DNA from: a bacterium
GTDB lineage: Bacteria > Hinthialibacterota > Hinthialibacteria > Hinthialibacterales > Hinthialibacteraceae
NCBI GenBank assembly: GCA_963662285.2
Contig: CAXXMV010000008.1
Location: 1,120,001-1,184,000, forward strand
Direction of reading: 5' to 3'
Length of the DNA: 64,000 nucleotides
Part shown: positions 1-64,000 of the stretch, piece by piece
Position numbering within the stretch: the first letter of the stretch is position 1
Layout of the letters: every line of letters begins with the position of its first letter
Made by a program: the position numbers and the translations under genes
Notes under the pieces: generated by a model
Database searches by the model: none
Told to the model about the DNA's origin: nothing
The model's input: the letters and a program-made list of their open reading frames with translations, nothing else

Positions 1-605
1 AATCCCCTGGTTTGCAGAGATTGCTCGTAGGAGGTATAGCGTTGATAGGCTGCGCTGGCGCCTTGATAGGCCAGAGAGGCAGGTTCTGTCTCAGAATCGG
101 GATTTTCGGGATCATCGCTGATTGCCATTTGCGCCTGTTCCATCATGGCTGACCTGGATTCTGCGAAACGAACCGCCAGATCCAACTCGTAACTGCCATC
201 CTGGTTGACCCGCATGTCTATGGATGCTTCAAAACGGCCATCTTCGCTGACGATAATCTGCTGAGTAACGCCGTTTTGCAGAGCCTCGCTTATTGCTTTA
301 TCTATTGCATTCTGTTCTTCACTGGTTGCTTCGAGACGATCAGTCTTTTCTTCTTTTTCCGCTTCAGCCTCTTGAGCTTCTCTTAATGAAGGAGTTTTAA
401 GCCCGATGCCTCCTATATTATTCGAAGATACCTGAGGTAGGCTGACTTGCAATCCAAGCCTTTGCGCCAGAGATTGCCCTGAGCCGCCTAAAATACCGTT
501 GGATTGTTGCTGAGAATTGTTTCCAATGGCTTGCCCGTTAAGAAATCCGCTTAAACCGGCAATCACTGGAGTTTGGCCACTAAGAATTCCGAGGTTTCCG
601 ACCAT
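1..605 (-). CDS. Hypothetical protein, 3' end outside the window
   Basis: Read by hand: ATG at 605 (minus strand) preceded by AGGA; frame stays open to the window edge (MVGNLGILSGQTPVIAGLSG...EDGRFEASIDMRVNQDGSYELDLAVRF...). Not in the ORF track because it has no stop in the window. Confidence 0.75.
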   Translation of the reverse strand, partial: MVGNLGILSGQTPVIAGLSGFLNGQAIGNNSQQQSNGILGGSGQSLAQRLGLQVSLPQVSSNNIGGIGLKTPSLREAQEAEAEKEEKTDRLEATSEEQNAIDKAISEALQNGVTQQIIVSEDGRFEASIDMRVNQDGSYELDLAVRFAESRSAMMEQAQMAISDDPENPDSETEPASLAYQGASAAYQRYTSYEQSLQTRG

Positions 606-979
606 TTGTCCTATCGCCTTTCATCGTAATCAACCAAATAAAAGAAAAAATAAAATTAATCTTAATATTTATCGGCTTTTAAAGTGATTTCTTGAGATAA
701 TGAACAATATAATGTTGTTACATATTCATAAACCACAATAATAAAACTTATATAAACATATATTTATCAAACTAAAACATTATTTTTATATTTATAAAAT
801 AAATTTCCAATAATCCCATAAATCTCTAAAATTCCATCGAAAGTTTTAATAAATAATGTAGATCATCAACTTATAACAACTCTGAAATGCCAATCTACCG
901 TATTCAAATATTATCAGGTGATTTATAGTATTATTGCGGTTAACAAAGTCCTCTCTCCCCAGGGATAATACCGTGTTGT

Positions 980-1013
980 CTCCTCTACCAGTGGGAGAGG
1001 GTTAGGGTGAGGG
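980..1013. repeat. REP-like intergenic palindromic element (CCTCT..GGGAGAGGGTTAGGGTGAGGG type)
   Basis: CTCCTCTACCAGTGGGAGAGGGTTAGGGTGAGGG resembles a widespread bacterial intergenic repeat; a weaker CCCCTCTCCCC..GAGAGG relative lies near 3783-3830. Confidence 0.55.
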
Positions 1014-1079
1014 CTAAATTAACAAAACTACCCGATAAACGCACTACTAATCTAAATTCTTATCAGTGGAGTAGAGACT

Positions 1080-3761
1080 ATGACTACAACATGCCTGGAT
1101 TCCTTCAAAACAAAGCAAACGTTGGACGTTAACGGTTTGAAATACGCTTATTACAGCCTTCCCGAAGCGGAAAAGAATGGGCTAAAGGGTATTAAAAAAC
1201 TGCCTTTCTGCCTCAAAGTTCTGTTGGAAAACCTTCTCCGTTACGAAGACGGCGGCATCGTAACTCAAAATGATATTAAAGCCATTGCAAAATGGCTTAA
1301 AGAAAAGAAATCTTCCCATGAAATCGCCTACCGTCCCGCCCGCGTATTGATGCAGGATTTCACTGGCGTCCCGGCTGTAGTTGATCTTGCCGTTATGCGT
1401 GACGCAGTTACTGATCTAGGCGGCGATCCCAAAGTCATTAATCCATTAACTCCAGTTGATCTGGTGATTGACCATTCCGTAATGGTGGATGAATTCGGCG
1501 CGGCTGATTCGTATAAACATAATGTTCAAATGGAATTCAAGCGCAACCTGGAACGTTACTCATTTCTACGTTGGGGTCAGAAGGCGTTTGATAATTTCCG
1601 CGTCATCCCGCCGGGGACTGGAATTATCCATCAAATCAACCTCGAATACCTGGCCAAAGTGGTATGGAGCAACGAACATAACGGCGAACTTACGGCCTAT
1701 CCTGATACCCTGGTCGGCACGGACAGCCACACCACCATGATCAACGGTCTGGCGGTGCTTGGTTGGGGCGTCGGGGGAATTGAAGCCGAGGCCGCTATGT
1801 TAGGCCAGCCCATATCCATGCTGATTCCTGAGGTGATAGGTTTCAAACTAAGTGGAAAGATGTCCGAAGGGGTAACCGCCACAGACCTGGTGCTAACCGT
1901 AGTCCAAATGCTGCGCCAAAAAGGCGTGGTTGGTAAATTCGTCGAATACTATGGTCCAGGGCTGGATAATCTGTCTCTGGCGGATCGGGCGGTTCTGGCT
2001 AATATGGGGCCAGAATACGGCGCCACCTGCGGAATATTCCCTATCGATCAGGAAACCATTAACTTCCTCGAATTTTCAGGCCGTGAAGACAGCCAGATCG
2101 CTCTGGTTGAAGCATACGCCAAAGCCCAGGGCATGTGGCGTGAACCGGGCGATCCCGATCCATCCTTCTCTGACACGCTTGAGCTGGATATTTCCACCGT
2201 AGAACCTTCGCTGGCCGGTCCCAAACGCCCGCAGGACCGGGTGGTTTTATCGGGTATGCCTGATAACTTCAAAAAAGCCGTTCAAGATACCGGAGGCGAC
2301 CCGGATACAATCAATAGCATATCGGCAGGCGACTTTGATATGGAAGACGGTAATGTAGTAATCGCTTCCATTACCAGCTGCACCAATACCTCAAATCCAT
2401 CAGTCATGATCGGAGCGGGTCTGGTTGCGCGTAATGCCGTAAAAAAAGGCTTAAAATCAAAACCCTGGGTCAAAACATCACTGGCGCCCGGCTCAAAAGT
2501 GGTAACCGAATATCTCAAAGCAGCTGGCTTGCAAGATGACCTGGACGCGCTTGGTTTCAACCTGGTGGGTTATGGTTGCATGACATGCATCGGCAATTCC
2601 GGCCCCTTACCTGAGGCCGTAGCGCAAGCGGTTGACGATGGAAACCTGACGGTCTGCGCGGTTCTTTCGGGCAACCGTAATTTCGAAGGCCGCGTAAATC
2701 CCAGGACTAAAGCGAATTATCTCGCATCTCCAGCATTAGTAGTAGCTTACGCCTTGGCGGGCACGGTGCGCCTCGATCTAAACCGGGAACCTCTCGGTAA
2801 TGATAAGGATGGCAATCCCGTCTTCTTAAAGGATATCTGGCCGACCAATGATGAAATTCAGGATGTAATGCTGAAATCCGTAAAGAAAGAGATGTTTATT
2901 TCTGAATATGCAACCGCAACTGAGGGCGGAGAGGAATGGCAGAGCATCAAAACCTCCACTGGACTTACTTATAAGTGGGATGACGCCAGCACTTACGTCA
3001 AAAAACCGCCCTATTTCGATGGTATGTCCCAAACTCCTGATGCAATCATCGATATCCGCAACGCCCGTCCCTTGGCCATTCTGGGCGATTCGGTGACAAC
3101 CGACCACATCTCACCCGCTGGCGTTATCAAAACCGATGGACCAGCAGGGCTTTACTTACAAGAACGCGGTATAAAACCAGAGGATTTCAATTCATTCGGC
3201 TCACGGCGCGGCAACCATGAAATCATGATGCGCGGCACATTCGCCAATATCCGCCTACGCAACGAAATGGCGCCAGGAACCACTGGAGGCATAACCAAGT
3301 ACATGCCCGATGGCGAACAAATGCCCATCTATGACGCAGCCATGAAATATATCGAAGAGGGAACGCCGCTGGTCGTCATTTCCGGCAAAGAATACGGTAC
3401 CGGATCATCACGCGACTGGGCGGCCAAAGGAACCCGACTACTGGGCGTACGGGCGGTTATCGCTGAAAGTTTCGAGCGCATTCACCGCTCTAACCTGATC
3501 GGTATGGGCGTTTTCCCATTACAATTCAAAGAAGGCGAATCACGCAAAACGCTTCGGCTGGATGGTGGAGAAATCTTTGATATCATTGATCTTGAGAAAG
3601 AACTAAAACCGGGCATGGACGTACCATGCCACATCACCAAAGCCAATGGGATAGTCAAAGAGATCATGCTAAGCAGCCGCATAGATACCGAAGAAGAGAT
3701 CGAGTACTACAAAAACGGAGGCATCCTGCAATACGTGCTGCGCAACCTGATTAATAAATGA
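1080..3761 (+). CDS. acnA: Aconitate hydratase A
   Basis: 893 aa; motifs [60 protein letters not shown]. Confidence 0.98.
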
Positions 3762-4012
3762 TCTGAGGCTATGGAAAACAAATCCCCTCTCCCCACGAGC
3801 TAATCTCCGGACACAAATCAAGAGAGGAGATTAAAACGGGGAGCATCGGCTTCTAGCCGGTGTGTCAAGGGCAGTGTATTCTGCCCTTGATTCAATTCAC
3901 CCTTGAATACAACATCAGATTCTTCAATCTCAGGGTTATTTATGTTAATGTTATTAGCGATAAGAATGACTAATAAATCTAATATTTTTTATATCACAAA
4001 GAGGTTAATACA

Positions 4013-5290
4013 ATGAAAAGCAATCGACGCACTTTTCTGGGAGCCGCAACAGCTGGAACGTTGGCCATAGCTGGCAATGTATATGGATCAGCCAAGAACA
4101 AGACGCTAAAAATGGGCGTGATCGGCGTTGGTTGGTATGGCATGGTAGACGCCAAAGCCGCTTTGAAAGCAGGGGGCGTTGAAATCATCGCTATCTGCGA
4201 TGTTGACAGCGAACATTTAAGCAAAAACGCTGAAGAACTGGAAAAACTACAAGGTAAACGCCCCAAAACCTTTAAGTTATATCAAGACCTGCTCGAACTT
4301 AAAGAACTGGATGCGGTAATTATCGCTTCCCCGCCCCATTGGCATCCTCTCCAGTTTATCGCCGCCTTGAAGAAAGGTTTGGATGTATATTGCGAAAAGC
4401 CGCTATCCTACGACATCCGCGAAGGACGCGCCATGGTCGAAGCGGCCAAGAAATACGGCCAAATCGTTCAAGTAGGATTCCAACGGCGCCAGAACCAGGC
4501 TTTCCATGAAGCCAAACAATTCATTGATGATGGCAAAGCAGGGGAAATTGTCCAAGTCGACGCTCAGATTCATTACCAAGCCGGGGTCAAAGACTCAACT
4601 CCTCAGGCGCCGCCCGCTTCTCTGGATTGGGACCTATGGTGCGGTCCGGGACCGAAAATCCCTTATAGCGAGCAAGTAGGGCATTTCAACTGGCGTCTGG
4701 AAAAAACCAGCGGACACGGTCACCTGGTCGATTGGGGCATCCACCTTATTGATGGAACCCGGATGATACTTGGTCTTGGCGCCCCCAATAAGATTATTGC
4801 ATCAGGCGGTTTATACTATATGAAAGATAAAATCACCACGCCGGATACATTAACGGTGCAATACGAATTCGACCGCTGCCCGGTGGTCTGGCGGCATAGA
4901 TTGTGGGGCGCCGAAGAATACGCGCCTGAAGTTAATAACGGCATCTTCTTCTATGGTGACAAAGCCACAGTATACGTCCACGATAGTCGCTGGCTGGTTA
5001 TCCCTAAAGGCAAAAACAAGGAACGTCAGGAATTCAAAAGCCAAACCGACGCAGGACTCAACCACATGGCCGATTTCCTAAAATGCGTACGCGAACGAGA
5101 ACAACCCAGTTGCTCTATTGAAGAAGGCTATAGGTCAACCTCAACCGTACAATTGGGCATGATCGCTTATGAAAGCGAATCAGTAGTTAAATGGGATGCT
5201 GCAACGGAAACTATTCAGGATAATCCAGCGGCCTCGAACCTGCTTAAGCGCGATTACCGGACGCCCTGGAAGCATCCCTACCAAGCATAA
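4013..5290 (+). CDS. Gfo/Idh/MocA-family oxidoreductase with Tat signal
   Basis: N-terminal NRRTFL twin-arginine signal, GVIGVGWYG Rossmann motif, YCEKP, DWGIHLID. Confidence 0.92.
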   Translation: MKSNRRTFLGAATAGTLAIAGNVYGSAKNKTLKMGVIGVGWYGMVDAKAALKAGGVEIIAICDVDSEHLSKNAEELEKLQGKRPKTFKLYQDLLELKELDAVIIASPPHWHPLQFIAALKKGLDVYCEKPLSYDIREGRAMVEAAKKYGQIVQVGFQRRQNQAFHEAKQFIDDGKAGEIVQVDAQIHYQAGVKDSTPQAPPASLDWDLWCGPGPKIPYSEQVGHFNWRLEKTSGHGHLVDWGIHLIDGTRMILGLGAPNKIIASGGLYYMKDKITTPDTLTVQYEFDRCPVVWRHRLWGAEEYAPEVNNGIFFYGDKATVYVHDSRWLVIPKGKNKERQEFKSQTDAGLNHMADFLKCVREREQPSCSIEEGYRSTSTVQLGMIAYESESVVKWDAATETIQDNPAASNLLKRDYRTPWKHPYQA

Positions 5291-5316
5291 GTACTTGATT
5301 ATTAACGTATTGTATA

Positions 5317-5352
5317 AGGAAGAAGAAACCGATCCACAAGTTTCTTCTCCCT
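5317..5352 (+). terminator. Possible intrinsic terminator
   Basis: Stem AGAAGAAAC/GTTTCTTCT just after the oxidoreductase stop; the T-run is slightly displaced. Confidence 0.4.
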
Positions 5353-5513
5353 CAGTGTTTTTGATAATAAAATGATTACAATTTTAACGCTTCAACTACT
5401 TGAATGCAAAAAATTGAATGCCTTAATATAAGTACTAATTCATCTAACACGAATATAGAACTATCTATGTAAAGTTATAAATATACATATTTGTTTTCTC
5501 TCTGAGGAATTAA

Positions 5514-7094
5514 ATGGCTCTTACAATTATATGCATTGCTGCCGCCATAATAGTATCTGTCGGCATCTATACATTATCATCTGTTAAGGAAGATCGTAAG
5601 AAGCTGATACTTCACGATTTAGGCCTTGTTCATAGTTTGACCTCCGGATTAAAATCCCCATTTTATAAATGGGGATGGAGAAAAGTTTCTGATGACCGCG
5701 TATGGGGAGAACGCATTGTTCGAGAAGCCTTTGAAAAGCGTAATATTGGATTAACGCAACAGGACCTAGAATATTTCAGTAAAGTTTGCGCACAATTCGC
5801 TGGGGGGAAATCAGTCGATAAAACAGCGGTAATCGGATATATTGAAAAAATTCTGGGAAGAAGTTCTTCCGTTTCTAATTTCGCAACAAAATTTATCCAA
5901 CCAATATTAGAGAATTCATTACGAGCTTCTCCCAATCAAGCAAAGAAATTTCTAGATCGAGTACACATAGATTCATCGGTAGAAAACGCCCCGGATCGCC
6001 TTGCAGTATATCAATTAAAAAAAATGCTGAATCAGCATGGCATGGGCATTATCTGTTCGAATGCGGGTGGATTGCATATCAAAGGCGAATCTAACGAAAT
6101 CTTGATGACGCTGACTGGATTCGATAGTTGGGTGTTCTGGTTGAAATCGTGCAAGGCAAGCATTGAACAATGTTTATCACAACGTGCTCTGTCGACTCCC
6201 AGCCAGGCGAAATTCATTAAAAAGCAAATTTTAGATTTTTATATAAATAACGAAATCAACCACATGAATGCTTCCAGGCAATTCATCAAAACGATGGATA
6301 GTCTAATAAATCAAGAATCATTATCCATCAATATTTCAGTAATTGAGAATCTGGAACGGGCATTCTATGGTTGGCATTTCAGCGAATCATTACAATTCTC
6401 CATTCAAAATCATGAATCAATGAGATCGCTTCTATCGATGCCGGAATTACCTTCGCGCATTCGCAAGGCGCTGCTTGAGTTCATAACTCCAACCTATGAA
6501 TCGCTCCACGCTTTAATGCATAGATTCCCCAGGCATGTTATCTTTTACGGGGCCAATTCCCACACCCGCTTATACGCAACTCAACAATATCTAGTTCATT
6601 TAAATAAAATCAATAAAATCATATCGGATATGCTAAAAAGGAAAAGTACTTTCCCGCTAATGCTGCGCATTTTCGATAGCGATGTTGAAAAAGCGCGGAA
6701 TCCTGAACCAGATGACTTCATGAAACACGTGATGCCTCCTAATCGCCGGAGAAACGTAGATGAAGATGAAGAGGTTGTCAAGAATATCGGTCATATGCCT
6801 TTGATGATTGACACTCAAAAAAGCATGGTATTGTTTGAAAAAGATATTGAACCTGATAAAGCCGAAAAAATTGGCTGGATTATTGAAATCCCGGTTGAAG
6901 ATTTTACTCCAAAAGAATACGCCCAGTTCGATCTGGGAGACTACTTAAAATATAAACGAATTAACTGCGATAAACATGGCGAAATCGATCAAGAGCAAGA
7001 AAGTAAATCTGCTCATATGCAACGTGAAAGATTTCTTAATAGCATTTTTGAAACTCTTCTTGGAGACTCCTCTATCTCACCCTTGTCATTTTAA
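5514..7094 (+). CDS. Hypothetical protein with N-terminal membrane anchor
   Basis: 526-aa ORF, GAGG RBS, hydrophobic first ~20 aa; no family recognised. Confidence 0.75.
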   Translation: MALTIICIAAAIIVSVGIYTLSSVKEDRKKLILHDLGLVHSLTSGLKSPFYKWGWRKVSDDRVWGERIVREAFEKRNIGLTQQDLEYFSKVCAQFAGGKSVDKTAVIGYIEKILGRSSSVSNFATKFIQPILENSLRASPNQAKKFLDRVHIDSSVENAPDRLAVYQLKKMLNQHGMGIICSNAGGLHIKGESNEILMTLTGFDSWVFWLKSCKASIEQCLSQRALSTPSQAKFIKKQILDFYINNEINHMNASRQFIKTMDSLINQESLSINISVIENLERAFYGWHFSESLQFSIQNHESMRSLLSMPELPSRIRKALLEFITPTYESLHALMHRFPRHVIFYGANSHTRLYATQQYLVHLNKINKIISDMLKRKSTFPLMLRIFDSDVEKARNPEPDDFMKHVMPPNRRRNVDEDEEVVKNIGHMPLMIDTQKSMVLFEKDIEPDKAEKIGWIIEIPVEDFTPKEYAQFDLGDYLKYKRINCDKHGEIDQEQESKSAHMQRERFLNSIFETLLGDSSISPLSF

Positions 7095-7181
7095 AAATCT
7101 TCCAATTAATAGGCATAAAATTTTATATGCAAAAATAATAACACATAACCTTCGCTGAAAATCTATATGAGGTAAAGCAAT

Positions 7182-7559
7182 ATGAAGAAGTCGTATAGAG
7201 TTCTGGTAGTAGATGATTATGAAATTATCAGAAAAATCCACATAAAAAATTTAGAAAAAATTGGAATTGATAGTATTGATCAAAGCGCCAATGGAGAAGA
7301 AGCACTGGGTGCATTAGAACATAATTCCTATGATTTAATTCTGCTTGATTGGCACATGCCAGTTAAAAACGGCATTGATACCTTAAAAGAAATCCGCTCC
7401 AAAGAGATTAACACTCCTGTTGTAATGTGTACTGACGAAATTGAGCAGGAAAGCATTGATCTGGCCACTCGAGAAGGCGCAACAGATTTCATCAAAAAAC
7501 CCTATTCGCCGAGTGTATTCAAATCTATTATAAAAAATATCTTACGTATTGAGACATAA
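7182..7559 (+). CDS. Single-domain CheY-like response regulator
   Basis: VLVVDD, LLDWHMP..NG, KP receiver motifs; 125 aa. Confidence 0.93.
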   Translation: MKKSYRVLVVDDYEIIRKIHIKNLEKIGIDSIDQSANGEEALGALEHNSYDLILLDWHMPVKNGIDTLKEIRSKEINTPVVMCTDEIEQESIDLATREGATDFIKKPYSPSVFKSIIKNILRIET

Positions 7560-7653
7560 ATTGATATATTGAGTTTTTTTTATAATAACCTCCACGTTGG
7601 GTCTTCCATAAAGAACGAACATAATTTTGAAAATCGCTCTACCAGGTGAATTA

Positions 7654-10071
7654 ATGAAAGTATTGATTGCTGATGATGATGCCGGAACTCTCTTAATGCT
7701 GGAATCTTATGTTAAAAAATGGGGTTATGAAACAATAACAGTTTGCGATGGAGCAAAAGCATGGGAAATTCTTAGCAAAAAGAACTCTCCCCAACTCGCT
7801 ATTCTAGACTGGATGATGCCAGGTATGGATGGCATCGAGGTTTGCTTAAAAGTCAAACAAATTCAAAGCAATTCTTACAGTTACATAATTCTGGTCTCAG
7901 GCAAAAGTCAAACGGTAGACATCATTACAGGTTTTGAAGCAGGCGCCGATGACTTTTTGACTAAACCAATACATCCAGACATCCTACGCAGCCGCCTGGT
8001 GGTCGGCGCCAGAATTTTAGAATACGAGAAATCGCTATTAAAGAAAAATATCGCCCTAAACAAAGCCAAAGAACTTGCCGAACAAGCCAGCAAGACGAAA
8101 GCGCAGTTTCTGGCTAACATGAGCCATGAGATACGAACGCCAATGAACGCCATTATCGGCATGAGCGACCTGGCGCTAGACACAAAATTAGACGACGAAC
8201 AATACGAGTATTTGAATATAATAAAATCATCTTCAGAATCTCTGCTGGTTCTTCTTAACGATATTCTTGACTTCTCGAAAATTGAAGCGGGGAAACTTGA
8301 TTTAAATCCTCATGATTTCTTATTGAGAGACAGTATCAGCGAAATGCTGCACTCAATCGCTATCCGTGCGCATGCCAAAAATCTTGAATTATTATTTCAC
8401 ATTAAAAACGATGTGCCCGATGCGCTTAATGGCGATCCAGCGCGACTCAGACAAATCATCGTCAACCTCGCAGGCAACTCCGTCAAATTCACCGAAAAAG
8501 GTGAAATTAAAATCACGGTAAGCCAAGAGATGGAGATGGGCAACGAAATAATTCTCCATTTTGAAATAAAAGATACCGGGATTGGCGTTCCTAAAGACAA
8601 ACAAGACATTATTTTCCAGGAGTTCGATCAGGCGGATTCATCAATCACACGTCAATATGGCGGAACCGGTCTCGGGCTGGCCATCTCTGCCAAACTTGTC
8701 GCAATGATGGGAGGAAAAATATGGATAGAAAGCCCTACTCCCAATCGGGATAAACATTCCGTTGGCGGACCAGGCAGCACTTTTCATTTCACCGTGCGTT
8801 TCAAAGTTAACCGGGATATTGGCGCTCACACCCCAAAAATTTTGGCGGAAATTCCAATATTAATTATTGATAACAACCAATCCAACATTCAAATTATTCA
8901 GGATTACGCCAACTGCTGGAGCATGAAACCCCGTATTGCGGATAACATTGAAGAAGCAATTAAGATATCTCAATTAGCTTTTCAACAGGGTTCTCCTATT
9001 CCCATTATCCTGCTCAATCAGGAATTATTAGACGCTGACCAAAATAACTTTATAGAAAAGATCAAAAGCGATCCAGCGCTAATAAGTTCTAAAATAATCT
9101 TAATGAGTTTATTAGGCGTAAAAAAGGATTTTAAGAAATCTTTGTTCCATGCACTCCTGACAAAACCAATTAAGCTATCAGATTTATTAGAAGCAATAGA
9201 ATCAGCATTAGGGATAGAAAACGAAAAAATAAATAATGCAAATAAAATTGAAGCATTAACTCAAACAATGTCGCCCCTGAATGTTTTATTGGCCGAAGAT
9301 AATCCCTTTAATCAGAAATTGGCGATTATGCTGCTTAAGAAGCATGGACATCAGGTAACTCTGGCCAATAATGGCCGGGAAGCCGTTGAATTATACCGCC
9401 ATAACCCATTCGACCTTATTTTAATGGATGTTCACATGCCGCAAATGGATGGTATTGAAGCCACAAAACAGATACGAATAATTGAAGCGAAAACCGATAC
9501 TCATATCCCCATCCTCGCCGTCACAGCCGCAGCTCTGAAAGATGATATGGCAATTTGCCTTGAAGCTGGTATGGACGACTACATCTCCAAACCTATCAGA
9601 GCCGATGAAATGTTTGTAAAAATTAAATTTTTAACAGAACAAAATTATTGCAATACATCTCATTCCAAACCTGAAGTTACTCCATCAGATCAAAATTCCG
9701 ATAATACACTAATAAATCAAGCAACAACTAAATCCTCCATTGATAAAGAAGCCATCCTCGAACAGGTCGACGGAAACATGGAAGACCTCAAAGATTTACT
9801 GATTACTTTTATTGAGAATACCGACCAAATGATGGCGAAGATTGGTAATGCTGTTGAAAATATGGACTGCGCAGCTTTACGGGAATCAGCCCACAGTCTT
9901 AAAGGAACAGTAGGCTTCTTTGGAGCGCAACAAGCGCGAGAGGCCGCGCTGCAACTTGAGATGATGGGCCGTAACGGTGAGACCAAAGATATTCAGAAAG
10001 TCTGGTCAATTCTTCAAAGCGATATGCAAAACCTTAAAGAGGAATTGTCGTCTCTTGGTTGGATTAATTAG
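7654..10071 (+). CDS. Hybrid histidine kinase (REC-HisKA-HATPase-degenerate REC-REC-Hpt)
   Basis: MSHEIRTP H-box, [21 protein letters not shown], two intact receivers, AHSLKG Hpt. ATG at 7654 preferred over TTG at 7627. Confidence 0.95.
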
Positions 10072-10087
10072 AAAAAGTTAAATAACT

Positions 10088-10720
10088 TTATCCACCGATC
10101 AGGCCGCTGACAGGAATGTCACCGCCGAAGAATCCTAAATCACCGGGGCTAATGATGCCATTGCTGGGATTATAAACCGACTCACCGGGGAAACGATTAA
10201 ACTTTGGAAATGGAAAATCAATAATAAACGAATCCATCTGATCCGGACCCATGCTGGCCAAAGCGAAAGCTTCCTTCCTTAAGTCCTTTAATCCCTGCAA
10301 GTCAGCAAAATTCATATAAGGAGTGTAAGTATATGAATTTTTCAATAGCGGCAGCGCTTTAAGCACCTCTTGATCATCAAAAGCAGGTCTTCCCGGTTCA
10401 GGCGGAGGTTCTTCGTATTCAGTAACCGGACCAAAAGGATCCTTCACATTCACCATATTTATATAAGCAACCGGCGTGGTTAGATCAGGTAATAAGTAAT
10501 CCGCAAAAAATTTCATATCGCTATTTTTACGGGGGTAGATATTCCGGTCTAGCCGATAGGTTTGTAAAGCGTCGCCTAATGTCTTGAGGTCTATTTTGGC
10601 TACAGCCAAGCGGCTTTTTATCATAGCATCCCGATAATTGGGAACCGCGATAGCCGCCAGTATTCCCAGAACCGCTACAACTATTAATAGTTCTATTAAG
10701 GTAAAACCGTTCTTAATCAT
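10088..10720 (-). CDS. Prepilin-type N-terminal cleavage/methylation (GspG-like) protein
   Basis: NG/FTLIELLIVVAVLGILAAIAVP; C-terminal SMGPD..YNPSNG..SPGD. Confidence 0.9.
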   Translation of the reverse strand: MIKNGFTLIELLIVVAVLGILAAIAVPNYRDAMIKSRLAVAKIDLKTLGDALQTYRLDRNIYPRKNSDMKFFADYLLPDLTTPVAYINMVNVKDPFGPVTEYEEPPPEPGRPAFDDQEVLKALPLLKNSYTYTPYMNFADLQGLKDLRKEAFALASMGPDQMDSFIIDFPFPKFNRFPGESVYNPSNGIISPGDLGFFGGDIPVSGLIGG

Positions 10721-11676
10721 GGTTGCACGCCTGATAACGGGGTTGGCGCCGCTAAAGAAGGATAGTATATCCTCAATTCTTCCTGGTTGCGTCTTTGGTG
10801 TATATCATTGACCCAGCGAACCGTATTGCTTAAATTAACCGATGCCGGAGCAGTGGGATTCTTTAAGGGCTGCACCATGCTTTTCATGCCCATTGCCACC
10901 TTGACTGATGCTTGTCCACTCAACACTTCCACGACGCCGCGCGTGACTTTTACGGTTGACGTCCCCCGCGCCACGGATATCTCGAAAGCGGTTCCCAAGA
11001 CGCGAACCATTCCAGATGGAAGTTGGACTATGAATCCGCTCTTTTGCTTGGGGATATTAAAGAAGGCTTTCCCACGATCAATCCTGACATTTTTGCGCCC
11101 CATAAAAGTTACTTGCGAAAGTGGCGCTACGCATATTTCGGCGCCGCTTTTAAGATGTACGATACTCTCCGCCCCTTGAGTTGTTTGAACCGTAGTATTG
11201 CTTTTCAGAGTATGACCTTTGTTGGCGTTAAGCGATCCATTGGCATGAGCCAGAACTCTACCGCTTTTGTAATCAAATTCTCCGATAGTATTTACTGTAG
11301 TATTAATCCAAAATCCTAATGGGATTAATATTATCAGCAATACAGTTAATGATGTTAGCAAACGGTAGGAATGCTGATGAAAAATGGAAAACCATCCAGT
11401 TGAATCCAAGTCAAAATCCCTGCGCGTCGAATCGGTTAGAGCTGCGCGGCGCTTCTCGCGTAATGCCTGCTCGGTCAACCTTTCATAGAATTTCTCTTCG
11501 GGCGTCCACTCAATGCGATTGGGACGCAGCAGATTAGTCCAACCTTTAACGCTTTCCAACTCAATGCGGCATTTTTGACATTGATTCACATGGGTCTGTA
11601 AGCGTTCGGGTAATTCGGCATCGGGATGATCGATAACCCAATTAGTCATATCCTGAATAATAGAGGAACATTTCAT
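10717..11676 (-). CDS. Zinc-finger/FecR-domain transmembrane anti-sigma factor
   Basis: HVNQCQKC (HxxxCxxC), one TM helix, FecR motifs GKAFF and VRVLGTAF; ATGA overlap with the sigma gene. Confidence 0.85.
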   Translation of the reverse strand: MKCSSIIQDMTNWVIDHPDAELPERLQTHVNQCQKCRIELESVKGWTNLLRPNRIEWTPEEKFYERLTEQALREKRRAALTDSTRRDFDLDSTGWFSIFHQHSYRLLTSLTVLLIILIPLGFWINTTVNTIGEFDYKSGRVLAHANGSLNANKGHTLKSNTTVQTTQGAESIVHLKSGAEICVAPLSQVTFMGRKNVRIDRGKAFFNIPKQKSGFIVQLPSGMVRVLGTAFEISVARGTSTVKVTRGVVEVLSGQASVKVAMGMKSMVQPLKNPTAPASVNLSNTVRWVNDIHQRRNQEELRIYYPSLAAPTPLSGVQP

Positions 11677-12266
11677 GAGAATAATTCCTCCTCAGTCAAC
11701 CCTTCCTGCCGGGCGTATTTGCGTAGTGTTTTGAGCGCACGATGAATACGGGTATTAACTGTAGAAACAGGCAATTGCAATAACTCGGCCACGCTATCGC
11801 TTGATAGACCTTGTATCATTCGAAGCGTGACAATATCTCTATATTTAGGCGATAACCGATCCACTAATCCTCGAACCTTAACTTGAATCTCCTTGCGTAA
11901 AGATTCTCTTCGGGGATTAGGATCGGATGTTTTAATCTCCAGGTCAGCGTCTTCTAATATTTGATCGAGAGAAACGTTCATTTGCTTTTTCCGCTTATTG
12001 AAATCTTTATAAGCCAAGTTGCGGGCAATTTGAAAAAGCCAGGGTCCTAAAGGACGGCAAGGATCAACTTTTCCATGAGCGCGACAAGCGAGAAAAAAAG
12101 CTTCCTGGCTCAAGTCTACAGCTCTGTCGCGATCATGAATGAGATTAGCTGTAAAATTAACTACCGGAGCGAAATAATTCCTCGCGGCGGCCTCAAAAGC
12201 CCACCGTTCACCCCGGCAAAAACCGGCGCTGATTTCAAGATCGGTATACGAGATGTTAGATTCCAC
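11673..12266 (-). CDS. ECF RNA polymerase sigma factor
   Basis: Region 2 DLSQEAFF / WLFQIARN and region 4 VAELLQLPVSTVNTRIHRA. Confidence 0.93.
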   Translation of the reverse strand: MESNISYTDLEISAGFCRGERWAFEAAARNYFAPVVNFTANLIHDRDRAVDLSQEAFFLACRAHGKVDPCRPLGPWLFQIARNLAYKDFNKRKKQMNVSLDQILEDADLEIKTSDPNPRRESLRKEIQVKVRGLVDRLSPKYRDIVTLRMIQGLSSDSVAELLQLPVSTVNTRIHRALKTLRKYARQEGLTEEELFS

Positions 12267-12513
12267 TTATTCACCCTACGCACATACTCGTCCTTCCCCA
12301 GCCATTGATTATTCATTCATACTTATTTAATCAACATAAATACTAGAAATCATATTGGCTTTCACATTAATATATCCGGCAGGGAGAAGAAATATTTCAA
12401 TTTTTATGAGGATTTTTTTAACAGCAACTTGAAAATCAGTAAGTTGTATTTTAACAGCAAGTTACAGACATTTAAATAAGAATAACCGATGAGTATAATA
12501 ACATATATTCTAT

Positions 12514-14034
12514 TTATTTTTCTTCTCTGGAGAATAAGAGACTGCGATTAGACAGAAGGCTTTGAAATAATATTTTACCCTGAATGACATATACTATCCC
12601 AGGATTTTCGAGGGGTGATTCTCCAGGCAATGCCTGAACAGGGGCGCCGATGATGACATCACATAATCCATCGCCCTGAATGTCGCCTAAACCGGCAATT
12701 GAAGCTCCAAAAGCGCCAAATGGTTGGGTTCCTTCTACTACTACATATTCAACAGGAGATAATTCACCAATACACATGGGTTGAGTATTGATTATATCAG
12801 GCCATTTCTCGCCGCCAAATAAAAAGATTACCCGACCAGCATGCACTTTGTCGCGTACCGAATCCATAGGTAAGCCAATTGCTATGTCAGCGTATCCATC
12901 TCCGTTGACGTCGCCAACTCCATTGGCAATCTGTACGCTGTTATTTGCATTTTTAATAACGGTTCCCATCTCAGGCGTGAGAGAATGCAGGTCCATTTTA
13001 CCCGGCAAATCTTTACCTCCCCATAACAGGAAGACAGATTGATCTTCCATACCAATAAGAAGATCGGGGAAGCCATCACCATTCACATCACCAGCGTTTT
13101 TAACAAAACGATCAGCATGATCAATAACGATATCGTATTCAGCAGTGTCAACCGATTCTCTACCTTTGATAAGAAAGGCGCGTCCTTTATTATCAGCGCC
13201 TCCTTTGGAGGCGACAATAACTATGTCCGATAATCCATCTGCATCAATATCGATATCACCGCAAACCTTTTGTCCCGCCCTGGTTCCAGCTATTTCACGA
13301 ATGGAGAAGGTATTATCACTTGGGATGCGGGAATCTATTTGAGCAGGGAGTTGTGAATTTCCGTAAATTACAGTAACACGGCAAGCATCATATTCTGTTT
13401 CTTTGGTTCCACTTTTAACTTGAATCTTTTGCGATTTGGGATTTCCAAAAAGAACATCGCTGAAACCATCGCCATTAAAATCACCCGCTCCGGCTACGGA
13501 AAAACCAGTATGAGTGACTACTACGCCTGATTCATTCAGATCGTTAATAGGAATCAAGCGTCGGGATTTTGAAGAACCAAAGATAATATATCCAGTTTTC
13601 AACACAGCAGATCCGATGACGATATCATCGAATCCGTCACCATTGACATCTTTCACACAATCAACCGCACTGCCAATTCGGGACTCAAAGCGTCCCATGA
13701 TTGTCACGCCATCAAAAGAGTTACTCGATAAATCAATTTCACCCCGGTCACGATTCAATTGAGCGCCCGAAACAATAAAAACAGCTCCATTATTATATTC
13801 ATTGCCGAAATCAACCGGTTCAAAGGAGGGAGCGCCAATTATTGCATCCCGGTAACCATCGCCGTTAAAATCACCGGCGGAAGCTACAGAAGCGCCTATT
13901 TCGTAATTTATTGTTCCAGGAAAGGTTATGCGAACCGCCCCTAGAGCATCAATTGTGATAACCGGCCCCGCCCAAACGGAAGAACCGATTAATAACAAGA
14001 TTATTAATGTAAAACAAAATTTATTGTTATACAA
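12514..14034 (-). CDS. Secreted FG-GAP (integrin-alpha-like) repeat protein
   Basis: Signal peptide and repeated GDxNGDGxxDxxIGAP motifs. Confidence 0.92.
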   Translation of the reverse strand: MYNNKFCFTLIILLLIGSSVWAGPVITIDALGAVRITFPGTINYEIGASVASAGDFNGDGYRDAIIGAPSFEPVDFGNEYNNGAVFIVSGAQLNRDRGEIDLSSNSFDGVTIMGRFESRIGSAVDCVKDVNGDGFDDIVIGSAVLKTGYIIFGSSKSRRLIPINDLNESGVVVTHTGFSVAGAGDFNGDGFSDVLFGNPKSQKIQVKSGTKETEYDACRVTVIYGNSQLPAQIDSRIPSDNTFSIREIAGTRAGQKVCGDIDIDADGLSDIVIVASKGGADNKGRAFLIKGRESVDTAEYDIVIDHADRFVKNAGDVNGDGFPDLLIGMEDQSVFLLWGGKDLPGKMDLHSLTPEMGTVIKNANNSVQIANGVGDVNGDGYADIAIGLPMDSVRDKVHAGRVIFLFGGEKWPDIINTQPMCIGELSPVEYVVVEGTQPFGAFGASIAGLGDIQGDGLCDVIIGAPVQALPGESPLENPGIVYVIQGKILFQSLLSNRSLLFSREEK

Positions 14035-14263
14035 TGTCCATCCCTGCCAGATATGGATTGTAAGTACAAGTTATAGAGTGGTTTTATCACGAAAACCATA
14101 TAAAGTAAATAGGAAACAGATAAATGCAACTTTATAGTCAGTATATCATCAATCACCATAACCACCAGGAATGACATACTTTATGTTATTTTTATCAACC
14201 AGATCAACATAAACAAGTTTAACTCTGATTAAAAAACCGCCTTTATACTGATGAGTTGGAAAA

Positions 14264-14320
14264 TACATTAAGGATAATTCACAAAAATCTTTCGTGAATT
14301 ATCCTTAATTATCCTTAATG
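14264..14320. terminator. Long AT-rich inverted repeat, possible terminator
   Basis: ATTAAGGATAATTCAC..GTGAATTATCCTTAAT, with the right arm partly duplicated; downstream of the 14424 gene. Confidence 0.45.
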
Positions 14321-14423
14321 TAATATTGTCCTATAAACGTTTTCGGCTTATCACCGTTTCATCTTAATTAATCGTACAAAAAACAGTTATGACTATAGTC
14401 AAGAGTTATTGGTAATGAGGCGA

Positions 14424-15059
14424 TCAGTTGCCGATTCGAACTATATCTCCATCGCTCATCAGACCATTACTTGAATCATAAGGCAATCCACGCAAAACGC
14501 CGGGATTCCGACCTATTCCCATAGCGCCATCAGGTCCAATACTGATTAGAGCAAATTCCTTTTCTTTCAATGGCCTTAAGTTATAAAGCGGCGCGTTGGC
14601 TGCTTTATAAAGATCTATGCCAAAATCTTCTCCACGACCCGGTTCATTATCAAAATAGATATAACTTCTTCCCTGTTCATTCGCACTGAATCCAACATTC
14701 TTTTCACGTGGGCTGAATGGATCCTGGGGTAAAGAAGACATATAGGAAACTGGTGATGTCAAAGGATAGAATGGGCCTTCAAAAGTAGTATATGGCGGTT
14801 TAGGCCCCACGCTGCTGAAACTATTCTGCCAACGCGGTATAGCTATATCGGCATCATCATCCCAGAAGTCAAGCAGCATAACATTCTTATCCATAGTGAA
14901 CATTTGAATAGATGAAGAGACATTGCGCATATCCGCTTGGGTACGTGCAATTTTTGCTTTTAATTGGGCATTGAGAAAATTGGGTACGGCAATGGCGGCG
15001 AGAATGCCGATAATCGCTACGACTATAAGTAATTCAATTAAAGTAAAAGCGCGCTTCAT
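14424..15059 (-). CDS. Prepilin-type N-terminal cleavage/methylation (GspG-like) protein
   Basis: RA/FTLIELLIVVAIIGILAAIAVPNF; C-terminal SIGPD..YDSSNG..SDGDI; paralogue of 10088-10720. Confidence 0.9.
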   Translation of the reverse strand: MKRAFTLIELLIVVAIIGILAAIAVPNFLNAQLKAKIARTQADMRNVSSSIQMFTMDKNVMLLDFWDDDADIAIPRWQNSFSSVGPKPPYTTFEGPFYPLTSPVSYMSSLPQDPFSPREKNVGFSANEQGRSYIYFDNEPGRGEDFGIDLYKAANAPLYNLRPLKEKEFALISIGPDGAMGIGRNPGVLRGLPYDSSNGLMSDGDIVRIGN

Positions 15060-15344
15060 TTTGATCTCCCTTATGTTATATGTGACTATTAATTTTAGAT
15101 ACCATTATAATGATGATTCCATTTTAGGGGAAATGACAATAATTTTGTAAAAACATGTCATAATATTAATCTAATATGATCTAGCAAGGATTAATATAAA
15201 CAATCTAACGTTAACGTTATTTATTCTAAAACATAAATCTAAAGTAAAACAACCGATTAGTATAGATCATCAAAACAAAATCATGTTTTTTTATGGGATT
15301 TTTCATCAAAAAAGTTATAGTTAACGGGAAGATTTAGTCGTTGA

Positions 15345-15981
15345 TGCGATGAAACCGTGTATGCTCTGGATGCCTCAACCATAGATTTGTGTTTGTCGCT
15401 GTTTCCCTGGGTAAAATTCCGGCAACAGAAAGGAGCCGTTAAACTGCATACCCTGATCGACCTGGGGGGAAGCATTCCGGTCTTCATCCATATCACGGAT
15501 GGCAAGATTCACGATGTGAATGTCTTGCATGTTTTGTTTCCCGAACCCGGTTCGATTTACTTGATGGATCGGGGATATCTCGATTTCCAGCGCTTGTACG
15601 CAATGAACCGGGAGCGCGCCTTCTTTATTATTAGTTCGAAAAAAAACACGCAATTCGAACGTGTCTATTCCCGTCCTATCGATAAAAGCACGGGCTTGCG
15701 GTGCGATCAAACGATCGAACTGTCCAATGCGGATTACGCCAAGGATTATCCTGGCCATCGTCGCCATGTTGGATATTTTGACCGGGAGAAAAAAAAGGCG
15801 GTTTGATTATTTGACGAACAATTTCACGGTTCCGGCGTTGATCGTCGCAGACCTGTATCGTTGCCGGTGGCAGTTGGAACTATTCTTCAAATGGATCAAA
15901 CAACACCTGCGGATCAAAGCGTTTTATGGAATATCCGAAAACGCCGTCAAAACTCAAATCTGGATTGCGATCATCCCATAA
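15345..15981 (+). pseudogene. IS4-family transposase fragment (5'-truncated, frameshifted)
   Basis: DASTIDL, DRGY and, after a frameshift at the A-run near 15790, YRCRWQLELFFKWIKQHL (IS4 YREK signature). Confidence 0.88.
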
Positions 15982-16059
15982 CTAAATGGAACTCAATAGA
16001 AAAAAGAGCAGGAAAGGAGTATCGTTTTCTTTGACAAACCAAGAAGCACTGAAAGTGCT

Positions 16060-16788
16060 CAGGAAGGAAACGACATGTCACCCTCTCCCATGCCAACCGG
16101 AACCGCAAGGCCGCCATGGCGCAAGATCTCTTTTGGGAAACATTTTCTCATCTGCACAAAAAGTTTTCCGCGCTTTGGAGGGCGAACCTTCAAGGGAATG
16201 CCTCGTCGGTTCAAGCGCACCATTAATGTGGTGGACTCAACCACGATCCAGCTCGTCCACAACTGCATCGACTGGGCGCGGCATCGCCGCAAAAAAGCCG
16301 CCGCCAAACTCCATCTCAGTCTCAACCTTCAGTCGTACCTTCCCCGCTTCGTTTTGGTAGACAGCGCCCGTCACAGCGATCCCAAAAAGGCCTGGCAACT
16401 CTGCGCCCTCATGGGCCAGGGCGAAATCGTCGTCTTCGACAAAGCCTACGTCGATTTCAGCCATCTCAATGACCTCAACCAACGAGGCGTTTTCTGGGTC
16501 ACAATCGCAACGCTATTTTGTGGCAAATTTGGACAGCGCTCCTACTTTATATTTTGCTGCGTTTTCTTGTCTTTTCCAACAGTTGGAATGCCGGGTTCAA
16601 ACGGCTCTTTTGCTTGTTGCGTTCCTGCGTCTGGGATACCTTTTCCATAATCAAATTGCTTGCATCCTGTGGGACAGCACGCGGTGCGCCACGCCATGTC
16701 GCTACGGCGCACCACGCATATTTGCCTGGTTTTATCCCCTTTGAGGAGAATTAGGCAATTGGCTCAGTCGATCCTATGGGACAGCAGT
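16060..16788 (+). pseudogene. Second IS4-family remnant with internal deletion
   Basis: VDSTTIQL..AKLH and FDKAY, then a jump to the C-terminal WQIWTALL frame; IS4-like end CTATGGGACAGCAGT at 16774-16788. Confidence 0.8.
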
Positions 16789-17007
16789 TGACCGCGTTGG
16801 ATAGGGAATCTGGGTGGTAAGAAAAAAAGTCTGCGTTTTCTTTGAAGTATGTGGTGGTGCTTGATCCATTACTACGACTAAGTGTCTTCTCTTATGGTGT
16901 TTCAATAATTGATCCAGAAAATGGATCACTTCGTCCGATGCTATTCTTTTAGGTTTCAGTGGAATATTTTAGTATGCTTATGATGGACATGTCTCGAAGA
17001 ACGATTG

Positions 17008-17051
17008 AAATAGAGGGCTTTGGGAAATTAATTCTCAGAGCCCTCTATTTT
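17008..17051. terminator. Hairpin, possible bidirectional terminator
   Basis: AAATAGAGGGCTTTGGGAA / TTCTCAGAGCCCTCTATTT arms with A and T flanks. Confidence 0.55.
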
Positions 17052-17073
17052 TCTGAATCTTGAAGGTGACAAA

Positions 17074-17307
17074 ATGGAAATAAACAATCCCAACCAATCG
17101 ATCAAATCAGAAACACGGCCAGTGGAGTATCTAACCCGACAGAAAGCAGCAGATTATCTCCGTATATCGGTGCGATTGTTGGATCAGAAAGCGGCAGTCG
17201 GGGAGATCGCATATTAGAAGTTGGGGAATGGTCCGACTAGCCGTGTATTGTACAAATTCATTGACCTCAAGAAGTATATCGAAAAAAAGTGCCGGGTTGA
17301 GATATAA
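17074..17307 (+). pseudogene. Degenerate excisionase-like HTH gene
   Basis: MEINNP..YLTRQKAADYLRISVRLLDQKAAVG, then a frameshift and a stop before KLGNGPTSRVLYKFIDLKKYIEKKCRVEI. Confidence 0.7.
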
Positions 17308-17414
17308 TGTGTTTAGAGAGACCACGGATTAAAACCGTTGGTCACCATTTGGTCACCATCACCAAAACGGGAAAATGGATAAATTCGTAAGTCAAATTTT
17401 TTGTGGGTATTAAA

Positions 17415-17461
17415 TGGTGGGCCATATAGGAATTGAACCTATAACCTGCCGATTAAGAGTC
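17415..17461 (-). tRNA. 3' half of tRNA-Lys(CTT), att-site copy, not a full gene
   Basis: Minus strand GACTCTTAATCGGCAGGTTATAGGTTCAATTCCTATATGGCCCACCA gives the CTT anticodon loop, T-arm GGTTCAATTCC and CCA end; no D-arm or 5' acceptor strand upstream. Confidence 0.88.
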
Positions 17462-17500
17462 ATTTGATGCACTGATTTTTCTAATTCTTCATATCTTCTT

Positions 17501-17632
17501 ATGAGTCAATATTTTATAACGTAATTCACATGATGTCAATAGTTTATAGCGATATTTTTTTGTGACGTCTTTTCACGTTGAGTCACTTTTTCGTTCATGA
17601 AACGCCGCATAATCTGAGTCAAAAATGAGTCA
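17501..17632. repeat. Candidate integrase arm-type sites (TGAGTCA x4)
   Basis: TGAGTCA at 17501, 17579, 17615 and 17626, between the att core and the integrase. Confidence 0.6.
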
Positions 17633-17684
17633 GTTTATATTCCCATTAAATCAAAAATCGGCTATATTATTGTAGAGATTCCAA

Positions 17685-18734
17685 TTGAAAGGACCGGGGA
17701 TGTCTCATCTCACTAAACGAAAAGGCTCTTCATACTGGCATATTCGCTACACGCATCCCATAACAGGAAAAACGACTTTTAAGAGCACGAAATCAAAAGA
17801 ATATAGGCAGGCTTTGAGTCTGAAAAAAGAATTCGATAAAAAGATGGCGAAAGGGGCCATGGCGGAGGTAGTAGGAAGCAAAGGTACGCTTGCTGAACTC
17901 GCCGAGAAATATTGTGAGTGGGTGAAAGATAGACGATCACCGAAATGGTCGATGCAATTGGGAAGAATGATCAATAATGAGATTTTGCCATTTATCGGTA
18001 AAAATACCCGGATTACAAAAATCACGAAAAACAAACTCTATTCGTTTCAGACCTACTTGATCGACAGAAAACTTTCGAAACGTACCGTTAATCTGTACGT
18101 CGGAACCCTTCGCGCAATGTTGAGAAAAGTACCGGAATGGTATTCCACATTAAGAGATTGGAATCCTCCACGTATTGAGGAACTTCGTTTGGAAGTAAAA
18201 CCGCCCCGGTTCTTTTCGGAAGAAGAATGCGATCACCTGCTACATGTTGCGAAAGAATATAGCGAGCCCATTTATCTGACAGTAGCGTTTGCCCGGTACT
18301 GTGGTTTCCGCAAGAGCGAAATCATGAGGCTAAAATGGGAAGACATCGACCTGAAGGAGAATCGCATCATGGTTGATACAAGAAAGAACAAACACTTTCT
18401 TGGCGTTCCAATCCATCCAAAACTTGCTGAGATTCTGATGACGATTCCCAAAACTGAACGAGAAGGGCAAGTCATTAAAAAGAAAGGCGAGGGATTTCGC
18501 CTCGATATCCGTTACCCTTGGGAACAAGTTCGAAAAATCGCTGGCGAAAAGCATGGCGTTCGGCAGGATTTGGGATTACATGGACTCCGGCATTCTTTTG
18601 GCGCTCATCTCGCTCAAAAAGGAGTTGGGATTCACGCCCTTCGCGAATTAATGGGTCATAAAGATCTTCAGGTCACACAACGATACGCTCATCTCAATGA
18701 TGAACGGTTAAGAGAAGATATTGAAAAACTGTAA
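17685..18734 (+). CDS. Tyrosine recombinase/integrase
   Basis: Catalytic set GFRKSE (R), HGLRH, MGH, TQRY; N-terminal arm-binding-like KRKGSSYWHIRY. The true start may be ATG at 17700. Confidence 0.95.
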   Translation: MKGPGMSHLTKRKGSSYWHIRYTHPITGKTTFKSTKSKEYRQALSLKKEFDKKMAKGAMAEVVGSKGTLAELAEKYCEWVKDRRSPKWSMQLGRMINNEILPFIGKNTRITKITKNKLYSFQTYLIDRKLSKRTVNLYVGTLRAMLRKVPEWYSTLRDWNPPRIEELRLEVKPPRFFSEEECDHLLHVAKEYSEPIYLTVAFARYCGFRKSEIMRLKWEDIDLKENRIMVDTRKNKHFLGVPIHPKLAEILMTIPKTEREGQVIKKKGEGFRLDIRYPWEQVRKIAGEKHGVRQDLGLHGLRHSFGAHLAQKGVGIHALRELMGHKDLQVTQRYAHLNDERLREDIEKL

Positions 18735-18752
18735 TTATTACAGGGAGGATCA

Positions 18753-19043
18753 ATGTCCAACGAAATCAAAATTCAACTCGAACAAAATATAAAACTCGAA
18801 TCATTGCTTGAAGAATTGATTGATGAGCAAAAAGAAACCAATCGGCTTCTAGCCGAATTAATCCAGAAGGATTCAACCGGAAAAGAGAATTTCAATCACA
18901 AAGAAGCATCTGCGTTTTTGGGAATTAGTCCTGCAACTTTGTATGATATGGTGAGTGAGAAACGGATTAAATGCAGAAAGATCGGCGGAAAAAATCTGTA
19001 CCATAAAGATGAACTTGAGAGAATAATCGAAGACAAGAAATGA
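18753..19043 (+). CDS. Excisionase-like HTH protein
   Basis: FNHKEASAFLGISPATLYDMVSEKRIKCRKIGGK; GGAGG RBS; follows the integrase. Confidence 0.85.
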   Translation: MSNEIKIQLEQNIKLESLLEELIDEQKETNRLLAELIQKDSTGKENFNHKEASAFLGISPATLYDMVSEKRIKCRKIGGKNLYHKDELERIIEDKK

Positions 19044-19608
19044 CCTTCAAGAAACATTTTGCATGGATTCTTAAACAGTGATTTCATCAAGAAAATTATG
19101 AGGTACAAAACGCAGTACAAATCTTTATATTAAATCCATAAACCCTATTTCAAATCCTAGAATCCGTTGATTTTAAATGTGAGATCTAATTTTCGTTTCT
19201 CAGCTTGGGAATAAGTCGCCTGCTTGAAGAGCATTGCGTAACAACCGATAACAACAAGTAGCAATAGACTCGCAATATTGGACTTACGAAACCAATCTGA
19301 ATAACAACGAGTAACATCGGATAGCGCAAAAACTCCACCGGTGTAGCGCATTGCTCCACGATGCTACTCAATGATTCTGCCCACATTATCATAACTTATG
19401 AGCCTGTCAATATGAATTCTATATTGATTTTCACAATGGCCCTCAGCCCAACTAGCTGATGTCCTTGCCATTTGCTCCCTAATATTCTAAATCTGATCTT
19501 AGAATATGTCTTTCAGCCCAAATATCTGATTCCATCAATAGTGAATCCCATAATGTGTCTTTTTTACAAGTCTTTTAATCAAGGTCAGTTACTGTTCAAC
19601 CGACTTTT

Positions 19609-20076
19609 TTGACCCTACGGGAGGGCGTGATGCTTCCCGCGAGCGAGAAGGTGTACAGTCTGTTTGAAGAACATACGGAACTGTTGAAACGGGGCAAGGC
19701 GGGCAAGCCGGTCGAATTCGGACATAAGATTTTGGTGGCGCAGAACGAAGACAAATACATCACGCATTACGAGGTGTTGCCCCAGCGGAAAGAAGATAAA
19801 GATTTGCTGGAGGATACTCTGCAGGCGCATAAAAACTTGTTCGGGCAAGCGCCGAGCGTGTTGGCGGCGGACCGAGGATTCTATCAAGACCGCCAGCAAC
19901 TCAAGGCCTTGGCCGAAGAGATCGAAACCGTATCAATGGCCGTAAAGGGGAACCGAACGGAAGAAGAGAAGGCCTGGGAAAGCAGCGAAGAATTCAAGGA
20001 GGGGCAAAGGTTCCGGGCGGGCTCGGAAGGCTCGATCTCGGTCTTAAAACGGGCGTATAAGTTAAATAAATGGTAA
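19609..20076 (+). pseudogene. IS5/ISNCY-like DDE transposase C-terminal fragment
   Basis: KVYSLFE, RGKAGKPVEFG, ADRGF, RAGSEGSIS; no N-terminus. Confidence 0.8.
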
Positions 20077-20159
20077 CTGGTCAGCGTCATACGGAAAAAA
20101 GTAAAGAAAGTTATGCTGTACATCTGTTTAAAAATTCTGCCTGTGCCATCATGTAGCCT

Positions 20160-20507
20160 ATGAAGGCAGATAACATTGACATCGAAGCCACACTAACCAA
20201 GGCTCGCGAAACGCTCGCATCCAATTCATTGGACCCTAGTATCAAGGGACTGATCGAGTTACTCATTTTGATCGTCTCAATCCTCAGCGGCCGCTTGAAA
20301 CTCAATAGCAAGAATAGCAGTAAGCCGCCGTCCCAAGATCCCAATCGAAAAAAAACTCCAAAGGACTCAGTCAAAAAAAAGCCCGGCGGTCAGGAAGGGC
20401 ACCAAGGAAAAACGCTTAAGCAGGTCAAGAATCCCGATCGCATTGTAAAACTATCCGTGGTGCCGACAACGTTCAGAAAATGCCCCAGTGTGACGATTGG
20501 ATTTTGA
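20160..20507 (+). pseudogene. IS66-family transposase N-terminal fragment
   Basis: LNSKNSSKPPSQD..KKPGGQEGHQG, truncated before the catalytic domain. Confidence 0.8.
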
Positions 20508-20705
20508 CCCACTCCAGTGATGTTTTACATGTTTGTAAATCTCCTTGCAAGTTTAAATAAAGAAAATCATGAATGACGCATTCACATGGTTGTGGAGGAG
20601 GCGATTTCCGAAACGTATGCAATGGCATCTTTCCTGTTTAGCAATTCACACACAACTCTCTAAATTCTTTACATCACAGTGCAGACCATCAATCGAATAT
20701 GCGAT

Positions 20706-20762
20706 TGCAAACTAAACGTTAACCTCATCTTTTATTAGACTTGATGGTCGGATGAATAGTTT
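20706..20762 (+). repeat. 57-bp direct repeat, copy 1
   Basis: TGCAAACTAAACGTTAACCTCATCTTTTATTAGACTTGATGGTCGGATGAATAGTTT; one mismatch to 24156-24212. Confidence 0.9.
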
Positions 20763-20794
20763 GACCGTGTTATGAAAACAGACAACATTATCAT

Positions 20795-21046
20795 TCACAC
20801 CGACTCCTGCGCCCCGGCTGGACAACCAGCCTTGCGGGCCAGGCCATCTGGATTGGTACCGTCGTTGGCCAGTTCGGGAAAAGCCGCAGGGGCGAGTAAC
20901 GCGGCGACCAGACCCTCGAAGAGGCGACCGCGAGCGCCGGACGGCTTGACGATGGCCGTCCGCCAGAAGCCGAACCCTTCGATCACGCCGGGCGTGGTGA
21001 GGGCGGGGTCAGACCGGCGCGGTAAATCATCGAGACCGGCCCTCAT
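20795..21046 (-). pseudogene. Probable truncated third gene of the TIR cassette
   Basis: ATGA overlap with the TIR-TPR stop; GC-rich; ends where composition switches, just before the direct repeat. Confidence 0.4.
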
Positions 21047-22563
21047 GTTTCCGCCTTGTCGATCTGATCGAAGCCCTTTGTTTCGCTGGAGCGTTCAAGG
21101 TCGTACATCGCACGCTCATGCCGCCCAAGAACCCAGTTTGCGTATCCTATGTAATAGAAATCCTCTTTCGTATTCGGCAGCATTTTCGCGAGGTGCTCGG
21201 CCGTTTGCAGGGCATCTTTACACCCCGCCCGGCGCTCGACGATCAGCCGCTCAAACCAGACATAGAGCCGGTCCGGCAGAAGTTCCGTCACGCGATTCGC
21301 AATCGGCACGGCTTCTCCGTACTGACCCGTTTCGAGAAAGTATCTGACGAGGTGACAGCCCAATTCAGCGTCTTCGGAATGTTCCTTCCAAGCCTGGAGC
21401 AACAGTTCGCGAGCCTCCGTATGACGCCGCATGTCGACCAAGACGTTGGCTAAATTGATATAGGTAGATGGCGTCGCCTGGCGCTCGCGCACTTTTTTGA
21501 AAAAGATCGCTGCCGCCTGCTCACTTTGCCCCATTCCGGCTAAACCGAGAGCCAAAGCCTCCTGTGCCTGTTCTCGTTCGTCCTCGGTCAGATAGCGCCC
21601 GGTCTCGATCACGCTGCAGGCCTTGGGAAGATCCACGACCTTTTCGCCCGCAAACAGTTCGTTGACCACCACGCCCGTGGCGGCCGCCGGATCGGACGGG
21701 TCGCGGCGTAAAGCCTCCCGGTACAACTCCGCCGCTTCGGCGAACAACCCCTGGGCCTGCCGAACGTAGCCCAGCGCGCCGAAGAGGCTCTCCTCACATT
21801 CGGGATGAAGCCTTAAGGCGGTCAACGCCTGAACCGATTCGGGCAACCGTCCCACCGCGATAAGGCAAACCGCCCGGGCCACATAGGGGTAATAAAACGT
21901 TTCCCCCTCGTATTCGTTCTCGACCATTGCGGTGAAATACTCGATTGCCTTCAATGCTTGCGCATAATCGCCTTGCTCCAACCCGAGTTTGCAGACGCGG
22001 ATGGCCTTGTCCAACCGGGCATAGAGAATATTGGACCGTTCCGTGTCGCGAGGAACGCGCTGCATAAGCTCGCGGTCGACCCGTTCCATCAGCGGCAAAC
22101 GTGGCGTGTCGGCGACCAGTCCAAAAAAGGGAACGCCGACGTCCTGACACACGCGGGCGACGGCGTCCTCCATTTGCGCTCGCGCCTCCACCCCGCCGCC
22201 GAAAAAGTGATAGCGGATAGCGCGGAGACCGGCATACGGACCCGGCCAGAGATCGATGTCGAGCACCGAGCGTTCCACTAAGGGAATAATCCGTAGACCG
22301 CCGTCGACGTGCCGATTCAGAGCACACTCGACTTCCGCCGCCGTAAACGGGGAACGCAGGCTGTTGAGGGACACGACCGGCAGGAAGAGCGTGCACTTGC
22401 CGACCCGGTCCCGAAGATAAGAAGTGATCGTCTCGCCTCCGGGAATTTCATCCCCCTCGACGGAGTAATCCCAAACATTCAGGCTTTGCGCCTGAAGCCG
22501 GGTCAACAGCCGCGGCACAAACGTATCGCGGCTTGAAAAAGATAAGAAGGTCTTCAACTCCAT
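21043..22563 (-). CDS. TIR-domain + TPR protein
   Basis: TFLSFSSRD..LFLPVVSLNSLRSPFTAAEVECAL..IIPL (TIR with the conserved Glu), followed by several TPR-like helical repeats. Confidence 0.85.
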   Translation of the reverse strand: MELKTFLSFSSRDTFVPRLLTRLQAQSLNVWDYSVEGDEIPGGETITSYLRDRVGKCTLFLPVVSLNSLRSPFTAAEVECALNRHVDGGLRIIPLVERSVLDIDLWPGPYAGLRAIRYHFFGGGVEARAQMEDAVARVCQDVGVPFFGLVADTPRLPLMERVDRELMQRVPRDTERSNILYARLDKAIRVCKLGLEQGDYAQALKAIEYFTAMVENEYEGETFYYPYVARAVCLIAVGRLPESVQALTALRLHPECEESLFGALGYVRQAQGLFAEAAELYREALRRDPSDPAAATGVVVNELFAGEKVVDLPKACSVIETGRYLTEDEREQAQEALALGLAGMGQSEQAAAIFFKKVRERQATPSTYINLANVLVDMRRHTEARELLLQAWKEHSEDAELGCHLVRYFLETGQYGEAVPIANRVTELLPDRLYVWFERLIVERRAGCKDALQTAEHLAKMLPNTKEDFYYIGYANWVLGRHERAMYDLERSSETKGFDQIDKAET

Positions 22564-22577
22564 AAACGCAAGTATCC

Positions 22578-23801
22578 CTAGTTGGAGGGGGGAATCAGGA
22601 CGGTTGGCGTCTTTATCTTAGGCTGCGGCGTCACGCCGCGGATTTGCCGCAAGAATGCCGCATAGACGTCCGGCTGTGTGGTCTTCACGAAGCGGAAGAA
22701 CGCCGCATAGTACATGGTTTGCCGAGCCGCATGATAGACGGGCGGGTTACCCCCTTCCAGTTCCTCCATCTTGTCGGAGAGCCGGCGGCTCAGATCCGGC
22801 AACATCTCGAAGTAGTTGGCGTCGATGTACTCATTTACCAGTTTTGTTTGCTCATCGAATTCGATCCTATTGGTATCGTCTTCGGAAAGGTTGTCGCCCA
22901 AGAAGGCCTTCCGTTTCTTAACGCGATCCATCAGTTTTTCAATGGTCTCAGGACGATCAAAATAATCGATCAGGTCTTGTTCGTCGAATCCTTCTTTTAA
23001 CCGCCAACAAGCCCAATAGGGACGCCCCCCGAATGTGAGCGTCATGACTTTCGATATCTTTTCCAAACGCATGCTCACCCCCTCGGGATCATCAGTGATG
23101 ACATATGAGTGCGGATCCCCCCCCTGGTAGAGGTCGCTCAACACGTTGAAATCGGAGCGGTTACGTTCGACATTGCGGGGATATTCGCCTGGGGCTTTCA
23201 TAACTCCGTCGCCCGCCGTCAGGTTCTCCGACGCCACGGGGTGGAAGGCCAGCAGGTCGGTCTGCATCAGGCGCAGTCCCAAAAACGTGTCCTGTATGGC
23301 GGCATGGTAGTTCATAATCCTTTGCCCCTCTTTCATCCGCCTTGCAGTGTCTTCCTCGTCGATGAGCTGGCCGAACAGCGTAAACAGCGCGTCCTGTTCG
23401 CCATTGGCGAATTGGGCGACGGGCACGGCGAGCCAGTCGTAAACCGGCAGCGTCACCGTATAGGTGACGTCTTTGAAAACGGTTGCCTGAAGCCGTTTCC
23501 CATCGGGCTGCCTGGCATCATAGCGAAGCGCCGTCACTTTGCTGCCGTCCAACGGCTTCGCAACAGCCCCGAAGGCGACACCCCCGACCCCTGAACAGAA
23601 GCCGAACGACTTGATTCCTTGCGCGGCTTTCATGCTATTCACTAACGGTTTCGCAATCGGGTTGGCAAAGGAGTACATACCCGCCATAATTTGCGCCAAG
23701 GACGGCAGCGCAATAACGGCGCCAACCACGCACGCCCAGATCCATTTCCGCCAAATCGATTTCATGAATCGTTTGACATAACCATCACTCTCATTCTTCA
23801 T
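22578..23801 (-). CDS. Hypothetical exported or membrane-anchored protein
   Basis: Hydrophobic N-terminal segment and a GVGGVAFG motif; ATG at 23801 has a GGGAG RBS (track start 23840). Confidence 0.7.
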   Translation of the reverse strand: MKNESDGYVKRFMKSIWRKWIWACVVGAVIALPSLAQIMAGMYSFANPIAKPLVNSMKAAQGIKSFGFCSGVGGVAFGAVAKPLDGSKVTALRYDARQPDGKRLQATVFKDVTYTVTLPVYDWLAVPVAQFANGEQDALFTLFGQLIDEEDTARRMKEGQRIMNYHAAIQDTFLGLRLMQTDLLAFHPVASENLTAGDGVMKAPGEYPRNVERNRSDFNVLSDLYQGGDPHSYVITDDPEGVSMRLEKISKVMTLTFGGRPYWACWRLKEGFDEQDLIDYFDRPETIEKLMDRVKKRKAFLGDNLSEDDTNRIEFDEQTKLVNEYIDANYFEMLPDLSRRLSDKMEELEGGNPPVYHAARQTMYYAAFFRFVKTTQPDVYAAFLRQIRGVTPQPKIKTPTVLIPPSN

Positions 23802-24155
23802 CGCATTTTCTCCCGTCGCGAATCCCAGTTTTGTGACCACCGGTTATGATGTAACATGCCGTGTGGTGCGTTACAAACGGAAAGGCCTTCAATCGGGATT
23901 TTCCATTTAACCTGAGAAATCTCACTGATTTTTTTAATACCATCTAATTCCCTCAAAGAAAATACTCAATGTCAAGTTCTCTTCGAGAATTTCACTCGTT
24001 TTCATGAATCCAAGGGCCTATAAATTCTGTCAATTCAAAAAAATAGACGCACTTCCACAGTTTCAATCTCAAATATTCTCAATTTATGCTATTCAAATCC
24101 GAATCATCACACTGGAATCGATTTGAGTCGGTGAATCTTCTGAAGAACCTTTCAA

Positions 24156-24212
24156 TGCAAACTCAACGTTAACCTCATCTTTTATTAGACTTGATGGTCG
24201 GATGAATAGTTT
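24156..24212 (+). repeat. 57-bp direct repeat, copy 2
   Basis: Matches 20706-20762 apart from one base. Confidence 0.9.
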
Positions 24213-24318
24213 TATCAAACGTAGTATAATAGTATCAAATGACTGCGTAACTTGATCTCTTGGATGAAATACTGTCAAACTTAAGTCAATCAAGAATCTA
24301 AGTTGAACTTATAAAAAT

Positions 24319-25934
24319 GGTTCCTCGGAAAAATCTGTGGGTAAAAAATGAGTTTTTTTAGGCATATGGGAATGCTCTGAATTGTCGAATGATCTTCACA
24401 CGGAGAAAAATCGCGGAAGAAAAGAACGGTTTAAAGTTGCCTTGGATTTACGGCTGATTTTATTGGGTATCGAGATTGACGGAGGCTTGTGGATTCTGTC
24501 CCCCCAATTGGGGCAAGATGATCAAATGCTTTAATCGCTACAAAAAAATAACATGAAAAACTGGTTAAGAAGAGAGAGGCGAAGGGATTAATGAAGAGGA
24601 GGTAGAAAGAGACATCCGGTCCCTTATCCTGAGAAAATGGGAGTCGCGAACAACCATTGATCGGGAGGAAACCGGATGCATCTGAAAACCATCCTCAATC
24701 GCGTGCATAAAATCAAGGGATACGTGTACGGATCGATCCAGTTTGGGGAGTGGAACGGCAAAACGGCCCTGGAGGTCGAAATCCATCCTCGGGCGGGAAG
24801 CCGGGCTATGTGCTCGGGGTGTGGAAAGAGGAGGCCGGGATACGATAAGTTGGAGAGACGTCGCTTCGAGTTCGTCCCCTTGTGGGGCATCGCCACCTAT
24901 TTTCTATACGAAATGAGGCGCGTGAATTGCCCCCAGTGCGGCGTGAAAGTCGAACAGACGCCGTGGGCGGATGGGAAGCATGAGTTGACGGGGACCTATC
25001 AGTGGTTTCTGGCGGGCTGGGCGAAACGACTGAGTTGGAGTGAGGTCGCAGAAGCGTTCGAGACGAGTTGGTACAACGTGTTTCATTCCGTGGAACGGGC
25101 GGTGGAGTGGGGCCGCCGTCATATGGACTTGAAGGGAATTACGGCGATCGGTGTGGACGAAATGCAGTGGGGAGGCGGGCATCGATACGTGACGGTGGTG
25201 TACCAAATCAACGAAGGGTGCAAGCGGCTGTTATGGATTGGGCAACACCGAAAAGTAAAAACCTTGTTGCGATTTTTTCGATGGTTTGGAGAAGAACGTT
25301 CGGCCCAGTTAGAGTTCGTATGCAGCGATATGTGGAAAGCGTATCTCAAGGTGGTGGCCAAGAAAGCGAATCAAGCCATTCATATCCTGGACCGGTTTCA
25401 TCTTGTGGCGCACCTCAATAAAGCGATCGACGAAGTGCGGGCGGGAGAAGCCCGTGCGTTGAAAGCCAAGGGATGCGAGCCGATCTTGAAAGGAAGCCGC
25501 TGGTGGTTTCTGAAACGGCCGGTCAATTTGACGGCCAAGCAAGTGGAAAAACTGGCGGACGTACTGCGGTACAATCTGCGCACGGTGCGAGCGTATCTAT
25601 TGAAAGAAGAATTCCAGTTTTTCTGGGAATACCAATCGGCATGGTGGGCGGGGCGATTTTTGGATCAATGGTGTACAAAGGTCATGCGTTCGCGAATCGA
25701 ACCGATGAAAAAGGTAGCAAAAATGTTGCGGAGTCATCGAGACCTGATTTTGAACTGGTTTCGAGCGAAAAAGAGTTTTCCTCGAGTGTGGTAGAAGGCT
25801 TGAACAACAAAGCAAAATTGACAACGAAAAAAGCCTATGGTTTTCGAACCTTCCGAAGTTTGGAAATCTCTTTATATCATACACTTGGGAAACTTCCTGA
25901 ACCGGAATTTACCCACAGATTTTTTTGACGAGGC
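24319..25934 (+). mobile_element. ISL3-family element with frameshifted transposase (24676-25928)
   Basis: IRs GGTTCCTCGGAAAAATCTGTGGGTAAA and TTTACCCACAGATTTTTTTGACGAGGC; zinc finger, GVDE, SDMW, DRFH; C-terminal VEGLNNKAK..AYGFR lies in another frame. Confidence 0.9.
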
Positions 25935-25985
25935 TTTTTTCGACTGGATCGCTTGGCATGATATAGGCCAAAAAGGAGTCTTCCT

Positions 25986-27092
25986 ATGGTTATGGAGCAA
26001 AATTCTAGTAATCCAATTGTTGGAAATATGGTTCTGTATTGCCTTCTGCGCCGCTGGAACAGTGATCGTAAAGAGTCACAGTTCCTGTTGATAAAAAAAC
26101 AGGACTATTTTACCTTTCCTGCAACCAAACTTCGCGCAAATGAAGACTTATACCATGCTTTAATCCGTGCATTGGATGAAGATTTGAAAATAAAATCTGG
26201 AAAATATTTCATTGAGGAAGAACTACCGATGATTCCATCCTCTGGTACAAGTCCTCGTCCAAAGCATGGGGATGGACTCCCTAAAAATTGGTTCTTATAT
26301 CCGTTGGTTATGTCCTACCATGAAGACGCTCTTGATGCGATACCGCTCGATCAGATCAACTGGATGACAATTGATGAGATTATTGATCAAAACAAGGAAC
26401 CCAATATCCTAACTATTGCACAAATGATCAAGAAGAATCGATCCGATCTTTGCTCAGAACCTCCTAAAACGCCTTCAATGGATGCCCTTGCTTGTGCCTG
26501 GTCTGCACAAAATAGTCAAGAAGTACGCATTGTACGTCAAAATGATATTAAAGGGATTCTTAACATAGGCAATCGAGCCTTTAACCTTAGGGTGGCAGAT
26601 CCTTATTTACCCTATCATAAGCAAGGATTGGGATTCACCTGGAGTTTCTTTACCCCGAAAGATAAACAGGATTTGCATGTCCATGGTTTGCCCTCCGTAG
26701 AAATTTATGGGATTCTTGAAGGAGAGTTGCTTCTGTGGTACAAACCCATGAATCAAAGGGGAGCGCGATCTTGGAGTTTTCAGTTACTTCGCGCCGGGGA
26801 TTGGGCGGAAGTTGGCCCTCTTCAGTGTCATTTTGCCTGTTGGCTGACCAAAGATGGGCTAGGAACAGTAATAAAAGCCGCAGGAGCAGGAGAACTAGCC
26901 GGAGTAGGCCGTTTAGGAATCTCTGGCAAAACAGTATGTCAATGGAAAGATCATGCTGGAAATGAACAACATTGCAGCAATTATGGTCACTGTTTAATCC
27001 ATCCGATTATGGAAAAACTGATGATCGAATATGGAAAACCTTTTGAAGATAGAAAATATGATATCATTCGTATGTTGTACGATCAAATATAA
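25986..27092 (+). CDS. Degenerate Nudix + cupin-like protein
   Basis: FTFPATKLRANEDLYHALIRALDEDL (eroded Nudix box); LHVH..EIYGILEG..LRAGDWAEV...CH (cupin-like); C-terminal Cys cluster. Confidence 0.6.
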   Translation: MVMEQNSSNPIVGNMVLYCLLRRWNSDRKESQFLLIKKQDYFTFPATKLRANEDLYHALIRALDEDLKIKSGKYFIEEELPMIPSSGTSPRPKHGDGLPKNWFLYPLVMSYHEDALDAIPLDQINWMTIDEIIDQNKEPNILTIAQMIKKNRSDLCSEPPKTPSMDALACAWSAQNSQEVRIVRQNDIKGILNIGNRAFNLRVADPYLPYHKQGLGFTWSFFTPKDKQDLHVHGLPSVEIYGILEGELLLWYKPMNQRGARSWSFQLLRAGDWAEVGPLQCHFACWLTKDGLGTVIKAAGAGELAGVGRLGISGKTVCQWKDHAGNEQHCSNYGHCLIHPIMEKLMIEYGKPFEDRKYDIIRMLYDQI

Positions 27093-27106
27093 GAATATCG
27101 ATAAGG

Positions 27107-27517
27107 ATGCATTTAATGTCAAAACCATTTCGCCTCTCGGTTAAAGCCATCGTTCGCAATGAAGAAAACGAGTGCCTTGTTATTCGCCGGTCTAACTATT
27201 CAAAACATAACGCTGGGAGATGGGATTTCCCAGGTGGGAAAGTCGACGTAGGTGAGAATTTCGATGCTGCTCTTATCCGTGAAATTGGCGAAGAAACATC
27301 GATTGAAATTAAACTGACAGGTTTTGCCGGTTGTGGTCAATCGCAAGCCCCTGAAAATACAGTTATTTACCTTTTTATGAATGCGATGGCTCTAACCCAA
27401 GAGGTTGTATTAAGCGAAGAGCATACGGAGTATCAGTGGGTTCCTCTGTCTAATCTTCTAAATGTAGATATGGGGGATCAGTTTAAAGATATTTGTGAAG
27501 TTCTTGCAGCAGAGTAG
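27107..27517 (+). CDS. Nudix hydrolase (MutT-like)
   Basis: WDFPGGKVDVGENFDAALIREIGEETSI Nudix box; LSEEH. Confidence 0.93.
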   Translation: MHLMSKPFRLSVKAIVRNEENECLVIRRSNYSKHNAGRWDFPGGKVDVGENFDAALIREIGEETSIEIKLTGFAGCGQSQAPENTVIYLFMNAMALTQEVVLSEEHTEYQWVPLSNLLNVDMGDQFKDICEVLAAE

Positions 27518-27541
27518 GATAGATGAAAGGTTGACAACATT

Positions 27542-30500
27542 ATGAATTCCGAAAAACTAAAAGAATATTCGGATAAATATAAAGAAGATCTTTTCCCAAA
27601 ATTTCAAATTTACTCATCTACGCTTGAGTGTATATTAAAATCTATTGCTAATGATACTGATCCTTTAGCATTTGTCAGCGCAAGACCAAAGAGTCTTGAA
27701 TCCTTTATTGAAAAAATTAATAGAAAAGGGTATGAAGAACCATTTAAACAAATGACAGATATGTGTGGAGCAAGAATTGTTGCCCATACGATTGATCAAA
27801 TAGATCAGATAAGAGAAATCATTGAAAGAGAATTCATTATTGACCAGAAGAACTATGTTGATGCAATAGAAAGATTATCAAAAAATGAATTTGGGTATCT
27901 TTCTGTTCATTATATTGTGCAATTAAAAGCAGGTACTATATTGGGCATTGTTGTTCCAAATGATATACTGCCAAATGATGAAATACCATTTAAAGCAGAA
28001 ATTCAAGTTAGAACATTAAAACTAAAAGATTATTTGGATCAATATAAAGATCTTTTCCCAAAATTTCAAATTTACTCATCTACGCTTGAGTGTATATTAA
28101 AATCTATTGCTAATGATACTGATCCTTTAGCATTTGTCAGCGCAAGACCAAAGAGTCTTGCATCCTTTATTGAAAAAATTAATAGAAAAGGGTATGAAGA
28201 ACCATTTAAACAAATGACAGATATGTGTGGAGCAAGAATTGTTGCCCATACGATCGATCAAATAGATCAGATAAAAGAAATCATTGAAAGAGAATTCATT
28301 ATTGACCAGAAGAACTATGTTGATGCAATAGAAAGATTATCAAAAAATGAATTTGGGTATCTTTCTATCCATTATATTGTGCAATTAAAAGCAGGTACTA
28401 TATTGGGTATTGTTGTTCCAGATGATATACTGCCAAATGATGAAATACCATTTAAAGCAGAAATTCAAGTTAGAACATTATTGCAACATACTTGGGCAGA
28501 TACATTCCATGATCGTTTGTATAAAAATAATATCAAGAAACCTAAATCCCTTGAACGTGATGTCGCAAGAGTGGCTGCCATTCTTGAAGAAGCCGATAAC
28601 CTTATTTCCAAAGAAACAAGTATGATCGATGACTTTATTGTTGATATTGGCGCATATCTGTCAAAGAAAGAAATTGAAAAAGAAATCGATATACTGAAAA
28701 ATGTTTTTTCATTGGATGAAGATGTAAAGAATAAACAAAATCTAGCCCTACGTATATCTAAACTATATCGCGCTATATTTGAATGGGATCATATTATAGA
28801 TTTTCTAAATAAAACAAATATTTATCAATCTAATCCAAAATTACTTGCAGAATTAGGTAATGCGTATTGTGAAAACTACTCTCTCACACCGAATGATGAC
28901 AACTATGATAAAGGCATAAAGTTACTGAATGAATCTATTGATTCAAATAATTCTGATCCTTTATCACTTTCCCTATTAGCTCAGGCCTATATTAGAAAGA
29001 GAGGAGAAAATGATAAAACAAAAATGCATTTCAAAAGAGCATTTGAACTGAACCCGAAAAATCCTTACTATTTTTCAAATTATCTCGTTTTTGAATTGTC
29101 TCATTCTTCATTTTTGCTACAACCATTTATCAATCTAGCTATAGATACATGTCAGCAACATATTGAAGCAAGAATTGAATTACCACAAGCCTATTTGACA
29201 ATTGGACGCCTTTCTTTATTGTTATTAAATGACATATATACGAATGACAATAAAGATAGAATCGAAAAAGTAAAAATGGAACATTTTATTAATCAAATAA
29301 TTGAAAATTATGCTCTTGCTATTAAAATGTACTTAGAAATGGATTCTTGCATATGTTCATCGGTTATAAATAATGAAATTATCTTCATAAAAGAAATCAA
29401 AGGTAAATTATCATCTTTACGTAACGATCCTAAAAAAATATTAGAGTCTATTTTATTTATGCTCATTATTGCAAATTATCTTAAGAATAAAGAATGTCCT
29501 AAATGTCAAGTTGATAATATTGAATTAAATAAAATGAAACCCGAAAATGAATTACCTTATGAGGAAAATAAAAAAATTCTGTTTGTTGTAGGAGGATGTT
29601 CAAAGGATATTTCATCTGATATAAAGCATTACAAACCAGTCTTAGAAAATATACTTAAACATTTTAATGGGATTGTTATTGGAGGTGGTACAACATCTGG
29701 AATAAGTGGTATGCTAGGAGAAATTGCCTCAAAAACAATAAATGATCGAAAGTATATATTATTGGGTTATCATCCTTCAAGACTTGGAACTGATTATACA
29801 GTTGATCGTGATAATTACGACGTACTAGTAAAAACAAAATCAGAAGATAACTGCCTTTTTGACTCTCTACAGGCTTGGATCGATATTCTGGCCTCAAATA
29901 TTCCAATTGAAAATATAAGAATTTTAGCCATTAATGGAGGGAATATTACTTTACAAGAATGTTTTGTTGGAATATCTTTTGGTTCTTTAACTGGTGTTGT
30001 AAAAGGGAGTGGTCGTTCTGCGGATATTATTTTGTCTAATCCTCGATGGAGTAAAATGGATAATATAATTCCGCTTATCGATGAAGATATGACAATAAAT
30101 GCATTTGTAAATCAGGGTCAATCAAAATTAAATGTAGAACTAATAGATTCAATATCTAAATGTGCTCATGAAAAATTTATCGAACATTGTGGAAGTGAAA
30201 AGTATGAAAAATCATATCGTCCATGGGAAGACTTAAGTGATTATTACAAAGAAGCCAATCGAAGGCAAATTCGATATGCTGAAGTAATATTAAAGGCAAA
30301 TGGTTATCAGATGGTTGAAATTGGAGATGAGAAACAAGTAAAAGTTTATTCTTTCACTGATGATGACTCTAAACGTGTTGAAGAAATGTCAAAAATGGAG
30401 CATGGAAGATGGGTTCTTTCGAAAATAATGGATAAATGGGTTGAAGGAAAACCCAGGGATGATAGCAAGAAAATTCATCCTGATATAACCGGATGGGATA

Positions 30501-30592
30501 ATTTAGATCAAAATACAAAAAATAAGGATATAAACGCTGTTAAATCATGGCCTGAAATCTTTGCGAAAGCTGGGATTGAGATACGTCGCTAA
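27542..30592 (+). CDS. RelA/SpoT-like synthetase (duplicated)-TPR-SLOG-RyR multidomain protein
   Basis: RPKS..EK, DMCGAR, GYLSxHY, EIQVRT (each twice), QHTWA..HD..YK; TPR-like helices; GGGTTSG / NGGNITLQE / GSGRSAD (SLOG-like); PWEDL..AN and EHGRW..W..G..RD..HPD..W..L (RyR-like). Confidence 0.82.
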   Translation: MNSEKLKEYSDKYKEDLFPKFQIYSSTLECILKSIANDTDPLAFVSARPKSLESFIEKINRKGYEEPFKQMTDMCGARIVAHTIDQIDQIREIIEREFIIDQKNYVDAIERLSKNEFGYLSVHYIVQLKAGTILGIVVPNDILPNDEIPFKAEIQVRTLKLKDYLDQYKDLFPKFQIYSSTLECILKSIANDTDPLAFVSARPKSLASFIEKINRKGYEEPFKQMTDMCGARIVAHTIDQIDQIKEIIEREFIIDQKNYVDAIERLSKNEFGYLSIHYIVQLKAGTILGIVVPDDILPNDEIPFKAEIQVRTLLQHTWADTFHDRLYKNNIKKPKSLERDVARVAAILEEADNLISKETSMIDDFIVDIGAYLSKKEIEKEIDILKNVFSLDEDVKNKQNLALRISKLYRAIFEWDHIIDFLNKTNIYQSNPKLLAELGNAYCENYSLTPNDDNYDKGIKLLNESIDSNNSDPLSLSLLAQAYIRKRGENDKTKMHFKRAFELNPKNPYYFSNYLVFELSHSSFLLQPFINLAIDTCQQHIEARIELPQAYLTIGRLSLLLLNDIYTNDNKDRIEKVKMEHFINQIIENYALAIKMYLEMDSCICSSVINNEIIFIKEIKGKLSSLRNDPKKILESILFMLIIANYLKNKECPKCQVDNIELNKMKPENELPYEENKKILFVVGGCSKDISSDIKHYKPVLENILKHFNGIVIGGGTTSGISGMLGEIASKTINDRKYILLGYHPSRLGTDYTVDRDNYDVLVKTKSEDNCLFDSLQAWIDILASNIPIENIRILAINGGNITLQECFVGISFGSLTGVVKGSGRSADIILSNPRWSKMDNIIPLIDEDMTINAFVNQGQSKLNVELIDSISKCAHEKFIEHCGSEKYEKSYRPWEDLSDYYKEANRRQIRYAEVILKANGYQMVEIGDEKQVKVYSFTDDDSKRVEEMSKMEHGRWVLSKIMDKWVEGKPRDDSKKIHPDITGWDNLDQNTKNKDINAVKSWPEIFAKAGIEIRR
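27585..28480 (+). repeat. Intragenic tandem duplication, period 462 bp
   Basis: 27585-28018 is near-identical to 28047-28480 and in frame (154 codons). Confidence 0.95.
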
Positions 30593-30683
30593 TAAATATG
30601 GGAATAAATTTAATTTCCAAAAATTTACATGAAACAATAATGCATCGATAAGGATATGCCAGTCGGCATGAATCTCAGTAGTT

Positions 30684-33600
30684 ATGAGGATCAATATCAT
30701 GACCACCTCCGGTAGTGGAAAACGACTGCGACCGGTCATTCGAGTGTTTGTCAGTTCGACGTTCAGCGACATGAAGCACGAGCGGAACGCTTTGGAGGCC
30801 GATGCCTTTCCGAAACTGGAGCAGCTCTGTCAGCGTCATGGGTTTCAGTTCCAAGCCATCGATCTGCGCTGGGGCGTCTCGACTGAAGCTGGGCTGGATC
30901 ACCGAACGATGCAGATTTGCTACGAGGAATTGCGCCGGTCGCAAGAGATTTCCCCGGAACCAAATTTCCTTATCTTGCTGGGCAACCGCTATGGATGGCG
31001 GCCTTTGCCAGAAGCGATCTCACAGAAAGAATATGAAAATCTTCGCAATGCAGCAATGGAATGCGATAAAGACGGCAAGGCTATCATCAAAGGAATAGGT
31101 GACAAGTCAGCCGAACAGATACTCAAAGAATGGTATCGACTCGATGAAAATATTCTCCCCTCCGATCGAACACGGGATGATCCTGACTGCGCGCCACTGA
31201 ACTACATACTGCAATCACGTCTACAAGTTGTTGATGGGCATCTAAAGTATGGTCGTAGGAAGAAAGTCTCAGGCATGGGAGACGAAGACACGCCAGAATG
31301 GATTGCCGTCCAGAATGTTCTCTGGAATATGATCAACGCAGCATTTCCAGCTGATGCCCGTTTCAAAAACCGCTTCAAAAACATTGATGGGAACAAGCAT
31401 ATCCAGGATGTCGACAGTACACTAGACCCCAAGCGCACCGTACCACAGATCGTGCGTTTCCAGGGCTCCGCGACCGAGCAAGAGATATGGAGCGGCGCTC
31501 TTAGCGTCCCACATGCCGATCAACACGTCTTGGCGTTTTTCCGGGAGATCGAGAACCGCGCCGCCTTCTCCGATCCGAAGCAGATTGAGAACTTCGTTGA
31601 TGTGGACCCGTCCGGTACACTCCAGATTGAGCAGTTGAAGGCAGAACTTCGCCTGCGGTTGGGCAGTTCGAATCTTTTCCACAACGAGGCTCCCGTGAGG
31701 TTGGTGGAGGCTCAAGACAATCAGGGTGACCGAAGAGTTGATATCACGACGGATCACCTAGACCAGCTTTGCGCCAATGTGGTAAGCCGGCTGTCAGAGA
31801 GCATCCAGGGCCAGATCGATGAGTATTGGCACAATACCTCACCAGCTTCAATGAATCGCGCCGCTCGCGAACTAGAAATCGAACAGCGCGAATACGAACG
31901 GTTCGCCAAGGAGCGTGGCGGTGAAGAGTCGTTTGTTGGCCGACAAGTCGAGTTGCAGTCTATTCTCGACTACATGGGGAGCGATTCCTGTTGGCCATTG
32001 GTGATCCACGGCGCTTCCGGCTGCGGAAAGACCGCCTTGTTGGCGTGCGCATCTCAAGAAGTGGCCAAGACCCGAAAACGGATCGAACGCTTCATCGGCG
32101 TCGCGCCACGGTCGTCTGACCTCCGTTCGTTACTAAGCAGCCTCTGCCAGGAATTGCGGCAGCGGAACCCGCGCACAGACGTGCTTCCCACCGAGATCAA
32201 GGAGTTACGTGACGAATTCTCCCGGCATTTGCAGGTCGCCACACCGGAGCAACCACTGATCCTGTTTCTAGACGCCCTTGACCAACTTGCTGATGCCGAC
32301 AATGGCCGGCTGCTGCACTGGCTGCCGCTTGGCTCGTTGCCAGCCCATGTTAAGCTCGTTGTTTCCTGCTTATCCGACCGGGCCGATGGTGATCTCGCCG
32401 GGCAACCGTACGCCGAACTCAAGCACCGCCAAATCCCGACCGAGAATTTCATCAATCTGAACGTTCTCTCGGAAGCCGAAGCTCGCTTGTTACTTTTCGA
32501 CCGGTGGCTCCCTAATACGGGCCGCAAGGTCAGTGATGATCAGCGGGCACAAATCGAGCAACGCCTTGCATCTCCGACATGCCGCCAGCCAATCTTCCTG
32601 AAGATGCTTTTCGAGGAAGTCCGATTCTGGCATTCCTACGATCCAGCGCCGGTGCCGGGCGAGAGCGTCCCCGCGCTTCTTGGACAACTCTTCGACCGGC
32701 TCAGCCTTGAGACGAACCACGGTCCGCTGTTGGTGAATCGCGTGCTGGGTTATCTTTCTGCATCCCGGCATGGATTGGCGGAAAATGAGATTCTGGAGAT
32801 CCTGTTCGCCGACCCCGAGTACCGAGCCAAGCTCAACGAAGCCACCGAACAGACCCGGCAGGAGCTGCCGCCCAATGCCAAGCGCATTCCGATTACTCTG
32901 TGGTCCCGGCTCCGGTTTGATCTTGCCCCTTACCTCACCGAGCGGGCCGCACCCGGCGCCAATGTGCTGACTTTCTACCACCGACAAGTCGGTGAGGCCG
33001 CTCGTGGTAAATACATGAGTGGTGACAACGAACTTCGTTCCCATCGCGCTCTGGCCGGGTATTTCCACAAACAGCACAATTACCTAGAATCAATAATAGA
33101 ACAGCATGCGCATGCAAGCCACCCATCAACTATGTCACGCCAGGCAAATCTACGGAAGGTGGATGAGCTTCCTTGGCAACGGTTACAAGCCCAGCAGTGG
33201 GATAAATTAGGAAGACTCCTGACCGATGTGTCTTTCCTCGAAGCCAAGGTCGCGGCGGGGATGCTTCATTCTCTAATCGAGGATTACAACAGCGCGTTTA
33301 AAGCAAGTGGCAACACCAAAGTAAGCGAATGGAGTTCTGATCGTCGAAGTTTTGGCATGAGTTTCTTCCTGCGGGCACTGCGAAAGAACGCAGAATTTAT
33401 TTCCGATGTGCCCACAGCAACCCGAACCCAGCTAATCCTCACTGGACTGAACGAGGCCTTTGATCACAAACTCCTGGTGGGGAGATTTGCGGAAAAATCT
33501 CTGCTCGTGCCCTCGCGCGCCCCCGCAGAGATTGCTAATCCGCACTCCGAAGAAGTCGTCTCTGTAACAGCAAGTGGTGACTGCCAAAGAGTCGCAACCT

Positions 33601-35309
33601 GCGATCTTCGCGGGCAGGTTATCATCTGGGATGTCATGAAGCGACGCTGGTTAACGCGGTATACTGCAGTCAAAGGCAGAGCAGAGGTTGTCTGCTTCCT
33701 CGACCTTGGTGGTGTGCTTTTGGCTGCCGCATGTGAGGACGGTTCAATCTACATTGCCGAATCAAGCACCGGCGACCAGCGCGCAAGGCTGTGTAAACAC
33801 AAATCTCAACTCTTGGCTCTCACGAGCAATGGAACTTACTTCGCTTCCGGTGGTGTTGATGAAAGAGTCTTTCTTTGGGAAACCAGATCTTTGCGGTTCT
33901 TGACTGAAGTTGGTGAGTCCAAAGGCCGCGGTATGATTCAATCTTTGGCTTTCGGTGCCGGACATTATCTCTTGGTTGGCACCCACACAGGTCGAGTCGA
34001 GTGTTGGGATCTGAGCAGCCCTACCGCTCCGAAACTATGCTATCAGTTCAACTTGCCGACGCCATCGAATCGTTTGGGGCCGTCTAGCATTGAGCAAGTA
34101 GCTTTTGTTCCTCGGACACGCTATGCGTGTGTTTCTGACTGGGAACCGAAAATCACGATTTTCGATGCGATTTCGGGTCAGTCGCTTAATCAGGTCAGAC
34201 ATCCCGGCAGTTATGCACCCCGGTTTGCCCCGACACAGGACGGGAAGACGCTAGTCTGTTCACATGATAAAGGGTTAATGGCTTTTGCAGTTCCCAGCGG
34301 TCAACATCTGTGGAAGATTGACGCGGACATGTGGAGTATTGGGAGCCTCGTGCTGTTGGAGGAGGATCGCAGTTCGTTCACTGGACACTCGGATAGTTCA
34401 GTAGCCATCTGGGATCTTGCTGATAGAAAACGGATTTGGGCACAGCCCGGCGTCCGCAACAGCGCCATATCGGCAGCGGCAATAGATCCAAGTCGCGCAA
34501 TCTGTGTTTCCGGAGGTACCGGAGGCCAAATCAGCGCCGTTGATTTGGAAACAGAGAAAACTCTGTACCATGTAAAGACGGACATTGGTTATGTGTGCGC
34601 TTTGGATGTCTGCGCAGTAAACAACGTTTTTGCCGCATTGGGTTGGAGTCGCTACACCATTGTGGCGTCAACCACCACGGGCCACGAAACCATGCGGTTC
34701 CCGACTGCTGAATTTGGACGAATGGTTTGCTTAAATCCACAAGGTGATCGCCTTGCTATCGGGTGCGAGCAAGACCTAACGGTATTTGATCTAGCAAGCC
34801 AAACTTCATTATTCAGAACTAAAGATGCCTTAACGGCTTGGATCGTCTCTGGTCTGTTTTCGGATAATCCAGATTTTTTATATCTCGGCGATTCCTGGGG
34901 GATTTGCCACGAAATTCAGTTGTCAACTGGAGGTGTGCGGCATCTCAATCCCGGCAACAACCAGATTCGCGGTTGGTGTCAATTCCTAACTGTACTGGAA
35001 GCCCAGAAATGCTTCATTTCGGCTGCGGGTAGCCAATTGTTTGTATGGGATTTGCTGTCTGGCTGTGTCCAGCGTAAACTCATCGGGCACCGAAGCGATG
35101 TATGCACAGGTACCCTCTCAAAGGATGGAAAATGGCTGATAACTGGCGACGAGCATGGCAGGATCATCTTATGGGAGACTGCCTCTTGGAGAATTGTCGG
35201 CGGGGCATTGCTTCAAGCCCCAATCCGTGTGCTTACATTTGACCAGATTCGATCATGTCTGTGGGCCGTGGACGCCGCAAGAGGAATATATCAATTCGCT
35301 TTGCAGTGA
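30684..35309 (+). CDS. DUF4062(TIR-like)-STAND NTPase-WD40 NLR-like protein, copy 1 (intact)
   Basis: RVFVSSTFSDMKHER, IDLRWG, LGNRYGW; Walker A GASGCGKT, Walker B LFLDALD; C-terminal WD40 repeats. Confidence 0.9.
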   Translation: MRINIMTTSGSGKRLRPVIRVFVSSTFSDMKHERNALEADAFPKLEQLCQRHGFQFQAIDLRWGVSTEAGLDHRTMQICYEELRRSQEISPEPNFLILLGNRYGWRPLPEAISQKEYENLRNAAMECDKDGKAIIKGIGDKSAEQILKEWYRLDENILPSDRTRDDPDCAPLNYILQSRLQVVDGHLKYGRRKKVSGMGDEDTPEWIAVQNVLWNMINAAFPADARFKNRFKNIDGNKHIQDVDSTLDPKRTVPQIVRFQGSATEQEIWSGALSVPHADQHVLAFFREIENRAAFSDPKQIENFVDVDPSGTLQIEQLKAELRLRLGSSNLFHNEAPVRLVEAQDNQGDRRVDITTDHLDQLCANVVSRLSESIQGQIDEYWHNTSPASMNRAARELEIEQREYERFAKERGGEESFVGRQVELQSILDYMGSDSCWPLVIHGASGCGKTALLACASQEVAKTRKRIERFIGVAPRSSDLRSLLSSLCQELRQRNPRTDVLPTEIKELRDEFSRHLQVATPEQPLILFLDALDQLADADNGRLLHWLPLGSLPAHVKLVVSCLSDRADGDLAGQPYAELKHRQIPTENFINLNVLSEAEARLLLFDRWLPNTGRKVSDDQRAQIEQRLASPTCRQPIFLKMLFEEVRFWHSYDPAPVPGESVPALLGQLFDRLSLETNHGPLLVNRVLGYLSASRHGLAENEILEILFADPEYRAKLNEATEQTRQELPPNAKRIPITLWSRLRFDLAPYLTERAAPGANVLTFYHRQVGEAARGKYMSGDNELRSHRALAGYFHKQHNYLESIIEQHAHASHPSTMSRQANLRKVDELPWQRLQAQQWDKLGRLLTDVSFLEAKVAAGMLHSLIEDYNSAFKASGNTKVSEWSSDRRSFGMSFFLRALRKNAEFISDVPTATRTQLILTGLNEAFDHKLLVGRFAEKSLLVPSRAPAEIANPHSEEVVSVTASGDCQRVATCDLRGQVIIWDVMKRRWLTRYTAVKGRAEVVCFLDLGGVLLAAACEDGSIYIAESSTGDQRARLCKHKSQLLALTSNGTYFASGGVDERVFLWETRSLRFLTEVGESKGRGMIQSLAFGAGHYLLVGTHTGRVECWDLSSPTAPKLCYQFNLPTPSNRLGPSSIEQVAFVPRTRYACVSDWEPKITIFDAISGQSLNQVRHPGSYAPRFAPTQDGKTLVCSHDKGLMAFAVPSGQHLWKIDADMWSIGSLVLLEEDRSSFTGHSDSSVAIWDLADRKRIWAQPGVRNSAISAAAIDPSRAICVSGGTGGQISAVDLETEKTLYHVKTDIGYVCALDVCAVNNVFAALGWSRYTIVASTTTGHETMRFPTAEFGRMVCLNPQGDRLAIGCEQDLTVFDLASQTSLFRTKDALTAWIVSGLFSDNPDFLYLGDSWGICHEIQLSTGGVRHLNPGNNQIRGWCQFLTVLEAQKCFISAAGSQLFVWDLLSGCVQRKLIGHRSDVCTGTLSKDGKWLITGDEHGRIILWETASWRIVGGALLQAPIRVLTFDQIRSCLWAVDAARGIYQFALQ

Positions 35310-35315
35310 AACAAC

Positions 35316-35611
35316 ATGAATGCCACCTGCAAAATCGCCCACATTTTCATCAGCAGCACCTTCTGCGACATGCACGCGGTGCGGAACCACCTGTTCACAT
35401 CTGTGTTCCAGGACTTGCGGAAGCGGGTGGAACAGTTGGGGATGGAGTTCTTAGATGTGGACCTGTTCTGGGCTTGCCGGCCATAGACTTCGATGGGGAG
35501 ACTGCCAACTCCTAGCAATACTGTCGGTAATGGATCGATCGGGTCGAGCCGTTCTTCGTCCTCATCCTCGGCCAACGCTACGGCCGGGTGCCCGAGTCGA
35601 GCTACTTCCGC
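35316..35611 (+). pseudogene. Degenerate DUF4062 stub 1
   Basis: HIFISSTFCDMHAVRNHL..DVDLFW, then a frameshift and two stops, then EPFFVLILGQRYGRVP. Confidence 0.8.
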
Positions 35612-36195
35612 AACACAACCATTCAGCAAGTGCAGTTAGGAGTTCTCGCTCATGAGTGATACCAGAATACAGGCTCGCCTCCGCCCCGTCGTTCGGGTGT
35701 TTGTCAGTTCGACGTTCAGCGACATGAAACATGAGCGGAACGCTTTGGAGGCCGATGCCTTTCCGAAACTGGAGCAGCTCTGTCAGCGTCATGGGTTTCA
35801 GTTCCAAGCCATCGATCTGCGCTGGGGCGTCTCGACTGAAGCTGGGCTGGATCACCGAACGATGCAGATTTGCTACGAGGAATTGCGCCGGTCGCAAGAG
35901 ATTTCCCCGGAACCAAATTTCCTTATCTTGCTGGGCAACCGCTATGGATGGCGGCCTTTGCCAGAAGCGATCTCACAGAAAGAATATGAAAATCTTCGCA
36001 ATGCAGCAATGGAATGCGATAAAGACGGCAAGGCTATCATTGCAGATTTCGGGCCAAATCGGCACCTGAATTCGGAGTAAATCGGCACCCCATTTCGGAG
36101 TAATCGGCAGGGGGTGATTGTGAAGGAGATTTTCGGCGGAAAATTGATCGTTTGCAGCACTGGGTCAATCAAACCATAAGGGCATAGTAGGCTTC

Positions 36196-37767
36196 ATGCC
36201 AATGCGCATAGATTGGGAGAAGCCGATGCCGAAGGAGAGATTGTCCATGCGGAAAATCAAAGAGATACTACGATTAAAATGGGAGTGTGGTCTGAGTAAG
36301 AAGAAGATCGCTCAGAGTTGTGGCATGTCACGCAGCACTGTGGGGGATTATCTGATGCGAGCCGGAGCGGCAGGGCTATCCTGGCCGTTGCCGGAAGATC
36401 TGACTGAATCGGAATTGGAGAAGCGGCTCTTTTCCAGCCCCCCCGGACGTTCGCCCGTGCAACGCCCGTTACCCGATTGTGCGTTGATTCATAAAGAGAA
36501 TAAGAGGAAGGGCGTCACTCTGGCGCTGTTGTGGACGGAATATAAACAAGAACATCCGGATGGGTATCAATACACGCAATTTTGTGAGCATTACCGCCGC
36601 TGGAGGGATCGTCTCGATACCTGTCTGCGCCAAGAGCATAAGGCGGGGGAAAAATTGTTTGTGGATTACTGTGGACAGACCATCCCAGTGATCGACCGAA
36701 CGACAGGCGAAGAGAGAGAAGCGCAGATTTTCGTGGCGGCGTTGGGGGCCTCGAATTACACCTATGCGGAAGCGACGTGGACGCAGCAGCTCCCCGACTG
36801 GATTGGAGCGCATGCGCGGGCGTTGGAATATATCAACGGTTGTCCGGAGGTTCTGGTCCCCGACAATCTCCGAAGCGGCGTCAGCCAGGCCTGCCGGTAC
36901 GAACCCGACATCAACCCCACCTATCAAGCGTTTGCGGCCCATTATGGGATCGCGGTGATCCCGGCCCGTGTGCGAAAAGCCCGTGACAAAGCCAAGGTCG
37001 AAAAGAGCGTTCAACTGGTCGAGAACTGGATACTGGCCCGCTTGAGGAATCAAACATTCTTCAGTTTATCCGAACTCAATCAGGCCATTCGTGAGCATTT
37101 GCAGGCTCTCAACGACCATCCGTTTCAGAAATTGAACGAGACCCGCCGGTCCTTGTATGAATCCGTGGATCGTCCGGCGCTGCGTCCGCTCCCGGTCACG
37201 CCGTTCGAGTATGCGGACTGGAAGCAAGTGACGGTGGGGAACGATTACCATGTGGAAGTGGAGCGGCATTATTACAGCGTTCCGTCCACGCACGTCCGCC
37301 GGAAAGTCGAAATCCGCTATACCGCCCGGATCGTGGAGATTTATTGGCGGGGGGAACGGGTCGCCAGTCATATCCGCAACCATCGGCAAGGCGGTTGCAC
37401 CACGGTTCGCGAACATATGCCCAAAGAGCATCGCGAGGTTCTCGATTGGACGCCGGAGCGCCTGCAGGACGAGGCCGCGGGCATTGGCGCATTCACGGGA
37501 CGCCTGATCGAACGGGTGTTTGAGTGCAGTCGGCATCCGCTGCAAGGCGCACGAACGAGTTTGGGGATTCTGCGTCTCGGCCAGTCGTTTGGCCCGGACC
37601 GGTTGGAGCGCGCCTGTGAGCGTGCGTTGTTGATTCAAGCCCTCACCTACAAGAGCATTCGCTCGATTCTCAAGAAAGGATTGGACCGTCTTCCTCCACC
37701 CGGGCCGCCGCCTCCGGCGCTCACCATTCAGCATGACAACATACGCGGCGCTCAGTATTTCCACTAA
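36196..37767 (+). CDS. istA: IS21 transposase IstA
   Basis: HTH N-terminus; FVDY, PDN, DKAKVE (DDE); YSVP. Confidence 0.95.
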   Translation: MPMRIDWEKPMPKERLSMRKIKEILRLKWECGLSKKKIAQSCGMSRSTVGDYLMRAGAAGLSWPLPEDLTESELEKRLFSSPPGRSPVQRPLPDCALIHKENKRKGVTLALLWTEYKQEHPDGYQYTQFCEHYRRWRDRLDTCLRQEHKAGEKLFVDYCGQTIPVIDRTTGEEREAQIFVAALGASNYTYAEATWTQQLPDWIGAHARALEYINGCPEVLVPDNLRSGVSQACRYEPDINPTYQAFAAHYGIAVIPARVRKARDKAKVEKSVQLVENWILARLRNQTFFSLSELNQAIREHLQALNDHPFQKLNETRRSLYESVDRPALRPLPVTPFEYADWKQVTVGNDYHVEVERHYYSVPSTHVRRKVEIRYTARIVEIYWRGERVASHIRNHRQGGCTTVREHMPKEHREVLDWTPERLQDEAAGIGAFTGRLIERVFECSRHPLQGARTSLGILRLGQSFGPDRLERACERALLIQALTYKSIRSILKKGLDRLPPPGPPPPALTIQHDNIRGAQYFH

Positions 37768-37813
37768 AGCCAGCAGCGATGGCTGCTTTTAAAACCTGGA
37801 AGGAGACGAATTC

Positions 37814-38629
37814 ATGCTTACACACCCTACTCTGGAAAAAATGAAAGCCATGCGGCTTTACGGCATGGCCAAGGCCTTTGAAGAACAATTACAGATGGCA
37901 GATATTGGCGAGCTCCGGTTTGAAGACCGGCTCGGACTGTTGATGGATCGCGAGGAAAGTGAAAAAAACAACCGCTTGCTGCAATCGCGATTGCGCAAAG
38001 CGAAACTGGCGCAGTCGGCCTGTGTGGAAAACCTCGATCTGGCGGCGCGGCGCGGATTGGATCGAACGCTCATCGCGAAACTCATCGCGTGCGATTGGAT
38101 TGGGGAGCGCTTGAACGTGATCGCAACGGGTCCCACCGGTACGGGGAAAAGTTATTTATCTTGTGCTCTGGGCCAAAAAGCCTGCCGGGAAAGATACACC
38201 GTGGAATACCATCGCGCTCCCCGGCTCTTTCCAGAACTTCACTTGGCGAAAGGCGATGGCCGTTACGAGGCGATTCTGCGCCGCCTGGCCAAAACCGATT
38301 TAGTCATCCTCGATGATTGGGGACTCTATGTCATGAACGATGAAGCGCGCCGCGATTGTTTGGAACTCCTCGAAGATCGTTGCGGCAAACGTTCGACTCT
38401 CGTTACCAGTCAAATTCCGATCCAGCACTGGCACGAAACCATTGGCGATCCGACTCTGGCCGATGCCATTCTGGACCGCCTCGTACATAACGCATACAAG
38501 ATCGAACTGAAAGGAGAATCCATGCGTAAACGGAACAAGAAACTGGAAACAGAAAACAGCGAAGATCATGAAATCAATGAACTCGAACCAAAATCAAGGA
38601 GCAATAAGGCTCAGAAGGGGTCAAAATAA
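37814..38629 (+). CDS. istB: IS21 helper ATPase IstB
   Basis: GPTGTGKS, ILDDWG, DAILDRLVH. Confidence 0.95.
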   Translation: MLTHPTLEKMKAMRLYGMAKAFEEQLQMADIGELRFEDRLGLLMDREESEKNNRLLQSRLRKAKLAQSACVENLDLAARRGLDRTLIAKLIACDWIGERLNVIATGPTGTGKSYLSCALGQKACRERYTVEYHRAPRLFPELHLAKGDGRYEAILRRLAKTDLVILDDWGLYVMNDEARRDCLELLEDRCGKRSTLVTSQIPIQHWHETIGDPTLADAILDRLVHNAYKIELKGESMRKRNKKLETENSEDHEINELEPKSRSNKAQKGSK

Positions 38630-41600
38630 AATCAACAAAAGGGGGGTAACTCCATTCGGCCTACGGCCTCACTCCGTTACCCCCCTTTTAACGCGAAGAA
38701 TGATGAGAGTATGATGAAAATACGACCCAACGCTGCTGGGATATCAAAGGGTGTCGGAAGGCTCCGAATTAGGGTGCCGATTTACTCCGAAATGCCCTGC
38801 CGGTTTAATCCCGGATTCCCCTGTCGTTTTAACCGAAATCCGCAATCATCAAAGGAATAGGTGACAAGTCAGCCGAACAGATACTCAAAGAATGGTATCG
38901 ACTCGATGAAAATATTCTCCCCTCCGATCGAACACGGGATGATCCTGACTGCGCGCCACTGAACTACATACTGCAATCACGTCTACAAGTTGTTGATGGG
39001 CATCTAAAGTATGGTCGTAGGAAGAAAGTCTCAGGCATGGGAGACGAAGACACGCCAGAATGGATTGCCGTCCAGAATGTTCTCTGGAATATGATCAACG
39101 CAGCATTTCCAGCTGATGCCCGTTTCAAAAACCGCTTCAAAAACATTGATGGGAACAAGCATATCCAGGATGTCGACAGTACACTAGACCCCAAGCGCAC
39201 CGTACCACAGATCGTGCGTTTCCAGGGCTCCGCGACCGAGCAAGAGATATGGAGCGGCGCTCTTAGCGTCCCACATGCCGATCAACACGTCTTGGCGTTT
39301 TTCCGGGAGATCGAGAACCGCGTCGCCTTCTCCGATCCGAAGCAGATTGAGAACTTCGTTGATGTGGACCCGTCCGGTACACTCCAGATTGAGCAGTTGA
39401 AGGCAGAACTTCGCCTGCGGTTGGGCAGTTCGAATCTTTTCCCCAACAAGGTCCCCGTCCGGTTAGTGAAGGCTCAAGATAATCAGGGCAGCCTAACCTT
39501 TGATATCACGACGGATCACCTAGCCCCGCTTTGCGCCGATGTGGTAACGCGGATGACGGAGATCATCCAAGGTCAGATCGACGAGTATTGGCGCAAGACC
39601 GAGCCAGCCTCCATGGACCGTGCTGTGCGTGATTTGGAAATCGAACAGAACGAATACGAACGGTTCGCCAAGGAGCGTGGCGGTGAGGAATCGTTCGTTG
39701 GCCGAAGTGACCTTCTGGAAAGTATTCGATCTTATATAAAAAACGATTCGCCTTATCCACTCGTGATTTACGGTGATTCCGGTTGCGGCAAGACCGCCCT
39801 CTTAGCGAGAGCCTACCAGGAGATCCCTTCGAAGGAGAAGCCAATCATACGTTTCATTGGAACGACGCCTCGTTCTTCCGATGTCCGATCTTTGCTAAAA
39901 AGCCTCTGTCAGGAACTCCGCGAGCGACATCCCATCACCGAAACACTTTCCTCAGATGTTCGTGAATTAATGCAAGAATTCCGTCAACATCTCGATATGG
40001 CAACATCCGAGAAGCCTGTCATTTTATTCCTCGATGCACTCGATCAACTTTCCGAAGCGGACAATGGTCGTCAATTATCTTGGATTCCGTTTGGCCAATT
40101 ACCGAGTCATGTAAAGATCGTGGTATCGTGTTTCTTTAATGAAGACGAAAACGATCCTGTCAGCCAACCGTACGCCGAACTCAAGCGCCGCCAAATCCCG
40201 ACCGAGAATTTCATCAACCTCGACGTTCTCTCAGAGGCCGAAGCTCACTTGCTACTTTTCGACCGGTGGCTCCCCAAGGCGGGTCGCAAGGTCAGTGACG
40301 ATCAGCGGACGCGAATCGAGCAACGCCTTGCATCTCCGGCCTGCCGCCAGCCAATCTTCCTGAAACTGCTTTTCGAGGAAGTCCAACTCTGGCATTCCTA
40401 CGATCCGGCGCCGGTGCCGGGTGAGAGCGTCTCCACGCTTCTCGGACAACTCTTCGACCGGCTAAGCCTACCGACAAACCACGGTCCGCTGTTGGTGAAT
40501 CGCGTGCTGGGTTATCTGTCCGCATCCCGGCATGGATTGGCGGAAAACGAGATTCTGGAGATCCTCTTCGCTGACCCTGAGTACAAAGAGAAACTCAAGG
40601 AGGACAACAAGCGAAATCGCCATGAGCTGCCGCCCAACGCAACTCGCATCCCCATTGCGCTGTGGTCTCGGCTCCGGTTTGACCTTGCGCCATACCTTAC
40701 TGAGCGGGCTGCACCCGGTGCCAATGTGCTGACGTTCTATCATCGGCAGCTGGCAGAATGGGCATGCTGCTCTTCTTCAGAGGTGTTGACTCAGGATTGG
40801 CGTCCGCATCAACGACTGGCTGAATACTATGAGAAGCAGGTCTTTTTCGACAACTATGTCGAAGAACAGCGACTGTGTTCAGATGATGTAGTTGCAATTC
40901 CTCATCTTGCGAATGTTCGCAAAGTAACGGAATTGCCTTGGCAGAGACTGAAAGAAGCCCAACTTACGAGTCAATGGAATGAGGTAGGGGCCTTATTTAC
41001 AGACTTGATGTTTTTTGAGGCGAAATCTGGTGCTGGGCTCATCTTTGAGCTTACAGATGAACTCAGAACGGCTGCGGACACCATGCCACAACATCATCCG
41101 CAGAAGCATCTCATCAAAATCCTCGATAAAGCGCTCCGTCGGGATATTCACTTTATTGCGCGACATCGGAACGATTACCCGCAGGCGTTGTTCCAATGCC
41201 TTTGGAATTCGTGCGGGTGTCCGTACACCGAGAAGACTCGTGCTAAGGATCTAAAACACACTAGTATCGAGGTAGAGGAGCATTTGTCGTCTGCTTTGCA
41301 TGCTTTATTGGATTCATGGCGACTCCTCAAAACGGCAACCACTATCTGGTGTGAGGCTCTTCAGTCACCTGTGATCCCACCGACTCACTTGCCAGACCTA
41401 ATCTTGGAGGGGCACACCGGCATAATCATGAAGCCGGTTTTCAGCCCGGATTGCCTTAGAATTGCGACTTCTGCCCCTTTGGAAGGCAAAATTCGTATCT
41501 GGGATGTTTCTAGCGGGGTCTGCCTCCGCACGCTTGTGACTGGGGGTACGAATGGTCCTGCAGTCTGGTCTCCCGACAATCGCCACATTGCAGTAACAAC

Positions 41601-44198
41601 ATCCCAAGACAAAATGATCATCTGGGACTGGTATCTTGACAGAATTGAGAATGTTGTCGACCTACCGAGTTCTGAATGTGATGCGGTTGGAATTGGGATC
41701 GCTGTCTCACCGGATGGCAAGTATGTTGCCGTCTCGCATCGTTATGGGCTTGTTGTCATCTGCGACTTCCACTCTGGATCTGTGTTATCCCAAGTTCATT
41801 TTTCCGAGAGCTCCGTGTTTCTAATGGAGTTTTCCAGTGACGGGTCTTCGCTGGCTGTTGCCTCGTATGCCTCGTATGCCTCGTATGACTCCATGGTTCG
41901 ATATTTGGAAGTACCTTCTCTTGCTGAACAGCGGTCGATCCGGATCAACAACCTGTCATCGTGCGCGATGCTGCCTGAAGGTAATGTGCTTGCTGTTTGT
42001 GAAAAAGTGGTTGGGGAAGTTGGCTCACAAGTGATACTCTATGACGGTAGAACAGGGGTGATACGTGCAGTCGTGAACGACGGTACGTCAGCACAGTACG
42101 CAGAGCCACAATTTGTCGCATGCAGCGCTAATGGACAGCATGCTGCATTCATTCACAACCGAGGTGTGACTGTGATTGACCTAGATCGGGGCACGCGAGT
42201 CACGGCACCGATTCGCTTCGGCGCAACCGGATTCCCAAGCCTCTCAGCGGATGGCCGGCTCCTCGCGCAAACAGATTTGGACCAAGTAATGATTTGGCGC
42301 CTGGACTCATTAGAACCATCGATGATCCCAAGGCTCGAATGGGAGGTCAGAGAGGTTGCCCCTAGTTCGTGTGGCCAGTTCGTCGCGGTGGCTACTGAGT
42401 CAGATTTCAAAGGTTCCCTCAATGAATCCCCATTCGTCATACTGGAAACGGCTTCGGGTACCCTCATCAGTGAATGGCAACATCCCGGATCACGGCCAAT
42501 AGCATTTGATTGCATTGCCTGGTTTCATCACTCTGCGAAGGTTGCGTTTGCGAGTCACGGAGGAGGCCCAGTGTGGCTTTGGGGGCCTGATTGGACGAAC
42601 AACCTCTGCAGATTTGACCTAAGGGCTGCTTGCTTGAAGATATTGGTCTCTCCGAACGACGCTTGGATCGGTTGCACTTGCAAGGATGGGATGATCCAAC
42701 TAATCCAAGTTTGTCGCGCCGGGATGGCTGGTGTACGAACGCTTTTCACAAGTGAGCGCGGTGATCTTGAGGGCGGAGCAGATACGCCCCTAGCCTTCTC
42801 GTCGGACAGCATGCTGCTTGCGGCGTCCATCGACCATGCTGTTTACGTTAATGATTGGTTGGTGGAGGCAGACGAAAACCCAATTTACATATACCAAATT
42901 TTCAGTCCTGACGCGATAGTCATCCTAAAAGGTCACGCTGCCGCCGCCACGTGCCTAGCCTTCAACTCGGACGGTAGCCTTCTCGCATCAGCGGCACGGA
43001 ACAAAGAGGTTAAAATCTGGGATGTGGCAACTGGACGAGAAATTCACACTCTAGCGAATCATGCTGGCTCGGTCGATGCAGTGGCTTTCACCGACAACGG
43101 AAGACAAGTTGTCAGCGTGGATTCTCGACAACGCACTTACCTTTGGAATGTAGATAATGGCGAGTTAGTCCAACAATGGGCTGGGGCGTTTGACGCGGTG
43201 GAATTCGCAGTTTACCGCAGCCAGCCTCTTGGCGACAAACCAAGCCTCCTAGGGTACCACTTGGGATGTGAATTCCAAGTGGTTAATCCAGAGAATCTGG
43301 CGGTGAATGCAGCGCTGCCGACGCATTTCAACGACGCTTTGTTGTTTCTTCCTCAGACCCAGAGATTCATCCGATGGAATGCCGGCTTGTTAGAACTGTA
43401 TCGAGTTGGGGAGACTAAAAACCACACCAAGCCATCGGAATCCCCTTCCATATTCCGACCGGAAGTTCCTATTGACAAATTTCAACAGAGATGTCGGCTT
43501 TGTGGGCCGCACAACGGTAATTGCAGAATTTGCGGTGGGAAGAAATACATTGAGGCCCGTCACGATGTATCCCACTTGCGCTTCGAACTCCTAAGAAAAA
43601 AATGTCCTGCCTGTGATGGAACCGGGAAATGCTACATCTGTCATGCACGAAAGGCTGTCTCCGGGAAAGCTCCGCTTGTTGCTAATCCGACTGCTTTGCG
43701 CGGCCACCTGCGGCACCTACTCACCGACCAGCACTGGCAAAAGCATCTACAGACACAAAACGAATCAATCCGGGATTTACTGAATATCATAGGAACGGCA
43801 AAGAATCGGCACGAAGCCGCAGAATTACTCTCTCGATTGGATCTCCTGCAACTGTGGCTCTTGGGTCTTATAGGAGGTGCTCGAAGGACCGCGGGCTGGG
43901 ATCTCTACGATTTGCTAGGACGGCTCCGTCGACTCCAGGTACCGTTTCTTACTGTCCAAGAGGCGATGTTCTCCCTTGAAGAACTCGGGGTACTTCAACG
44001 TGAAATACGATGGCGCAATCGCGAGCCATACGAAGTCATGATCGTCAAACCCGAGAGTCACATCCGTTTTCTGTGCAATTTTCTCGCGGACATTCGGATA
44101 GACCTGAGTGAACCACCTAAGCCCAGTAGGCCCGTCGCATTGGATGACGGAGAAAAAACTGACGAGCAAGATTCCATTTGGTAATCGCGAGACTTGGA

Positions 44199-44458
44199 AT
44201 GAAGGAGCGTGAATTCACATTTCGTGTTTTCGTCAGTTTGATCCCACGATTGCGGGACGATCTGAAGACCGAGCCAGATGCATTGCAGCGGGACGTGTTC
44301 CCTCGGCTGCGCGAGTACTGCCAGAAACACGGATGCCGGTTCCAGGCGATTGACCTGCGTTTCCGACATCGTACCGACCACGCAGTGTGTCGGGACTCCG
44401 CCGGACATAGGGCGTCAGCCAACGTTACGACTGGGTGTCCGAACCGCGCCACTTCCGC
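44199..44458 (+). pseudogene. Degenerate DUF4062 stub 2
   Basis: FRVFVS..DLKTEPDALQRDVFPRLREYCQKHGCRFQAIDLR, eroded middle, remnant CAACGTTACGACTGGGTG (QRYDWV). Confidence 0.75.
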
Positions 44459-44827
44459 GGAACAACCATTCAGATTGTGAACATAAGGATTTTTACCTAT
44501 GAATGATTCCAAACAACAGGCTCGCCTTCGCCCCGTCATTCGAGTGTTTGTCAGTTCAACGTTCAGCGACATGAAGCATGAGCGGAACGCTTTGGAGGCC
44601 GATGCCTTTCCGAAACTGGAGCAGCATTGTCAGCGCCAAGGGTTTCAGTTCCAGGCGATCGATCTGCGCTGGGGCGTCTCGACTGAAGTCGGCCTGGATC
44701 ACCGGACGATGCGGATCTGTTTTCCGTTTAGGGCAAATGTCCGGTAGTTAAAATTAGAAGGTGTCCCTTCCGAAAAACCATCCGATAACGGATGGAGAAG
44801 AAAAAAAACGGAAAGGAAGAGACACCC

Positions 44828-45700
44828 ATGATAAGTCCTACCCCAAACTCTCGTGAGAGTCAACAGGCTCGGCAGGAAAGTAAAACGCTAGCGCAGCAAC
44901 TGATCAATCGGGCGGTGGAAGGAACGGGGATGAGTCCCTGGGAAGCGGAAATCCTGGTGGACGTGGTTCAGGAGGTGTATTTTACCGAACCGGGAAATGC
45001 GCCCCTTCGTTCGGGTCAAATGCGCTACGACTGTGTGGCGGCGAACGAAGGAGTGGGCAAAGCGATCCGGGCGTGCCGGATGGTGAGCGTGGTCTTAACC
45101 CTGGTGGAAAAAGACGATTCGCAAGTAGTCGCCCAATTCAGCGTACAAGCCCTGCGCCAGGCGAGAATCCTGCGCCTTACGGAAGAAGCCTTCGAACAAG
45201 GAGGCGTGCTGACCCAGGAGGATTTGGCGCTGATTCTCAACAGCGACGTGCGCACCATTCGCCGGGATATTAGGGAACTGCGGGAGCGGAAAGGCATTCA
45301 CGCGCCCACCCGGGGCCAGGTGAAAGACATTGGCCCCGGCGTCACCCACAAAGAAGCGGCGCTCCAATTGTGGCTGGAAGGCCGCGAGCCGGTGGAGGTG
45401 GCCCGCCGCCTGAATCACACCCTGCACGCCGTGGAACGCTACATCCAGCATTTCAGCCGGGCGGCGTTTCTCCACCGCAAGGGATTCGCACCGCTGCAGA
45501 TTGCGCTGACGGTCGGTATTTCTTCGGCGGCGGCGCAGTTGTATCGGGACTTTTACGAACGATGCAAACGCAAGCGGGCGTATCAAGCGCGGTTGCGGGA
45601 GTTGGAGTGTATCGGCCTTCAGCACTATCAAGCGGAGGACGAGAAAAAAGGGGGACCTTTGCCCGGAAGGAATACGAAAAGCGGAAGGAGGCGGCCATGA
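44828..45700 (+). CDS. DUF1670-like protein A
   Basis: RLTEEAFEQGGVLTQEDLA, HTH SDVRTIRRDI, PTRGQVKDIGPGVTHK, NHTLHAVERY. ATG at 44828 preferred (track start 44792). Confidence 0.75.
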   Translation: MISPTPNSRESQQARQESKTLAQQLINRAVEGTGMSPWEAEILVDVVQEVYFTEPGNAPLRSGQMRYDCVAANEGVGKAIRACRMVSVVLTLVEKDDSQVVAQFSVQALRQARILRLTEEAFEQGGVLTQEDLALILNSDVRTIRRDIRELRERKGIHAPTRGQVKDIGPGVTHKEAALQLWLEGREPVEVARRLNHTLHAVERYIQHFSRAAFLHRKGFAPLQIALTVGISSAAAQLYRDFYERCKRKRAYQARLRELECIGLQHYQAEDEKKGGPLPGRNTKSGRRRP

Positions 45701-46506
45701 AAACGCATCTCGATCACAACGCCGCCGCCTACGGCCCGGTGCAGTTCAAAACGTTCGCCGGGGCGTTGAACGCCTTCTTTCACCAGGAATGCCCTCAACT
45801 GGGCGGTCAGCGCACCCGACAGGTGCTGGTGCAGAGCGTCGTGGAGATGGTCGACCGATTCTATCCCGAAACCACGCACCTGCGTCCCGGTCAGATCGTT
45901 TGGACCACGGTGGATAAAAACGAGAAGGGCTCCTACGGCAAGAAGATTACTCAGAGCGAACTCACCAGCGTGGTGTTGGATCTGGTGCGGCCCGAAGACG
46001 CGGTGGAACGGGCCCGGGGCAAGCGCTTGCGGGACATAAAACGGGAAGCGGCGGCGCGCTTGTTCACGCAGGCGTACGAGCAGAACGGCTGCATGACCAA
46101 TGCCGAGGTGGCCATTCTCCTGAAAATCTCAGCGGCGACCGTGGGCAAATACATTCAGCAATGGGAAACGGAACACGACCGGTTGTTGCCCCGCCGGGGA
46201 ACGATTCACGATCTCGGTCCCACCCTGACCCACAAGAAAGTCATCATTCAAAAACTCTTTTTGGAAGGCAAGTCGGTGGGACAGGTGCAGAGGGAAACCT
46301 ATCATAGTCCGGAAGCCATTCATCGCTATATCCAGACATTTCGACAAGTCCTCTTATGTCGCCAGAAAGGATTCTCGAATGAAGAAATCTCCTTCGCCCT
46401 CAAAATCAGCAAGCGGTTGGCAGTCGAGTACCAATCTCTGATGGATGAGATGATCCATGAATATCAGTCTCTGGAATATCTCCTGAACCTTGATATTCCT
46501 GCGTAA
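45697..46506 (+). CDS. DUF1670-like protein B, paralogue of A
   Basis: ATGA overlap with A and a GGAGG RBS; RLFTQAYEQNGCMTNAEVA, PRRGTIHDLGPTLTHK, YHSPEAIHRY. Confidence 0.78.
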   Translation: MKTHLDHNAAAYGPVQFKTFAGALNAFFHQECPQLGGQRTRQVLVQSVVEMVDRFYPETTHLRPGQIVWTTVDKNEKGSYGKKITQSELTSVVLDLVRPEDAVERARGKRLRDIKREAAARLFTQAYEQNGCMTNAEVAILLKISAATVGKYIQQWETEHDRLLPRRGTIHDLGPTLTHKKVIIQKLFLEGKSVGQVQRETYHSPEAIHRYIQTFRQVLLCRQKGFSNEEISFALKISKRLAVEYQSLMDEMIHEYQSLEYLLNLDIPA

Positions 46507-47820
46507 TCTTGATATTCAATTGATGATTCGATGGAAGAGGACACCTTGCACGCACCGGACATAAACCCTTATTTGACAAACTGCGGCGAGCGCAGGAGAT
46601 CTCTCCCAAGCCCAATTTTCTCATCCTGCTGGGCAACCGCTATGGCTGGCGGCCCCTGCCTGAAGAGATTTCCGTGGAGGAGTTCCGCACACTGGAGCAT
46701 GCCGCCGCGCAGATACCCGGCGGTGCCGACAAGTCAGCGGTCTCGGTTCTGTGGGAATGGTATCGTGAGGATACGAACGCCGTTCCGCCCGTCTATCCTA
46801 CCGCTCAGTCGATTGAGTAACGTAGTGACGCCCGTCCGGCAATGATTTACGCCTGCGGCTTCCGGACAAGCACCCGGAAGCCATCACCAGCCGTCCCTTG
46901 CTCCTCTATGGGGTTGCCAAACAGATCCATCACAGCGGTCAATCCACACTGACAATCACAAGTTCTCATAGACAGAGCGATATTATTCAGAAAATTTGGA
47001 GATCCTTGGCGGCTTTTCTTGCTTATCTGAAACGGAATGCGGAGCAGTTGGGGTGGGATGCTGATTCCGGTGAAAACGAACGGGGATTCCGGGAAGGAAA
47101 CGATCGCTTGTGTACGCGCCGCTCAGAAATTGACAACTGCCTGATGATGTTCTCAATTGGACAGAGCATGAGGTGGCGCGCTGGGCCAATGATGTCGTCG
47201 GAGGATGGCCGGGCACTTGGTTCTGGATACGAATGTTCTCACAAGGGCTTCCACCGGATCTCAAATGCAAGCGTTGTGACTACGAAGAAATAGCAAACTC
47301 CAATACCTTGCCACCTCCAGCGCAGTGTCCGCAATGTGGCTTCGCCACCAACGAAAACGAGGAACGAGAGTTTTGTGCAATTCTATTTTCTACGGGCCAT
47401 CTATTTGACTTCTTAATACGCGCGAGGTTTTGCACTCGTGAGCGTCTCGGTGGTATGTTACGATACTATTACCGCAACGCAGCTTAATGCACTTTACTTC
47501 AGGTAAACCATTCAAAAAGTATATCCCAAACCTCAGATTGTTGACTTTTCACGACTGGAACATAACAAAACTGTACAAGACTGAATCACAAACGATCGAG
47601 ATTCCTGCTAAATGCTGACCTCAAGTTACTATTCTTCAAGAACTTGATTGTCATTCGAGTTTTTTGCCCCACGGGCGGGAGAGTCCCAGCGATTCCGCCA
47701 TCCGCCAAACGGCCGCCGCCGCTCCGTATTCGCGGGAGCGCTCGATGCGGAATCCGGCCGGTACGGTTGAGGGGCATCCCTGCTTGATAAACTCGCGCAG
47801 AGATACCAGTTGGGCGTGAG

Positions 47821-49209
47821 TCAGTCCGGTGATCCGTCCACGGGTGCGGTGACGGACCCGTCCGTCCTGGCGGGAGGTTTCCCGGAAGAGCCCGTAGGAA
47901 TCCTATGGTATTCAATCTCTTCCAGCACTTCCTTTGCATAGACCTTGTTGAATTCCACAAAACCTCCATTTTCACATTTAATATGCATATCCGGCAGACG
48001 AACTCTAAGCCCAATGTCGGCGGGAAGGATGGGTATGCCATCAGGTGTTGGACTTTGCGGTGGTTTTCCATCTACCTCAACGGCTGCATAGTATGGCAAG
48101 CCTTTCATCCTCGGATCGTCTACCACTCGCTGCACAAAGGCAGTGCGTCCATTGGTGCCGATACGACCGAACTCGTACCCCCACTCGGTTAATATGACGA
48201 GTTCTGGCTTATTCTTTAAATTCGAAAGGATTTCTACTGTCCCTTGTAAGCCGAGATGCCCCCCAGGGCTGTAGCGTTTCGCTCCTTTCTTCTCGAGTCC
48301 CCCAATGTGCAAAACCAGCAGATTGGAATTTTCGTAGAACGATGCAAGATAAGCTCCATTAAGATCGTCTTCCTTGCCAGCATTGATAGCCGTGTCGCCA
48401 GAGATAACAATCGCCGGTAGTTTATGCGAAGGAGTCTGAACCTCGGACGTCTCGGTTTTGGGATTCATAAGTTCGATTCGCATCCCAAATGCCGTCATTG
48501 CTCCCAAGAGTTCCTTGTGATAAGCCGGTAGTACTTTGAGAGTATAACTATATTTTTTGTTAACAGAATCGGTTGCCGCCGTGCGAAAAGCGAGAAGAAA
48601 CGGTTCCCGATCAAGAATCGTTTTTTCGCTTTTTTCAAGAAACGATGGAATATCCTGACGAACCTTGATTTCCTCTGAACCGTTTGGCAATACCCGTCGC
48701 CAAAAGAAAAAAGGGGCATTGTCGGGATGTTCCAACATCGACGCATACATGTCCGCCACGCCATAACTGACGATCATGTCCCATACTTTTGGCGTCTCCG
48801 GCGGCTTCCGGATTTTGACGCGCCAGCCGTTATACTGACGAAACAAGGAGATCAACGAAGCAAGGTCGTGACAATGATCCAAGTGATCGTGCGTAACGAT
48901 GACCATGTCGATATGGCCCAGGTTATAACGCGTTTCGCTTTGGAACAGTTTCAGAAAGCCACAACCAGGATCGATGACAGTCCCCTTACCACCCCACTGA
49001 AGGAAATACCCACCCCCCATAATGTTATAAAGGGTTGGAGTATGCGAATTCCAGCGCCGCAAAATTCGTAGTTCTCCCTGTCCTTCCCCAATACCGTCCT
49101 TCGCATTATCAGGTTCACGCCAAAAAACATCAGGCCCTTTCGATATCTCCTCGCCCTCTCGAACCAGTTCCAGTATCTCTTCCAGGCTCAGATGAAGGCC
49201 ATTACTCAT
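47821..49209 (-). CDS. Metallo-beta-lactamase-fold hydrolase
   Basis: GGGYFL..VIDPG, THDHLDH (HxHxDH), AYH, SGDT, GHLG. Confidence 0.88.
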   Translation of the reverse strand: MSNGLHLSLEEILELVREGEEISKGPDVFWREPDNAKDGIGEGQGELRILRRWNSHTPTLYNIMGGGYFLQWGGKGTVIDPGCGFLKLFQSETRYNLGHIDMVIVTHDHLDHCHDLASLISLFRQYNGWRVKIRKPPETPKVWDMIVSYGVADMYASMLEHPDNAPFFFWRRVLPNGSEEIKVRQDIPSFLEKSEKTILDREPFLLAFRTAATDSVNKKYSYTLKVLPAYHKELLGAMTAFGMRIELMNPKTETSEVQTPSHKLPAIVISGDTAINAGKEDDLNGAYLASFYENSNLLVLHIGGLEKKGAKRYSPGGHLGLQGTVEILSNLKNKPELVILTEWGYEFGRIGTNGRTAFVQRVVDDPRMKGLPYYAAVEVDGKPPQSPTPDGIPILPADIGLRVRLPDMHIKCENGGFVEFNKVYAKEVLEEIEYHRIPTGSSGKPPARTDGSVTAPVDGSPD

Positions 49210-49760
49210 CTACGGCCTCCTCTCTGACGAATCTGAGCCAGTTCTTTATCTACATTTATGATTTCATCATGAATCCTCTGATATGTTTCCAGCATACTGT
49301 TTGACTGCTTTTCAAGAATCTGCAATGATTCTTGGATCTTTTCGGTGGATTGAGTAATCTTGCGGATGTCCTCAGTCGTTGATTTAGCTCGCTCTATAAT
49401 ATCCAGGAGCAGGGTGATATCAGACTCCTTCTCCAGGTAATACGATGCTCCGGCAGCCATGCACTTCATGGCATTCTTATATTCGTCATTCCCTGTATAG
49501 ACGATAGACACAATAGTTGGGTATTTCGATGTTAGAAGTTTGATAATCCGCAGCCCTGATTCATTTATGGAGAGTTCCCTCTGTTTGGCGGGAAATATCA
49601 TGTCTACAATCGCAATGGAAATATCGTCTCCATGATCGGACAGAACCTTCTCCGTTTCCTCTTCATCCACTGCAGACAATACTTCGTAACCCTTTTGACT
49701 AAGTATTTTGCGCAATGCATTCGAGAGGTCTACGTCATCCTCAACGATCAAAATCCTCAT
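49206..49760 (-). CDS. Response regulator (receiver + coiled coil, no DNA-binding domain)
   Basis: MRILIVEDD, IVDMIFP, VYTG, YLEK, helical tail; ATG at 49760. Confidence 0.85.
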   Translation of the reverse strand: MRILIVEDDVDLSNALRKILSQKGYEVLSAVDEEETEKVLSDHGDDISIAIVDMIFPAKQRELSINESGLRIIKLLTSKYPTIVSIVYTGNDEYKNAMKCMAAGASYYLEKESDITLLLDIIERAKSTTEDIRKITQSTEKIQESLQILEKQSNSMLETYQRIHDEIINVDKELAQIRQRGGRR

Positions 49761-52335
49761 GATAGCACGTTTCCTTTTCTGCGTAGTATGGGAAAACCAG
49801 TGTAAATCGGGCACCTTGTTCGTAGGTATTATCGTAGTACACATTTCCTTGAGCGGAGAGTGCAAACACGCGGCAATGTATCAAGCCCATGCCTAGCCCT
49901 GTATTTTTACTGCTGCTCATCTTCTTGAAAAGACGGGGTTTCATATCGCTTGAAACACCTGGGCCATTGTCCTCAATATCGAAAGCCAGACCTGGGAGAG
50001 CCGATTCAATCATTCGGTTCTCTTTATCAGTAGCGAATCGCACAACAATCCTAATCCGTTTGTCTCCTTCATTCTCCTTTACAGCATCCATTGCGTTATC
50101 GAGAAGTACTTCCAGGCAGAGTTTCAGACCCGCCTTATCGATAGATACTATTTTCAGCGTTTCCACATACTCGAGATTGACCTTTACACCTTTGACGGGT
50201 GTAACAATTTCCGTTACGATCTCCTTCAGGTAGTCTGAAAGGGAAATAATTTCTTTACGGGATTCCGTCGGACGTTTGAGATTAAGCACGTCATCACGAA
50301 TGCGGCTGATCTTTAATAATTGGTTTTTGATGCCATCAATCAGATCCTGCATGTCCGGTAAAAGTTTGCCTTGATCCTTCAGTTGGGTTTCGAGCATCGT
50401 CAGAACGATCCCAGCAGTAGCAAGTGGCGTTTTTATATTATGTAGTACAAGTCCCAGGATATCTGATAGCGCATCGGATTCCGCTTTCTCGATACTTTTC
50501 TGTTCAACAATATAGTCGTGTAGGGCCATCGTGGCGCGTTTGGCTAAGTCGCGAATAACAGCGATCTTTCTCTCGTCACGATAGTTGGTGGTAATTTTGC
50601 TGTGTAAGCCAAGCACACCGATACAGACGCCATCCAGGATTAAAGGTTCGTAACAGAGAGCGTTTGCGTCCTTAAGAACCTCACGAGATTCTTCGCTCAG
50701 TTTCTCGCGGAATGTCTTAATGATATTTTCATTAACAACGATATCCACCAACGTTTCCGCTCGTGCTGTAATCGTTCGACAAGACCAGGATTGTTCATAA
50801 GAAAGTTGGTATTCGTTATTTACCACATTTTCGTATGCACAAAGATTTGGTATCTTCAGTCGGATGAGTTTGGCATTAGAGCCGTCCACGTATCGTATTA
50901 CATACTGCTGGCTGTCGGTAAGTTCGCACACCTGCTTTACGATAATTTGGAGTTGACTCTCAGGAGTGGTCTGGGTTTGCAATGACTGCTCGATTTTAGA
51001 AACTTGCGCTGAGGCCAATACGATATGTTCTGGAATTCTCGCACGATCGTCTTGGGTGGCGCGAAGAACCTCATGCGCGTAGGGCTTAAGAAGCGCGGCG
51101 GTATCTAGTTTAATTTTATCGCAGCCCACTTCGAGGAGCGCGATCGTCCGATTGTTTTCGATAATCGGGATATAGATATAAGGTAATCTATCCAGGCCGG
51201 GCAAAACCAAGTCGTAACCAGTTGGTTTTATGAAACTGTATCCATATCCCGTCTCCCGAGCATTGATCTCCGCTTCCAACAAGTTTAATGGATCAAACGC
51301 ATGAATATTAACTGTAATGTCCAGCTTCGGTGGAACTCGTATGCCAGCTGCTGCCTTCAGGATGAACGTCTCGTTGCTGGTACTGGGATCTCTCTGATAT
51401 ACTCGACAGTATTGAAAGAGGTGTGCTTCAGTATACTTTTCCAAGGTAATCCCAAGCGTAGCTTCCGCGATAATTTGAAGACGCTTCGATAAAGGTATCG
51501 CCTTTAGTTCCAGACTGTCCGTAAGATCCTGAACGGATTCCATGACTGCCAGAGGTCTGCCATCCGGTGTCTTAACGATTTCGCCAGCCGCATTCGTCAC
51601 GGGTTGCGCCCATACTTTCAAGAAAAAGACTCGCTCCTTATCGCGAAATGGAAGAGGTCTAAGAAAGATTTTTTCATGAGATATTCCATGAGTCAGAGAA
51701 AGATTAACTAAACATCCAGGGCAAGGACAGTATGGGTAGTCATGCCAGTGCGAACAGGGCTTTTTGGGAAGGTCTGGCCCGATCAAGCCAATAATCTCCC
51801 GCATTCGCTCATTCATAAACCAGACCTTAAAATGCCGGTCAATGATGTCCATCCCAATATTGAGTTGCGTCAGAAGGGACGGAGCGGCGGCGCGGGCTTC
51901 GAAAAAGTTCGATATCCAATCGCGTAAACTGGTCAGTTGTTCGATTTCTGATACGAAATCATGAATATCCTTCTTTCGATCCTTTTGATAAACATTCCAT
52001 TCCAGATAACGATACGCCCCAGCCTCAAGAGCCTTAAACTTACACTCAATAATCTCTGGAGAGGTATCTACAGGCACATTCGAGAAAATGACCGGGTAGA
52101 TTCGCGGGGCGATATTGACAAGTTTTTCTGTCGTTTCAATGCCGTTTAGACCTTTGCCCAGTTGATGATCCACAACAGCGAACTGGAAGCGGGAGGGATC
52201 CTCAGAAAGAATCTTTATCGCCTCCTCGCCGGTCTCCGCCCCAACAACTGTTCCATAGTCGGCGCGCAGTTCCTCCTCCAAGTGTTCCCGGTAGTCGCAA
52301 TCATCGTCGATAAGGAGGATGCCTTGCTTTTTCAT
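49741..52335 (-). CDS. Hybrid histidine kinase (REC-PAS-GAF-like-HK)
   Basis: LLIDDD / VVDHQL receiver, Cys-rich PAS-like CSHWHDYPYCPCPGC, HNIKTPL H-box, LLDNAMDA, EDNGPG, GLGMGL; ATG at 52335. Confidence 0.88.
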   Translation of the reverse strand: MKKQGILLIDDDCDYREHLEEELRADYGTVVGAETGEEAIKILSEDPSRFQFAVVDHQLGKGLNGIETTEKLVNIAPRIYPVIFSNVPVDTSPEIIECKFKALEAGAYRYLEWNVYQKDRKKDIHDFVSEIEQLTSLRDWISNFFEARAAAPSLLTQLNIGMDIIDRHFKVWFMNERMREIIGLIGPDLPKKPCSHWHDYPYCPCPGCLVNLSLTHGISHEKIFLRPLPFRDKERVFFLKVWAQPVTNAAGEIVKTPDGRPLAVMESVQDLTDSLELKAIPLSKRLQIIAEATLGITLEKYTEAHLFQYCRVYQRDPSTSNETFILKAAAGIRVPPKLDITVNIHAFDPLNLLEAEINARETGYGYSFIKPTGYDLVLPGLDRLPYIYIPIIENNRTIALLEVGCDKIKLDTAALLKPYAHEVLRATQDDRARIPEHIVLASAQVSKIEQSLQTQTTPESQLQIIVKQVCELTDSQQYVIRYVDGSNAKLIRLKIPNLCAYENVVNNEYQLSYEQSWSCRTITARAETLVDIVVNENIIKTFREKLSEESREVLKDANALCYEPLILDGVCIGVLGLHSKITTNYRDERKIAVIRDLAKRATMALHDYIVEQKSIEKAESDALSDILGLVLHNIKTPLATAGIVLTMLETQLKDQGKLLPDMQDLIDGIKNQLLKISRIRDDVLNLKRPTESRKEIISLSDYLKEIVTEIVTPVKGVKVNLEYVETLKIVSIDKAGLKLCLEVLLDNAMDAVKENEGDKRIRIVVRFATDKENRMIESALPGLAFDIEDNGPGVSSDMKPRLFKKMSSSKNTGLGMGLIHCRVFALSAQGNVYYDNTYEQGARFTLVFPYYAEKETCYHEDFDR

Positions 52336-54788
52336 GATGATATCACCTCCTCGAGTGACATTGGCAGCCGCACCTCGAAACAACTCCCGCAGAGAAATAG
52401 ACTTCGCATAACTTTAATTGTCCCCTGAAGGCTTCCCTCTTTCACATCATGGACAATCTTTTGGCAAATATCGAGCCCCATACCGCATCCGTGTTCCTTG
52501 GTGGTGTAATGCAAATCGAAGACCCTATTGAAGTCCTTTTGATGAATCCCCGGACCGTTGTCGTGAACGCGGAGAATGAGCAAGGGATATCCTTTGTCGC
52601 TTTTATCCTCTAGAGCCTCAATATGGATTTCACTCGCCCGCGAGAATCCGTCTTCCTGAGAAAGCCGCTCGCACTGCTGGGCGGCATTCAGTGTGAGATT
52701 CGTGAGCAGTTGATCGAGATGACTGCGACGCATTTTCAAACACCGCTCCGCCACGAGGCGATCAATGGATAGTCTAAGATTCGCGTTATATTCCATGGTT
52801 TCCGTTTCAAGTCGGCTTACGATCTTCTCAATCTCCTCCCGGGCGTAAAAGATTTTGACATTCTCACGCTGTCCCCTGGCCATTGATCGGAATCCGTTGA
52901 TGACACGTTGCGCTCTGGAAAGCCGGGCCATAGCTGTGTGGAGAGTTTCCTTGGCGTCGATGTAGGTACCGGAGGCAATTTGCTGGATCGCTTTATCAAG
53001 TAAAAACCCGGAAGACATATCTCTTGACAAGTCGTGAGCCATACTGCCATAGGATTGCCCCATCATCTCGAAAGGTTTCATCTCTCGGATGCTCTCCTCG
53101 AGTTTCCCGATTTGGAGAATCTGTCCCACTTCTCTTGCAATACGTTGCGCGAGACGAATAGCATCCTCCTTGACAAAACCATTCACATCCGGATGGAAAG
53201 CGAAGAGGGCATAGGCGTTGTACGACGCTCGGCCGATATTAACCGGAACTCCCACGCAAGACTGATATCTGTATGCATGTAGAAGATATCGGTGTTTTGG
53301 CTTATCTTTGTCGAGCGCGTTAGAGGTGAAAACCTTTTCTCCACCCACTGCCGCATCGCGGATGGGACTCCAACCGAGTTTCTGCTTCTTCCAAGTATTG
53401 AACTTATTTGATGGGCCCGTGAGTGCCTCGATGGTGACCTCATCAGAAATCGGATTGATCGCAAATAGAGCAGCCGCTTCCGCATCAAGAGAGTCTCTTA
53501 AATCTTGGAGGGCAATCTCTATCTCCGATTCAGGGCGTGAAACGAGAGCGGCATCCTCGCCGGTTGGACGTTGCAGAAAGTCAGACAACGGCCTTTTCGA
53601 TTTACCAGGAGCGCTTAAAGCCTGAAACAATCCGTCCTGTCCGAACGGCTTGTTGATGATATCGTTGATAAATAGATTCGAATTGTCAGAGACTGTTTGC
53701 CGGTTGCTATCCAGTTCCTCGCCGGTAATGAGAACAATGGGACAGTCCGGAATAGCCTTCTCGATTTGCTGAGCAATCCGGATTCCCGAATAGTCTTTTC
53801 CTTCTCGATTCTCGGGATGAAGGTTTACATCAATAATCGCAAGATCGATGTCCACTCCACTCTTCTCGATTGTATTCAGAGCGCAATGCTCTTCTAAGCA
53901 GCACAACGTATTGACATTACATTCTTTACGAAGATATTGGCTTAGCGAAGAACAGAGTTCTTCATCATCATCGACGAGCAACAACGTACTAATTTTAGAG
54001 CGGGCGATTAGATCGGTAAGCAAGTTAACGGTGTCATCGGATTCGTATTGGCCTGTTACTGGATAGGAATTTGATATTTCAAATAACTCTTTCAGAGTAA
54101 CCTGAGATTTCACATAACTGATGTAGTCCAGCGTTACGGTTCGATTTTCCTGATCCGTTTTCTCCGGCAGGAACCATCCCGCGATCTCGTCGCCGCGCAC
54201 AGGGATTTGGTGTCCCGGCCAGTGTTCTTTTGGGAGAATCACGGCAAGTTCCCCGAGGAATGCTCTGGCACGCACCCCTGATTTAATTCTGCCCCAAGCC
54301 CAGGAATCGGTTATGGATTCGATGGTAAAGGATTTGATATCCTTTGCTTTCCAATTGGCAACATCATTCCACGGATCGCCATCCACGAGAATATGGCTGA
54401 CAATCTTCAGTTTATTCTTTCCGAAATCGCGATCGGCACTGGGAACAACGCACAAGCGATCACCGATGGCTATTTCCCTACCGTGAACGTCACTCATGCC
54501 ACCGCTCTTTTTCACGGCTTGGACAACGGCTTCACCATCGATTATTTCCTCGACAACACAGAATTCCCTGTATTTATCGTGTATCTTGAATCCGGGCCAG
54601 ACTTCCTTCCACGGCAGTAATGCCTCTTCGCCTCCTTCCAGTTCTACAACTGCAGCGGAGTAGTCCAACTCACGAACACGAGCCAGAACAACTTTCGATA
54701 ACCCACCGCCATCCGAAGGAGAGTGTGATGTGTTACTGTCCTTGGGATCGATTCCAGGTACGCGCGAATTCTTATCTTCCATGCTCAT
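52332..54788 (-). CDS. S1-S1-REC-GAF-like histidine kinase
   Basis: Two S1-like repeats joined by a DPW linker as in ribosomal protein S1; LLVDDD / IIDVNL receiver; AHDL, LNAAQQ, HDNGPG, GCGMGL; ATG at 54788 has an AGGA RBS. Confidence 0.8.
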   Translation of the reverse strand: MSMEDKNSRVPGIDPKDSNTSHSPSDGGGLSKVVLARVRELDYSAAVVELEGGEEALLPWKEVWPGFKIHDKYREFCVVEEIIDGEAVVQAVKKSGGMSDVHGREIAIGDRLCVVPSADRDFGKNKLKIVSHILVDGDPWNDVANWKAKDIKSFTIESITDSWAWGRIKSGVRARAFLGELAVILPKEHWPGHQIPVRGDEIAGWFLPEKTDQENRTVTLDYISYVKSQVTLKELFEISNSYPVTGQYESDDTVNLLTDLIARSKISTLLLVDDDEELCSSLSQYLRKECNVNTLCCLEEHCALNTIEKSGVDIDLAIIDVNLHPENREGKDYSGIRIAQQIEKAIPDCPIVLITGEELDSNRQTVSDNSNLFINDIINKPFGQDGLFQALSAPGKSKRPLSDFLQRPTGEDAALVSRPESEIEIALQDLRDSLDAEAAALFAINPISDEVTIEALTGPSNKFNTWKKQKLGWSPIRDAAVGGEKVFTSNALDKDKPKHRYLLHAYRYQSCVGVPVNIGRASYNAYALFAFHPDVNGFVKEDAIRLAQRIAREVGQILQIGKLEESIREMKPFEMMGQSYGSMAHDLSRDMSSGFLLDKAIQQIASGTYIDAKETLHTAMARLSRAQRVINGFRSMARGQRENVKIFYAREEIEKIVSRLETETMEYNANLRLSIDRLVAERCLKMRRSHLDQLLTNLTLNAAQQCERLSQEDGFSRASEIHIEALEDKSDKGYPLLILRVHDNGPGIHQKDFNRVFDLHYTTKEHGCGMGLDICQKIVHDVKEGSLQGTIKVMRSLFLCGSCFEVRLPMSLEEVISS

Positions 54789-55034
54789 TACGTTCCTATA
54801 TTCCGATTGCCTTACAGATTTACAACTCCAATCCAATCTCTACAAACCAGATTGAATCGATTGATCTTACCACATTTATTATATAAAAATAAAGTGTTAT
54901 TTAGTAAAAATACAATTTACTTGCTTCAATGTAACATGTTGAATAATAACAGCATACGCTAGGTTCTATTAATTCAATAATTTTTCTCTATAGGATCATC
55001 TTCTGAAATAGACTTTTATGATTTAGTATATTTG

Positions 55035-55307
55035 TGAGGTACATAATGAGGTACAAATTTGTTATTTATATTTTACTTTTCTCTATGAATTCCCAATTTT
55101 ATTGGTTATAATACAGAATATTTAATTCTGTAGCATTAGCTTGTATAACTGATTTCATTAGACTTACGCAAGTTTCGTTGTTTCCCGTTTCCTCTCCTTA
55201 TCTTACTACCATTTTTTATACGATTTACACTTCTGCTACGCTCTACCAACGATCACGGAATAGATTTTAGATTTCTTTCGTAAATCTGAGGTACAAATTG
55301 CGGTACA
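55035..55307. repeat. TGAGGTACA paired repeats (arm-site-like)
   Basis: TGAGGTACA at 55035, 55047 and 55287, TGCGGTACA at 55299; a matching pair at 19099-19120. Confidence 0.65.
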
Positions 55308-55452
55308 ACCTGCCGATAGGATATCGGACGTCCGCTTTCTTACCTTTTATGGTAAAGAAACCCCTTAAACGATCACCTGATACCTGATCGGGTGATTACC
55401 GAATCTTTCCATCTATTCTTAATAACTGAATTCCAATTATTTATACCATGCA

Positions 55453-55884
55453 ATGTTTCAGTTTATTAATCTGATTTGTAGACGAAATTGTGGACACTTT
55501 TTCGACTCCCGCCGCCTCCACCATTTCGATACAAAACATCCCGTAAACAAAGCCACAAAAAAATCGGACAAAAACCACTCACAAATAAACACTTGCATAG
55601 CCAAACAAGAAACACCTTCAGAACAAAAGTTAACACCTTCAGAACACATTGTTGACGTAAATTTGCACGAAAAGTGTGCACATAGCGTGCACAAAGGTCT
55701 GGAATCCTTTTCTAAATTTTCCTCGGATGCCCCCATTTATTTGGAACAAGAAGAAATTGAATTGATCGAATTTTGGAGAAATTTAGGCAAAGAACGACGA
55801 TATATTATAAGGAAATTGGGTATCATACCTGATACAATTTTTCAGGCAATCAAATCAATTCTCAATGTTTTCGATATCGTGTAA
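55453..55884 (+). CDS. Hypothetical protein
   Basis: 143-aa ORF; EEIELIEFWRNL resembles C-terminal helices of phage-type regulators; start uncertain. Confidence 0.4.
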   Translation: MFQFINLICRRNCGHFFDSRRLHHFDTKHPVNKATKKSDKNHSQINTCIAKQETPSEQKLTPSEHIVDVNLHEKCAHSVHKGLESFSKFSSDAPIYLEQEEIELIEFWRNLGKERRYIIRKLGIIPDTIFQAIKSILNVFDIV

Positions 55885-56143
55885 GAGTAAGTCTTTATGA
55901 CCTGTGAGATCCCAATTTTCAAGCGGCGAGACGCACCGATTTAGTTTTTTTTATTATTGCGAACTAATGGAATAAAAAACCAGCTATTCTGTTAGCCACT
56001 GTTTCCACTAGAACTCTCATTGATCCAAATCTACATCCCCCCGGTTTCCAAGCCGTGTGCGAAGATCCGTTCCACGATCTCTCCCCGTTTGCGTTGCAGG
56101 GCCTTGCCTCTCTTCCCCCGGATACCTTTGAGTGATATTGAAT

Positions 56144-56506
56144 TTAATTTGAATATAATATTTCAAGACAATCTTTTATTATTTTGAAATCACTTGGACA
56201 AAGTTCATGCTCTTTGATTTTTCTTTTTATCTTCTCTATTGTTTTCACATATATAGATATTCTTTCTGATTTAAAAAGACGATGAAAACTTTTGATTGAT
56301 GGATTTATGTGGCCTTTATTCTCGATCAGTATTTTTAATGCTATTTTTTCCTGACGATTTAAATTATCAAGAAATTCTATTACGGTAATATGATTTCTTA
56401 AATCATAGTTTAATTTTTGGTCTTCATTCAGAGTCGTGTATAAAATCATTTTTTTTCTCCGATATTTGTTGAATTTTTCATAATTTCCCGAATTTCTCTT
56501 CCTCAA
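56144..56506 (-). CDS. Hypothetical AT-rich protein
   Basis: Overlaps the upstream 56478-56870 ORF; no motif recognised. Confidence 0.4.
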   Translation of the reverse strand: MRKRNSGNYEKFNKYRRKKMILYTTLNEDQKLNYDLRNHITVIEFLDNLNRQEKIALKILIENKGHINPSIKSFHRLFKSERISIYVKTIEKIKRKIKEHELCPSDFKIIKDCLEILYSN

Positions 56507-56870
56507 TACTAAATTTCCACAATAAAGTTGATAACTCTCGTTTCTTAAACTTTAAGAAACCGTATATAATTCTTTCTATATATAATTTGTGCCTCCCTTG
56601 TTTTAAAAATTTGTCTTTATTCTTTCCATATAAAAAATCCATAAAGAAAATGAATCTTTCTTTAATTGTTTTATTAACATGCATTGCTATTGCAGTAGTT
56701 AAATCGTTATAAGAGCTGAGATTAAAATACAATCTATAACGACTTTCTAAAACTTTTGCTTGACTAATTATTTTTTTAGTGTGAATGCTTTTTTTCATGC
56801 ACTCTTCAATTATTTCTGTGATTAATACCTGCTCAGGAAAAAAACGTTCAGTGTAAAATATGTTGTACAT
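56478..56870 (-). CDS. Hypothetical AT-rich protein
   Basis: 130 aa with an AAGGA RBS; no motif recognised. Confidence 0.5.
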   Translation of the reverse strand: MYNIFYTERFFPEQVLITEIIEECMKKSIHTKKIISQAKVLESRYRLYFNLSSYNDLTTAIAMHVNKTIKERFIFFMDFLYGKNKDKFLKQGRHKLYIERIIYGFLKFKKRELSTLLWKFSIEEEKFGKL

Positions 56871-56979
56871 AATTGTTTTCCTTTAAGTCTTTTTTCTTAT
56901 AATTCTGCTGGGGATTATATTTTTTTTAGCCTTAAAAGTCAAACAAAAAGTCTCGCAACTAACTCTTTTATTTGAACTT

Positions 56980-57006
56980 AACTTCCATGGAAGTTCCATG
57001 GAAGTT
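56980..57006. promoter_or_regulatory. Nested palindrome, candidate operator
   Basis: AACTTCCATGGAA-G-TTCCATGGAAGTT between divergent genes. Confidence 0.5.
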
Positions 57007-57174
57007 TGAATGATCATATTTTGTAATAAAAGTTGAAAAGAGATTGCGTTTGTGAGTGTTTGCAGGTATCTTTTTGGATATAGTGTGATTTGTTCCATCT
57101 TTCCCAAAAGGATATCGAATTCTAGAAAAATAAGAGTTCGCTAAAGGTATGAATAATATGGGTGGATTAATGCT

Positions 57175-58458
57175 ATGAATAAAGAAAATTCAATATCAAA
57201 ATATTCTGCAAGAGAAATTTTGAAATCCGCAAATATTTTAAAAGATTTAGATTTTGTTACAAATATGCTTTTGATATTTTTTGAAATTAACCATGACTCC
57301 AAATACTGTGATTGGTTTGAGTTCCAACACTGGTTAAAAAACAATAAAGAATGTGATGAGATAAATGAAATTAGAGCAACTTTGGGGAAAGATAACTTAG
57401 AAAAATTTAATAAAGATATAATTGAAGGATTTAATACAAGCCCTTCCAAAAATACTAGTAAAATAAATATGATCAAGTCAGCTATAAAATCAATTAGCGA
57501 AAATCGCTCAACTTACCTTCCTGATAATCACTCACCTCTAAATATAAAGATATTTGAATTAATCAAACCCACTTCTTCAGAAATTGAAAAACTGGATTTT
57601 TCATTAGAAACAAGAAGATATCAATATATATTGAGAGAGAACATTCTTTTAGTTGATTATAGTATGAATGATGAAGAATTTGATTTTATTACAAAATTAA
57701 AGATTTCTGAAAGGAGAAATTATGAAACTGCGATGGATCAAATTGATCAATCATTCAAAATCTTTAAGTACGAAGAAGAAAATTTATTTTTATCTTCTGG
57801 AAATCTACGACGAAGACTAAGGTTATTAATTTTTAACGATTATTGGGTGTTACCTTTCATTAAAATGAATTATCGAAAAAACTTTTTACCTGTACAAATT
57901 ACCTCAAATATAGATGTAAAAGCAAAAGTGTTGAAAAGTAATGAATCAATTTCAGTTAAAGTTACTGATGTTGAAAGTAGCAATGACCTTTTTGGCTACA
58001 GGTTGGACTTTGTTCCGGAGATTCCAAAAAGTTCTCTAATACAGTTAGAGATAACTGAACTATATGATAAACCCAAAATTAGTCCAGATATTATTCAAAA
58101 TATCATTAAAGAACATGGAGAATCTATTAATATATCAATGAAATTTCGTTACTTATTCAAGTATGAGACCATGTTATCGAAATGCGAATACAAATTCGAT
58201 TGGAATTTTTACACTGGCAGTTTAGATTTTTTTAATCCAGGTAGCTATGACTATGACAGGGATGAATTTTTTGTTAATTTATATGCTAAAAATACTAAGA
58301 CTGGAAAATCCATTAATTTAATTATTCTTAATCCTGTATCAGATGGTGAATATTCACTACATATTAATCTAATAATTGGAGAAGGAGAATATATGGATGA
58401 TTTACTATACCAAGATGAAATAGGTACTCATTGGGAAGGGAGAATTAGATATCGTTAG
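57175..58458 (+). CDS. Hypothetical protein
   Basis: 427-aa ORF in very AT-rich DNA, so unlikely by chance; no family recognised. Confidence 0.75.
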   Translation: MNKENSISKYSAREILKSANILKDLDFVTNMLLIFFEINHDSKYCDWFEFQHWLKNNKECDEINEIRATLGKDNLEKFNKDIIEGFNTSPSKNTSKINMIKSAIKSISENRSTYLPDNHSPLNIKIFELIKPTSSEIEKLDFSLETRRYQYILRENILLVDYSMNDEEFDFITKLKISERRNYETAMDQIDQSFKIFKYEEENLFLSSGNLRRRLRLLIFNDYWVLPFIKMNYRKNFLPVQITSNIDVKAKVLKSNESISVKVTDVESSNDLFGYRLDFVPEIPKSSLIQLEITELYDKPKISPDIIQNIIKEHGESINISMKFRYLFKYETMLSKCEYKFDWNFYTGSLDFFNPGSYDYDRDEFFVNLYAKNTKTGKSINLIILNPVSDGEYSLHINLIIGEGEYMDDLLYQDEIGTHWEGRIRYR

Positions 58459-58513
58459 ATGAAAGATTCAGAAATCCAAAACATTTTTATACAACTTCCC
58501 CTACATCCCCAAC

Positions 58514-59776
58514 ATGACTAAGAAAATTTCCGATGGAGAATTGAACCGGACGGAGTCGTATATCGCTGCCGCTCGCCGGTCTGATCGAAAATCCTCTATT
58601 ATCCGTGATCCCGATTATCTTGATGATGAGAGCCTGCCTGAGGAGCAGCGCATTAAAGTTCTAGAAGAGATATTCTCTCGTGATGTGCGTAGCAAGGAAC
58701 TTCAAGCGCTTGCTTCCCATTTCGCTCCACTTCTCGACCAAAAACCTACTAATCATATACTAATTTGCGGTCCGACAGGTTCGGGTAAGACCGCTTCGAT
58801 TATTCATTTCCTCTCTTCGCTTCAATCACTAGCAGAACGCGAGGACACGCCGGTCGAATGGCGCTATGTTGAACTTTCAGCCCAATCGACCTGTTTTGCT
58901 GCTCTGAACCGCATCGCCGTCTCTTTGGATGCTTCACGGTCATATTATAAAGGTATTCCGGTTGAACTGATGCAATCTAAAATCCGTGAAAGTCTATCCC
59001 GCAAGAAAGGAACGATCATTTTCCTGCTTGATGAGATCGATTGCGTCCAGCATGACCGAGATATCTTTATGACCTATCTAATTAAAACGTTACAGAAACA
59101 AGTTCCGGTCAGACTTATTTATATTTTTACCACAAATCGGCTGGACTGGGAAAGGGCTCTGGACGCAAGAATCACATCTTGTATGAAAAAATATGATCTT
59201 ATCTTCAATCCTTACGATGCCGTGGAGATCGGCGAGATCATCAAATTGCGCGTAGAAAAAGCGCTCAATCCCGATCTGGTTGACGATTCGGCGCTTTCTT
59301 TAATCGCGGCGCTCTCATCACGCAATTCGGGCGACGCCCGCAAAGCGGTGGAACTGCTGGTTAAATCTGCGATGATTGCCGATCGCGAAGGCAAACGGCT
59401 CACGGTCGATGACGTACGGCTAGCGGAACGAACGCTAGAGGTTGAAAAGGCGCTCTCGCTTGCGCAAACGCTGCCGCTGCATCAGAAATTATGTCTTGCC
59501 GCCTGTTATTCGCTCATACTGCGCCACAAAAAAGGCGTGCATACCGGCGATGTTTACGACAAATACAAATCCCTGGCAGAGCGAATAAACGGTTCGGCGC
59601 TGAGTCAACGCCGCTTCAGTGATATATTGAACTCACTCGATCTATATTGCCTTATTCGCGCCCGTATCGTTAGTCATGGGCGCTACGGAAAAACTCGGCA
59701 AATTGAAAATCCTTTGGGCAAGGACCTTGCGTGCAAAATTCTTGATTGTATCAGCCGTTCTTTCGGCGGATTATAG
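58514..59776 (+). CDS. Orc1/Cdc6-like AAA+ ATPase with winged helix
   Basis: GPTGSGKT, FLLDEID, LDARITS, FNPY, GDARKA, C-terminal wing SHGRYGKTRQI. Confidence 0.88.
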   Translation: MTKKISDGELNRTESYIAAARRSDRKSSIIRDPDYLDDESLPEEQRIKVLEEIFSRDVRSKELQALASHFAPLLDQKPTNHILICGPTGSGKTASIIHFLSSLQSLAEREDTPVEWRYVELSAQSTCFAALNRIAVSLDASRSYYKGIPVELMQSKIRESLSRKKGTIIFLLDEIDCVQHDRDIFMTYLIKTLQKQVPVRLIYIFTTNRLDWERALDARITSCMKKYDLIFNPYDAVEIGEIIKLRVEKALNPDLVDDSALSLIAALSSRNSGDARKAVELLVKSAMIADREGKRLTVDDVRLAERTLEVEKALSLAQTLPLHQKLCLAACYSLILRHKKGVHTGDVYDKYKSLAERINGSALSQRRFSDILNSLDLYCLIRARIVSHGRYGKTRQIENPLGKDLACKILDCISRSFGGL

Positions 59777-59932
59777 AAAGATTTATATAGAAAAGGTGAG
59801 ATCCGTTTCATATGCGAGAAAACGACCGATGGTTTCTATTGCGCGAGCCGCGAACGATCACCGACATCTGGCGAGCCAAACAACACCGAAAACTTGCCAA
59901 AATTCTTCCTGAGGATGATGAATGGGATTGAT

Positions 59933-61144
59933 TCAGCTCTTCCCTTTTGGTTTATTGGGATTTTTTTGCCGATTCATTGTCCCGCAGGCTTTACTGAAAT
60001 CTTGCTTTAGCGCTCGTTCGAACTTTGAGAGATAGTCCATTATCCGCTTAAGGGGCTTTTCAAACTGAATCGCCTCACCAAGAACGCTCCGGGCGCGTTG
60101 GGCATCGCCCTGCTCGATTTGACCAATGACTGCGCCGATGCAGGATTGGATTTTCTCGATAATCTCGCGCGTTTTCGGTTCCATTGCCTCAATCGATTTT
60201 TCCAATTCGATGCGCTTGCGAGTCTGTTGCAGTGCTTCAATGGCTTTTGGCATTGTTTCTTTAGGGATGGTCTTGGTCATACCTAAGATTTTCTGAAAAG
60301 CGGCGATGTCTTTTTCGAAGATCGCCTTATCGATTAGTTTCATTTTCTCTAATTGTGCGAAAATCTGGTGGTTCTCTATGCGGATACGATTTAACGCTTC
60401 AATCAGCTCAATACGGCCTTGATTTGTTCGCATGGATTGAGGAAGATGTTTCAGAATAGTCTTCAGGTTTATAAATATCTCATTTTCTTTCAAGGAGATA
60501 TGTCGTGAAAAACGTTCAGCCATATCGGCTTGGTCGTACGATTCATTGATAGGAAGTCTGTATTCCGAGAATAATCCTGTATCGTCCGCGCCGGTTCCGA
60601 TCGATCGCCCTTTTGGCCAAATTGCGAACAATAGCGTGATTAGGGCGATGATGAACGCCAAACTAAGCACTGCCGCCAGGAATGGAATTCGTAAAAGCAG
60701 CCAATCGAAGAATGACGGGACGAACGAGCGAATAGTGGCGTAGATCAGGATATACGAAATGGCTAGAGAGATTTTGAAGGAAGCGCCGAAATTGATCAAT
60801 ACTTGGTGGAACACAACGGCGGCTAGGCACAAGATCAGAGCGGCGGCGTAGGGGCCGAAACTCGCGATATTAAAGTGCATCCTGTATTGCGTGACTGAAA
60901 GCGCAATCGCAAGGATTATTCCAACTGCTAGCGAAATAAGACGGCCAGGTTTGCCGGTGAATCGTGTTCCTAAGGTGGCGCGGGTGATGCCAGTGAATAG
61001 AATAAAGTAGATCACGAAATCGATCACGGATGAATGCTGCAAATAGATGCGGGCAATGTCGATTCCCCGCAGTGGATCGAAGATTATAGAAAGGACGTCT
61101 TTTTGGATGACGAATCTTTGATTCGGAGCATGTAAGTCTATCAT
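59933..61144 (-). CDS. Membrane protein (about five TM helices + long coiled-coil tail)
   Basis: Hydrophobic N-terminal half, helical charged C-terminal half; AGGAG RBS. Confidence 0.8.
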   Translation of the reverse strand: MIDLHAPNQRFVIQKDVLSIIFDPLRGIDIARIYLQHSSVIDFVIYFILFTGITRATLGTRFTGKPGRLISLAVGIILAIALSVTQYRMHFNIASFGPYAAALILCLAAVVFHQVLINFGASFKISLAISYILIYATIRSFVPSFFDWLLLRIPFLAAVLSLAFIIALITLLFAIWPKGRSIGTGADDTGLFSEYRLPINESYDQADMAERFSRHISLKENEIFINLKTILKHLPQSMRTNQGRIELIEALNRIRIENHQIFAQLEKMKLIDKAIFEKDIAAFQKILGMTKTIPKETMPKAIEALQQTRKRIELEKSIEAMEPKTREIIEKIQSCIGAVIGQIEQGDAQRARSVLGEAIQFEKPLKRIMDYLSKFERALKQDFSKACGTMNRQKNPNKPKGKS

Positions 61145-62136
61145 TTCTCCTTCTGAATAAAGGATTTATTAAAAGCTTTCGAATGACGAAGTGTGAGAAG
61201 ATTTCTTGTGGAAAAACATTTCATTTATGTGTTTTGTATCTCCGAAATGAGTGAACCGAAATCATTACAATAGAAATATCTCTACCTCCGTTGCAAGGGA
61301 GAAAATTTGATATAAATATTTTTCTGATTCCTGTGGAGTGATGAATCCTGGATTTTTGAATAACATGCAACATATTCAAAAAGTTCCATCGGAAAAGTTC
61401 TCACAGTCTCAATATATTTCTAATAAGTTTCTTTTCAAGTTGTTTTTATTTTTTGTTGGTTTACCTGAAGAATGTTTGTTTGAACAAAAGTCGGCGGTTT
61501 GTTTGTTTTTTTGGTTTTCGTGTTGTGCTGATGGTTTATGTCAGAGTTTGTAAAAAAAAGTTAACGGTTTCTTTTTGGTTGTGGTATGATTGTTTGAATG
61601 CTTATGAGAGGAGGATTTACCTATGATTGATGGGTTTTTCTGTTTCTGCTAAGCCTTGGAGGGGTTTGCAGTGTCCTTTTATTGTAGAGTTGTTTGATGA
61701 AGTTCGTTTTTTTTGTTCATAGAGTTTTTTGCGAGATAAAGTGGAATTGAAAAAAAATAGGGTTGACGTTCTTTTGAGGAATGTGTAATCTATTGGAGAG
61801 ATTATTTGATGTTGGAATTTATCTTTGTTTAAATTTTCAATATTGAAAAGAATAGAATTTTTTAATATTTTTTGAATTTTGTTTGCGTTGTATATGATCA
61901 TTTTTTAGGATTTTTCGAGAATAACTGGTTGTGAGTGATTATATACTCAGCCTCAATGATCTGTTTGAATTTGTTGTGGCTTCGTGATACTGCTTCGCAA
62001 GTGATAAATGAGGAGTTATTGTTGCGAAACACTACATTTAAATATGAGTAGTTTTACTTGTAAGTAGTAACTATCTTATTGAGACAAGATAGGACTGATA
62101 TTTATTATTGACGATACACTATGAGGTGCGAAGAAG

Positions 62137-63471
62137 ATGTTTAAGAAGGCGTATGATGCAGTGACGAGTAAGGTTGGCAAGACGGTGATGGGACTTGGAA
62201 TTCTTGGTATGGGTCTTGGAGTGATGGGCGCGAATGCTTCTGAAGTTATTCGCACCATATATATTGATACCTTTAACAGTGCTGCATATACACAATCTGG
62301 TGCTCAGCCGATGAGCATTGAGCAGAAGGCTAAAGCGCGTTCAGATTGGGATTCGCACTATATTACGATTAAAGATGACACGTTAGAGTACAGGATTGGC
62401 TCACCTGATTCAGATCCGATTGAGACCACTTTCCTCCCATCACGCGAGGAAGATCCCAAAGGCATTGAGCGGCAGAAAGTAATTGATGAGTACATTGATT
62501 TAGCAGAAGATTTAGGCGGTGTTGAAGTGAAGGCGAAGACGGTCAAGGCGACCTCAGACCTACCAACACAAGTCTATGGGAATGTGTATGATCTTATATC
62601 CGGCAATCCGGTAACTGATGGAACTTGCCGCTATTTTAATGAAGAAGGAGATATTAACGAAACCACAACTTTGGGCAACGATGGTTTTTTTTTGTTTACT
62701 CCCGAATACGATCCACTAAATTTTAACAAATTAGTTATTCAAACACCTCAGGATATGATGAATGTAACGGATAGAGGAGCAGGAGCGGGGCTCTCACCTC
62801 TGCGTTACGACGTCGGCCCAACCGACGATGGCAATCCATTCTATTTTTATCCAGGCCTTGCAACCGATATGATGGAGGGCCGGGCGCGATGGGAGTTGCC
62901 GGTTCATGTTTATTTTGGCGATAATCCAACACCTGAGCAATTAGAGAACATTCAGTCTGCAATGGATCGCTTCAATGAGCTCTGGGCGGATCAGATAAGT
63001 CCAATGAATGATTATATTTCTGCTAATGGACTTGATCGTCCGACTTTGCCAGAAACCTTTTTTGTCCGACGAGATTATTTTCAAAATTCAAATCTTGCAA
63101 CAAATTTTAATATGGCAACTCATCAGGGATGTAATCTTACTTTTCATCCAGGAGACGAACTTGTCGGAATTGTTGAGAACGGTGATCGGCAAATAGTATT
63201 TGCAACTCTTAATTATGGTTCAGGCTCAATGGAGCATGCGTTTGGTCATATTGCCGGTGCGTATCACACGGGCAATAATGGTATTGATTATCCGCCGGGA
63301 ATTGCAAGTGGCATGTCTCCATCAGCAGGCACATTAACAAAAGACGACATGCGCGTTTTCGCGGCTTTTTATGCTTGGCCGTTTGACAAGGTTAATATCA
63401 GAAACATCAGGTTCTTAACAACCGAGAACGTCGATATCGGAACACCAGTATTAAACTGGATGATGTATTAA
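62137..63471 (+). CDS. Secreted protein with zincin-like C-terminal region
   Basis: Signal peptide ending ANA; G.V.D.ISGNPV..DG.F beta-sandwich-like segment; EHAFGHIAGAYH..SGMSP resembles HExxHxxGxxH plus a Met-turn but lacks the Glu. Confidence 0.7.
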   Translation: MFKKAYDAVTSKVGKTVMGLGILGMGLGVMGANASEVIRTIYIDTFNSAAYTQSGAQPMSIEQKAKARSDWDSHYITIKDDTLEYRIGSPDSDPIETTFLPSREEDPKGIERQKVIDEYIDLAEDLGGVEVKAKTVKATSDLPTQVYGNVYDLISGNPVTDGTCRYFNEEGDINETTTLGNDGFFLFTPEYDPLNFNKLVIQTPQDMMNVTDRGAGAGLSPLRYDVGPTDDGNPFYFYPGLATDMMEGRARWELPVHVYFGDNPTPEQLENIQSAMDRFNELWADQISPMNDYISANGLDRPTLPETFFVRRDYFQNSNLATNFNMATHQGCNLTFHPGDELVGIVENGDRQIVFATLNYGSGSMEHAFGHIAGAYHTGNNGIDYPPGIASGMSPSAGTLTKDDMRVFAAFYAWPFDKVNIRNIRFLTTENVDIGTPVLNWMMY

Positions 63472-63644
63472 TTTTTTTTCTATAAAAATTCATTGAGGTG
63501 AATTATATTCGAGAACAGATTCCCATTAACAATAAAAACAGAATATCTATTGCATTGGAATTGAGACAGCATTTTTTTTACTTTGTATTAGACGGTAAAT
63601 TAACATATGCTTAGTCCCACCGTAAAGGTGTATTAAGAGAATTG

Positions 63645-63685
63645 AAGACGCTGCTTTATCCAGAATGGATGGCAGCGTTTTTTTT
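63645..63685 (+). terminator. Intrinsic terminator
   Basis: AAGACGCTGC..ATCC AGAAT GGAT GGCAGCGTT followed by a long T-run. Confidence 0.7.
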
Positions 63686-63899
63686 ATATTAAACAACTGG
63701 TATCAGTGGTGGGGTATCTGCTGCTGTATGTAGAAGGGATTGCAGCCCTGGTATCAGGGGAATTTATATCAGGGATGGGTTCTTATGGTAGTTATTCCTG
63801 GATGTTTCAGTTTATTTTTGACCATAATAGGAATTATCGTATTTTTTTTGTTTTTGTTTCCAGGCATGAGAAACAAAAACTCATGAGGTGATTAAAAAA

Positions 63900-64000
63900 A
63901 TGAGCAAACCAGAAAAAGTAATTCAGAACGGCAATTGCCGAGTTTCTATATTCCAAAACAGCATGTCTTGTTTTGATGGATGCCTTCCGTTAAGGAGTGT
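63900..64000 (+). CDS. Start of a small protein, cut by the window edge
   Basis: GAGGTGA RBS, then MSKPEKVIQNGNCRVSIFQN, open to the edge. Confidence 0.4.
   Translation, partial: MSKPEKVIQNGNCRVSIFQNSMSCFDGCLPLRS

Follow-up and report, generated by a model that had tools for sequence, protein, structure and literature searches.

Three gene starts, located at positions 30684, 35652 and 44499 of the window (i.e., the whole stretch of 64,000 nucleotides that was analysed), share DUF4062 DNA, as the initial annotation had proposed; the likeness was recovered by self-BLASTN, and each of the three frames opens with a DUF4062 match. The scores obtained with this family (Pfam PF13271, cut-off 24.7 bits) are 39.4 bits for copy 1, 45.3 for the 5' part of copy 2 and 23.6 for copy 3, so that copies 1 and 2 pass the cut-off and the stub of copy 3 falls just under it. 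All the features described below lie on the forward strand.

Copy 1 (30684-35309) is an intact gene encoding 1541 amino acids, whose domain order is NIR-MID-NACHT-WH-WD40, NIR being the DUF4062 domain, MID a middle region and WH a winged helix. The NIR domain spans aa 20-118 and includes E82 within the motif ICYEE. It is separated from the NACHT domain by a middle region of about 300 aa (aa 131-422), on which no Pfam family was found. The NACHT domain (aa 417-567) carries the Walker A motif GCGKT (aa 446-450, with K449) and the Walker B motif LDALD (aa 529-533), and is followed by the winged helix (aa 671-784), whose match to HTH_NWD1 (26.3 bits) is just below the cut-off of 27, by the junction motif FYHRQ (aa 764) and by the WD40 repeats (aa 948-1523). 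In the NTPase part, matches were obtained with AAA_16 (52.6 bits), NACHT (27.1 bits, cut-off 26.7) and NPHP3_N (28.1 bits, cut-off 24.8), while many WD40 propeller families of Pfam match the sensor parts, including Beta-prop_NWD2_C and Beta-prop_TEP1_2nd. The tripartite order of effector, NTPase and C-terminal repeats is therefore present in copy 1, and the layout of effector, STAND and repeat sensor that had been read from the letters is borne out by domain matches. The chassis is under purifying selection (dN well below dS), and copy 1 is, judging from its sequence, the only predicted working gene of the three.

Three preprints (10.64898/2026.09.04.749371, 10.64898/2026.05.01.722283, 10.64898/2026.06.25.731849) show DUF4062 to be a TIR-like NADase that serves as effector in antiphage systems, NLR-like proteins among them; NAD+ hydrolysis and phage defence are reported to require a conserved Glu, the proteins concerned being PsAvs2 (E108Q), KpSwz (E97A) and TEP1. 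The "TIR-like" assignment made by the initial annotation has thus acquired experimental backing. In the locus under study, E82 is invariant in 42 of the 42 aligned relatives. Besides, aa 19-107 match the solved chain 11gz_A (telomerase protein component 1, TEP1) with an E-value of 4.4e-11, and E82 aligns with a Glu of that chain. On the basis of what the preprints report for relatives, E82 is predicted to be the catalytic Glu, their text giving no residue number for TEP1. An AF2 model of aa 1-422 (pLDDT 77) gave VIA-align Z scores of 9.1-9.5 with TIR, 8.7 with MilB and 8.6 with NDT folds, receiver and flavodoxin folds scoring the same, and a Foldseek search of this model against the PDB returned no match at E <= 0.001. 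As for the middle region, a protein atlas queried with aa 131-422 returned, as leads only, unnamed eukaryotic clusters at 0.90-0.92 and one cluster at 0.86 in which 62% of the members carry DUF4062.

Copy 2 is split by an insertion. Its 5' part (35652-36040), encoding NIR, ends at an IS21-family element of 2804 bp (36041-38844), single-copy in the genome, with istA at 36196-37767, istB at 37814-38629, imperfect terminal repeats and a 5-bp target duplication (ATCAT, at 36036-36040 and 38845-38849). The 3' part (38845-44184) encodes MID, NACHT with its own P-loop block, WH, a distinct WD40 region and a Cys-rich C-terminal extension, and both GCGKT and LDALD are kept. Once the IS and one duplication are removed, the frame is open for 1907 aa. 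The IS is the sole lesion in copy 2, and for this reason its insertion is considered recent. Copy 2 can be regarded as a second receptor-type gene with another P-loop block and another sensor, recently knocked out by a single IS21 insertion.

The third gene start, for its part, stood as far as the shared 5' DNA is concerned, but what follows it is only a 5' stub. The first portion of copy 3 (44499-44723, up to MRICF) is interrupted by an inserted element of 1848 bp (44724-46571), single-copy in the genome, which contains two adjacent DUF1670 genes and is bounded by imperfect terminal inverted repeats of about 16-18 nt, with TTT flanking each side; a search of a limited literature collection for DUF1670 found nothing. 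The remaining stub (46572-46820) carries a Lys (DKLRR) at the position of the invariant Glu and reaches a stop at 46820, with no NACHT or sensor after it, so that the frame without the inserted element is open for just 156 aa.

Two further degenerate DUF4062 5' fragments were found. Remnant A (35310-35659) is of another subtype, and its stop overlaps the ATG of copy 2; remnant B (44163-44506) lies directly before the start of copy 3, and its final 84 bp are about 71-85% like the sequence preceding copy 2. The idea that such stubs are intact small NIR-only receptor partners was ruled out in the window, where reading through remnant A requires at least two frameshifts and remnant B one; the stub of locus L066 is likewise interrupted by an in-frame stop. 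Copy 3 and the two remnants therefore appear, from their sequences, to be dead 5' stubs. About 10 of 66 related loci contain NIR genes cut short to a 5' fragment, a proportion possibly affected by sampling bias, these loci having been found by motifs inside NIR. In L045, L056, L066 and L069 the stubs directly precede full genes of a different NIR subtype, and in this locus stubs precede copies 2 and 3.

The comparison of the copies revealed a mosaic of similarity. By self-BLASTN, 30723-31087 in copy 1 corresponds to 35676-36040 in copy 2 (97.8%, 365 nt) and 31080-32986 to 38842-40748 (83.5%, 1907 nt); copies 1 and 3 match at 30723-30919 and 44523-44719 (90.9%, 197 nt) and at 30928-31021 and 46579-46672 (78.7%, 94 nt). 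The near identity of copies 1 and 2 at about 30744-31680 and the offset of 7762 maintained after the IS to about 32985/40747, both noticed in the initial annotation, were recovered in this way. The near-identical tract was delimited to 30768-31661, facing 35721-36040 plus 38850-39423 in copy 2, with 3 mismatches over 894 positions and a dS of 0.010. Its longest identical run (781 nt) far exceeds the maximum of 96 reached in mismatch permutations (0/10,000), and the same holds for third codon positions alone (303 versus a maximum of 52), indicating that the front ends of the two copies were homogenised over 0.9 kb by recent gene conversion.

Along the chassis as a whole the divergence is strongly heterogeneous, the dS between copies 1 and 2 being, from one block to the next, 0.010, 0.57, saturated, 0.26 and 1.2. 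The P-loop block of copy 1 (31962-32381) is 61% identical to that of copy 2 (pS 0.815, saturated) and 94% identical to that of L007, while at 32382-32801 the two copies are again 89% alike; the P-loop block of copy 2 (39724-40143) is the odd one out, with about 61% identity to each of L007-L010. The two phylogenetic trees, obtained by quick IQ-TREE searches on 51 rows with SH-aLRT as the sole support measure, are discordant: copies 1 and 2 are sisters in the NIR-MID tree (SH-aLRT 100), and in the NACHT tree copy 2 joins P0047 and P0055 behind a branch of 96, with copy 1 placed elsewhere. The heterogeneous dS, the discordant trees and the chassis identity of 83-94% between phyla together clearly indicate that recombination shaped these genes, in agreement with the initial annotation, and older exchanges appear to have left chassis blocks at 61-94% identity. 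The comparisons with copy 2 and with L007-L010 predict breakpoints near 31022, 31449, 31662, 31962, 32382 and 32985. A search of a limited literature collection for gene conversion, NACHT and antiphage found fungal NLR work alone.

The similarity stops at the chassis/sensor junction (32973-32990), where the NACHT-winged-helix module closes with FYHRQ and the DNA likeness of copy 1 both to copy 2 and to foreign relatives ends; between copies 1 and 2 it is lost at 32985/40747, just past FYHRQ. Beyond this point, the WD40 ends share 19-29% identity (best E 2e-4), a generic likeness only, and no internal DNA repeats were detected in either sensor by self-comparison within the window; many relatives contain highly similar internal WD40 repeats of 126 bp. 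For the sensors of copies 1 and 2, no long alignment to a relative exceeds about 28% identity. A shared chassis with unrelated sensor ends had indeed been proposed, and this picture holds. The supposed divergence into unrelated WD40 regions stands for the propellers, but a weak protein likeness between the two copies persists to aa 984, so the helical linker is not wholly unrelated. Conversely, the location of the exchange in the conserved 5' part was not borne out, the exchange point being at about 32985, after the NACHT-winged-helix module; no sign was found that the identical 5' tract moves sensors, and what it does is to homogenise front ends.

The chassis of copy 1 has 83-89% DNA identity, over about 1.56 kb, to L007-L010, and its relatives come from metagenome-assembled genomes (MAGs) labelled Verrucomicrobia, Anaerolineaceae and Parvularcula, with ends different from that of copy 1; it is found in 0 of the 40 related genomes searched. 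The label of the MAG containing L007 is Verrucomicrobiae. Among 89 gene pairs whose colinear DNA match reaches the junction, 73 stop between -20 and +60 nt from it, 11 between +61 and +300, and 5 continue for more than 300 nt past it. These observations suggest that sensors attach to the chassis at a single fixed site following the winged helix, where relatives from other phyla also change to unrelated ends. The loss of likeness at the junction could partly reflect a domain boundary together with fast divergence of the sensors rather than their replacement, a reading that is unlikely only for the pairs whose chassis are 83-94% identical.

The genes are embedded in an island that contains an integrase, transposases, a TIR_2-TPR gene and NUDIX and RelA/SpoT-SLOG genes, the latter two matching the PADLOC candidates PDC-S07 and PDC-S33. 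No named STAND/Avs/bNACHT defence model was matched in PADLOC-DB 2.0.0, which dates from 2023 and predates the description of NIR; only HEAT-ARM_XIII (in the WD40 part) and PDC-S27 (E 1e-4) were retrieved. Between 30300 and 47600, promoter-like signals (7) and terminator-like signals (15) are fewer than in shuffled sequences (11.7 and 19.1), and hence carry no information about separate promoters for copies 2 and 3.

On the whole, the locus probably represents a set of tandem NLR-like antiphage genes of the NIR (DUF4062) NADase-NACHT ATPase-WD40 type, which are recombination mosaics lying in an island rich in mobile elements. The anatomy of the genes, the mosaic, the junction and the insertions are directly observed; that the proteins hydrolyse NAD+ and sense phage, and that any switching still takes place, is inferred. 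According to what has been found in tested relatives, the WD40 end would probably bind a phage protein; the NACHT module would then oligomerise and the N-terminal NIR domains would be brought together, NAD+ would be hydrolysed, and the growth of the infected cell would stop (abortive infection).

Since two of the three copies have been inactivated by mobile elements, signs of decay are as evident at the locus as signs of diversification. It is conceivable, though on balance doubtful, that NADase receptors of this kind are costly or self-toxic and have been inactivated by selection against the effector-coding 5' end, gene conversion being a by-product of tandem paralogy. Both insertions interrupt the sequence encoding NIR, one at aa 80 and the other at aa 129, each of the two elements is single-copy in the genome, copy 3 has Lys in the position of the Glu, and truncated NIR 5' fragments recur in the related loci mentioned above; however, copy 1 is intact over its 1541 aa with all motifs, the dN of the chassis is well below its dS and the IS insertion is recent. 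Such a decay would in any case be compatible with the main explanation, not opposed to it. A less probable scenario sees the array as an active store of cassettes, in which the 0.9-kb identical tract fuses the expressed front end of copy 1 to the NACHT-sensor body of copy 2, one step deleting the body of copy 1 and the IS, so that the population would switch specificity and the 5' stubs would be scars. This would fit with the identical tract extending to both sides of the IS site, 320 nt upstream and 574 nt downstream, with copy 2 being undamaged apart from the IS, and with the stubs placed directly before full genes of a different NIR subtype in the four loci named above and before copies 2 and 3. 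On the other hand, the deletion would be irreversible and copy 2 owns a start codon; conversion between neighbouring paralogues requires no function; and the stubs in L058, L070 and L052 abut transposase, resolvase or integrase genes, so that plain disruption explains several stubs elsewhere. Moreover, the recombinant joint was not found. No alternative joints were present in the short-read contigs of two runs of one sample, contigs too short to connect either 3' part with the identical tract or, at the insertion site, to distinguish copy 1 from a copy 2 free of the IS, and the polymorphic locus suggested by the initial annotation is unsupported as stated. In its general form, i.e., a 5'-anchored cassette system in which front-end tracts kept by conversion let recombination swap a NACHT-sensor body, either resident or from another phylum, behind one expressed front end, each swap leaving a NIR stub, the scheme is equally improbable. 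If it were true, the stubs before full genes in this locus and in L045, L056, L060, L066 and L069 might constitute a fossil record of serial receptor replacement. Ongoing sensor switching at the locus is to be regarded as hypothetical.

The same contigs bear on the reality of the array. None of them spans the identical tract, at whose edges they stop, as would be expected if the near-identical 5' tracts had been generated by collapsed or mis-polished repeats, but others run, with no differences, from the end of copy 1 into the start of copy 2 (32726-35726) and from the end of copy 2 into the start of copy 3 (40488-44606). In addition, the X2 word depth in the repeated tract (13.9-16.9) is roughly double that of the flanks (9-10), and at each IS junction a contig crosses over with 30 nt on the gene side, one under the 31-letter bridging rule. 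An assembly artefact is hence very improbable, even considering that the two runs possibly derive from the source sample and would then not be independent of the assembly. It also seems improbable, albeit somewhat less so, that these proteins are signalling STAND ATPases with WD40 repeats and a regulatory DUF4062, having nothing to do with immunity: no named defence model of PADLOC was matched and environmental bacteria contain large numbers of WD40-STAND proteins, but the catalytic Glu of NIR is kept, the tested relatives are defence effectors, and the island setting and the patchy distribution across phyla point in the same direction.

Given the 2026 preprints on NLR-like proteins with DUF4062, the interpretation as antiphage receptor genes concerns a gene type that is already known; what is new is the gene-conversion mosaic, the common junction and the recurrent truncated 5' stubs, and not a new kind of system. 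Among the closest cases is PsAvs2 (Le Mouellic et al. 2026, 10.64898/2026.09.04.749371). Like copy 1, it starts with a DUF4062 domain that carries the conserved Glu, continues with a STAND NTPase in the centre and ends in C-terminal repeats. It differs in that the genes described here have a NACHT/NWD1-like NTPase, WD40 repeats in place of the TPR-like sensor of Avs2 and the middle region of about 300 aa between NIR and NACHT. Swarozyc (KpSwz, 10.64898/2026.05.01.722283) and Evangelion (10.64898/2026.06.25.731849) share the effector domain and the logic of sensor-triggered NAD+ depletion, but are single-gene systems without a STAND ATPase or WD40 repeats, activated by portal binding or replication proteins. 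The animal proteins NWD1, NWD2 and TEP1 (DUF4062-NACHT-helical-WD40) show the same domain order as copy 1, whereas the genes under study are bacterial and lie in a mobile island, and orthology is not claimed. NIR-bearing NLR-like proteins having been first described in 2026, the locus serves as a clear example from nature of the way in which such receptors may be assembled.

Unequal crossing-over and gene conversion shape the clusters of R genes in plants and the NLR (HNWD/het) families of fungi. This locus shares with them its tandem paralogues, mosaic identity tracts, members broken by transposons and variable sensor ends, so that the evolutionary behaviour of plant and fungal NLR clusters is found in a bacterium, with the difference that the exchange partners include genes of other phyla; the effector-ATPase chassis appears to travel between phyla almost unchanged in its DNA and to be patched by gene conversion with a neighbour. 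In Rhs/CDI polymorphic toxin loci, displaced "orphan" ends are known, and a conserved recombination anchor, a variable end and leftover fragments stacked by the full gene are likewise seen here; however, the Rhs/CDI orphans consist of 3' toxin tips accompanied by immunity genes, while in this locus it is 5' effector stubs that are left over and the sensor that varies. The site just after FYHRQ represents a practical junction for sensor-swap work.

Three gene starts of the same type lie in tandem on the forward strand. The intact copy 1 (30684-35309) codes for a 1541-aa protein that comprises a DUF4062 domain (aa 20-118; Pfam 39.4 bits, cut-off 24.7), about 300 aa matching no Pfam family (the middle region), a NACHT-type P-loop module (AAA_16 52.6 bits, NACHT 27.1, NPHP3_N 28.1), a winged helix (HTH_NWD1 26.3 bits, slightly below the cut-off), a helical stretch weakly resembling APAF1_C, and WD40 propellers (aa 948-1523), here called the sensor; the part preceding the helical stretch is referred to as the chassis. 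A 2804-bp element of the IS21 family (istA and istB, with a 5-bp ATCAT duplication), inserted after 36040, splits copy 2 into a 5' part (35652-36040) and a 3' part (38845-44184); once the element is removed, an uninterrupted frame of 1907 aa results, and the insertion is therefore the sole lesion of the gene. Copy 3 (start 44499, stop at 46820) is cut after MRICF by an element of 1848 bp (44724-46571), beyond which 83 more codons precede the stop, and no NACHT- or WD40-like sequence was found downstream of it. Degenerate, frameshifted DUF4062 5' fragments are located directly before the starts of copy 2 (35310-35659) and copy 3 (44163-44506). In copy 2, the region after the WD40 part (43033-44181) comprises a Cys-rich stretch similar to a zinc finger of the DnaJ type (CXXCXGXG; E 0.0085, below the cut-off) and about 200 more residues of no family. 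The sole other DUF4062 match of the source genome lies outside the window (G000:C8:752694-753029, reverse strand, locus L006), within a 2071-aa open frame; it shares 39% identity with the corresponding domain of copy 1 and is a more distant paralogue.

Three 2026 preprints identify DUF4062 as a TIR-like NADase of phage defence. Osinski et al. (10.64898/2026.05.01.722283) describe Swarozyc, show that human TEP1 is a NADase and report that DUF4062 adjoins a NACHT ATPase in NWD1, NWD2, TEP1, and NPHP3; Le Mouellic et al. (10.64898/2026.09.04.749371) rename the domain NIR and show that NAD+ depletion by PsAvs2 is Glu-dependent; Ibarra-Chavez et al. (10.64898/2026.06.25.731849) describe Evangelion. 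Over aa 19-107, the NIR of copy 1 resembles the solved structure of TEP1 (chain 11gz_A, E 4.4e-11), and E82 of its ICYEE motif is invariant in 42/42 aligned relatives; the TIR-like effector proposed in the initial annotation is thus right and already published, as may be the architecture itself. A fold model of aa 1-422 (pLDDT 77) gave Z scores of 9.1-9.5 with TIR domains, 8.7 with CMP hydrolase, and 8.6 with deoxyribosyltransferase; since receiver and flavodoxin folds score alike, the comparison is consistent with a TIR fold without being specific for it. Foldseek returned no match for the model at E <= 0.001. The gene type itself is therefore of the kind described in 2026, and what is added here is its mosaic structure, a family-wide junction, and recurrent 5' stubs.

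The likeness between copies 1 and 2 is strongly uneven. Over 30768-31661, only 3 of 894 bases differ. The longest stretch without a mismatch measures 781 nt, whereas permuting the 321 mismatches 10,000 times gave at most 96; if only third codon positions are counted, the values are 303 and at most 52. Silent-site divergence rises from dS 0.010 in that tract to 0.57 over 31662-31961, is saturated (pS 0.815) in the block containing the P-loop (31962-32381), falls to 0.26 over 32382-32801, and reaches 1.2 over 32802-32987. Recombination can yield such abrupt silent-site steps, and constraint cannot. The DNA likeness stops at 32985/40747, directly after the FYHRQ motif that ends the NACHT-winged-helix module, and the WD40 parts share merely 19-29% identity. 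The identical 5' tract is a recent conversion event, separate from the exchange of sensors.

The point at which the ends were exchanged can be located from foreign sequences. Among the eleven foreign DNA matches reaching past 32600, ten end at 32982-32995 and one at 33037. In a wider set of 44 genes (copies 1 and 2 plus 42 loci with at least 600 nt past the anchor), 89 pairs had a colinear DNA match reaching the junction; the match stopped between -20 and +15 nt from it in 40 pairs, between +16 and +60 in 33, between +61 and +300 in 11, and more than +300 nt past it in 5. Where the chassis is 83-94% identical and the sensors show no detectable likeness, a replaced end is the only reasonable reading; in more distant pairs, fast divergence of the sensor beyond the domain boundary could contribute. 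The initial annotation had proposed a shared chassis with unlike sensors, exchanged by recombination in the conserved 5' part. The shared chassis is confirmed and recombination is supported; the exchange point must instead be placed after the NACHT-winged-helix module, because the foreign matches and most pairs stop there.

A search with copy 1 retrieved 1005 proteins at E <= 0.001 (7993 scored), the top matches being 60-75% identical and confined to the first ~56% of the query; their ends carry WD40, TPR, LRR, TIR_2, or no recognisable domain. Source labels, seen for a few of them, were metagenome-assembled genomes (MAGs) of Planctomycetota, Verrucomicrobia, Bacteroidetes, and others, and the chassis was absent at E <= 1e-10 from all 40 related genomes searched. 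Both sensors lack close relatives (best long alignments 19-27% identical among 112 matches for copy 1, and 21-28% among the best 120 of 2566 matches for copy 2), and none of 120 chassis relatives shares either of them. In many relatives (L031, L039, L042, L043, L058, L063, and L068), the sensor consists of 126-bp (42-aa) WD40 units with 75-94% mutual DNA identity; this is the highly conserved internal-repeat pattern of fungal NLRs, which is absent from both window sensors.

Exchange also affects modules within the chassis. The NACHT module of copy 1 is 66-67% identical to that of copy 2 and 84-91% identical to those of the related proteins P0002, P0006, P0019, and P0042. Quick ML trees were built on 51 rows, i.e., both copies and 49 of the proteins P0002-P0060 (P0006, P0019, P0023, P0031, P0040, P0042, P0045, P0054, and P0060 were left out for cover below 90%, and P0035 as copy 2 itself). 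The tree of NIR and middle region pairs the two copies as sister branches (SH-aLRT 100) with a long stem (0.43); that of NACHT places copy 2 with P0047 and P0055 behind a branch of 96, apart from copy 1, and further rows swap clades between the trees. In DNA, copy 1 and four loci, L007-L010, share 83-89% identity over ~1.56 kb (31449 to ~32990); the loci belong to MAGs with the labels Verrucomicrobiae, Anaerolineaceae, Verrucomicrobia subdivision 3, and Parvularcula. Over NIR, the identity is 81-88%, and in the P-loop block it reaches 94% with L007. No DNA likeness to these loci was found over 31022-31448, and the first half of the middle region is a local version common to both window copies. 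Copy 2 is only ~61% identical to all four in the P-loop block, versus 80-89% in the flanking blocks; its P-loop block is therefore foreign, whereas the rest of its chassis is similar. In L034 (Gemmataceae MAG), a 213-bp tract with 87% identity (6351-6563 / 12276-12488) sits in the NACHT parts of two neighbouring, otherwise diverged NIR-STAND genes, possibly a second case of local gene conversion.

The array was compared with two public runs of one sample, possibly the source sample and hence not independent. Short contigs span the passages from copy 1 to copy 2 (32726-35726) and from copy 2 to copy 3 (40488-44606) with zero differences, and a contig reaches each IS junction with 30 nt on the gene side, against a bridging threshold of 31 letters. 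The repeated tract has a word depth of ~2x, the short contigs being unable to tie it to either 3' part, and no alternative joints were seen in these runs.

Truncated NIR 5' fragments, ending at about aa 80-125, occur in about 10 of 66 loci (L045, L056, L058, L059, L060, L062, L066, L067, L069, and L070), in a set retrieved with two motifs inside NIR and thus biased towards anything holding it; the genomes are labelled as several different phyla. In L045, L056, L066, and L069, the stub immediately precedes a complete NIR-STAND gene that belongs to a different subtype. The L066 stub has an in-frame stop, L060 holds 3-4 stubs in 2.7 kb (mutual identity 85-95%), and the L067 stub continues in frame into an AAA_14-DUF4143 ATPase. 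Other stubs adjoin a transposase (L058), a resolvase (L070), or a tyrosine integrase (L052). Along with the pair of insertions seen in the window, these stubs reveal frequent disruption or displacement of the effector-coding front end, a pattern that may reflect selection against a costly NADase, preferred targets of mobile elements, or scars left by gene replacement. The 7.29-Mb genome holds a single copy of each inserted element. The 1848-bp element has TTT on both sides, imperfect terminal inverted repeats of ~16-18 nt, and two adjacent paralogous DUF1670 genes, HTH-rich and without a known transposase domain. A limited literature collection yielded no publication on DUF1670, and the element may represent a type of mobile element not yet described. 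In the public reads, variant contigs of low depth cover 45747-45855 and 46308-46383, suggesting related copies of it in the sample.

By analogy with tested relatives, the WD40 end of copy 1 would bind a phage component, the NACHT module would then oligomerise, and NIR would hydrolyse NAD+, so that the infection aborts. Judging from the gene structures, copy 2 would have been a second receptor until the recent IS21 insertion, and copy 3 and the two remnants are presumably dead. The surrounding island (~16-47 kb of the window) contains a tyrosine integrase, DDE and ISL3 transposases, a TIR_2-TPR gene, two NUDIX genes, and a RelA/SpoT-SLOG-RyR gene. The TIR_2-TPR gene (21043-22563, reverse strand, 506 aa), adjoined by one for a 420-aa protein of no family (22578-23840), may be another defence gene. 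The NUDIX and RelA/SpoT-SLOG-RyR genes (25986-30592, just upstream of the array) match the PADLOC candidates PDC-S07 (2e-22) and PDC-S33 (1e-31) and are probably a nucleotide-signalling defence candidate. The RelA/SpoT-SLOG(LSDAT_prok)-RyR protein has 1016 aa, and a 462-bp internal tandem duplication in its gene (27553-28018 / 28018-28480, 97% identical) doubles the RelA/SpoT domain. GC content is patchy, being 0.455 in the window, 0.53 in the NLR genes, and 0.30 in the RelA/SpoT gene.

What the first reader, a model, noticed from the sequence alone, without database searches (positions are those of the whole stretch)
44724..46571. Candidate new transposon class: two DUF1670-like paralogues with bipartite inverted repeats, inserted into a gene
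Seen: NLR copy 3 reads ..RTMRICF | 1848-bp insert | DKLRRAQEISP.., while intact copy 1 reads ..RTMQICYEELRRSQEISP.., so the insertion point is defined to within a codon. The insert holds only two translationally coupled paralogues. It has an outer IR (TTAGGGCAAATGTCCGGT vs TAAGGGTTTATGTCCGGT) and an inner IR (AAGGTGTCC-CTTCC vs AAGGTGTCCTCTTCC), both with a TGTCC core. I see no DDE, HUH or serine-recombinase motif. Both C-termini (THKEAALQLWLEGREPVEVARRLNHTLHAVERY; THKKVIIQKLFLEGKSVGQVQRETYHSPEAIHRY) parallel the integrase box in this window (RHSFGAHLAQKGVGIHALRELMGHKDLQVTQRY). Established: DUF1670 is a domain of unknown function, and heteromeric tyrosine-recombinase pairs exist (XerC/D, Tn554 TnpA/B, RIT elements). 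Inference: this is a minimal mobile element run by a divergent heteromeric tyrosine recombinase. I do not recognise it as a standard IS family.
Basis: partly seen in the sequence, partly recalled or inferred. Interest (0 to 1): 0.92.

Follow-up and report, generated by a model that had tools for sequence, protein, structure and literature searches.

The report
Insertion sequence with unknown-type transposase pair
A 1.85-kb jumping-gene element that carries only two related DNA-binding proteins of unknown function has split a gene here, and near-identical multi-copy relatives in many bacterial phyla and in archaea show it is a real, uncatalogued family of mobile DNA whose cutting-and-joining enzyme is not of any recognised type.

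Summary
An element at 44724-46572, flanked by TT on both sides, splits the DUF4062 part of an NLR-like paralogue. It carries only two overlapping DUF1670 paralogues and has outer and inner inverted repeats.

It is mobile. One gammaproteobacterial MAG holds four copies at least 99% identical in different flanks. Relatives sit on 62 loci across many phyla, often on element-sized contigs. The termini are conserved (left TT|MCGWTTAGGG.., right ..CCCTTAT|TT). TT flanks 26 of 28 left and 33 of 34 right junctions. Two reading-frame joins, the window's paralogue and two uninterrupted homologues indicate a single TT before insertion, so TT is duplicated.

The A-then-B gene order is conserved. So are the ATGA overlap, an in-frame A_AAA_AAG-type slippery site that could fuse A to B, and a covarying leader hairpin. 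An archaeal relative fuses three DUF1670 modules in one protein.

The tyrosine-recombinase reading is not supported. Pfam, NCBIfam, hhalign and two AlphaFold models searched with Foldseek show only helix-turn-helix modules plus a small N-terminal domain.

Best reading: an autonomous insertion sequence of an uncatalogued family, with unresolved chemistry. No paper names DUF1670. ISfinder could not be checked.

The parts
44722..44723 (.). Left copy of the TT target dinucleotide
   Evidence: 26 of 28 distinct left junctions of related elements carry TT here. The window's frame against paralogue copy 1 needs exactly one TT in the empty site.
44724..46572 (+). The whole element (1849 bp)
   Evidence: Boundaries come from the conserved termini [ACT]C[GT][AT]TTAGG.. 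and ..CCTTAT in related elements. GC is 0.60-0.61 inside against 0.50-0.54 in the flanks.
44728..44745 (+). Outer (terminal) inverted repeat, left arm
   Evidence: (I7). The same TTAGGG..TGTCC(GG) end occurs in relatives.
44758..44772 (+). Inner repeat, left copy (AAGGTGTCCCTTCC). It is also the 5' arm of the leader stem.
   Evidence: (I21).
44815..44826 (+). Inverted copy of the inner repeat, abutting the ATG at 44828. It is the 3' arm of the leader stem.
   Evidence: I21: 44760-44771 pairs with 44815-44826, 92% complementary. The RNA fold gives -26.9 kcal/mol, z = -4.64. Covariation across 13 elements: 7 of 9 pairs show compensatory changes; 90.6% of cells are paired against 35-52% when slid.
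44828..45700 (+). ORF A, DUF1670 paralogue. An in-frame ATG at 44792 gives the 302-aa form, P0001.
   Evidence: The start was chosen by homology of the leader alignment.
45644..45654 (+). A6G5 run (GAG AAA AAA GGG in the ORF A frame): candidate -1 frameshift site that would fuse A to B
   Evidence: 18 of 25 relatives with the 4-nt overlap have an in-frame A_AAA_AA[AG], with the -1 frame open to the ORF B start. The window has the weaker A_AAA_G form.
45697..46506 (+). ORF B, DUF1670 paralogue (P0002, 269 aa). Its ATG overlaps the TGA of ORF A (ATGA).
   Evidence: The 4-nt overlap is present in 25 of 37 loci.
46533..46547 (-). Inner repeat, right copy (AAGGTGTCCTCTTCC on the minus strand)
46554..46572 (-). 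Outer (terminal) inverted repeat, right arm, ending ..CCCTTAT
46573..46574 (.). Right copy of the TT target dinucleotide
   Evidence: 33 of 34 distinct right junctions carry TT. Uninterrupted homologous DNA carries one TT at this point in two cases.
44499..44721 (+). 5' part of the interrupted host gene (DUF4062 N-terminus of NLR-like copy 3)
   Evidence: DUF4062, E 5.2e-05.
46575..46820 (+). 3' remnant of the interrupted gene. It stops after about 82 codons, so the copy is also truncated.

Best explanation
This is an autonomous insertion sequence of an uncatalogued family, which I will call the 'DUF1670 IS'. Its only products are two paralogous multi-helix-turn-helix proteins, A and B. A third product is probably an A-B fusion made by -1 ribosomal frameshifting at an A_AAA_AAG-type site about 54 nt before the ORF B start.

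Proposed mechanism:
1. A and B act as a heteromer.
2. Their several HTH units read the bipartite sites at each end, namely the outer repeat TTAGGGxxxxTGTCC and the inner repeat GGTGTCC.
3. They pair the two ends.
4. The element is joined into a TT dinucleotide, which ends up on both sides. This is either a 2-bp target duplication or a 2-bp crossover core.
5. A covarying stem pairs the left inner repeat with the bases just 5' of the ORF A start. It probably hides the ribosome site (or forms a pair of operator half-sites) and keeps expression low.

Shown: mobility, conserved ends, TT at both junctions with one TT before insertion, the conserved A-then-B coupled pair, the slippery motif and the covarying stem.

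Inferred: that A and B bind the repeats, that frameshifting occurs, and above all that the DUF1670 proteins themselves do the chemistry. Which chemistry is unresolved. It is not a recognisable DDE, HUH, serine-recombinase or tyrosine-recombinase fold.

The window's copy is single in its genome, GC-richer than its surroundings and intact. It looks like a recent arrival.
For: Mobility
- A gammaproteobacterial MAG (G041) has 4 copies of about 1,890 bp (1,883-1,897 bp by the measure used), 99.0-99.6% identical, in four different flanks. It also has one degenerate copy and two solo left-end remnants.
- A Victivallales MAG (G044) has at least 3 further left and 4 further right junctions at contig ends.
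- 62 loci lie in many phyla. 18 of the 62 sit on contigs of 1.7-2.6 kb.
- 102 of the 120 listed protein clusters have a longest contig of 2.6 kb or less.
- Occurrence is patchy: 2 of 35 genomes of the window's phylum, counting the window's own genome.
- GC is 0.60 inside against about 0.52 outside.

Ends and target
- Conserved termini across subfamilies.
- TT at 26 of 28 left and 33 of 34 right junctions.
- Joining flanks with exactly 2 T restores ORFs of 491+373 aa (L011) and 144+501 aa (L024). With 0 or 1 T the shorter side is 113 or less.
- The window needs the same join to match paralogue copy 1.
- Uninterrupted copies of a flanking repeat read GCCGAC-TT-AGGTTG where the filled site reads CCTTAT-TT-AGGTTG.
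- A homologue of another right flank in G090 reads ..gaag-TT-TGATTTGCC.

Autonomy
- In G041 the end motif occurs only at the 4 copies and 2 remnants.
- In the window's genome it occurs exactly only at the element's own two ends. No longer 'master' element is seen.

The gene pair
- A-then-B order in 37 loci. ATGA or GTGA overlap in 25 of the 37.
- Profile-profile comparison of A against B gives 99.9% probability.
- The archaeal relative L068 has three DUF1670 modules in one 1012-aa ORF, between similar inverted repeats with an ATGTCC core.
- A+B complex prediction: weak support. Score 0.56 (median of 3 runs); best of 3 controls 0.00. The mark was reached by 58 of 80 solved complexes and 2 of 110 mismatched pairs. 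At 0.60 or under it was reached by only 7 of those 80 and by both mismatches. The runs share at least 48% of contacts and the partner's pLDDT is at least 72. My own alignments were used, so these counts hold only roughly.

Expression
- An in-frame slippery heptamer, with the -1 frame open to the ORF B ATG, in 18 of 25 loci. Of the other 7, six have A_AAA_G and one has A_AAG_G.
- AAA is kept at this site even where AAG dominates elsewhere, as in L026 with 3 AAA against 22 AAG.
- Leader stem: 7 of 9 pairs show compensatory change, and 0 of 500 shuffles reach the covariation score.
Against: - No catalytic fold or motif was found in A or B. That they are the enzyme is inference by exclusion.
- Residues invariant in both paralogues (R-G, D, G-P, H, H, Y, F) lie in the linker and the second HTH. 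They may only bind DNA.
- The B-only Tyr80 and Asp95 have no counterpart in A. By eye, the SYGK motif holding Tyr80 is also missing from the archaeal modules.
- The models are of moderate confidence (pLDDT about 75) and come from shallow alignments of 20-25 rows.
- There is a single copy in the window's genome, so activity here is unproven. Its slippery site is the weaker GAG AAA AAA GGG form.
- No complete filled-site/empty-site pair with both flanks in one lineage was recovered.
- For L010 the best join is 1 T (183+500 aa on the minus strand), and L013 is ambiguous. L010's right flank is a separate repeat whose other copies continue differently, so its two flanks are probably not one original site.
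- The lysine-lysine-glycine peptide could by itself explain part of the A-run conservation.
- The leader 'stem' could be two inverted protein-binding sites rather than an RNA structure.
- ISfinder could not be consulted.
Confidence: 0.6

Rival explanations
1. The element is mobile, but the DUF1670 proteins are only end-recognition and synapsis factors. A host enzyme, or an enzyme of another element acting in trans, does the DNA breakage and joining.
For: Both proteins are predicted to be HTH arrays with no catalytic fold. No fused form with a catalytic domain was found among 472-2000-aa proteins (which the tool itself calls weak evidence). The archaeal long form adds only a third DUF1670 module.
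Against: The same 1.85-1.9-kb unit is multi-copy or present in very distant hosts: Gammaproteobacteria, Kiritimatiellota, Victivallales, Chlamydiae, Clostridia, cyanobacteria and Methanosarcinales. A helper enzyme would therefore have to be nearly universal. No other element with the same ends exists in G041 or in the window's genome.
Confidence: 0.25
2. One reading: A and B are a divergent heteromeric tyrosine recombinase, with the conserved H..A..RY box as the catalytic His/Arg/Tyr.
For: R, H, H and Y are invariant in both paralogues, together with D and G-P. Insertion leaves only a 2-bp repeat at a fixed dinucleotide, which a conservative recombinase could also produce.
Against: There is no Phage_integrase hit. 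hhalign against the window's own integrase gives probability 0.23%. Foldseek against the PDB gives 0 hits at E <= 0.001 for both models and no recombinase among the 50 listed. The R..Y span is about 45 residues and R and Y are adjacent. From recall, tyrosine recombinases have an HxxR...Y spacing of about 30 residues and overlaps of 6-8 bp, not 2 bp. The box sits in the recognition helix of an HTH.
Confidence: 0.04
3. The proteins contain a cryptic, highly diverged version of a known transposase fold (for example RNase-H-like DDE) that the shallow-alignment models failed to build. On this reading the element is an outlying relative of a family with a 2-bp target duplication, such as IS630/Tc1-mariner.
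For: There is a 2-bp duplication at a fixed dinucleotide and a paired-like arrangement of HTH, basic linker and HTH. Weak hits to the IS630 and IS21 N-terminal HTH (E 0.01 and 0.0014) and to Pax5 (Foldseek rank 10, E 0.24).
Against: Those hits cover only the HTH part and lie far below the cut-offs (15.3 against 100 bits, 18.2 against 160 bits). Only two long beta strands are predicted in each protein. No acidic triad is conserved in both paralogues. The target is TT, not TA.
Confidence: 0.08
4. It is not a mobile element. It is a two-gene regulator cassette that happens to lie inside a decayed gene.
For: Single copy in this genome. Sources annotate relatives as transcriptional regulators.
Against: There are four copies at least 99% identical in different flanks in one genome, conserved termini, TT at both junctions, interrupted ORFs and element-length contigs.
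Confidence: 0.03

Closest known systems
IS3 and IS1 families (two overlapping ORFs; OrfAB fusion by -1 frameshift at A_AAA_AAG or A6C). This description is from recall.
   Same: Small size. Terminal inverted repeats. An upstream HTH protein followed by a second ORF in the -1 frame. An in-frame A_AAA_AA[AG] heptamer just before the overlap. A leader structure that can mask the start site.
   Different: ORF B is a paralogue of ORF A, not an rve/DDE domain. The duplication is 2 bp at TT, whereas from recall IS3 gives 3-5 bp and IS1 gives 8-9 bp. Frameshifting is untested here.
IS630 / Tc1-mariner
   Same: A fixed dinucleotide target that is duplicated to 2 bp. A bipartite arrangement of HTH, basic linker and HTH for end recognition. 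Weak HTH-level similarity.
   Different: The target is TT, not TA. No DDE/DDD catalytic domain was detected. There are two proteins instead of one.
   Same: Paralogous proteins are encoded side by side in a mobile element.
   Different: No tyrosine-recombinase sequence or fold signal. The repeat is 2 bp rather than a 6-8-bp overlap. Insertion occurs at many sites that share only TT.
IS607 family (serine-recombinase transposase). This description is from recall.
   Same: The element ends and the target share a dinucleotide, consistent with a 2-bp crossover. Little other target specificity.
   Different: No Resolvase domain. This element has clear terminal inverted repeats and two DUF1670 proteins.
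Pfam PF07900 (DUF1670)
   Same: Both ORFs are full-length members (197 and 193 bits against a cut-off of 25).
   Different: The family has no assigned function. No paper in the searched library mentions it by name or accession.

Membership tests
PF07900 DUF1670 | Score above the Pfam gathering cut-off over most of the 220-position model | tested here: met
   A: 197 bits, model positions 21-219. B: 193.3 bits, model positions 9-220. Cut-off 25 bits.
Insertion sequence (generic) | Terminal inverted repeats at the exact boundaries | tested here: met
   The outer repeat is unique in the window (2 matches against 0 expected). It is conserved in relatives.
Insertion sequence (generic) | Several near-identical copies in different genomic contexts | tested here: met
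   Met in G041, with 4 copies at least 99% identical, and in G044. Not met in the window's own genome, which has a single copy.
Insertion sequence (generic) | Short direct repeat of target DNA at both junctions, single in the empty site | tested here: met
   TT at 26 of 28 left and 33 of 34 right junctions. A single TT is inferred from 2 ORF joins, the window's paralogue and 2 uninterrupted homologues. No full empty site with both flanks was recovered.
Insertion sequence (generic) | Encodes its own transposase | tested here: inconclusive
   Only A and B are encoded, and no known transposase domain is present. No master element was found. Catalysis was not tested.
Tyrosine recombinase (Phage_integrase) | Catalytic domain fold with the R-K-H-R-H/W-Y residues | tested here: not met
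   No Pfam hit. hhalign against the window's integrase gives probability 0.23%. Foldseek against the PDB gives 0 hits at E <= 0.001 for A and for B.
DDE transposases (rve, DDE_Tnp_*, IS630, IS21, IS3 and others) | RNase-H-like catalytic core, or a score above the NCBIfam/Pfam family cut-off | tested here: not met
   Best NCBIfam hits: IS21 at 18.2 bits against 160, IS630 at 15.3 bits against 100, HTH region only. No DDE Pfam family was hit. Only two long strands are predicted.
Serine recombinase / IS607 | Resolvase catalytic domain | tested here: not met
   No Resolvase hit in Pfam or NCBIfam. No such fold among the Foldseek hits.
HUH (IS200/IS605, IS91) | Y1/Y2 HUH domain. From recall: subterminal hairpins without terminal inverted repeats or target duplication. 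| tested here: not met
   No Y1_Tnp or Rep hit. The element has terminal inverted repeats and TT on both sides.
IS3/IS1-type frameshift expression | An in-frame X_XXY_YYZ heptamer with the downstream ORF in the -1 frame, open from the slip site | tested here: met
   18 of 25 loci with the 4-nt overlap. The window has only A_AAA_G. Actual frameshifting is not testable with these tools.
ISfinder catalogue | BLAST match to a named IS | not testable with these tools
   ISfinder is not available here. NCBIfam's IS transposase models served as a proxy.

The most novel reading that the evidence does not exclude
The DUF1670 A/B pair, fused into one chain in archaea, is a new class of transposase. It is built from helix-turn-helix modules plus a small N-terminal domain. 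It is unrelated in fold to DDE, DEDD, HUH, serine, tyrosine or Cas1 enzymes. It inserts DNA at TT with a 2-bp duplication and has spread across many bacterial phyla and into Methanosarcinales. The invariant Arg-Gly, Asp, His, His and Tyr of the linker and second HTH would form its active site.
Probability: 0.4. Interest if true: 0.92.

Novelty: new variant of a known kind. Interest (0 to 1): 0.8.

Why it matters
Every well-studied prokaryotic insertion sequence uses one of a handful of enzyme classes. Here a compact, clearly mobile and widely spread element encodes only proteins of an unannotated family, which public sources label as 'hypothetical' or 'transcriptional regulator'.

There are two possibilities. 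If these proteins are a new kind of DNA-breaking and -joining enzyme, the repertoire of transposition chemistries grows and a 2-bp-specific integration tool may result. If they recruit a universal host enzyme, that is a new strategy for an insertion sequence.

It also matters for annotation. Hundreds of DUF1670 'regulators' in genomes and metagenomes are probably transposon genes. Their elements break assemblies and inactivate genes, as they have done to an NLR-like defence-type gene here.

The system is small enough to test directly. It is 1.85 kb with two ORFs and defined ends.

Tried and rejected
- Empty sites in relatives. I searched relatives of G041, G042 and G044 with insertion-spanning DNA. 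No genome held both flanks adjacent. Only half-sites were informative. The G076 match to the L012 left flank stops 29 nt before the junction and then diverges.
- The missing half of the flanking repeat. The left half of the repeat beside the L010 copy is found only in the three uninterrupted copies.
- Reads. All four runs laid were Logan contigs. The one 'joint' across the insert (X2, 44716 to 46591, with 23 other letters between and 13-15 mismatches per side) is the paralogue, not an empty site. No circle junction was seen. No RNA holder was listed.
- Contigs of X1 and X4 that stop matching at 44721 hint at further copies with other flanks. I did not follow this up.
- Fused or longer forms. 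The search for 472-2000-aa relatives found none at E <= 0.001 (weak by the tool's own note).
- Other libraries. PDB sequence search: best E 0.21. PHROGs and PADLOC: only weak HTH-level hits. ESM Atlas: only DUF1670 clusters. Plasmids, phages and IMG/VR viral contigs: no relative.
- The first single-protein scan of genome contigs found nothing. The alignment-based scan found 62 loci.
- Promoter scan. No sigma-70-like site in the left end.
- Literature. There were 0 papers for DUF1670, PF07900, IPR012872, 'DUF 1670', 'DUF-1670' or pfam07900. I saw only the listing of a search for new IS or transposase families, and none of its 16 papers concerned this family. ISfinder is not available.
- I considered the leading TTAC of many left junctions as an IS608-like target. 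I rejected this because the third and fourth bases vary (TTAC, TTCC, TTTC) and only TT is shared with the right side.

Full report
**1. The observation**

Three paralogues of a DUF4062-NACHT/AAA_16-WD40 (NLR-like) gene lie in the window.
- Copy 1 (30684-35309) is intact.
- Copy 3 starts at 44499 and follows copy 1 at DNA level to 44719. It picks up again at 46579.
- At protein level copy 3 reads ..RTMRICF | insert | DKLRRAQEISP.., against ..RTMQICYEELRRSQEISP.. in copy 1.

The insert carries two ORFs.
- ORF A (P0001) is 302 aa from the ATG at 44792. The start homologous to relatives is the ATG at 44828.
- ORF B (P0002) is 269 aa, 45697-46506.
- The two overlap in ATGA.
- Both are full-length PF07900/DUF1670 (E 3.6e-58 and 4.8e-57).
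- They are 31% identical to each other. Profile against profile gives 99.9% probability.

The outer inverted repeat occurs exactly twice in 64 kb, at the two ends, against 0.00 expected. The inner repeat is present, but taken alone it is not above chance. Copy 3 is additionally truncated about 82 codons after the insert.

**2. It is a mobile element**

In the window's own genome it is single: one DNA place and two DUF1670 hits. Exact matches to the end motif are found only at its own ends.

Elsewhere the picture is different.
- ORF B has 827 relatives at E <= 0.001. Of the 120 listed, 102 have a longest contig of 2.6 kb or less. Contigs in that collection are short in general, so this is only suggestive.
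- An alignment-based scan of species-representative genomes gave 62 loci. They come from Nitrospirota, Myxococcota, Gammaproteobacteria, Kiritimatiellota, Victivallales/Lentisphaerota, Verrucomicrobiota, Chlamydiota, Clostridia, cyanobacteria, Planctomycetota and a Methanosarcinales archaeon. 18 of the 62 lie on contigs of 1.7-2.6 kb, which is the element alone.
- A long-contig gammaproteobacterial MAG (G041) has four copies, 99.0-99.6% identical over about 1,890 bp, each in a different flank. It also has a degenerate copy (88.7% over 762 bp) and two solo left-end remnants.
- In a short-read Victivallales MAG (G044), many contigs begin or end inside the last 98 or so bases of the element. That gives three more left and four more right junctions.
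- Occurrence is patchy: 2 of 35 genomes in the window's phylum, counting the window's own genome, and 3 of 41 among relatives, one of which is below the cut-off.
- The window copy is GC-richer (0.60-0.61) than its flanks (0.50-0.54).
- No relative was found in plasmid, phage or viral-contig collections.

**3. Ends and target**

Across subfamilies the left end reads [ACT]C[GT][AT]TTAGG[GT]CAnnTGnCC and the right end reads ..GGnCAnnTGCCCTTAT.

I took a census that did not require the flanking bases. TT lies directly outside 26 of 28 distinct left junctions. The two exceptions are the solo remnants L109 and L110. TT also lies outside 33 of 34 distinct right junctions. L030 has TA, and two of the 34 are internal to the left end of one subfamily, as described in section 7.

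Is TT part of the element, or target DNA that is duplicated?
- I joined the flanks of 14 elements in silico with 0, 1 or 2 T. Six further elements had flanks too short.
- L011 restores an ORF of 491+373 aa only with 2 T. The other joins give 113 and 78 aa on the right side.
- L024 restores 144+501 aa only with 2 T. The other joins give a shorter side of 46 and 10 aa.
- The window matches its paralogue (..ICF DKLRRAQEI.. against ..ICY EELRRSQEI..) only with 2 T.
- L013 is ambiguous. Nine others are intergenic or uninformative.
- L010 favours 1 T (183+500 aa). However, its right flank is a separate roughly 1-kb repeat whose three other copies continue differently. Its two flanks are therefore probably not one original site.
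- Those three uninterrupted copies read GCCGAC-TT-AGGTTG, where L010 reads CCTTAT-TT-AGGTTG.
- A 72%-identical homologue of the L021 right flank in G090 likewise reads ..gaag-TT-TGATTTGCC.

Together these results say that one TT was present before insertion and two are present after. That is either a 2-bp target duplication or a 2-bp crossover core.

In window coordinates the element is 44724-46572, with TT at 44722-23 and 46573-74. A full filled/empty pair with both flanks was not found. The one read 'joint' across the insert is the paralogue.

**4. What it encodes and how it is expressed**

Thirty-seven loci hold near-complete A and B, always in the order A then B. In 25 of the 37 the ORF B start overlaps the ORF A stop as ATGA or GTGA.

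About 54 nt before the ORF B start there is a conserved A-run.
- In 18 of the 25 overlapping cases it is an in-frame A_AAA_AA[AG] heptamer, with the -1 frame (that of B) open from there to the ORF B ATG.
- Of the other seven, six have A_AAA_G, including the window's GAG AAA AAA GGG at 45641-52. One has A_AAG_G.
- The AAA codons persist even in GC-rich elements that otherwise prefer AAG. L026 has 3 AAA against 22 AAG; L009 has 8 against 21.

From recall, this is the layout that IS3 and IS1 use to make an OrfAB fusion. I infer a -1 frameshift product, A-B, but it is untested.

Other observations fit modules that work together.
- Two of the four G041 copies carry one extra C that fuses A and B into a 579-aa ORF. 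This may be a long-read error.
- The archaeal relative L068 is a 3.19-kb contig bounded by inverted repeats with the same ATGTCC core. It encodes one 1012-aa protein with three DUF1670 stretches and nothing else.
- A complex prediction of A with B gave weak support. The score was 0.56 (median of three runs) and the best of 3 controls was 0.00. The mark was reached by 58 of 80 solved complexes and 2 of 110 mismatched pairs. At 0.60 or under it was reached by only 7 of those 80 and by both mismatches. The runs share at least 48% of contacts and the partner's pLDDT is at least 72. I used my own alignments, so the counts hold only roughly.

In the left end, the inner repeat pairs with the bases directly 5' of the ORF A start.
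- Across 13 elements the 9-bp stem is paired in 90.6% of cells, against 35-52% when the partner is slid.
- 7 of 9 pairs show changes on both sides.
- 0 of 500 shuffles reach the covariation score.
- In the window the leader folds at -26.9 kcal/mol, z = -4.64.

This is either an RNA hairpin masking the ribosome site or two inverted binding sites for the element's proteins. The same motif also sits near the right end.

**5. What the proteins are**

AlphaFold2 models were built from alignments of 25 rows (B, pLDDT 76.1) and 20 rows (A, pLDDT 74.8). They give the same plan:
- an N-terminal domain of two or three helices and one long beta hairpin;
- three helix-turn-helix units;
- a low-confidence, highly conserved linker (..LPRRGTIHDLGPTLTHKK..) between the first and second HTH.

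Search results:
- Foldseek against the PDB finds nothing at E <= 0.001 for either model. The best hits (E 0.11-0.5) are DtxR/MntR, SelB winged helices, Mga and Pax5.
- The PDB sequence search gives a best E of 0.21.
- NCBIfam's IS transposase models score far below their cut-offs.
- PHROGs, PADLOC and the ESM Atlas add nothing.

Residues invariant in both paralogues (31 A and 31 B sequences) are K, G, GQ, G, R, Q..G, R-G, D, G-P, H, H, Y and F. Most lie in the linker and the second HTH. ORF B alone has an invariant Tyr80 (SYGK) and a near-invariant Asp95. These have no counterpart in A, and by eye the SYGK motif is missing from the archaeal modules.

**6. The tyrosine-recombinase idea**

The ORF B profile against the window's own integrase (17685-18731) gives hhalign probability 0.23%, E 0.26. 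The aligned stretch is not the catalytic box. No recombinase appears among the Foldseek hits.

The H..A..RY..F box lies in the recognition helix of the second HTH. Its Arg and Tyr are adjacent. A 2-bp repeat does not fit the 6-8-bp overlap of tyrosine recombinases, a figure I give from recall. I put this reading at about 4%. A tyrosine nucleophile in a new fold is not excluded and is part of the novel case.

**7. Mechanism, committed**

Most likely (0.6): this is an autonomous insertion sequence.
1. The A/B heteromer, and probably an A-B frameshift fusion, reads the outer and inner repeats with its several HTH units.
2. It pairs the ends.
3. It inserts the element at TT, which becomes duplicated.
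4. Expression is held down by the leader structure and by translational coupling and frameshifting.

Shown: mobility, ends, the TT rule, the coupled pair, the motif and the covariation. Inferred: binding, frameshifting and catalysis by DUF1670.

The main rival (0.25) is that a host or trans-acting enzyme does the chemistry. Against it are the very wide host range and the absence of any longer element with the same ends in two genomes.

One detail bears on the mechanism. In the Pontiella subfamily the left end starts with a 34-bp palindrome. On the opposite strand the sequence reads as right end, TT, left end. That is what a circle junction or a head-to-tail junction would look like.

**8. Comparison and novelty**

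In behaviour it resembles IS3/IS1 (two ORFs, slippery site) and IS630/Tc1-mariner (fixed dinucleotide, 2-bp duplication, paired-like HTH). It fails the defining catalytic-domain test of each.

No paper in the searched library names DUF1670, PF07900 or IPR012872. I saw only the listing of a search for new IS families, and it held nothing relevant. Sources name relatives 'DUF1670 domain-containing', 'hypothetical' or 'transcriptional regulator', never transposase. ISfinder and paper supplements could not be checked.

I file it as a new variant of a known kind: an insertion sequence whose proteins belong to no known transposase class. I give a 0.4 chance that the proteins are a categorically new transposase.

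Noticed in passing
window 36196-38629: A complete IS21-family pair lies between NLR-like copy 1 and copy 2. IstA has rve plus Mu-transpos_C_2 domains. IstB scores PF01695 at E 4.9e-72. The NLR array has therefore been hit by at least two different mobile elements.
   Followed up: partly
window 30684-35309, 39037-44184, 44178-44480: There is a tandem array of DUF4062/NACHT(AAA_16)/WD40 paralogues. Copy 2 (1715 aa) gave no DUF4062 match among the 25 best Pfam families shown (42 matched in all). A degenerate DUF4062-like fragment (..FRVFVS..QAIDLRF..) lies just before copy 3.
   Followed up: partly
window 17685-18734: This ORF carries the integrase box that the finding quotes and is taken to be a tyrosine integrase on that basis; Pfam was not run on it. 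It shows no relationship to the DUF1670 proteins.
   Followed up: partly
L012 4006-4075; also L015, L017, L023, L045: In the Pontiella/Kiritimatiellales subfamily the left end begins with a 34-bp palindrome (left end, loop, inverted left end). On the opposite strand the next 34 nt read as right end, TT, left end, nearly identical to the true right end. This looks like a fossil circle junction or head-to-tail junction built into the end.
   Followed up: partly
L011 and L013, about 4975: Two of the four G041 copies have one extra C, 25 nt before the ORF B start. It fuses A and B into a 579-aa ORF. This may be natural variation or an indel error of a long-read assembly.
   Followed up: partly
L068 1-3188 (Methanosarcinales MAG): This is a 3.19-kb contig bounded by inverted repeats (AACCGTAWATGTCC..). 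It holds a single 1012-aa ORF with three DUF1670 stretches. It is an archaeal, fused version of the element.
   Followed up: partly
L109 (G041:C9:14713-14762) and L110 (G041:C43:31525-31610): These are solo left-end fragments of 50 and 86 bp. The first lies inside what looks like an IS4/IS5-type transposase gene (..YRCRWRVELFFKWIKQHLRIK..). They may be deletion remnants or excision scars.
   Followed up: no
L010 5891-6893; L106, L107, L108: A separate repeat of about 1 kb occurs in G041 in at least 4 copies. One copy is cut by the DUF1670 element about 110 bp from its end. The missing left part was not found in the assembly.
   Followed up: partly
window 44721 and 44825-46562, in runs X1, X3, X4: Contigs from other samples (marine sediment, cold spring) cover parts of the element with few differences. 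None bridges its junctions here. One X1 contig and one X4 contig stop matching at 44721. This suggests close relatives in other flanks.
   Followed up: no
window 44727-44733 and relatives: The conserved terminal core of the left end is TTAGGG, the same hexamer as the vertebrate telomere repeat. This is probably coincidence.
   Followed up: no
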